Shown here: piece by piece, positions 1-22,868 of the stretch
Numbering within the stretch: the first letter of the stretch is position 1
Layout of the letters: the number at the start of each line of letters is the position of its first letter
Assembly (NCBI GenBank): GCA_963848135.1
Contig: CAWKCK010000005.1
Span: 682,001-704,868, forward strand
Direction of reading: 5' to 3'
DNA from: an uncultured delta proteobacterium
Lineage (GTDB): Bacteria; Desulfobacterota; Desulfobacteria; Desulfobacterales; SG8-13
Length of the DNA stretch: 22,868 nt
Notes under the pieces: generated by a model
Databases searched by the model: none
Seen by the model: the letters and a program-made list of their open reading frames with translations, nothing else
What the model was told of the DNA's origin: nothing
Program-made: the position numbers and the translations under genes

Positions 1-972
1 CAGGCGCTGCTCATTGCGGGTAAAAGCGCGATGCACCAAAAAGAGTATGATGAAAGCCGCCGATTATTGGAGACGGTCATCCGTTTGGCGCCGGACAGCC
101 CGGAGGGGTATTACCAGATGGGTCGGCTGAGCCTCACCGAAAACGATCAGGATACCGCCATCGAATACTTTCATAAAGCTCTCGACCGCGACCCTAAACA
201 CATGGAAGCATTCACCAATCTGGTCCTTGCCTACATGCGCAAGAAGGACATGTCCGCCGCAATTCGTGCCTGTGACACGCAACTGCTCAAAGTCAACGAA
301 AACCCAAGGTCACAGGCTGTCATCCAAAACGTGAAGGGCGTCCTTTTCCTCGAACAGAAGAACCAGACAAAGGCTGTAAACCAGTTCAAAGAAGCACTGT
401 TGACCGATCCGAATTACCTTCCTCCCTATTACGCCCTGGCTCAGCTTTATTTATCAGAAAATCGAGCGGAGCAGGCCATCGAGCAGTTCCAAAATGCCCT
501 CGCAAAAAATCCGAATCAAACCGCAGCGCATATGTTCTTGGGAATGATATATGATTCGATGAAAGATTCTGCATTAGCGGAAAAGAACTATCGCGCCGCT
601 CTCGATCTCAATCCAGATTTCGCACCCGCAGCCAACAACCTTGCTTATCTTTTAGCAGACCAAGATCGTGAGCTGAACGAGGCTTTGAAATTAGCCAACA
701 TAGCCAAAAAGTCAAATCCTGACGAGCCGAGTATCGCAGACACTCTGGGTTGGGTCTATTACAAGAGAGGGCTCTATGCGAATGCTGTGAGTGAACTCAC
801 CGCTGTCGTTGAAAAACTGCCTGACAATGCAACAGTGAGATATCATCTGGGGATGAGTTATCTCAATAATGGAGAAAAGGAAAAAGCCAAGCTGGAACTG
901 GAAAAGGCCCTCAGTCTGGATGAGTCATTTAACGGATCCAAAGAAGCTGAGAAGGCGCTGGCAGGATTGTAA
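1..972 (+). CDS. TPR-repeat protein, 5'-partial; resembles PEP-CTERM-system TPR proteins (PrsT-like)
   Basis: Frame is open from base 1. Consecutive TPR units, with C-terminal 'NNLAYLLA...PSIADTLGWVYYKRG...VRYHLG' pattern. Adjacent to a PEP-CTERM gene. Confidence 0.85.
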   Translation, partial: QALLIAGKSAMHQKEYDESRRLLETVIRLAPDSPEGYYQMGRLSLTENDQDTAIEYFHKALDRDPKHMEAFTNLVLAYMRKKDMSAAIRACDTQLLKVNENPRSQAVIQNVKGVLFLEQKNQTKAVNQFKEALLTDPNYLPPYYALAQLYLSENRAEQAIEQFQNALAKNPNQTAAHMFLGMIYDSMKDSALAEKNYRAALDLNPDFAPAANNLAYLLADQDRELNEALKLANIAKKSNPDEPSIADTLGWVYYKRGLYANAVSELTAVVEKLPDNATVRYHLGMSYLNNGEKEKAKLELEKALSLDESFNGSKEAEKALAGL

Positions 973-1016
973 TTTCTTGGCTCTGATGGTGATCAAGAAC
1001 GTCAATTAATAAAATA

Positions 1017-1355
1017 GGTTCTTCTCCGATTTGTTTGGTGTAAATTGTTGCGAAGTTCATTCATGGATCATAGCGTAGTTAAATTGGCCGCCCGCTCACT
1101 TCGCTCGCTCGACAGACACTGACGGATACAGACTTTTGCCTCCGCGACCTGCGGAGGCAAAACAAGCAATCGCTGCACGAGGCCATCTGCTGTTCTGCCT
1201 GAAAGGCATGCACCATTTTACCCGGGCAAGTCGCCCGGGTAAAAAGAGTTTGTCAGCGTTATGTCAGCGTGCGTCAGCGGTTAATTTATACTTTTATTTT
1301 GATAAGATATGAATCATTTGCCTGCAAAAACCACCAACTTTTTTGTAGATGATCC
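1017..1355. mobile_element. MITE-like element with 8-bp target duplication (IS1595-family-like, inferred)
   Basis: ATAAAATA at 1009-1016 and 1356-1363. Imperfect TIRs GGTTCTTCTCCGATTTGTTTGGTG vs GGATCATCTACAAAAAAGTTGGTG (15/24). No ORF. Confidence 0.55.
1080..1288. repeat. Palindromic double-hairpin REP-like element (repeat family A relative, inverted orientation)
   Basis: Ends TAAATTGGCCGC / GCGGTTAATTTA. Perfect 12-bp stems at 1134-1145/1151-1162 and 1216-1227/1233-1244. Confidence 0.75.
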
Positions 1356-1578
1356 ATAAAATAATATACGTTATTTTCAAATTCATTTATTCTCGATTCT
1401 CAATACCCCACCTAAGAAATATTTCAACATTGGCCGCTCGTCTCAGGCACGGCTCAATTTTTTTTGATCCAGCAAATCTTCTCTGTACTCCAGAAAATGA
1501 TATTTAAAAGTAAAAACTCGTTAGTCATTATCCTGAGTCAAGCGATAACGATTTTGTGAATATTAGTAAATATCATTA

Positions 1579-1694
1579 AGTAAATTTTTATACAGATATC
1601 ATTCGATTATTATTCTCATTCAGTTTATAACTTATTGTTTTTATGTACTTAAACATATTTTTTTAATGTTATTAATTCGGGCATGTTATTTGCT
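1579..1694 (+). promoter_or_regulatory. Sigma54 promoter with IHF site and upstream enhancer-like box for the PEP-CTERM gene
   Basis: GGCATGTTATTTGC (GG 1680-81, GC 1692-93, GG-N10-GC). IHF-like TAACTTATTGTTT at 1628-1640. AGTAAATTTTTATACA at 1579-1594 resembles the TGT...ACA PEP-CTERM enhancer box. Confidence 0.75.
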
Positions 1695-1795
1695 TAACTT
1701 ATCGGAACATTTTAATGAACAACAAAAAAAATAAGAAATATAGGTCCCTGTTAGGCTATTTCTAATTTTACTCCACAAGCGGCTACCAACTACAC

Positions 1796-2494
1796 ATGAG
1801 GATGGCTCCTATGGTAAAGGGAAAAAAAATAATGTTCTGCTGTGCTGTTTCACTCCTTTTAATCATTTCTGCTATTCCTTCAGGATTGTGGGCATACCCA
1901 CTCAAGGTAGGTGATGTCATTTCTTTATCAGATGGACCGGGGACGACTAATGGTGGTGAGTTCAAAGTCAATTTGGTAAGCCCCACCAGTGCCTCTGATA
2001 TTTTTAGGACGTTTTGCTTGGAAAAGAATGAATATTTTAGTTGGAACCAGCCCTTAACAATTCAGGGTATTTCCGATTATGCAACTGCAGGCGGTGTAAG
2101 CGGCGGTGGGTCAGATAATAAAGATTTCTTGTCTAATGAAACCAGATACCTTTATTATCATTTCTATGTTGGAGATCTTATTGGTTATAATTATTCAGTT
2201 CCAACAGAAAGAGCAAAAAGTGCTAATGCATTGCAAGAGGCAATTTGGATGCTCGAAGGTGAGATGAACATTGTCTCAACTAACTACTTTATAGATTATT
2301 TAGAAAAATCAGTAGTAAGCACTTCAGGATGGACTGCCGGTATAGATAGCGTTAAGGTGCTAAATTTGTATAAAGCTGACGGATCTAAGGCTCAGGACCA
2401 GTTGACCGTAGTTCCTGAACCAGGAACGCTTTTAAGTTTAGGGATCGTCCTATTGGGACTGGGCGGTATTACACGCCGTAGATTTAAAAATTAG
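1796..2494 (+). CDS. PEP-CTERM sorting-domain surface protein
   Basis: N-terminal signal peptide. 'TFCLE' and 'ALQEAIW' motifs. C-terminal VPEP-hydrophobic-RRRFKN. Exact start among 1796/1802/1811 uncertain. Confidence 0.93.
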   Translation: MRMAPMVKGKKIMFCCAVSLLLIISAIPSGLWAYPLKVGDVISLSDGPGTTNGGEFKVNLVSPTSASDIFRTFCLEKNEYFSWNQPLTIQGISDYATAGGVSGGGSDNKDFLSNETRYLYYHFYVGDLIGYNYSVPTERAKSANALQEAIWMLEGEMNIVSTNYFIDYLEKSVVSTSGWTAGIDSVKVLNLYKADGSKAQDQLTVVPEPGTLLSLGIVLLGLGGITRRRFKN

Positions 2495-2534
2495 CGTTTC
2501 GTCATAATATCACATTTAGTATTACACCAAAAAT

Positions 2535-2572
2535 AAAAGCGGGGCTTTTTAAGACCCCGCTTTTGTTTTTTA
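2535..2572. terminator. Bidirectional intrinsic terminator
   Basis: AAAAGCGGGG...CCCCGCTTTT stem followed by a T tract, between convergent genes. Confidence 0.85.
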
Positions 2573-2610
2573 ACTACTCTATTTTCATTTTTGGTCAGTT
2601 CAAATTTTTG

Positions 2611-2755
2611 TTCTTCTCCGATTTATTTCGTGTAAATTGATGTGAAGCTCATGCATGGATCATAGCGTAGTTAAATTGGCCGCCCGCTCACTCCGCTCGC
2701 TCGACAGACGCCGACGGACGCAGACTTTTTGCCTCCGCGACCTGCGGAGGCAAAA
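2611..2755. repeat. Direct-repeat copy of 1018-1162 (truncated MITE/palindrome copy)
   Basis: ~145-bp high-identity match, including ATGGATCATAGCGTAGTTAAATTGGCCGCCCGCTCAC and the GCCTCCGC hairpin. Confidence 0.9.
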
Positions 2756-2759
2756 GAAC

Positions 2760-3158
2760 CTATTTTATTAACTCGAAAAGTTCAAACTTAGAAGCCTTTT
2801 TGTCAAATGTGAGGACACTTTCACAGCCGGATATCTTTGCAGCACAGGCAATTAAAACATCTGAAAGATCGATTTTATTTTCTCGGGCTAAAAAAATAAA
2901 CCGTTGTATGGTCGGTTGAGCTTCAAATTTTAGAATAGGCATCAATAAGATCTCATTTATGGCGTCCAGAATTTCTTCTCTTGGTATTTCATAAACTGAG
3001 TCAAGCACCCATATTGTTTCTAAGACTACGAGCAGTGAAACACAAAAAATTTCCTTGTCAGCTTCCGCTTGTTTGAAAACCCTGTAAACTATTTTGGATT
3101 GATGCTCATCGTCTTTAACCAAAAAACGTACCAAAACATTCGTATCTAAGGCTTTCAT
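2760..3158 (-). CDS. vapC: PIN-domain VapC toxin
   Basis: N-terminal 'ALDTNVLVR', 'SDVLI', 'LTFDKK'. Overlaps the upstream AbrB gene. Confidence 0.92.
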   Translation of the reverse strand: MKALDTNVLVRFLVKDDEHQSKIVYRVFKQAEADKEIFCVSLLVVLETIWVLDSVYEIPREEILDAINEILLMPILKFEAQPTIQRFIFLARENKIDLSDVLIACAAKISGCESVLTFDKKASKFELFELIK

Positions 3159-3403
3159 TAAAATTTGTCCTTTATTTTCTGCCTTATCCTGCTATTCATC
3201 TCTTCGACTGAGATGGCCTTTCGGTCATGTTTATGTAACAACCCGAAAACGTCATCGACTTTTTTGGACACTGGCCTGATAAGCGCTTCCCTTTTATCAA
3301 TGACAACAAATTCTATCTTATCACCCGCGCTCAGCATCAGGGAATCCCGAATAGCTTTTGGAATCGTGACCTGACCCTTGGTGGTTATGGTTGCCGATGC
3401 CAT
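3158..3403 (-). CDS. AbrB/MazE/SpoVT antitoxin
   Basis: 'ATITTKGQVTIPKAIRDSL...GDKIEF'. AGGAGG RBS at 3411-3416 (minus). Confidence 0.92.
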   Translation of the reverse strand: MASATITTKGQVTIPKAIRDSLMLSAGDKIEFVVIDKREALIRPVSKKVDDVFGLLHKHDRKAISVEEMNSRIRQKIKDKF

Positions 3404-3430
3404 AATACAACCTCCTTACTAAATTTAAAA

Positions 3431-3468
3431 CCTTACTTTAGAGTAAGGCAAACAAACTGGCCTGTCAA
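3431..3468 (-). promoter_or_regulatory. Sigma70 promoter and operator of abrB-vapC
   Basis: Minus-strand TTGACA-17-TACTCT. Palindrome CCTTACT-TTAG-AGTAAGG (3431-3448) overlaps the -10. Confidence 0.7.
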
Positions 3469-3544
3469 TTACGATTTGGTGAAGGTATTCCTTCCAACTT
3501 TCAGCTGTCATTTTTAGCCTTTATTTTCCTTGAGCTTTTGAACT

Positions 3545-3651
3545 TTTCCCTCTCGACCCCTCGGCCCCCTTAATCCCGATTCCCGTATCCCGCAACTCGC
3601 AACCCGCAACTCGCAACCCGCAACCCGCAACCCGCAACCCGAAACCCGTAA
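3545..3651 (+). repeat. Spacer block with heptamer tandem array (CCCGCAA)n
   Basis: 11 degenerate 7-mers at 3575-3651. Segment 3545-3604 recurs at ~7269-7328. Confidence 0.9.
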
Positions 3652-3668
3652 CCCTCTAAGCGATCCCA

Positions 3669-4019
3669 TTATCGAAAGGCGTCTTCATTTATCTCGAAAA
3701 CCTTTGCTAATTTATCTCGGGTTTCTTTTCGATAAACAGCGCCATTTTTTTCCCATTTGGCTATGGACGATTGTTTCACGCCGAGGCGCTTCGCTAAATC
3801 TTTTTGCGTCCAGCCGCGTTCAATACGTTCCCTTTTAACCGGGTTCATAAAAATATAATTTTCTGCCTCTTTTTGATTATAGAGCGGTTCACTTTTCGCC
3901 TCACGGATGGCGCGCAGATCGGAATCATCCTCAAGGCAGTCCAACATTTTTTCAAAAAGATCAACCGGCAGAACCACAAATTTTACTTTGCCTTTTTCTT
4001 TTATTGTTTGAAATTCCAT
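3669..4019 (-). CDS. Xre-HTH antitoxin (HigA-like) with N-terminal interaction region
   Basis: 'RIERGWTQKDLAKRLGVKQSSIAKWE' HTH, directly downstream of a RelE gene. Confidence 0.85.
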   Translation of the reverse strand: MEFQTIKEKGKVKFVVLPVDLFEKMLDCLEDDSDLRAIREAKSEPLYNQKEAENYIFMNPVKRERIERGWTQKDLAKRLGVKQSSIAKWEKNGAVYRKETRDKLAKVFEINEDAFR

Positions 4020-4021
4020 CT

Positions 4022-4282
4022 CTACCTCTTATAGATGTCTCCTCGCGTTCGTATTTTGACCACTTCAATGGTGAGCTGATCACGATGCCGCGTATATATA
4101 ATTCTGTAAGGCCCGATTCTGAGGCGATATCCCGCTTCGCCCTTTAGTCTATCAACGTCTATATTTGTACCGTCGGGATCTTTCTGGAGTTCATGCAATT
4201 TGTCTATAATTCTCGATTTTATTTTAAGCGGAAGCCTTGCCAGGTAGTTTCTGGCCTGTCGCCTGTATATTAATCGATACAT
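4022..4282 (-). CDS. relE: RelE/ParE-family toxin
   Basis: 'YRLRIGPYRIIY...RTRGDIYK'. Confidence 0.9.
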   Translation of the reverse strand: MYRLIYRRQARNYLARLPLKIKSRIIDKLHELQKDPDGTNIDVDRLKGEAGYRLRIGPYRIIYTRHRDQLTIEVVKIRTRGDIYKR

Positions 4283-4316
4283 AGCTTTATTATACCTTTT
4301 AAAGCTATATTGTCAA
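4281..4316 (-). promoter_or_regulatory. Consensus sigma70 promoter giving a probable leaderless mRNA, with operator
   Basis: TTGACA-16-TATAAT-6 nt-ATG. Inverted repeat ATAGCTTTA (4281-89)/TAAAGCTAT (4300-08). Confidence 0.8.
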
Positions 4317-4474
4317 GCCAATAATTGTGTTATTTCGACCCAATGAAACCCGTTTTAGAGGATTATACATTAATGACCTTGAGCTGCTTTTTTCCGAAAT
4401 GCCGCTTGCAACCAAAAACAAAAAAGGCATTGAAAGATTTCCCGTTTCAATGCCGTCTGCGCCTGTTTTCTCTG

Positions 4475-4632
4475 GTAAAGCCCAGCGCCGCAGGCCAATT
4501 GGTTTTAATCGAGCGTCGTCTCCCGCTCGATTAAAAAAAACCCCCTCTGTGTTCTCTGCGTCTCGAACGAGCAACGCGAGTGGGCGGTGAAAATATTTTT
4601 GAGTGATTTATTGGGTACTTCTCGAGCAAAGC
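4475..4632 (+). repeat. Repeat family A copy 1
   Basis: AGCGCCGCAGGCCRATTGG + 13-bp hairpin (4503-15/4524-36) + CTCTGYGTTCTCTGCGTCTCGAACGAGC..GAGTGGGCGGTGA. Near-identical to 6534-6693. Confidence 0.92.
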
Positions 4633-4769
4633 GGGCGGCGATTAAGCCGATATCTGCAACCATTACCCCGTTCCGTATTAATTCCTTGAGCGTTTTACCC
4701 CGAGCTTTCACTTTCGCTCTTCGTAATATTCACATTGAACCTTCAATTTCAGGCTTTCAGCCGTTCACC

Positions 4770-4825
4770 TTGACACCGAAAAATGTGAGGCATACGATGA
4801 ATCAAAATGAATCAAGAGGTGAATC
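4770..4825 (+). promoter_or_regulatory. Sigma70 promoter with TGAATCA direct-repeat operator
   Basis: TTGACA-17-TACGAT at 4770-4798. Three TGAATCA units before/at the start. GAGGTG RBS. Confidence 0.7.
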
Positions 4826-5074
4826 ATGTCTCAAATCACTTTACGAGGGCTGGATCCGAAGATCGAACACGATTTACGCCGGATTGCCCAAAAAACAGGG
4901 AAATCACTTAACCGCATCGTTCTGGAAATGATCAATAAATCGGCAGGATACGATAAGAAACCGCCGGCCGCCTCACTGCGCAAACTCGCCGGGGGTTGGA
5001 CTGAAAACGAGGCTTCTGAATTTACCGAGTCGATTAAAATCTGCGAGCAGATAGATGAGGATGTGTGGCGATGA
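4826..5074 (+). CDS. RHH/Arc (FitA-like) antitoxin
   Basis: 'MSQITLRGLD...AQKTGKSLNRIV', C-terminal 'LAGGW...IDEDVW'. ATGA overlap with a PIN stub. Confidence 0.8.
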   Translation: MSQITLRGLDPKIEHDLRRIAQKTGKSLNRIVLEMINKSAGYDKKPPAASLRKLAGGWTENEASEFTESIKICEQIDEDVWR

Positions 5075-5109
5075 AAATACTGTTGGATACAAGCGCATAT
5101 CGCCTCTAA
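5071..5109 (+). pseudogene. Truncated VapC/PIN toxin (first 10 codons only)
   Basis: MKILLDTSAY, then runs into repeat C at 5098 and stops. Confidence 0.8.
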
Positions 5110-5217
5110 CTCCCAACGAATTTCTATTGCTTTCAGCTTATTAATCCTTTAATTCCATAATCCCTCAATTCCTGAATTTTCTTTTATCCCTTTCAGATCT
5201 TTCCCCTCGACCCCTTG
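5098..5217 (+). repeat. Repeat C copy 1 (contains AATYCCNN 8-mer array)
   Basis: ~120-bp near-identical match to 7167-7287. Confidence 0.92.
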
Positions 5218-5347
5218 AACCTCTGCACTCACACGGTATTAATAAAAGGTTCTTCTCCCGATTAGTGGGAGTATAACCATAAAATAATTTTCGTACCCAA
5301 AATCCCGGTCCTGTAAAACGGCGAAATATTCTCGAATGTGAATAGGA

Positions 5348-5797
5348 TTACTTGGGGGGATGACTTTTCTGAATGGATTGAGCTTTCAAGAGATTGATGA
5401 TAGCAATTTTATAGTCTTCAAAATCATTGAGATCATATTTTAATATGCCGACGACTATTTCGGCGTCCACTTGATCATAGTGGTGAACGACAATGTTTCT
5501 AAATTTTGCCATTTTTTCAAGTGCGGGAAACAGGTTATTTCCTATAATATTATTTTCATGGAGGACTTTGAATGCATCGGCATAACTCTTTGGTATTCGG
5601 TAACCCCTGTCTGCAATAATGTGCCCCGAGATATCTACACACGTTTCAATCATCATCTGCAGGGTTCTTTCGATAATGCGTTGAACCTTCCAATCGCCCG
5701 AATACTTAGCAACCGAAATATTTTCATATTCCTTGATCTGCTGATAGTATTCGTCTAATTCAGACAGCTTGCGGAGAATCAATGCCTCATCAACCAT
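5348..5797 (-). CDS. hepT: HEPN (DUF86/HepT-like) RNase toxin
   Basis: RNIVVH (R-X4-H) followed by HY. Likely start ATG 5797 with AGGAG RBS, overlapping the MNT gene end. Confidence 0.9.
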   Translation of the reverse strand: MVDEALILRKLSELDEYYQQIKEYENISVAKYSGDWKVQRIIERTLQMMIETCVDISGHIIADRGYRIPKSYADAFKVLHENNIIGNNLFPALEKMAKFRNIVVHHYDQVDAEIVVGILKYDLNDFEDYKIAIINLLKAQSIQKSHPPK

Positions 5798-6212
5798 GCA
5801 GATATCTCCTCTTGAGTTGCGCTGACTCTTTAACGGAAAAATCAAAATATTTTCTCATCACCAGAGATTCGAATCGGTGTCGCGTGAACGGTTCCTTATC
5901 GACAATCACTTTTTTGTTTTTCAGAACATTCATGACCAGGGGCAGGTCGGCTTTATTTAGAACAACTAAGTCAATTTCATCGGTTTGAAGGATATTAATA
6001 AGTCCTCCCAACAATTCGAACTTGCATTCGGCCAGATTCGCAGCCTCCTTCAAAAACACGGCGATGTCCACGTCACTCAAGGGCAATGGATCTCCCTTTG
6101 CCAAACTGCCGAAAAGATATGCAAAAAGGACATTTCCGTGTGAGCGCAGATAATCCTCGGCTGCAGGTAGGAGTCTCATGATGTTTTCTGGTAGTTTTGT
6201 AAATTTGATCAT
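5790..6212 (-). CDS. mntA: Minimal nucleotidyltransferase antitoxin (MntA-like)
   Basis: 'YLFGS...SDVDIA...IDLVVL'. Upstream TTGACA-17-TATTTT on minus at 6267-6239. Confidence 0.9.
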   Translation of the reverse strand: MIKFTKLPENIMRLLPAAEDYLRSHGNVLFAYLFGSLAKGDPLPLSDVDIAVFLKEAANLAECKFELLGGLINILQTDEIDLVVLNKADLPLVMNVLKNKKVIVDKEPFTRHRFESLVMRKYFDFSVKESAQLKRRYLHG

Positions 6213-6299
6213 CTGTTTTAACCACTTTTTATTGTGAAAAAATATCCGATAAATTTAGAAATGTCAAACCACACAGCTGTCTTGTGAAGCGGCATGGAC

Positions 6300-6447
6300 T
6301 CCTCATAAATTCTGCCTGCCTTGCCTGCCGCGCCTGCCCTGCCCCGTAGCTCCGGCAGATGGTACTGGGGTTAAATTCTGCTATGCAGACACCGATAGGT
6401 GATTTAACTGGGGCGCCTCGAACGAGCCAAGCGAGTGGGCGGTGAAT
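6300..6447. repeat. Nested short palindromes ending in a family A tail
   Basis: CCTGC repeats, CCCCGTAG...TACTGGGG, GTTAAAT...ATTTAAC, then GCGCCTCGAACGAGCCAAGCGAGTGGGCGGTGA. Confidence 0.65.
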
Positions 6448-6533
6448 AACTTTGGCCCTTAGTTCTCTTTTCTACTGTAACCATATCACTCGTATTAGCC
6501 CCAACGGTTGATAATCAATACCATTCGTAAAAT

Positions 6534-6772
6534 GTAAAGCCCAGCGCCGCAGGCCGATTGGTTTTAATCGAGCGTCGTCTCCCGCTCGATTAAAAAATAA
6601 AACCTTTCTGTATTCTCTGCGTCTCGAACGAGCAACGAGAGTGGGCGGTAAATAAATTTTTGTATGATTTATTGGGTACTTCTCGAGCGAAGCCCCGCAG
6701 ATAGCGGGGCAGGCTGGGCGGTGAAATTCTTTGTTTTGATTGACCGAGCCAAGCGAGTGGGCGGTGAAATTC
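6534..6772 (+). repeat. Repeat family A copy 2 plus two extra GGGCGGTGAAATTC tails
   Basis: 6534-6693 matches 4475-4632. Extra GCCCCGC/GCGGGGC hairpin at 6692-6710. Confidence 0.9.
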
Positions 6773-6835
6773 TCCCTTCCCTTCAAGTATTGAGTTATTC
6801 TCATAGTTGGGAAAAGATATCATTAAATATCCAGG

Positions 6836-7048
6836 CTAACCTGCTGCGCACAGGGCTTCAGCTTTATCCTCCAACGCTTTGACTAAATCCTCAATGGCAA
6901 TTACTTCTTTTTCCTCGAAATAGGCTTCTCCACACTGGCCACACACCCATGCCGGTACCTTATCCAGTGTAACGTGACAATCCTTACGATCAATGTGGAA
7001 TGGGATTGTGCCTGGTTTCATCTCTCCACCGCAATGAATGCATTTCAT
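6836..7048 (-). CDS. YgiT-type zinc finger (MqsA-like antitoxin domain)
   Basis: 'MKCIHCGG...VPAWVCGQCGEAYF'. Confidence 0.9.
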   Translation of the reverse strand: MKCIHCGGEMKPGTIPFHIDRKDCHVTLDKVPAWVCGQCGEAYFEEKEVIAIEDLVKALEDKAEALCAAG

Positions 7049-7131
7049 GGCTTAATCCTTTTTCTAAAATCCTCCGACCATTCTTCTGAGTCGGGAAGGT
7101 AGGCGGTTATGACAGCTAGGAAATCGTCTTC
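7045..7131 (-). pseudogene. 3' remnant of a DUF4258 toxin gene
   Basis: Minus frame reads DDFLAVITAYLPDSEEWSEDFRK, a DUF4258-like C-terminus upstream of YgiT. The 5' part is replaced by repeat. Confidence 0.75.
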
Positions 7132-7401
7132 ACCTTTAACCTTTGAGCTATTATTGGCCTCCAACCTATCGCCTCTAACTCCCAACGAATTTCTATTGCT
7201 TTCAGCTTACCAATCCTTTAATTCCACAATCCCTCAATTCCTGAATTTTCTTTTATCCCTTTCAGTTCTTTCCCTCTCGACCCCTTGGTCCCCTTAATCC
7301 CGATTCCCGTAACCCGCAACACGCACCCCGTTTCTCGTAACCCGCATCCCGCAACCTTTACCCCGCCTGCCCCGTGAGACCTGCTATCCATTGAACCTGG
7401 G
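7129..7401 (+). repeat. Composite spacer: repeat D head + repeat C copy 2 + heptamer array + CCCCGTG palindrome
   Basis: TTCACCTTTAACCTTTGAGCT from 7129. 7167-7287 matches 5098-5217. Eight 7-mers at 7299-7354. Confidence 0.88.
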
Positions 7402-7618
7402 TAGTTCTGACAGATGTTCAGGTTCTGATTGCACATTTAAGTTCGAACCATTTCCCTCTAATCTCTTAACACGAGAGTATTACCGAAAGTGAGCGGTTCA
7501 AATTTTAAAATCAAATTTTCCAGATAAATATACTTGACACCGACATGCAAAAGCGGTAATAATTTTTACCAGTTTTTAGATATAGTGGCAACAATTTTTA
7601 CCGGATGCGTGAGAACCC

Positions 7619-8923
7619 ATGCTGGACATGATCAAGGAAATTATCCTGGATTTTCAAAATGAAGTGCGCGACACCGGTGTAAAGCGCCACTTAGACTACG
7701 AACGTGTTGAGAAAAAAGCCTTTGTTTGCATCGGTGTGAGGCGTGCGGGCAAATCCACGCTGCTTTACCAGATAATTTCAGACCTTAACCTCAAAAACGT
7801 TAAAAAAGAAAATATTTTATACATCAATTTTTTCGACGACCGCTTGAACGAGGTTAAGCGCGTCAATTTATCTCTGGTCACAGAGGCTTATTTTTCGATC
7901 TTTCCCGAAAAAAAGGGATCTGAAACCGTTTATTGTTTTTTTGATGAAATCCAGGAAGCCGCTAACTGGGAGGCATTTGTCGACAGAATCTTGAGAACGG
8001 AAAAATGCGAGGTCTTCCTCACCGGCTCATCATCCAAAATGCTTTCAAAAGAGCTGTCAACGCAAATGCGCGGCCGGTCTATTTCCTGGGAGCTCTTCCC
8101 CTTCTCTTTCAAGGAGTTCTGCGATTACAAGGGAGCGGATTATAAAAAACTGACCTCAAAAAACCGGCTCATTCTGAGAAACTGCTTTGACGAATATTTT
8201 AAGAAAGGAGGATTCCCCGAAGTCAGAAACGCTTCCGAAAAGCTGCGGATCAAAATCCATCAGGAATATTATAAAGCCATCATGCACAGAGATGTTATTG
8301 AAAGGTTCGATGCACTACATCCGCAAGTCGTGATGCAGGCAGGTTACCGCATGATCGAGTCGTCCGGATCTCTCTATTCGATAAACAGAATTACTTCTTA
8401 CCTGAAGTCAATTGGCTACAAAGTAAGCAAGGGATTTGTTTCTTCTTGCATCGAATGGTTCGAAGATGTGTATTTCCTCTTTTCAGTGAAATTGTTCAGT
8501 CAGTCGGTGTCCATACAGAATGCCAATCCTAAAAAGGTATACTGCATTGATCATTCCCTGATCACCTCAATAGTGCCGACCATTTCTGAAAACACCGGAC
8601 ACATGCTTGAAAATATGATCTACATGCATTTAAGGCGTCAAACAAACGATATTTTTTACTATCGAACGAGTAAGGGCAAGGAAATCGATTTTCTGTGGCT
8701 TGACGCAACTGGCGAACGACACCTTGTCCAGGTTTGCACAACCCTTTCCGATCCTTCTACCCGGAAACGTGAAATTTCATCGCTAATCCAGGGGATGAAA
8801 GAAAACGGTATTCAAAAAGCAACAATCATCAATTTAAACGACGAAGATACCATCCTCGAAGATCAATACACCATCCGCGTCCTCCCGGCCTGGAAATTCC
8901 TGATTCAAACTCTTCCCGAATAA
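7619..8923 (+). CDS. AAA+ ATPase with DUF4143 domain
   Basis: Walker A GVRRAGKST, Walker B FFDEIQ, 'LTGSSS', 'GGFPE', C-terminal 'EIDF...VQV'. TTGACA at 7534. Confidence 0.9.
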   Translation: MLDMIKEIILDFQNEVRDTGVKRHLDYERVEKKAFVCIGVRRAGKSTLLYQIISDLNLKNVKKENILYINFFDDRLNEVKRVNLSLVTEAYFSIFPEKKGSETVYCFFDEIQEAANWEAFVDRILRTEKCEVFLTGSSSKMLSKELSTQMRGRSISWELFPFSFKEFCDYKGADYKKLTSKNRLILRNCFDEYFKKGGFPEVRNASEKLRIKIHQEYYKAIMHRDVIERFDALHPQVVMQAGYRMIESSGSLYSINRITSYLKSIGYKVSKGFVSSCIEWFEDVYFLFSVKLFSQSVSIQNANPKKVYCIDHSLITSIVPTISENTGHMLENMIYMHLRRQTNDIFYYRTSKGKEIDFLWLDATGERHLVQVCTTLSDPSTRKREISSLIQGMKENGIQKATIINLNDEDTILEDQYTIRVLPAWKFLIQTLPE

Positions 8924-9054
8924 TTGCTGAATTCCAGTAGCGTGTAACTCGCAACCCATGCTTTCCGGCTCAATTTATCCCGTGAAATTCATGTAAGTGA
9001 AAAGCCTGCTCATCGGCGCGGCGCTTATTTAACGGATCGGACTCAACGGGCTAA

Positions 9055-9204
9055 CCCGGAAATTTCATGAAATCATTTCAGCTCTTTCATTGGATCTTGG
9101 CGAGGGACAAAGTGTGCCCCGATTAAACGGATCATGAGTTTGATCAATGCCCCGATATGGGTTCTATTGGCCGCTCGGTGAAATGATTTCATGAAATATT
9201 CGGG
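9055..9204. mobile_element. 150-bp MITE with 26-bp TIRs and CTAA duplication
   Basis: CCCGGAAATTTCATGAAATCATTTCA vs reverse complement CCCGAATATTTCATGAAATCATTTCA (24/26). CTAA at 9051-54 and 9205-08. Confidence 0.8.
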
Positions 9205-9229
9205 CTAATCTGGTCAAACTGAATTCCCT

Positions 9230-9409
9230 TTCACCTTTAACCTTTGAGCTTTCAGCTGGCGCGAAGCGCCTTACCCGCAACCTTTACCCCGTTGAATTTC
9301 CCGAAGGGAAGATGCGCAGCATCATTCAACCGGGGCGAGATTCACAGCACCAAAATCTAAATACCAAATACCAAATACCAAACATTACACACCCTGCCCT
9401 CACATAGTA
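9230..9409 (+). repeat. Repeat D copy 1 with an internal palindromic insert
   Basis: 50 bp identical to 10185-10234. Insert CCCCGTTGAAT...ATTCAACCGGGG. AATACCA heptamers. Shared CCCTCACATAGTA end. Confidence 0.9.
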
Positions 9410-9575
9410 CTAATAAAATAATATACGTCCCCGAAATACCTAAAAAAATATATGCCCCTAAATTTCACGCCGTCCCTACACGCGTCCGTTTATTGTTTAG
9501 GCAATTATGGACGGCTCAATAAACATTCCCACTTTCTTGTTGCAAATTTGTATTAAATAAGTATTATATTTACAC

Positions 9576-9842
9576 ATGGATTTCGAATGGAATGAACAAA
9601 AAAGCATGTCAAACAGTGCCAAGCATGGTATCGATTTTGAAGCTGCAACCCAATTGTGGAATGATGGAGACAGGGTTGAGGTTCATACAACATTTCCTGA
9701 TGAAAGTCGAAGTATCATGATCGGAAGAATCGACAAGAAATTGTGGTCTGCGGTTTTTACGCAACGCGGAGAATCAATACGCATTATTTCCGTTAGGCGT
9801 GCCAGGAAAAAGGAGGCTGTACTTTATGAGAAAGAAAAATAA
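9576..9842 (+). CDS. brnT: BrnT-family toxin
   Basis: 'MDFEWNEQK...KHGIDFE...IRIISVRRA'. Confidence 0.92.
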   Translation: MDFEWNEQKSMSNSAKHGIDFEAATQLWNDGDRVEVHTTFPDESRSIMIGRIDKKLWSAVFTQRGESIRIISVRRARKKEAVLYEKEK

Positions 9843-10092
9843 AGCTAAATCCGCGGAAGAGTTTGACAGGCGTTTTAATGAAGGCGAGGATATTCACAAC
9901 CTTATTCAAATTTCGGAAGCAAAAATCGTCCGTCATGGGAAGAAAGTGCGTGTCACGCTGGATATCGCAGAGGGATTATTACAAGAAATTGATCGCATAC
10001 GAAATAAGATTGGCGTGGATCGAGCGGCATTGATAAAAATATGGCTGCATGAGCGAGTCCAAAAGGAAAAATCTATATCATTCGATTCGTAG
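9826..10092 (+). CDS. BrnA-like CopG/RHH antitoxin
   Basis: Likely start ATG 9826 after AGGAGG. 'AEEFDRRF..GEDI...RVTLD...GVDRAALIKIWL'. Confidence 0.85.
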   Translation: MRKKNKAKSAEEFDRRFNEGEDIHNLIQISEAKIVRHGKKVRVTLDIAEGLLQEIDRIRNKIGVDRAALIKIWLHERVQKEKSISFDS

Positions 10093-10184
10093 ACTTACAT
10101 TGGCCCCTGAGATTTACGCTTTCAGCACAAATTTCTCTTGAGCAGCTATGCTGTGTTTTATAAATTTTTCAACTGAAAAATCTA

Positions 10185-10292
10185 TTCACCTTTAACCTTT
10201 GAGCTTTCAGCTGGCGCGAAGCGCCTTACCCGCAGCACCAATCACCAAACACCAAACACTACATCCACTTGAACCCTTTCCCTCACATAGTA
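10185..10292 (+). repeat. Repeat D copy 2
   Basis: Matches 9230-9409 without the insert. Confidence 0.9.
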
Positions 10293-10365
10293 TTCGTTCC
10301 TTAAATTCTTGGGCGCAATCTAAGGTATTGAAACCACATCTATTAAAATAGAAAGAATTTTCGTC

Positions 10366-10400
10366 TTGACAACTATCACGTGACAGTTTACATTTGGGTC
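10366..10400 (+). promoter_or_regulatory. higBA promoter/operator (probable leaderless)
   Basis: TTGACA-17-TACATT-6 nt-GTG. Palindrome AACTATCACGTGACAGTT at 10371-10388. Confidence 0.8.
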
Positions 10401-10682
10401 GTGATAAAGACATTTACCAATAAAGAAACTCAACAGGTTTTCATTAAAGGCAAATCAAAACGTTTTCCGCCTGATTTGATCCAAAGGGCGATACGTCGAT
10501 TGGAATATATTCATTGGTCAACATGCTTGAACGATCTGAGCGTACCTCCAAGCAATCGATTACATGCCCTCAAAGGTGACAGAGAGGGGCAATATTCCAT
10601 ATCAATCAACGATCAATGGCGCATTTGTTTCCGGTTCATCGATGGCGACGCCTATGACGTAGAAATTACAGATTATCATTAA
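10401..10682 (+). CDS. higB: HigB toxin (RelE/ParE family)
   Basis: Start revised to GTG 10401 (MIKTF). 'PPSNRLHALKGDREGQYSISINDQWRICFRF...DYH'. Confidence 0.93.
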   Translation: MIKTFTNKETQQVFIKGKSKRFPPDLIQRAIRRLEYIHWSTCLNDLSVPPSNRLHALKGDREGQYSISINDQWRICFRFIDGDAYDVEITDYH

Positions 10683-10693
10683 GGAGAAACATA

Positions 10694-11008
10694 ATGGCGA
10701 TACCGAATGCCGCAAAACGAGAAATTCCTCCGACACACCCAGGTGAAGTTTTAAGGGAAGATTTCATTCCGGATTACGGTTTGACTACGGCATCTCTGGC
10801 TGATGCTTTGGGAGTATCCCGCCAAACAATCAATGAAATCCTTAGGGAAAGAAGAGCCATCACCCCTATTATGGCATTACGACTATCCCGGTTGTTTGGT
10901 AATACCCCTGAGTTTTGGCTCAACGCACAAAATGCTCGCGACATTTGGGATTCTGAGCAACATTTTAAAGATGCTCTTGAACAAATTCATCCACTAAATG
11001 CTGCATAG
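10694..11008 (+). CDS. higA: HigA antitoxin
   Basis: 'PTHPGEVLREDF...GVSRQTINE...MALRLSRLFGNTPEFWLNAQ'. Confidence 0.94.
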   Translation: MAIPNAAKREIPPTHPGEVLREDFIPDYGLTTASLADALGVSRQTINEILRERRAITPIMALRLSRLFGNTPEFWLNAQNARDIWDSEQHFKDALEQIHPLNAA

Positions 11009-11140
11009 CAAGCGCCGCATGCCGATTGGTTTTCATATGCCGTCCACTCAGCGGCAAATGAAAAAAACTTCTAACCTCTGCGTTCTCTGCGCCTGGTTTA
11101 TTGTAGTCAAGAACTTAAAATAGTTTTTGCTTATAATGAG

Positions 11141-11286
11141 GTCACCATTTCCAACCCTGGTATTTGAGAGTCCGCCAACGGCTCTGATCTTGCTTCATCG
11201 GGAATTGGTGACAGCGGGGAGTTTTGAATGCTCGAGCTGAAGGTCGAAAAAATCGCCTTAATGGCGCAGATGAAAATCTCCCCGCT
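11141..11286 (-). ncRNA. Predicted bridge/seek RNA: target-binding loop 11286-11213, donor-binding loop 11212-11141
   Basis: Two adjacent stem-internal loop-stem units. Loops carry TCTGCGCC/TCGAG (target) and AGCAAG/ACCAG (donor junction). Confidence 0.8.
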
Positions 11287-11292
11287 TTCACA

Positions 11293-12546
11293 TCAAGCTG
11301 CTAGTTGACAACGATGGGTATTGTAATCTTCGATATATATCGAGCCATCACGGGCCAATGCAAACATCACCGCCAGCAGTTTGCGCGAAATCGCCACCAG
11401 AGCTTTGATTTTGGGCATTCCACGCTCAATCATTCGGTTGTAAGGCACATGCATAATCCCATTGGACTTAACGGTATTGATGGCGCCAAAATACAACAGT
11501 TTGCGCATCAACGGTCGTCCGCGTTTGGAAATGTGGTGTCGCCCGCGGTGCTTGCCGGAACTGACCTCAAACAAATCCAGACCAGCCAGTTTGGTGATCT
11601 CAGGGAGCGTGGAAAATTGACGAAAGTCTCCCACCTCACCGATCAAGCCGGCAACGGTGATCAGGCCGATACCTCGCATCGAAAGAAGATACGGACTGTA
11701 TGGGATTTGCTCCAAATAGCTTCTCATGCGGCCTTCCAGGTGATCGACAAACGCATTGATCCTTTCGATCTGATCCACAAGGTAGCCAATCTCCGAGACA
11801 ATGCTCTGGCGGCCTTCGGTGACTCCGACCGAGGATTTTGCCGCCTGAAACAGCTGCCTGGCCCGTTGATGGTCCATCCTGCCACGGCTCACACGCCTCA
11901 TGTCCCGGCTCAACTGCTCCAGGCCCAGAGTCAACACGGCGCCCGGCGCAGGGCAATGCCTGATCAGATACAAGCCGGTTTTACAAGAAACGGTTTTGAT
12001 CACCTTCAAAAACTCTGGGAAAACGACAAACACAAGATGCTGCAACTGATTGAGTATGGCCGTGCGTTCTTTGATGGCGCGCTCTCTGGCCTGGGTCAGC
12101 CGCCGCAGCTCGGCCGCCGCTCCTTCCGGAACCACCACCGTCAAAGAATGACCGAGCATCATCACATCGGCAATGACTCGCGGGTCTTTACGATCGGTCT
12201 TGTTCGGAGAATTACCGGTAAGTTCCTTCACACGCTTACTGTGCATCGGGTTGATTTGCACCAGCTGCACCGGCTTCTGCCTCAAAAAGTGCAGCAGCGG
12301 CTCGGCGTAAGGCCCTGTGGACTCAAAGCCAACCAGAACCTGACTCAAGCGATGGGCTTTTTTAAACCGACACAGCTTCTTCCAAAATTGGTCAAAACCG
12401 TACCGGCAATTGGTAACTTCAAAAGGTTTTTCTTCTTTCCCATTGGGGGCACGGAAATATCCAAAATGAGACCCTTTACCGATATCCAGACTAACGATCA
12501 TTGTTTGCCTATTGACCCTTTTAACTTTTTGCGATTTAGTATTCAT
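11293..12546 (-). CDS. IS110-family DEDD recombinase/transposase
   Basis: SLDIGK, GFESTG, KTDRKD (DEDD) and C-terminal SSGK serine. Likely start ATG 12546 after AGAGGAG. Confidence 0.95.
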   Translation of the reverse strand: MNTKSQKVKRVNRQTMIVSLDIGKGSHFGYFRAPNGKEEKPFEVTNCRYGFDQFWKKLCRFKKAHRLSQVLVGFESTGPYAEPLLHFLRQKPVQLVQINPMHSKRVKELTGNSPNKTDRKDPRVIADVMMLGHSLTVVVPEGAAAELRRLTQARERAIKERTAILNQLQHLVFVVFPEFLKVIKTVSCKTGLYLIRHCPAPGAVLTLGLEQLSRDMRRVSRGRMDHQRARQLFQAAKSSVGVTEGRQSIVSEIGYLVDQIERINAFVDHLEGRMRSYLEQIPYSPYLLSMRGIGLITVAGLIGEVGDFRQFSTLPEITKLAGLDLFEVSSGKHRGRHHISKRGRPLMRKLLYFGAINTVKSNGIMHVPYNRMIERGMPKIKALVAISRKLLAVMFALARDGSIYIEDYNTHRCQLAA

Positions 12547-12913
12547 GGCTATGCTCCTCTTTTGATCCCAGATTACCAACCAACTTGCATGTAACTGGCA
12601 TCAAAATGAGTATAGCCTTTTTTGTTCATGCTCAAGGCTTACTGGAATATAGCAAGCTCTAACGAGCACCGCGAGTGGGCGGTGATAAAATCCTGCTCCT
12701 TCATATATAGATCCTGTCTGAATTAGGTCCCACAGGTTGACTTATTGTTTAGGAAGCAATCCGGAAAGACCTACCACCTGTTTTGCCTCTTCTGAAGGAT
12801 CTCCTCAATTCATCCGATTCACGATGATCATTTTTTGTTGCTAATCGTTATTTACTGCTGTGCGAGAACACCCTTAGAATATCCTGTACAGCCTATAGAC
12901 CCTTTCTAAGTTG

Positions 12914-13020
12914 AGCGCCGCAGGCCGATTGGTTTTATTTACCGCCCTATCTCAACGGCAAATAAAATAAATAAACTCAAACTCTGCGTTCTCTGTGACT
13001 CGAACGAAGCGAGGCGGTGA
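12914..13020 (+). repeat. Repeat family A copy 4
   Basis: AGCGCCGCAGGCCGATTGG + hairpin 12933-44/12956-67 + CTCTGCGTTCTCTGTGACTCGAACGAAGCGAGGCGGTGA. Confidence 0.88.
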
Positions 13021-13028
13021 ATAATCTT

Positions 13029-14030
13029 TTATGCTTCTATCGTAGTTTTTTCAGTTAGTAGCACCTTCTTCGACTCATCGTTTGTTATCGCCTTCTTTTT
13101 CTCCGATCGCCACAACAGCCACAAAATCGGCGCCCACAACAACAGCGCGATAAAGAAAAAAGGCTTCCCCCCTGCCCTGTGAAGCCAGCTATCAGTCAAC
13201 CATGAAGGATCGACATACGAAGCCATTAAAGTAAGTGCCGTAATGCGCAGCGCATTTTTAAAGATCGTTATCGGAATGATTGCAAGCACTGCCATAAGTC
13301 GGCGCCAGCCGGTTTCCAGAAATACATACCCGGCAGCTGTGGTCGCAACAATCAGCGACAGACTGGATCTGATACCGCTGCATTGCTCTGCGACCTGGAT
13401 TGATACCTCAGGCAATTCGAACACCGTATCGGTGCGCAAGTAAGTCAACCCGATGAGTCCGAAAACACCGTCCACCGTATGAGCCGTCATTTGCTGTAAA
13501 AACCGGATAGTTCGATCCAGAACAACTGTCGGGACCGGGATTGCAAAAAATAGAAAAAGTAGGGGAAACATTGCCCTTCGAAAGGCCCGCTTACCATATA
13601 ATCCGACAAACCCACCAATGATCCAGAGAACGAAGCCGATGATGCACAAGGTTAGATAGTCGTTCTGTTCAACTTCTAACTGAAAAACATTGACAGCAAA
13701 TCGCAGTATCAGGCCTGCAAGAACCACGGTAGCGCCGACCGCTGGCGCATATGCGACTTGCCGGAAAAAGTCTTTGCGTTTTAGGCCAACGATAGCGAAG
13801 CTAAACAGTGGGATTAGAGCAATATGTGAATAAAGCGAATCGTTGTGAGAAAGGACTGCCAGATGGTATAGCGGTGTCCAGAAAATAGCGATTCCGACGG
13901 CGCAGAAAACCGCAAATAGAATGCTGCGATGAATAAAAAAATTATTTGAGTTTGCTGGATTTATTGGGTTGATAGGGTTTGTTGGGTTTGTTAAATTCGC
14001 TTCGTTGTTTTTCGTAAATTCACTGGCTAA
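13029..14030 (-). CDS. Exosortase (EpsH/Xrt family); 5' end uncertain, possibly disrupted
   Basis: AEQCSGIRS (Cys), NALRI (Arg), WLH (His). Frame open upstream to 14030 with the YSHIALIP motif, but no ATG/GTG/TTG before 13727. Confidence 0.85.
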   Translation of the reverse strand, partial: LASEFTKNNEANLTNPTNPINPINPANSNNFFIHRSILFAVFCAVGIAIFWTPLYHLAVLSHNDSLYSHIALIPLFSFAIVGLKRKDFFRQVAYAPAVGATVVLAGLILRFAVNVFQLEVEQNDYLTLCIIGFVLWIIGGFVGLYGKRAFRRAMFPLLFLFFAIPVPTVVLDRTIRFLQQMTAHTVDGVFGLIGLTYLRTDTVFELPEVSIQVAEQCSGIRSSLSLIVATTAAGYVFLETGWRRLMAVLAIIPITIFKNALRITALTLMASYVDPSWLTDSWLHRAGGKPFFFIALLLWAPILWLLWRSEKKKAITNDESKKVLLTEKTTIEA

Positions 14031-14035
14031 TTAAT

Positions 14036-14550
14036 AAAACTACCCGCCGCAAGCGGACAGGGTATTAGAATAGTGACAACTGTCGGTCTTCGTACAACCG
14101 ATGATAGTTTGCTCCTTGATTTTTTACATTACTGCCCTATTGAATCCTCATTGCCAGGCTTACCAACGCTACTCGCAAAATATCCATCCGGCCAGAACTC
14201 TCCTGCCCACAGCTGCTTCTTAACCTGCGGGCAGCGCCTGAATATTTCTCTGGCACTAAAACTTTTCCTTATTGTTACGATTTTAGTGACACTGTATGTC
14301 GGAACTGACTGAACCAAAAAATGGACATTGTCCTTATCTGTGCCGATTTCTAAAAACTTTTTCTGATATCCCTTTTCGATCTTCAGCATATGTATTTATA
14401 ACTTCATCTACGTGTTTATCTATGACCACAAGCTTATATTTGGCTGGAAATACTAAATAATATATCAGGACGGTTACTTTATGGCTCTTATGTAGGTATT
14501 CGCTCCCACAGCGATTCTACGTCGCAAGCGGCGTGGAATACAACCCTGAA
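14036..14550 (-). mobile_element. Degenerate IS200-type element
   Basis: CGCAAGCG hairpins at both ends (14047-56, 14519-34) bracket a tnpA remnant. Boundaries approximate. Confidence 0.75.
14100..14509 (-). pseudogene. tnpA: IS200/IS605 Y1 transposase pseudogene
   Basis: SEYLHKSHKVTVLIYYLVFPAKY, then a frameshift near 14390. HUH reads NVH. Stop/frameshift at the expected catalytic Tyr (Y-V-K-N-Q). Confidence 0.85.
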
Positions 14551-14588
14551 TGATTTAACACAACTATCAAGTGGTTTCCGAACGAAAT

Positions 14589-15656
14589 TCAGGGCAGCAG
14601 GAATAACCCGTTTTTTTCCGCGTACTTCTTACCTATGAAACAGCCTTTTGGGATCAACGCGTGAACACCTTTGGTGTAGTCCACCAATTGCGTTATACAG
14701 AGATCCACTGCTTGGCTGCAGAACGCGTATGCTTCAGACCTAGGTAAGTCGTAGTATTGATTTAAAAAGGTAATGCTTTTGCGTACAGCCATTTTGGCTG
14801 CGCTTTCAAGATCCGTATGAAATCCCATGATAACCCAGTTTATAGGAGTAGATGCCATAGGCCAGTTTACGATTTCACCGAGATCCTTGCGTATGGTGAG
14901 ACGAAGAGAAATACACTTGAACGCCCCTTCGACCGCGTTGAGGTTCACTTCACCGTTGCCCTGGGCTAAATGACCGTCGCCGGTTTTTAGGCCAACGCCC
15001 GGCGCGTGCACCGGGAGATAAAGCACGGAGCCCGGAACAAGTTCTTTGTTATCCATGTTACCGCCGTGTTTTCCTGGGGGCACGTTGCTCCATCTGCCTG
15101 GATCTGCCAGTTCTACGCCAATGGTACCTGGAAAAGGCTTTGCTTGCACGGTAATTCCAGGCATGAATTCGTACGTACCGTTTTCCTTGTCCAGTGTATA
15201 CCAACGCATGCCGCCATTTGGAAAATCTTCTGGCAAGAAACCAAGCTTCAGGAAAGAGGTTTGCGGGTTGAGGTTAAATCCCTGCGGGTAGGGATCTATA
15301 TATAGGATTTCCACTTCGAGTACGTCACCACACTCAGCTCCTTGCACGTGTATAGGCCCGGTGAGGTGATGATGTCCCGCTCCTTTTCTTAATTTTTCAG
15401 CGCCGGTATCAGAATCAGGGAATATATAAACTTCAGGGTCATTCTGCATAACATTTCGGTAAGAATCGGCCCACTGGTTCAAGTTGGTACCTGGTTCCAT
15501 TAGTAAGTGAAGACCGGTTTCGATTTCAACGATATCTCCTGAGGCCACAGTGAGTACTGGCTTGCGGGTGTTGTCCCAGTATCCGTTTGTTGCAGTTAAT
15601 TCGTTGCATTTGAGAACGTGCACGTTTTCCTCAGGCCCATAGGGTTTTAATTCCAT
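14589..15656 (-). CDS. Acetamidase/formamidase family protein
   Basis: 'HHLTGPIHVQGA..GDVLEV', 'PFPG', 'HGGNMD', 'GDGHLAQGNGEV...AVE'. Confidence 0.9.
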   Translation of the reverse strand: MELKPYGPEENVHVLKCNELTATNGYWDNTRKPVLTVASGDIVEIETGLHLLMEPGTNLNQWADSYRNVMQNDPEVYIFPDSDTGAEKLRKGAGHHHLTGPIHVQGAECGDVLEVEILYIDPYPQGFNLNPQTSFLKLGFLPEDFPNGGMRWYTLDKENGTYEFMPGITVQAKPFPGTIGVELADPGRWSNVPPGKHGGNMDNKELVPGSVLYLPVHAPGVGLKTGDGHLAQGNGEVNLNAVEGAFKCISLRLTIRKDLGEIVNWPMASTPINWVIMGFHTDLESAAKMAVRKSITFLNQYYDLPRSEAYAFCSQAVDLCITQLVDYTKGVHALIPKGCFIGKKYAEKNGLFLLP

Positions 15657-15691
15657 ATTTTTTAAGTAAGCTCCTATTTATAGTCCTCGTT

Positions 15692-16582
15692 TTAAGATTT
15701 TTTTTTCTTGTAGGCAACAACAAACAGATTGTCTAAATTCAAATGCCCTCCAGTAAGTGCAGCGATGGCGTTTACCATTTTAAAACACGCATTTTTTATT
15801 CCACTGAAAATTGGTTCCTGGTTGCTCGAGATACTTTGGATAGGGTGCAAGTGAATAAAGTTTATAGAAGTGAAACCGTTTCGTTTCAATATATTGCTTA
15901 TGCTGGACTTGGAGTAATGATGCATATGGTCACGGGCCTGTAAATGAGAATATTCATTCCGTATTTTTACTTGTTTTAACAGCTTTAAAAGCCGTGCTCT
16001 ATGAAGTTGAATATTAATATTAGGCGTTCTAATGAAGAAGATACCTCCATCCCGTAAAAGTTCAAAACAATGCTTGATTACTGGGTCAGGATAGAGGATA
16101 TGTTCTAAAACATCCCATATCGTGATAATATCAAAATAATTTTGTGGTAAATCAACCTTTTCAAGTCGATTACAATATATGTTTTTAAGCCCCAATATTT
16201 TACGAGAGTAATTTACGGCGGCTGGAGAAATCTCACATCCGTGCGTTTCCCAACACGTATATTTAGCCATAGCTTTCAGAAAAAAACCAAGCCCACAGCC
16301 CATATCTAAGAGTGTACCTGAACGTCCAATAATAAACCTCTGAAAAAAATCTTGGTGCATTTTTAGACGAGCCCGGTTCCAGTAATAGTGTTCGTCTTCT
16401 GGTACTTCGTCTCCCCAAAATTCATCATAATGTGGATGGGCCGGGAAAGACGAAAAGATATGACCGCACTCATCACATCTGAGAATGTCAATGCCAGATT
16501 CGTTAAACACAGGGTAATGCCGCAAACTGCCGCACAGCAGGCATTGCCTGGGATTCATCTTTTGCCTTAAGGCCGTTCCCAC
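15692..16582 (-). CDS. Class I SAM-dependent methyltransferase with N-terminal CxxC...CxxC
   Basis: 'LLDMGCGLGFF', 'FDIITIWDVLEH'. A type common in glycan loci. Confidence 0.88.
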   Translation of the reverse strand: MGTALRQKMNPRQCLLCGSLRHYPVFNESGIDILRCDECGHIFSSFPAHPHYDEFWGDEVPEDEHYYWNRARLKMHQDFFQRFIIGRSGTLLDMGCGLGFFLKAMAKYTCWETHGCEISPAAVNYSRKILGLKNIYCNRLEKVDLPQNYFDIITIWDVLEHILYPDPVIKHCFELLRDGGIFFIRTPNINIQLHRARLLKLLKQVKIRNEYSHLQARDHMHHYSKSSISNILKRNGFTSINFIHLHPIQSISSNQEPIFSGIKNACFKMVNAIAALTGGHLNLDNLFVVAYKKKKS

Positions 16583-16759
16583 TTCTTACTCCTTAATTTC
16601 CATGATTATCAAAGACTTTTTACACTGAATGACTTCGTTTTGACCCCCTGTCTACAAAGTTGGTGATAGCTAAATACTCATACAGTGATAGTGCGTATTT
16701 CCTAAACTCCAAGATTCATTAATTATTCTTGTATCGGGTGATCAATATGAGCGATGATC

Positions 16760-19117
16760 CTATATTGGCGTGAGGTGGCGCAAAAATTGTTCATAAGAAA
16801 CACCACCTCCTAACGACACACCACAATGCGCTATCGGCTTGGCAGGATTACCCTGGACAAGTGTTTGCGCCGGAACAGATCTTGAAACAACGCTTCCTGC
16901 ACTCACGACAGCTCCTTTCCCGATAGTCACGTTTGGCAAGACAATCACACCCGGTCCAATATAAACATCGTCTTCAACCCGAACCGTGGGTTCATTGCGG
17001 GTTCGGGTTCGATCTGTTAGATCTCTAAGGTGACCAATGACAACAACCCGCATCCCAATCGAAACGTTGTTACCCATATGAATCAGACTGGGATAAGCTG
17101 TTTCGAGTATAACTGACAATCCAATCGACACATTTTCTCCAATTGACACGCCTCTCAATCGGTGAAGCCAAACGCGCGTCGATTTGAAACCAGGGGCATA
17201 GAGCGCAGCTATCTGTAAAATACGGTTCTTTACACCACTCAAAAATGTATCTTTAATCGGTTTTGAATGTTTTGCCTTTTCTATCACCATAGTGCTTGCT
17301 GATCTCGATGATTCCTCCTGTAGGAGGCAGGTAATAGTATCGATGGTCGGTGATCTGAGAAAAAGATCCAATGGAATTTCTTTATTGAAATGCTGTTCAA
17401 CAACAGCTATCATCGAAGCAGCTCTGATCGAGTCTCCCCCTATTACAAAAAAATTGTCAAGGAGACCCACTTGGGACACTCGTAGCATATCCTTCCAGAT
17501 TTCAACGAGTTGTTTTTCAACTGGATTCGTGGGGGCAACGAAGTCAGTTTGTAGCTGGGAAGCAAGCTTTTCTGCCAGACCTATGCGTTGCAATTTCCCG
17601 GTCGGCCCTTTGGGTATCTCATCCACTATCACGACCTGATTGGGGACCTTGAAATCTGCCAGTCGTTGTGAGGCGAACTCGCGTATTTCGTTTTCGGTTG
17701 CTTCTGCGTTTTCTTTTAGGACAACCGCTGCCGCAACATTTTCACCCATAGTTGCGTGCGGCACAGCAAAGGCGACCGCCTGAGCGATTGCTGGATGCTT
17801 TAAGAGTATTTCATCTACCTCTTTGGGGGCAACCTTCTCGCCGCCTCGATTGATTATCTCTTTTAGACGCCCTGTAAGAAAAAGGTATCCATCGTTATCA
17901 AATCGGCCTTGATCACCAGTTCGGAACCAGCCATTCGTGAACGAGCTTTCGTTAGCTTCCTGGTTATTTTCGTAACCCCTTGTAACGTTTTTCCCTTGTA
18001 TCACCACCTCTCCGATTTCACCGATTGAGAGTAAGTTTCCTTCTTCATCCATTATCGCAATGTCCGGCCCGGCAGCGATACCAACGGAATTGGCTTTCTG
18101 TGGCAAGGGCGGTAACGGATTGCTTGCCATCTGGTGAGATGCTTCGGTCATACCGTATGATTCAATCACCGGGACGCCAAAAACTTCCTCCAGATCGTCC
18201 ATTACCTTTTCCGGTAGTGCAGCCGAACAAGAACGAATGAATCTCATACAATGCCGTGACACTATCTCCTGATTGTTCGATGCACTACCCAAAATCGCTT
18301 GATGCATGGTTGGGACAGCCGTATACCAAGTCGGTTTGAATATATCTACCCACTTCAGGAAGTTTTCGTGGTCAAATCCAGGTGTACAAATGACTTTAGC
18401 ACCCGTTGTTATTGACGACAAGACAGCTCCAATAAGCCCATGAATATGGAAAAGAGGCATAATGTTGAGACAGGTGTCATTCCTGGTCAAGTCTAATGAT
18501 AAACTGACATTGTGAGCAGAGCTGCAAATATTAGCCTGAGTGAGTGGTACTATTTTTGGGCGTGAGGTCGTTCCCGAAGTATGTAAGACCAAGGCTGTGT
18601 CATCGGGTTCGGCAAAACCGTCGTTAGATTTCTTAGCCTCACTGTTTCCAATGAGTGTAAATGTACCTGCCTCCCTATCATTTATCGAAGTTAGCTCAAT
18701 GATAGGAATGTTATGTTTATTCGACACTTCTCTAGCAGGAGAATCCAAATCCGAATGCACAATCAATGCCTTCGCATTTAAATCGGATAGGTAAAAGTCA
18801 AACTCGTTGGCCCGATAAGAAGGATTAAGCGGTGCACATGCAGCTCCAGAAGCGACAGCTAAAAAAGCAACTGCCATTTCAGGTCCGTTGGGCAATACTA
18901 TCGCGACTCGATCATTTCTATTCAGGCCAAAGCTGCGTAATACTTTGACTGTGTCTTCAACCTGTTCCAATAACTGAATGAAAGTTAAAGTAGATCGCCC
19001 AGGAGCGGCAATGGCAAAATTACCACCATTATGCTTTCCTCTTAATTTTAGCAGACTATAAATACTTTTAGCTTCTGAATTTTGATACGGTTTGTCTTTG
19101 TCAGAATAAAATATCAT
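16760..19117 (-). CDS. Adenylation domain (oxalate-CoA-ligase-like) + carrier domain + LbH acyltransferase fusion
   Basis: HTSGTTSRPK, FIRSCSAAL, YGMTEASHQM, FRTGD. Carrier motif FFVIGGDS. Hexapeptide repeats ending GNPAK. Likely start ATG 19117. Confidence 0.88.
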   Translation of the reverse strand: MIFYSDKDKPYQNSEAKSIYSLLKLRGKHNGGNFAIAAPGRSTLTFIQLLEQVEDTVKVLRSFGLNRNDRVAIVLPNGPEMAVAFLAVASGAACAPLNPSYRANEFDFYLSDLNAKALIVHSDLDSPAREVSNKHNIPIIELTSINDREAGTFTLIGNSEAKKSNDGFAEPDDTALVLHTSGTTSRPKIVPLTQANICSSAHNVSLSLDLTRNDTCLNIMPLFHIHGLIGAVLSSITTGAKVICTPGFDHENFLKWVDIFKPTWYTAVPTMHQAILGSASNNQEIVSRHCMRFIRSCSAALPEKVMDDLEEVFGVPVIESYGMTEASHQMASNPLPPLPQKANSVGIAAGPDIAIMDEEGNLLSIGEIGEVVIQGKNVTRGYENNQEANESSFTNGWFRTGDQGRFDNDGYLFLTGRLKEIINRGGEKVAPKEVDEILLKHPAIAQAVAFAVPHATMGENVAAAVVLKENAEATENEIREFASQRLADFKVPNQVVIVDEIPKGPTGKLQRIGLAEKLASQLQTDFVAPTNPVEKQLVEIWKDMLRVSQVGLLDNFFVIGGDSIRAASMIAVVEQHFNKEIPLDLFLRSPTIDTITCLLQEESSRSASTMVIEKAKHSKPIKDTFLSGVKNRILQIAALYAPGFKSTRVWLHRLRGVSIGENVSIGLSVILETAYPSLIHMGNNVSIGMRVVVIGHLRDLTDRTRTRNEPTVRVEDDVYIGPGVIVLPNVTIGKGAVVSAGSVVSRSVPAQTLVQGNPAKPIAHCGVSLGGGVSYEQFLRHLTPI

Positions 19118-19265
19118 TTCTCCGGCTCCAAACTTCCGTGTAATCGAAAACAATTGACCAATTTGTTTTCAACAAGTTGTATTGATTACTAAACATACCT
19201 ATGGTTAACCATTTTTTTGTGTAGGAGGAAAAACAATTTGTTCCGTATATCGATTGATTACGTCA

Positions 19266-19982
19266 TTATCTGGTGCCAAGAGCACATGCGACAGAAACAG
19301 GCTTGGCTTTCGATATTTCTAATCTTATATTCGAAAATCCCGCGCGTTCGAGATTCAAGGCAACTTCTTCGCCTACCGTTTTGGTAGTGAGATCAGTGGC
19401 GCTACGGGATCTTGGTTGGAGCGTGACGGCAATAATACCGCCAGGTCTCAACAATTTTCGCAACTCCTCCAGATATTCAATTGGTTTGTTCCAGAAATGG
19501 ATTGAATTTATCGTAAAGATCTTATCAAAGGGCTCTTTGAATTTCGGCAGGTTCGATGCAGATCCAAGCCGTAACTCTGCCTTCCCTTCTCGTATAGCTC
19601 TTGCATTACGTTTGCCCGCATGTCGCACCATCACCTCAGAATGATCAATCCCGGCAATAAATCCTTTTGAAACCATCTTGCTGACCATCTCAATGGCATA
19701 TCCCGGGCCAAAACCTATTTCCAATAGTCGATCTTCAGGCTTGATATCGAGCAATGAAATAGTCCAATGGATCCGATTCTTATTAGAGGGCGTAATGGCC
19801 ATAATTAAACCCGCAATATGTCCCCAAAATCCTGCGGGGCGTCCAAACTGGGTGCGTAAGAATCGTCTAATGAATTGAAACACCCGTCCCCGCTTATTAC
19901 CGTGGTCCGGGTGGTTTTGAAGGCCAGGATATTTAAGGGCAACATCAAAATTCTGTATTCGTCGTTTGGAAGTTCGATTCAT
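19266..19982 (-). CDS. Class I SAM-dependent methyltransferase
   Basis: 'QFGRPAGFWG', 'LLEIGFGPG', 'GIDHSEVM', 'LRPGG'. Confidence 0.88.
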   Translation of the reverse strand: MNRTSKRRIQNFDVALKYPGLQNHPDHGNKRGRVFQFIRRFLRTQFGRPAGFWGHIAGLIMAITPSNKNRIHWTISLLDIKPEDRLLEIGFGPGYAIEMVSKMVSKGFIAGIDHSEVMVRHAGKRNARAIREGKAELRLGSASNLPKFKEPFDKIFTINSIHFWNKPIEYLEELRKLLRPGGIIAVTLQPRSRSATDLTTKTVGEEVALNLERAGFSNIRLEISKAKPVSVACALGTR

Positions 19983-21308
19983 TAAATTTTTCCTCTTGAA
20001 AGCGAATTATTGCCAGTCCAATATTTGTAAAGTTCACCTGCCGTGGCAAACCAGATATCAGGACAGTTTTTGACATATGACAGATACTGATCGTAGATCT
20101 TCAGAAAATCAGGCCTTTCGGTCAGATGTTTCTCCGGGTGCGTTACAATTGAGATAATCCCACCTACTTCCATTAGCTTTTCTGTCCTTGCAATTTGAAT
20201 CTCCAGGATGGCCTCACACCTGCGTGAACGCGGAAGCCCGTGAAGGTGATTATATACACCTATATCGGTAGGAACCGTGACGGGAATTTCGAGGATTTTG
20301 GATTGTTTTCCATTTATCCAAAGATAATACGGAACAATCCCTCGGGCAAAGGTGGTATCGTAGCACAAGGCCGGGCAAAATTTTTCAATGAGTTCAAAAA
20401 GCAAATTACTCTTTAGAAGTTTGGGAGTCCGCATTCCGGTTGGAAAATTATGTGAATCAGAAAGGAAAGATTTTTTTAGCTCTTGTACCCGTTGTTCAGC
20501 AAATGGACTAAAAGGAAGCCTATGGTCGTGATTATAGCCGTGCCACCCTATTTCGTTTCCTGTTTGAAGCAAAAATTCGATGGACGCTTTGTTGTTTTTA
20601 ATAATTCCAGTAGGAACAAACCATGTCGCGCGAATTTTGTGCTTTTTCTCAATACAAAACAAAGGATCATTCTCTCTACGCTGTAGAAATCCAATATGTA
20701 TCAATGTCGTGGAGAGGTACGAAACACAGCACGTTTTCCTGAAGGCCATTGAAACGTGCAAGTTTCATCCCAGGCCTTTTCTCTATAATCTTTTTCAAGA
20801 GCAAAACCAAATACTCGTAATTTGTTATCGGTAGCTGGTGGTATTTGTCAGCATCATATTTATCCTTGGATGATTTCAGCGATTGAATGAAGTTTGAAAT
20901 AGGGCGCCTGATACCTTCAGGGATCATTTGGATATTAAAACCAGGAATATAAGTGTAAATTGGCCTCTTTAGAGTCGTCAAACTGGAAGGCTTGTGTTGC
21001 CCTAATATCAAAGTTAATAATAATCTCATTGTCACGGACGATTATCAAAGGAAGCTTATTTTCGGCAGCTTGCACGATCACGTGGTCACTCTCTTTTAAA
21101 TCAAATTCGTAGACACTAGTTTGAATTCGAACTCTTCTGAGGAGGCCCCAGTGATTTTGTATAACTCTGAGCTTAGTTCCTTTGATGTAATTGTTGGCCG
21201 AACAGTACTACAGCCGAAGTATTGGCAGAATTGAGTCGAATGTGTCGTGGCAAGTTTCTCAACATGACTTGCGTTTTTCCAATTTAAATTCTCAATCATA
21301 TTCCCCAC
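19982..21308 (-). pseudogene. Polysaccharide deacetylase family gene broken by three frameshifts
   Basis: Fragments join into one protein with HDID, ATWF, EIGWHGYNH, YDT, LEIP and THPE motifs. Shifts near 21115, 20968 and 20695. Confidence 0.78.
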
Positions 21309-21324
21309 TATTCACCAGTATGGT

Positions 21325-22203
21325 TTATCCTCTGCCTCTTGCGGTTTTAATATCGAAATTCACAGGGCTTCCATAAACAGCGTTTCCATTTAAAACTCGC
21401 GAACAGTCATCCATGGAAGCAGTATTTTCAGATGGAAGACAATTCATCTCCAGCATCATATCCAGGTATCGTTCCATGCCGTATTGTGCAGCAAATAGGC
21501 AAGGTGTACTGCAGATCACGATTGAGGCCCCAGCGCTTTCGAGTTCGTCAAAGCGCCAGTTCGGTGATTTCCCCCCATGCAATTGATTAACCATTATCGG
21601 CACGGTGACTAGTGACCGGAGCTTGGAAATTGTCTTTAAATCCCTGATAGCTTCCACCATAACGCCATCGGCGCCGGCTTCAGCGTAACTCACTGCCCGT
21701 TCGATTCCTTCTAAAGGATCGGTAGCATCGGTTCGCGCAATAACAAAAATACTCATTCGCGTTTCTATAACTTTCGAGAGTTTAGTCAAGTATTCTTCCG
21801 TCGGAAGTATTTCCTTGCCTTCAAAATGTCCGCATCTGTGAGGACGTTTTTGGTCTTCCATCATGACAGCGGATAACCCATTAGATTCAAGTATTCGTAC
21901 AGTGTTAGAAGCAACAATCTCGTCACCGAATCCGTCGTCAACATCGACCAAAATTTGTGTGGTGGGTACAGCATGGCGAATTTTTGTTGCAAAATCTGCC
22001 ATATCACGCCAGTTTACATATCCAACGTCTGGCAGCCCGTATGCACTTGCAGCTAAGCTATAGCCGCTACAGAAAACCCCTTCAAAGCGTTCTGCAACAA
22101 TTTTTGCAGAAAAAACGTCATAAACACCGATTAGCGGAAGTAGTTTTTTTTGCCGAATACGAAGCCGAAATTGATTACCAGCGTTTGGTCCTGTTAAGTA
22201 CAT
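21325..22203 (-). CDS. Isocitrate lyase/PEP mutase superfamily C-C lyase (PrpB/oxaloacetate-hydrolase-like)
   Basis: 'YGLPDVG', 'VDVDDGFG', 'EDQKRPHRCGH', 'IARTDA'. Likely start ATG 22203 after GGAGG. Confidence 0.88.
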   Translation of the reverse strand: MYLTGPNAGNQFRLRIRQKKLLPLIGVYDVFSAKIVAERFEGVFCSGYSLAASAYGLPDVGYVNWRDMADFATKIRHAVPTTQILVDVDDGFGDEIVASNTVRILESNGLSAVMMEDQKRPHRCGHFEGKEILPTEEYLTKLSKVIETRMSIFVIARTDATDPLEGIERAVSYAEAGADGVMVEAIRDLKTISKLRSLVTVPIMVNQLHGGKSPNWRFDELESAGASIVICSTPCLFAAQYGMERYLDMMLEMNCLPSENTASMDDCSRVLNGNAVYGSPVNFDIKTARGRG

Positions 22204-22728
22204 AAAATCCTCCATTTCTTCTTTTGTAAAAGAATGTATTTTAATTTATTTTATGAAAATTTTATCCATCAACAAAACGGTCGTCATGATGGAACGGCCA
22301 TTATTTGCTGCATTATTTTATAGTGATGCACACGAGTCAACATGCACAGCCGAGTGTAACTGCTTGTGGCCGGTTTTCCAAATGCCGTGGTACATCGTCT
22401 CACATTTAAATCACCATTTAATAGGAACATGTACATCATCCTATCGATCCAATCGAAATTGAAGGATGATAAAAATTTCGTAATAATCTATTAGACATGA
22501 TTATTTGGATTTTAGATCCTAGTTATTAGTTCTTGGCGGGTATAAAGTGCAGTGTATAAAGTTTAGGGTGGACGGTTCATGGTTCAGAGTATAGGGTTAT
22601 GGATATTAATTACTGGTCAGTGAAGATATTCTTTCGTCCTCCGAGCAGGCCAACAGCACCATGCAACAAGGCCTTCAGGATCATAGAAAGGCCATAAACC
22701 TCAACGCTCCAATAGTCAACATCCTGGC

Positions 22729-22868
22729 CTAAATGGCCGCCATTGTCCTGCTAATTCGACGGGCCTTTGGTTTTATCGTCAAAATTAGTCTTCTGTTCCG
22801 AAAACTCCAGCAAACCAGTGACCCTGTTATAAAGAGAAAGCTTAATCCTCCTTCCATGCCCAAATCGT
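22729..22868 (-). CDS. Possible 3' end of a membrane protein running off the window
   Basis: Open frame DLGMEGGLSFLFITGSLVCWSFRNRR... with a hydrophobic then basic tail. Only 46 codons visible. Confidence 0.25.
   Translation of the reverse strand, partial: DLGMEGGLSFLFITGSLVCWSFRNRRLILTIKPKARRISRTMAAI

Follow-up and report, generated by a model that had tools for sequence, protein, structure and literature searches.

The window analysed here is a stretch of 22,868 nucleotides from an uncultured delta proteobacterium, in which a convergent pair of genes, encoding a PEP-CTERM protein and an exosortase, lies 10.5 kb apart, with toxin-antitoxin (TA) modules, a candidate defence gene, dispersed repeats and an IS110-family element in between (Table 1). 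The initial annotation had ended the block at 11008, but its true extent is from about 2600 to 13028. The GC content is 39-47% compared with 50% genome-wide, which would likewise fit a block that came in as a whole from a plasmid or island. Orthologs of the TPR gene were found in metagenome contig L073 (72% aa) and in the congener G001 (59% aa), and the PEP-CTERM protein has an ortholog at 61% aa in contig L077. The exosortase frame comprises 333 open codons, the first 100 of which contain no ATG, GTG or TTG, and its relatives (73-78% aa) are 310-321 aa long. Pfam searches of the window gave no gene for an integrase, a relaxase, replication or conjugation, and it also contains no tyrosine recombinase gene.

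Table 1 Features of the window, with positions counted from its first nucleotide.
Feature	Position	Strand	Evidence and remarks
TPR-repeat gene, 3' part	1-972	+	left core flank; Pfam TPR families
MITE-like dispersed repeat, ~340 nt	1017-1355		second, partial copy at 2610-2758
PEP-CTERM protein gene	1796-2494	+	left edge of insertion gap; Pfam PF07589, NCBIfam TIGR02595
vapC (PIN) and AbrB/MazE-type antitoxin	2760-3403	-	Pfam
C-rich leader and heptamer (CAACCCG-type) tandem array	3531-3655		second copy at 7269-7365
parE toxin and RelB-like/HTH antitoxin	3669-4282	-	Pfam PF05016, PF18506, PF01381
A-type copy 1	4477-4592	+	R1 94.9 bits; duplicated unit 4475-4640; 91% identical to 6534-6693
RHH (VapB-like) antitoxin gene, lone	4826-5074	+	Pfam and NCBIfam
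Repeat C, copy 1	5094-5220		copy 2 at 7163-7290; 96% identity
HepT toxin and MntA antitoxin (type VII TA)	5348-6212	-	Pfam; NCBIfam NF047751, NF047752, above cut-off
A-type partial 3'-module copies	6413-6453 and 6735-6775		
A-type copy 2	6536-6653	+	R1 91.9 bits; duplicated unit 6534-6700
YgiT/MqsA-type zinc-ribbon gene, lone, without HTH domain	6836-7048	-	NCBIfam TIGR03831, above cut-off; weak Pfam MqsA match
Repeat-only block, 367 nt	7100-7466		D-like piece, C2, leader, heptamers, hairpin; strain indel
AAA_14-DUF4143 ATPase, candidate defence gene	7619-8923	+	Pfam; PADLOC PDC-S01, E 7.5e-102
MITE, ~140 nt	9052-9207		29-nt terminal inverted repeats; inverted repeat I3, 90%
Repeat D, copy 1	9230-9279		copy 2 at 10185-10234; 50 nt, 100% identity; pair brackets brnTA
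brnT toxin and brnA antitoxin	9576-10092	+	Pfam PF04365; NCBIfam NF047399, above cut-off
higB toxin and higA antitoxin	10380-11008	+	Pfam PF05015; NCBIfam TIGR02607, above cut-off
A-type copy 3, split by IS	11004-12692	+	left ~11004-11094 (R1 47.7 bits), right ~12657-12692
IS110-family insertion sequence, ~1.56 kb	11093-12658	-	CT at both junctions
IS110-family transposase gene	11293-12579		Pfam PF01548, PF02371; NCBIfam NF033542, 207.8 bits vs cut-off 140
A-type copy 4	12907-13022	+	directly after exosortase stop codon; R1 87.3 bits
Exosortase gene	13029-14030	-	right core flank; Pfam PF09721; NCBIfam TIGR02602, above cut-off
Y1 transposase fragment, IS200-type, N-terminally truncated	14129-14389	-	Pfam PF01797, profile positions 34-113 of 121; translation

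The gene inventory given by the initial annotation, namely five TA pairs, two lone antitoxin-type genes and one AAA_14-DUF4143 gene, was confirmed by Pfam and NCBIfam, and the TA modules lie in mixed orientation. Homologs of the window's modules are scattered over 14 loci in 12 other genomes, and the similarity is restricted to the genes; for example, the match of higBA in G009 (84% nt) is confined to 10366-11008. Two of the modules occur together in none of the 40 relatives searched. A frameshifted homolog of the vapC/AbrB-MazE pair (86.5% nt) lies across the exosortase gene, on its other side, in L079. One of the lone antitoxins is what is left of a pair. The RHH gene is followed by a vapC remnant of 12 codons (5071-5109, plus strand), and in G011 (L006) an 82-aa antitoxin is followed by an intact 131-aa VapC, with the similarity ending where repeat C starts. 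Together, the 'orphan' antitoxin and the remnant (4826-5109) represent a vapBC pair that has eroded, its toxin gene being cut off at the repeat C edge.

It had been suggested that every gap contains the same repeat set. Repeated DNA is indeed present in all ten gaps between 2495 and 13028, but it belongs to at least five unrelated families, comprising the ~110-nt A-type hairpin element, two MITE-like elements, heptamer arrays and local duplicates. The four repeat pairs that had been named are real (4475/6534, 160 nt, 91% identity; 5098/7167, 121 nt, 96%; 9230/10185, 50 nt, 100%; 3545/7269, 88 nt, 89%); brnTA is the only module in the window with the same repeat on both sides. The brnTA of the congener G003 is likewise bracketed by perfect direct repeats, of 41 nt, and this recurrence of the bracketing speaks against a gene-turnover hotspot. 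The A and C repeats follow each other in turn at even distances (2059 and 2069 nt), with unrelated sequence in between, which simple drift does not explain. Most of these families are spread widely. The ~340-nt MITE-like repeat has 20 further genomic places at 82-93% identity plus one partial and is present in G007 and G003, the ~140-nt MITE has about 25 near-full-length genomic copies and is present in G006 and G007, and arrays similar to the leader and heptamers recur at several loci of this genome as well as in numerous relatives within the order; elsewhere in the genome, repeat C has only weak partial matches. Dispersed repeat accounts for 18.5% of the intergenic DNA genome-wide. With a repeat cover of 1164 nt per 10 kb (95th percentile, 848; 99th, 1397) and a rank of about 19th among the non-overlapping 10-kb windows of the genome, the region is rich in repeats, though not uniquely so.

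The A-type element, whose copies were scored with model R1, is about 110 nt long, consists of four modules and often occurs in head-to-head pairs. The genome contains 36 copies (E<0.01), four in the window and 32 outside it, and the element was found in 15/15 congeners and 9/25 more distant genomes. Compensatory changes preserve its stem (96.6% paired, 12/12 pairs), a value reached by none of 500 shuffles. The window's four copies are co-oriented, cut the block into units of ~2-4 kb and have a common 5' variant that is rare elsewhere, features which would also be expected from site-directed accretion and in this respect do not favour a gene-turnover hotspot. TA-type ORFs make up 4 of the 83 beside the 32 outside copies (at 2/21 stretches) and 1 of the 103 beside 32 random gaps; the neighbours are mostly housekeeping genes. 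The copies are concentrated in polysaccharide loci, and in G020 13 of them lie within 15 kb of ordinary polysaccharide genes with no TA genes. In relatives, none of 14 homologous modules adjoins an A-type element, the nearest being 1.4-3.5 kb away. All A-type copies are more than 19 kb away from each of the 23 tyrosine-recombinase matches, and no RAYT-type Y1 transposase associated with the element was found. Of the window's repeat families as a whole, only one heptamer array and chance MITE copies were found near Xer-like recombinase genes elsewhere in this genome. The A-type element occurs generally between genes and is not a dedicated cassette site.

The statement that no responsible enzyme is visible has to be modified, because an IS110-family transposase gene lies inside a repeat just beyond the end first assigned to the block and a Y1 fragment lies further to the right; each would be at most a candidate for moving the modules. 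The IS110 element is inserted in only one of the window's four A-type copies, whose split was derived from the alignment of three IS copies with their flanks. The two further copies of the element, at C17 and C4, are 99% identical, and all three are located in A-type elements at the same position with CT at both junctions, so that the A-type element is a specific target of this family member. In addition, the A-type copy at C4:193513 has part of another IS110-family gene at a distance of 0.5 kb. A search of the IS ends for guide-like matches gave nothing significant, a 7-nt match being reached in 669 of 2000 shuffles.

For the empty-site comparison, three metagenome contigs reaching both the PEP-CTERM and exosortase genes (L073, L075 and L077) were used. 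In L073 the exosortase gene is followed by a 528-nt gap, the PEP-CTERM gene and then the TPR gene, and the corresponding gaps are ~250 nt in L075 and 447 nt in L077. The L075 gap contains an A-type element in the place and relative orientation of the window's copy 4, which is probably ancestral to the gap, and the L077 gap contains D-like and hairpin elements. Since the gap is short in all three relatives and contains the same repeat families in two of them, the 10.5-kb block is an insertion into an already repeat-bearing gap. In G001, the TPR ortholog is followed by HicAB, ParE, MNT/HepT, PIN, IVP and PDDEXK_3 genes, interspersed with polysaccharide genes, and none of the window's modules is present in this array except a distant MNT/HepT (31-32% aa). 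The short gaps and this different TA array support the initial view that genes accumulate at a hotspot within the PEP-CTERM/exosortase locus. Among closer strains, position 7099 is followed immediately by 7467 in metagenome contig X7 record 27 (823 nt; 2 and 18 differences), and 7100-7466 is thus an insertion/deletion difference between near-identical strains. The X3 and X6 contigs appear to pass over 9047-9200, where 8 nt would fit on either side. Repeat edges serve as breakpoints, as seen in the cut vapC and the missing 367-nt block. The part that varies between strains consists of repeats, and whole-module gain or loss was not seen directly in the short contigs of the close strains.

We consider it likely that the locus is a chromosomal gene-turnover hotspot with accretion and erosion of TA modules, which is a known kind of region. 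This reading draws on the empty site in relatives, the other set of genes in a congener, the erosion of vapBC, the repeat indels between strains, the occurrence of the repeats throughout the genome and the targeting of A-type elements by IS110. The original convergent gap would have been a few hundred bases long and already supplied with dispersed repeats, and TA modules, the candidate defence ATPase, MITEs and the IS110-family element may then have been added piecemeal, presumably by homologous or illegitimate recombination, until the 10.5-kb block was formed. Selfish modules could be retained through addiction and erode later. The repeats would be independent REP/BIME-like hairpins, two MITE-like families and heptamer arrays, which colonise permissive intergenic DNA genome-wide, especially polysaccharide loci. 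Their role would be secondary, as portable homology and fragile points at which deletions, duplications and probably insertions end.

It seems unlikely to us that the block came in as one or a few large segments and is now the decaying relic of a plasmid, integrative element or other TA-rich island. The GC below that of the genome, the mobile-element debris at the right edge (IS110 element and Y1 fragment) and the one eroded TA pair would fit such an origin, but genes for integration, mobilization, replication or conjugation are missing from the window, none of the 40 relatives searched carries two of the modules together, the vapC homolog of L079 lies across the exosortase gene, and the empty site itself includes A-type copy 4 and the D-like piece. 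An undescribed integron-like system, as originally proposed, in which one hairpin family (A-type or the D/hairpin composite) serves as the site and an enzyme encoded elsewhere moves the modules, is very improbable. The delimitation of units by same-orientation A-type copies, the preserved stem and the bracketed brnTA in two genomes speak for it. Set against these, no single site family marks the module borders, the modules have mixed orientation, no integrase was found, an attC-like site was not detected in a crude scan of low power, and the repeats are general ones; moreover, A-type elements are absent beside the homologous modules of relatives and near tyrosine recombinases, fill a TA-free locus in G020, and what varies between strains is the repeat block itself.

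We see only the slightest chance that the block was assembled or rearranged by the RNA-guided recombinase of the IS110-family element through its A-type targets. In the known bridge-RNA reaction of IS110 elements, an IS circle is joined to a target, and the joining of two targets to each other is not known. The single occupied A-type copy and the lack of a significant guide match also argue against this role, although the fixed insertion position in all three copies and the second IS110-family gene fragment near an A-type copy would be in line with it. In a recent preprint, an IS110 element targeting a stem-loop-bearing intergenic repeat was linked to large segmental amplifications (Na et al. 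2026, bioRxiv 10.64898/2026.03.19.712850).

Compared with known systems, our locus most resembles the chromosomal hotspots and TA spots. Transferred genes are concentrated in ~1% of chromosomal regions (Oliveira et al. 2017, PMC5635113), and TA systems gather in spots of high turnover, where toxin genes often become pseudogenes (Belot et al. 2026, PMC13617665). Such regions share with the window fixed core flanks, variable content, clustered TA modules, toxin loss that leaves orphan antitoxins, and no dedicated integrase; the window differs in its convergent pair in a PEP-CTERM/exosortase polysaccharide locus, its host, an uncultured sediment bacterium, and its unusually many small repeats. 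With integrons and sedentary chromosomal integrons (IntI, attI, attC) it shares small unrelated, often TA-type genes between structured repeats, some of them co-oriented, but it has no IntI and no attC-type site that we could find, and its repeats belong to several unrelated families, common beside housekeeping genes, around modules of mixed orientation. The A-type element is similar to REP/BIME/REPIN hairpins in being short and intergenic, with tens of copies, frequent head-to-head pairs and a selected stem, whereas it differs from classical REPs in its greater length and four modules, its lack of an associated RAYT-type Y1 and its concentration in polysaccharide loci. Finally, the insertion at one fixed site beside a stem-loop is like that of IS110 elements in REP-type repeats, as described for ISPpu10 (bioRxiv 10.64898/2026.03.19.712850) and IS621 (PMC11208160).

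The earlier observation on this locus was largely right. The gene list of the initial annotation was confirmed with Pfam and NCBIfam, and the window, which forms the final 22.9 kb of contig C5 in a genome of 6.03 Mb and 50% GC, contains five predicted type II or type VII TA pairs in which adjacent small toxin and antitoxin genes belong to matching Pfam families; HepT, MntA, BrnA and HigA also exceed the NCBIfam cut-offs. The array and its four named repeat pairs are present in the sequence, but the block does not end at 11008 as had been proposed; it reaches 13028 and includes an IS110-family element. A PIN family search of the whole genome gave four matches only. In a nearly identical metagenome strain, about 200 nt separate the YgiT-type zinc-ribbon gene from the AAA_14-DUF4143 gene; the two are divergent neighbours and might be a functional pair. 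Past the exosortase gene, the stretch 14589-22215 carries genes for a formamidase-family protein, two methyltransferases, an AMP-binding/carrier/hexapeptide-transferase fusion, a polysaccharide deacetylase and a PEP mutase, a gene set that suggests phosphonate or acyl decoration of polysaccharide.

Predicted genes, IS element and repeats in and around the block (window coordinates)
Feature	Position	Description	Evidence or other copies
VapC and AbrB/MazE antitoxin		predicted TA pair	Pfam, NCBIfam
ParE and RelB-like/HTH antitoxin		predicted TA pair	Pfam, NCBIfam
HepT and MntA		predicted TA pair	Pfam, NCBIfam
BrnT and BrnA		predicted TA pair	Pfam, NCBIfam
HigB and HigA		predicted TA pair	Pfam, NCBIfam
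RHH antitoxin gene		lone	Pfam, NCBIfam
YgiT/MqsA-type zinc-ribbon gene	6836-7048	lone	Pfam, NCBIfam
AAA_14-DUF4143 gene	7619-8923	candidate defence gene PDC-S01	PADLOC, E 7.5e-102
IS110-family element, ~1.56 kb	11093-12658	transposase gene 11293-12579	DEDD and Transposase_20 domains (PF01548, PF02371)
MITE-like element, ~340 nt	1017-1355; partial copy 2610-2758		20 further places in the genome and one partial
140-nt MITE	9052-9207	29-nt terminal inverted repeats, 90%	~25 near-full copies in the genome
Heptamer tandem arrays	3582-3654; 7306-7365		several loci in the genome; relatives up to order level
A-type element, ~110 nt	4477-4592; 6536-6653; 11004-11094 with 12657-12692; 12907-13022
Local duplicate C	5098/7167		weak partial matches only elsewhere in the genome
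Local duplicate D	9230/10185		weak partial matches only elsewhere in the genome

Using the exosortase protein to scan metagenome contigs, we found seven relatives at 72-78% identity; three of these contigs (L073, L075 and L077) reach the next gene, one (L076) continues for 560 nt past the exosortase gene, and three end sooner. In L073, 528 nt separate the exosortase gene from a convergent PEP-CTERM gene, behind which lies the TPR gene (72% amino acid identity). The corresponding gap in L075 is only about 250 nt long and holds a copy of the A-type hairpin repeat at the same place and in the same relative orientation as the fourth copy of the window, and the 447-nt gap of L077 contains, besides a hairpin element and a D-like piece, the terminator-like hairpin also present at 2529-2570 of the window. 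The 560 nt of L076 beyond the exosortase gene gave no match to any window gene. These near-empty but repeat-holding gaps in relatives indicate that the 10.5 kb at 2495-13028 are an insertion into a gap already carrying repeats. A DNA search of 40 relatives gave no synteny for the block, and in protein searches exosortase and TPR orthologues were found in only 1-2 of 15 congeners, which are different species and do not have the locus, so no empty site was found within the genus. On metagenome contig L079, a frameshifted vapC (86.5% identical to that of the window) and a ParE/Phd pair lie on the opposite side of the exosortase gene. The exosortase frame of the window itself (13029-14030, minus strand) is open for 333 codons with no ATG, GTG or TTG in the first 100, and next to its 5' end lie heptamer-like repeats and a fragment of a truncated Y1 transposase (14129-14389). 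The exosortase genes of the relatives are normal, at 310-321 aa; the window gene may have lost its function, or its translation may begin at a non-standard codon.

The content of the locus differs among relatives. In the congener G001, the genes behind the TPR orthologue (59% amino acid identity) are polysaccharide genes interspersed with another set of TA genes, and this TA locus is full of local duplications. Within it (G001:C15:65000-83494), a 1.16-kb duplication at 98% comprises a 23S-rRNA-IVP gene and its flanks; the locus also has a HicB duplication of 405 nt and, at its positions 971-2539, tandem repeats with a unit of about 250 nt. A second polysaccharide locus of the source genome (contig C4, ~197-245 kb) contains PemK, DUF2283, IS3 and Rhs genes, with HicAB, PIN_3, another PemK and an IS110 copy in the adjoining stretches, and the loci of two related genomes (G007 and G008) carry PemK, PIN, AbiEii and PDDEXK_3 genes beside polysaccharide genes. 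The idea of a hotspot within a PEP-CTERM/exosortase locus is right: the gap is near-empty in L073, L075 and L077, and a different TA array is found in G001. Decay can also be followed, as the lone RHH gene encodes the antitoxin half of a vapBC pair whose counterpart in the related genome G011 has an intact 131-aa VapC; in the window, 12 codons of vapC remain after the RHH gene and are followed by repeat C. In the metagenome contigs, the only strain differences seen are those of a repeat block and a MITE. One contig (X7 record 27, which differs at 20 positions over 823 nt) runs from 7099 straight into 7467 and is devoid of the 367-nt repeat block, and in this strain the zinc-ribbon and AAA genes are neighbours. 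Contigs of X3 and X6 skip the 140-nt MITE at a 9046/9201 joint, where 8 nt fit both sides and the intervening sequence is marked as not known. Only these two joints were used, as most others had sides shorter than 40 nt and came from repeats of other organisms, and the best sequencing run contained 0.25 of the sampled words.

The gaps between the modules are mosaics built from pieces of at least five unrelated repeat families, as defined by whole-genome searches, and the claim that a single repeat set occupies every gap does not hold. With its terminal inverted repeats, its many copies and the X3 and X6 contigs that skip it, the 140-nt element fits the description of a MITE, a class without coding capacity. 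The PEP-CTERM gene lies between two MITE-like copies, whose outer edges carry an 18-nt perfect inverted repeat (1006-1023/2754-2771). Genome-wide, dispersed repeats make up 18.5% of intergenic DNA and occupy at least 50 nt in 792 of 3496 gaps; by repeat coverage, the 10-kb interval of the block ranks about 19th, above the 95th but below the 99th percentile. An Rfam scan of the whole window returned four matches (E 0.06-0.88), all far under the gathering scores, and no tRNA was found in it.

Among these families, the A-type element is a hairpin element of 110 nt, well supported and spread across the order, with a concentration in polysaccharide loci; it is possibly a useful side result of this work. 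Four parts recur in its aligned copies. Two are hairpins, a small GC one and a long one whose loop is conserved and whose stem varies; the other two are a direct motif of the CTCTGCG type and a 3' motif of the GGCGGTGA type. With a covariance model, 36 copies were detected in the genome at E<0.01, four of them in the window, and outside the window at least six adjacent head-to-head (minus/plus) pairs form inverted doublets; further inverted pairs occur in the compared loci L098-L102. For 64 distinct copies, drawn from the source genome and four relatives and aligned by fitting to the covariance model, which favours pairing, the 12-bp stem is 96.6% paired and each of its 12 pairs shows compensatory changes; the covariation was matched by none of 500 shuffles, and slid controls reached at most 55% pairing. 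RNAalifold did not recover the main hairpin from a MAFFT alignment owing to misalignment of the variable stems, and the structure was given to the covariance model by hand. All 15 congeners carry the element, as do 9 of 25 more distant genomes of the order, which include several other families; copy numbers go up to 79, and Rfam has no match. In a genome of another family of the order (G020:C7:192000-207176), a 15-kb run of ordinary polysaccharide genes has its gaps filled by 13 copies, and one PDDEXK_3 gene is the only selfish-type gene there.

The A-type element is not tied to TA genes. Beside the 32 copies outside the window, 4 of 83 ORFs are TA-type (HicB, HicA, PemK and PIN_3, at 2 of 21 stretches), against 1 of 103 beside 32 random intergenic gaps, and the other neighbours are mostly housekeeping genes (Mla transport, rhamnose synthesis, flagellar genes, type II secretion, sigma-54 regulators). 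At 14 loci of relatives with module homologues, no copy adjoins the homologue, the nearest being 1.4-3.5 kb off. The genome has 23 tyrosine-recombinase matches, each more than 19 kb from the nearest A-type copy. A cognate RAYT was not found among the four PF01797 matches of the genome, three of which are fragments and none of which is flanked by A-type copies, and the longer match (C18:468427) has no copy near it. The element might act in cis in polysaccharide operons, or it might be a mobile repeat of the REP kind.

The transposase of the IS110-family element scored 207.8 bits with NCBIfam NF033542 (cut-off 140). The window copy and two others (G000:C17:791771-793381 and G000:C4:219977-221611) are 99% identical, and all three lie at one position of an A-type element, beside the stem-loop and with CT at both junctions; in an alignment of the three copies, the left and right flanks are two A-type halves that are contiguous in uninterrupted copies. 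The A-type element is therefore the fixed target of this IS. The 3' non-coding end of the IS folds into a long closed stem, and the best guide-like match between its non-coding ends and the target (7 nt) was not significant, being reached by 669 of 2000 shuffles.

The proposed integron-like system is not supported. Integron cassettes each end in one structured attC family and mostly share one orientation and a common promoter, whereas the gaps here contain the unrelated families described and the module genes lie on mixed strands (seven minus, six plus) with no predominant orientation. The window has no PF00589 match of the kind that an IntI-type recombinase would give, and over 630 kb separate it from the nearest of the genomic matches on contig C5. 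For attC-like sites, a crude scan based on core sites and pairing gave no candidates, and its power is low, with none in 200 shuffles either.

A small probability was nevertheless kept for a site-directed mechanism because of several features of the locus. The four A-type copies of the window share one direction and a 5' variant that copies elsewhere rarely have, A and C alternate with spacings of 2059 and 2069 nt around unrelated middles, and brnTA is bracketed by perfect repeats of 50 nt in the window and 41 nt in the congener G003, although two other brnTA loci have none. A short element is located upstream of the exosortase gene in five metagenome relatives and downstream of brnA in the window, and the exosortase frame without a usual start codon was counted among these odd features. 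Even so, we consider such a mechanism at the block very unlikely. The specific version, that the A-type element, or the D/hairpin composite bracketing brnTA in two species, serves as the site of a recombinase encoded elsewhere, perhaps RNA-guided IS110-type or Xer-like, is just as improbable; if true, PEP-CTERM/EPS loci of the order would be integrase-less cassette platforms capturing TA and defence modules. In G003 (contig C17), the direct repeats around the brnTA homologue, at 3926-4047 and 4818-4970 of the compared locus, match over 41 nt at 100% and 92 nt at 87%, and they consist of a C-rich array and hairpins, resembling the composite around the window brnTA.

In conclusion, an apparent cassette array can form without cassette machinery: selfish TA modules and small repeats would settle in one permissive gap of a variable polysaccharide locus. 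According to PMC13617665, TA systems are gained in high-turnover spots and toxin loss follows, and the window locus resembles these spots in acquisition and subsequent toxin loss. Integrase-less hotspots are on record as well (PMC5635113), and the locus is similar to them; as in HGT hotspots and TA spots, the same core flanks enclose content that is absent (L073, L075, L077) or different (G001). The A-type element is like REP, BIME and REPIN sequences in being short, intergenic and multicopy, with a conserved stem-loop and inverted doublets, but differs from REP/REPIN with RAYT in that no Y1 transposase is flanked by its copies. A natural IS110 with a hairpin target fits a recent report which states that a target stem-loop increases IS110 insertion specificity. 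Finally, the IS110-family element parallels ISPpu10, which, according to bioRxiv 10.64898/2026.03.19.712850, inserts into an intergenic repeat bearing a stem-loop, the same kind of target as that used here.

Follow-up and report, generated by a model that had tools for sequence, protein, structure and literature searches.

A two-loop guide RNA probably encoded downstream of the recombinase gene of an IS110/IS1111-family insertion sequence in an uncultured delta proteobacterium

The window analysed here, a stretch of 22,868 nucleotides from the genome of an uncultured delta proteobacterium, contains a recombinase gene followed by two back-to-back stem-loops, and this raises the question whether the segment encodes an RNA that guides the recombinase both to its target and to the ends of its own element. 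The earlier note had proposed this, reading the segment as a two-loop bridge or seek RNA of the IS110/IS1111 type and calling the mechanism class known, which it has been since 2024; the NCBIfam model NF033542 already names the family RNA-guided. Our analysis supports the two-loop reading through covariation of the stems, of the guides with the target flanks and of one donor guide with the left end of the element, while the match to the right end is invariant. We consider it very probable that an active-looking insertion sequence of the IS110/IS1111 family has its guide RNA encoded at positions 11141-11286. The anatomy of the locus, its repeated site-specific insertion and the covariation of its structure and of its guides with the flanks were observed directly in the window, the genome and the related loci.

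The element, its gene and the two halves of the target that it interrupts are the following.

11095-12656, minus strand: complete insertion sequence of 1562 bp, with the same ends in three copies and CT on both sides
11293-12546, minus strand: IS110-family recombinase gene, 417 amino acids plus stop, the only long gene of the element
11073-11094, plus strand: left half of the interrupted target repeat (repeat family D14), ending in the core CT
12657-12693, plus strand: core CT plus the right half of the interrupted repeat (repeat families D2 and D8)

The element starts with GGT... at 11095 and finishes with ...AGCAAG at 12656, with CT at 11093-94 and 12657-58. These ends agree with the circle junction AGCAAG-CT-GGT proposed earlier, the circle itself being predicted. 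The genome (18 contigs, 6.03 Mb) has three copies of the element, 99% identical, on contigs C5 (that of the window), C17 and C4, each with 1562 bp between two CT dinucleotides and all at the same position of one repeat family. In plus orientation the three sites read:

C5 (window): TCTGCGC-CT-[IS]-CT-CTAACGAGC
C17: TTCGCGC-CT-[IS]-CT-CGAGCGAG
C4: CCTGTGC-CT-[IS]-CT-CGAGCGAC

Uninterrupted copies of the repeat lie in the window near 4546-4593 and 6607-6653 and read TCTGCGT-CT-CGAACGAGC. The C4 site also has a near-identical unoccupied paralogue on the same contig, with a single CT; thus the core is common to target and element and is not duplicated from nothing. Iterated nhmmer searches revealed a wider repeat family of 42 genome copies in two subfamilies, and the insertion point falls within the small palindrome GCGT-CTCG-AA-CGAG-CA-ACGC. 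The natural target is a palindromic intergenic repeat of the host genome. No site in the genome agrees exactly with the 14-mer that the guides predict, and eight sites have at most one mismatch to it, against about two expected from composition by simple arithmetic.

The recombinase has the domain composition of the IS110 family, with an N-terminal DEDD/RuvC-like domain (Pfam PF01548, 100.6 bits, 1e-28, residues 19-177) and a C-terminal Transposase_20 domain (PF02371, 70.5 bits, 2e-19, residues 286-365). It scored 208 bits against a cut-off of 140 with NF033542, the model named 'IS110 family RNA-guided transposase'. The search of solved structures matched only IS621 (E 6e-9) and ISCro4 (E 1.2e-6), both bridge recombinases. 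In the alignments, E75, D118 and D121 face the same residues in IS621, D21 faces a D in ISCro4, and S330-G331 coincides with the SG motif of both. We take these aligned D/E/D/D and SG serine positions to be the catalytic residues of IS621, and on this alignment D21, E75, D118, D121 and S330 are candidate catalytic residues of the recombinase. In a plasmid collection, full-length matches were other IS110-family proteins of at most 35% identity, and for the Klebsiella and E. coli entries the alignment was limited to residues 244-409.

Within the element, 198 nt of non-coding DNA lie downstream of the recombinase gene and 110 nt upstream. The downstream region contains the putative RNA gene, on the same strand as the recombinase gene and 6 nt past its stop codon.

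11141-11286, minus strand: bridge/seek RNA gene of two stem-loops, by fold, consensus fold, pair counts and covariance model
11213-11286, minus strand: stem-loop 1 (helices 1 and 2), with the target-binding loop, the counterpart of the short seekRNA
11141-11212, minus strand: stem-loop 2 (helices 3 and 4), with the donor-binding loop

The coordinates, stems and motifs given in the earlier note were all recovered to the letter, and the folding it had called for, of the reverse complement of 11095-11292, gave two adjoining stem-loops with a large internal loop in each. Read on the minus strand, outer stem 1 is formed by AGCGGGGAG (11286-11278) with CTCCCCGCT (11221-11213) and outer stem 2 by GTCACCA.TTCC with GGAA.TGGTGAC (11212-11141). 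The minimum free energy of this fold was -55.1 kcal/mol (z = -2.83), equalled by one of 200 shuffles. The segment thus has the properties of bridge RNAs and seekRNAs as structured RNAs: it is non-coding, lies beside a recombinase gene and contains internal loops. The Rfam scan of 10500-13200 at E<=1 returned no family.

To place the structure in its family, related loci were collected by protein-guided scans, which gave 16 loci from genome records and 79 from metagenomes at 55-94% protein identity, with recombinases of 416-437 aa. The covariation reported below depends on loci picked by protein similarity and on regular expressions made for this analysis, which used the invariant inner hairpin (AAGGCG...CGACCTTC) and the conserved ends as anchors for the RNA and the flanks; from 96 sequences this yielded the RNA anchor in 85, the right-end flank in 68 and the left-end flank in 72. 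With the covariance model R1, built from 70 RNAs, the window and 91 of the 95 related loci each gave a match to the RNA, on the strand of the gene. In the remaining four (L022, L037, L064 and L067) the available DNA stops within or just after the gene. R1 scored 154 bits at the window RNA and had exactly three matches in the genome, all of them IS copies, so that the whole genome held no orphan RNA copy outside the IS by this model. On three Firmicutes plasmid relatives (34% protein identity) the best R1 match had E 0.3; the RNA family is hence not traceable that far.

The tested structure comprised 42 pairs in four helices over 69 distinct sequences. Standard pairs filled 95.3% of the cells, against 37-46% when the partners were slid by one to three columns. 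Changes on both sides were seen in 25 of the 42 pairs, and none of the five observed measures was reached in column shuffles (0/500). Both stem-loops contributed: helices 1 and 2 of stem-loop 1 were paired in 98.7% and 98.9% of cells with 12 pairs changed on both sides, and helices 3 and 4 of stem-loop 2 in 87% and 99.4% with 13 such pairs. One related locus departs from the common form. At L065:1954-2102 the target loop is intact, unrelated A-rich DNA follows from the donor guide onward and R1 is weaker (104.6 bits); this may be an element that naturally lacks a donor loop, or one that is damaged.

The internal loop of stem-loop 1 carries the two segments that match the target.

11263-11270, minus strand: 5' target guide UCUGCGCC, by identity with plus-strand 11086-11093 and by flank covariation
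11230-11237, minus strand: 3' target guide GCUCGAG, then an invariant C, matching CT-CGAGC at C17 and C4 at 7/7

In the DNA, TCTGCGCC at 11270-11263 of the minus strand is the same as plus-strand 11086-11093. As read from the sequence, the 5' guide UCUGCGCC is predicted to pair with the gene-sense strand of the flank after the right end (core G plus GCGCAGA), and the 3' guide with the opposite strand of the flank before the left end, core included. For the 3' guide the earlier note had given TCGAG at 11235-11231, the letters of which are right; its true extent is GCUCGAG(C), 11237-11230. Its complementarity to CTCGA likewise stands for the repeat consensus and for C17 and C4 (CT-CGAGC, 7/7 with the core) but not for the flank in the window, which reads CT-CTAAC. 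The natural sites fit the guides imperfectly: just 3 of 6 scored positions agree with the 3' guide at the window copy, and 5 of 7 with the 5' guide at the C17 and C4 copies. As GCUCGAGC is a palindrome, the strand addressed by the 3' guide is unreadable from the window alone, and the mutual-information map decides it.

Guide and target covaried across the homologues at both flanks, the check that had been proposed earlier, and none of 2000 shuffles reached the observed values (0/2000). The reverse complement of the 5' segment agreed with the right-end flank at 5.25 of 7 positions on average (shuffled 3.08 ± 0.14, highest 3.51; n = 68), and the 3' segment agreed with the left-end flank at 4.46 of 6 (shuffled 1.88 ± 0.16, highest 2.47; n = 72). 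With one locus per distinct guide pair, the values were 5.32 against 2.98 for the 5' segment (56 loci) and 4.27 against 1.87 for the 3' segment (56 loci). In the mutual-information map of 57 distinct RNA-target pairs, a run of complementarity links RNA positions 20-23 with target positions +6 to +3 and a run of identity links RNA positions 51-55 with target positions -5 to -1, both runs meeting at the core. These runs place the 5' guide on the gene-sense strand on the right-end side and the 3' guide on the other strand on the left-end side. Two segments that address opposite strands and change with the target are thus present, as in bridge RNAs and seekRNAs. A few loci fit poorly: L011 scored 0/6 and 1/7 in the fixed register, and L070, L054 and L058 were likewise weak. 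The low scores of L039-L044 come from a register off by one, and L011 and L070 are real misfits. A separate observation concerns L084 and L085, two copies of a related element on one 7932-bp metagenome contig, which have identical guides and identical right flanks GTCTCAAAGTAGGA; the identity of the flanks suggests insertion into a repeated target there as well.

Stem-loop 2 carries two segments that match the ends of the element itself.

11189-11194, minus strand: 5' donor guide AGCAAG, the reverse complement of CTTGCT (12656-12651), the six bases with which the left end begins
11157-11161, minus strand: 3' donor guide ACCAG, the same letters as the final bases of the right end together with the core (…AACC-AG)

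In 67 of 69 loci the 5' donor guide and the left end agree, two compensated variant types included:

AGCAAG with CTTGCT: 57 loci
AGCACG with CGTGCT: 7 loci
AGCUCG with CGAGCT: 3 loci
discordant donor guide and left end: 2 loci

The right end, AAACC-AG, is nearly invariant, and the ACCAG match is therefore uninformative by covariation. The second loop thus matches the joined ends as a donor loop would, at the left end by covariation and at the right end by an invariant match of 5 nt.

The donor loop bears on the strongest rival reading, in which stem-loop 1 guides alone, after the short seekRNA model, and stem-loop 2 is a module for processing, stability or protein binding; the ends would then be recognised via the flanking target sequence or the subterminal repeats, and the likeness of stem-loop 2 to the ends would not reflect donor pairing. 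Such a division of labour has a precedent in ISEc11, for which the 82-nt short seekRNA sufficed for transposition, beat the long form in efficiency and also needed an intact target sequence beside the donor (PMC11187229, Siddiquee et al. 2024; this and the other papers cited here are drawn on for part of their text), and it would suit a right-end match that is just 5 nt long and invariant. Nevertheless, we regard it as unlikely, for the 5' donor guide covaries with the left end, ten loci belonging to the two variant types, and the geometry of stem-loop 2 mirrors that of stem-loop 1. Furthermore, both loops are predicted for IS1111-group elements in the sections of PMC11208160 (Durrant et al. 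2024) used here, which report predicted right-end bridge RNAs for 93% of that group.

The guide RNA reading, with both loops used, was also weighed against a role of the region as DNA. G-U pairs are frequent in the alignment (columns 3/80 in 33 of 69 sequences, columns 89/154 in 49 and columns 99/145 in 24), which points to an RNA of the gene's strand and not of its complement, where they would be A-C mismatches. That recombinase-binding or cruciform sites near the right end act as DNA, the flank matches reflecting DNA-DNA synapsis, is in our view very improbable: the inverted-repeat stems can in principle form in DNA, and the RNA is known here from sequence alone, but the region lies 46 nt inside the end and not at it, and relatives co-purify with RNA of the corresponding region (PMC11187229, in the parts consulted).

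Chance was assessed with 20000 shuffles of the 198-nt non-coding region, of which 0.19% contained the 8-mer TCTGCGCC, 0.69% GCTCGAG, 4.9% AGCAAG and 17% ACCAG. Another reading makes the segment an ordinary structure of the 3' untranslated region, for instance a terminator or a stabiliser of the mRNA, with guide-like matches by coincidence. It would suit a strongly structured segment directly past a stop codon but is just as improbable, given that neither hairpin is followed by a T-run on the minus strand, that all four guide motifs together occurred in none of the shuffles (0/20000) and that the family-wide flank covariation goes far beyond shuffles, with the mutual-information runs and the donor concordance beside it.

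Expression of the guide RNA would follow from the joining of the ends, each of which carries half of a promoter.

11105-11110, minus strand: -35 box TTGACT in the right end, TTGAC[AT] in 48 of 55 elements
12646-12651, minus strand: -10 box TATATT after TGC (extended -10) in the left end, TATATT in 50 of 55 elements and conserved in the alignment

Across the junction the predicted spacer measures 17 nt, made up of 10 nt from the right end, AG and 5 nt from the left end, and the putative TTGACT-17 nt-TATATT promoter would exist only once the ends are joined. The sigma-70 scan of 10950-12800 in the integrated state gave no promoter. Promoter halves at the ends and none in the integrated state are consistent with the view of PMC11187229, in its sections used here, that the recombinase gene is driven from a promoter at the junction and that read-through from there yields the downstream guide RNA. 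Read-through from the host may also be possible, since an exosortase-family gene (13029-13727) lies upstream of the element on the same strand. The terminator scan of 10950-12800 returned one plus-strand terminator-like site only, inside the RNA gene, which we regard as the stem of loop 2 read backwards. Metatranscriptome contigs from several studies, 90-99% alike and hence from relatives, cover 11076-11409, 11129-11232 and 11124-11192 among other parts; they are a hint at most, as such libraries can contain DNA and the contigs are without strand or ends. None of these contigs, which cover the element only in parts so that gaps carry no meaning, contained the circle junction. By analogy with published relatives, the RNA would be made, bound by the recombinase and required.

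Several features of the neighbourhood were recorded beside the element. Positions 2760-11008 hold an island of five type II toxin-antitoxin-like pairs in mixed orientation, together with an AAA_14/DUF4143 ATPase gene (7619-8923). Pfam named both genes in three pairs (PIN/MazE-like, ParE/RelB-HTH and HepT/nucleotidyltransferase) and the toxin alone in the BrnT and HigB pairs. The neighbour of HigB is an HTH protein, and that of BrnT, which had no Pfam match, is at a guess BrnA. The pairs are separated by copies of the IS-target repeat, and the arrangement looks cassette-like. The idea that the target repeat consists of integron attC sites, the targets of the IS1111-attC subgroup, received no support from the integrase search: no integron integrase over the model cut-off was found in the genome, the best score being 93.5 bits against 265, from a 78-aa frame on another contig (L103, C3:901196-901463) that matches the last 57 positions of the integron-integrase model and appears to be a piece of an integrase gene. 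At 3579-3655, 7303-7357 and 8931-8957, larger 97-nt repeats contain runs of a unit of 7 nt, CCCGCAA or a variant of it.

The second subfamily of the repeat related to the IS target is more uniform (…GTCTGTGTCCGTCAGCGTCTGTCGAGCGAGCGAAGTGAGCGGGCGGCCAAT…) and occurs in the window at 1082-1132 and 2673-2724 and at about 20 further places in the genome. In the window, it is adjoined by a perfect hairpin, TTTTGCCTCC-GCGACCTGC-GGAGGCAAAA (1133-1162 and 2727-2756). None of the copies of this subfamily contains the IS; the repeat could be a REP or a miniature mobile element. On the minus strand at 14129-14389 there is an 86-aa frame whose match to the IS200-like Y1 transposase domain (PF01797, 68 bits) spans positions 34-113 of the domain. 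It may come from an IS200/IS605 gene that was truncated, or from a REP-associated tyrosine transposase; a gene of the second kind would suit the many palindromic repeats nearby.

The element can be compared with three published systems, in each case with the parts of the reports at hand. For IS1111-family elements whose non-coding region lies downstream, the RNA has been shown to co-purify, to be necessary and to be reprogrammable (PMC11187229). As in the seekRNAs of ISEc11, ISKpn4, ISPa11 and ISPst6 described there, the RNA lies in a long non-coding region downstream of the recombinase, and as in IS1111 seekRNAs the guide matching the gene-sense (top) strand stands 5' of the bottom-strand guide, the order that PMC11187229 gives for IS1111 and the opposite of the IS110 type. 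Insertion is site-specific without duplication beyond the shared core, and a promoter is predicted on joining of the ends, again as in IS1111 elements. The earlier note had concluded that target and donor are recognised in inverted orientation, the core reading AG relative to the gene. The core does read AG; with the RNA downstream and the guides ordered as in IS1111, however, this inversion is the known IS1111-type arrangement in PMC11187229 and not a new one. The long downstream non-coding region, the RNA within it and the guide order are thus all those of the IS1111 group.

In contrast to IS1111 recombinases of 330-350 aa, the protein here has 417 aa and those of its relatives 416-437 aa, outside the IS1111 range. 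The subterminal inverted repeats, 7-17 bp in IS1111, are short and imperfect here: the best with one mismatch measure 5-9 bp in 55 elements, typically TATTGyAGT at positions 8-16 of the left end and positions 5-13 of the right end, of which the window matches 7/9. Moreover, the second (donor) loop is clearly readable here, a difference from the IS1111 seekRNAs as described in the sections used. The element is site-specific, has no terminal inverted repeats and has ends that would form a promoter in the predicted circle, as expected of the IS110 family.

IS621 (PMC11208160; 8WT6 and others) has a target loop followed by a donor loop, with the core included in the pairing and each loop pairing through its 5' side to the bottom strand and through its 3' side to the top strand. 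The present RNA is alike in its two internal loops, in the order of target loop and donor loop and in the pairing of the loops with opposite strands on either side of a CT core, and the recombinase likewise has DEDD plus serine motifs. The RNA of IS621, however, is upstream in the left end, whereas here it is downstream with the strand order reversed relative to the gene, and the two proteins are distant (E 6e-9, two short stretches). In the portion of the supplements of PMC11208160 at hand, the invariant RNA motif, the recombinase peptides and some IS names had no counterpart.

Insertion into a conserved palindromic intergenic repeat is shared with ISPpu9 (PMC12288879) and ISPpu10 (bioRxiv 10.64898/2026.03.19.712850) of Pseudomonas putida, to judge by the parts of these reports used. 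ISPpu9 also has a small RNA gene downstream of its transposase gene. The host phylum and the repeat family are different, and three additional ssr9 copies accompany ISPpu9, whereas R1 matches only the three IS copies here.

So far the clade is represented by records whose titles name deltaproteobacterial, Nitrospirota and similar uncultured bacteria, from genomes and metagenomes. With its IS110-like long protein and IS1111-like arrangement it might, as a tentative suggestion that we hold to be rather doubtful, form an undescribed subfamily linking the groups IS110 and IS1111. Were this true, the clade would represent a natural intermediate in the shift of the guide RNA from one element end to the other that has been proposed, and its two-loop scaffold, fully readable and accompanied by about 67 distinct guide pairs found in nature, would be available for engineering.

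For the guide RNA reading as a whole, the following course of events is proposed. The two guides in the internal loop of stem-loop 1 would pair with opposite target strands on either side of the CT/AG core, overlapping there, and AGCAAG and ACCAG in stem-loop 2 would pair likewise with the element's own abutted ends around the core. The recombinase holding this RNA would carry the element, as a circular copy, to a site that matches, and strand exchange at the core would leave CT on either side of the insertion. The joined ends would provide the TTGACT-17 nt-TATATT promoter for the recombinase gene and then, by read-through, for the RNA.

The finding leaves the known mechanism unchanged. As the guides match the repeat, the element is found in just one family of intergenic repeats in this genome. 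Four guides, core, natural target repeat and junction promoter can all be read from the sequence, which makes the locus a clean example of RNA-guided recombination that can be checked independently. The approximately 90 natural variants of the family reveal which positions of the RNA carry the code, and the finding is useful as a worked example to refer to; the element might also provide programmable recombinases with a new scaffold.
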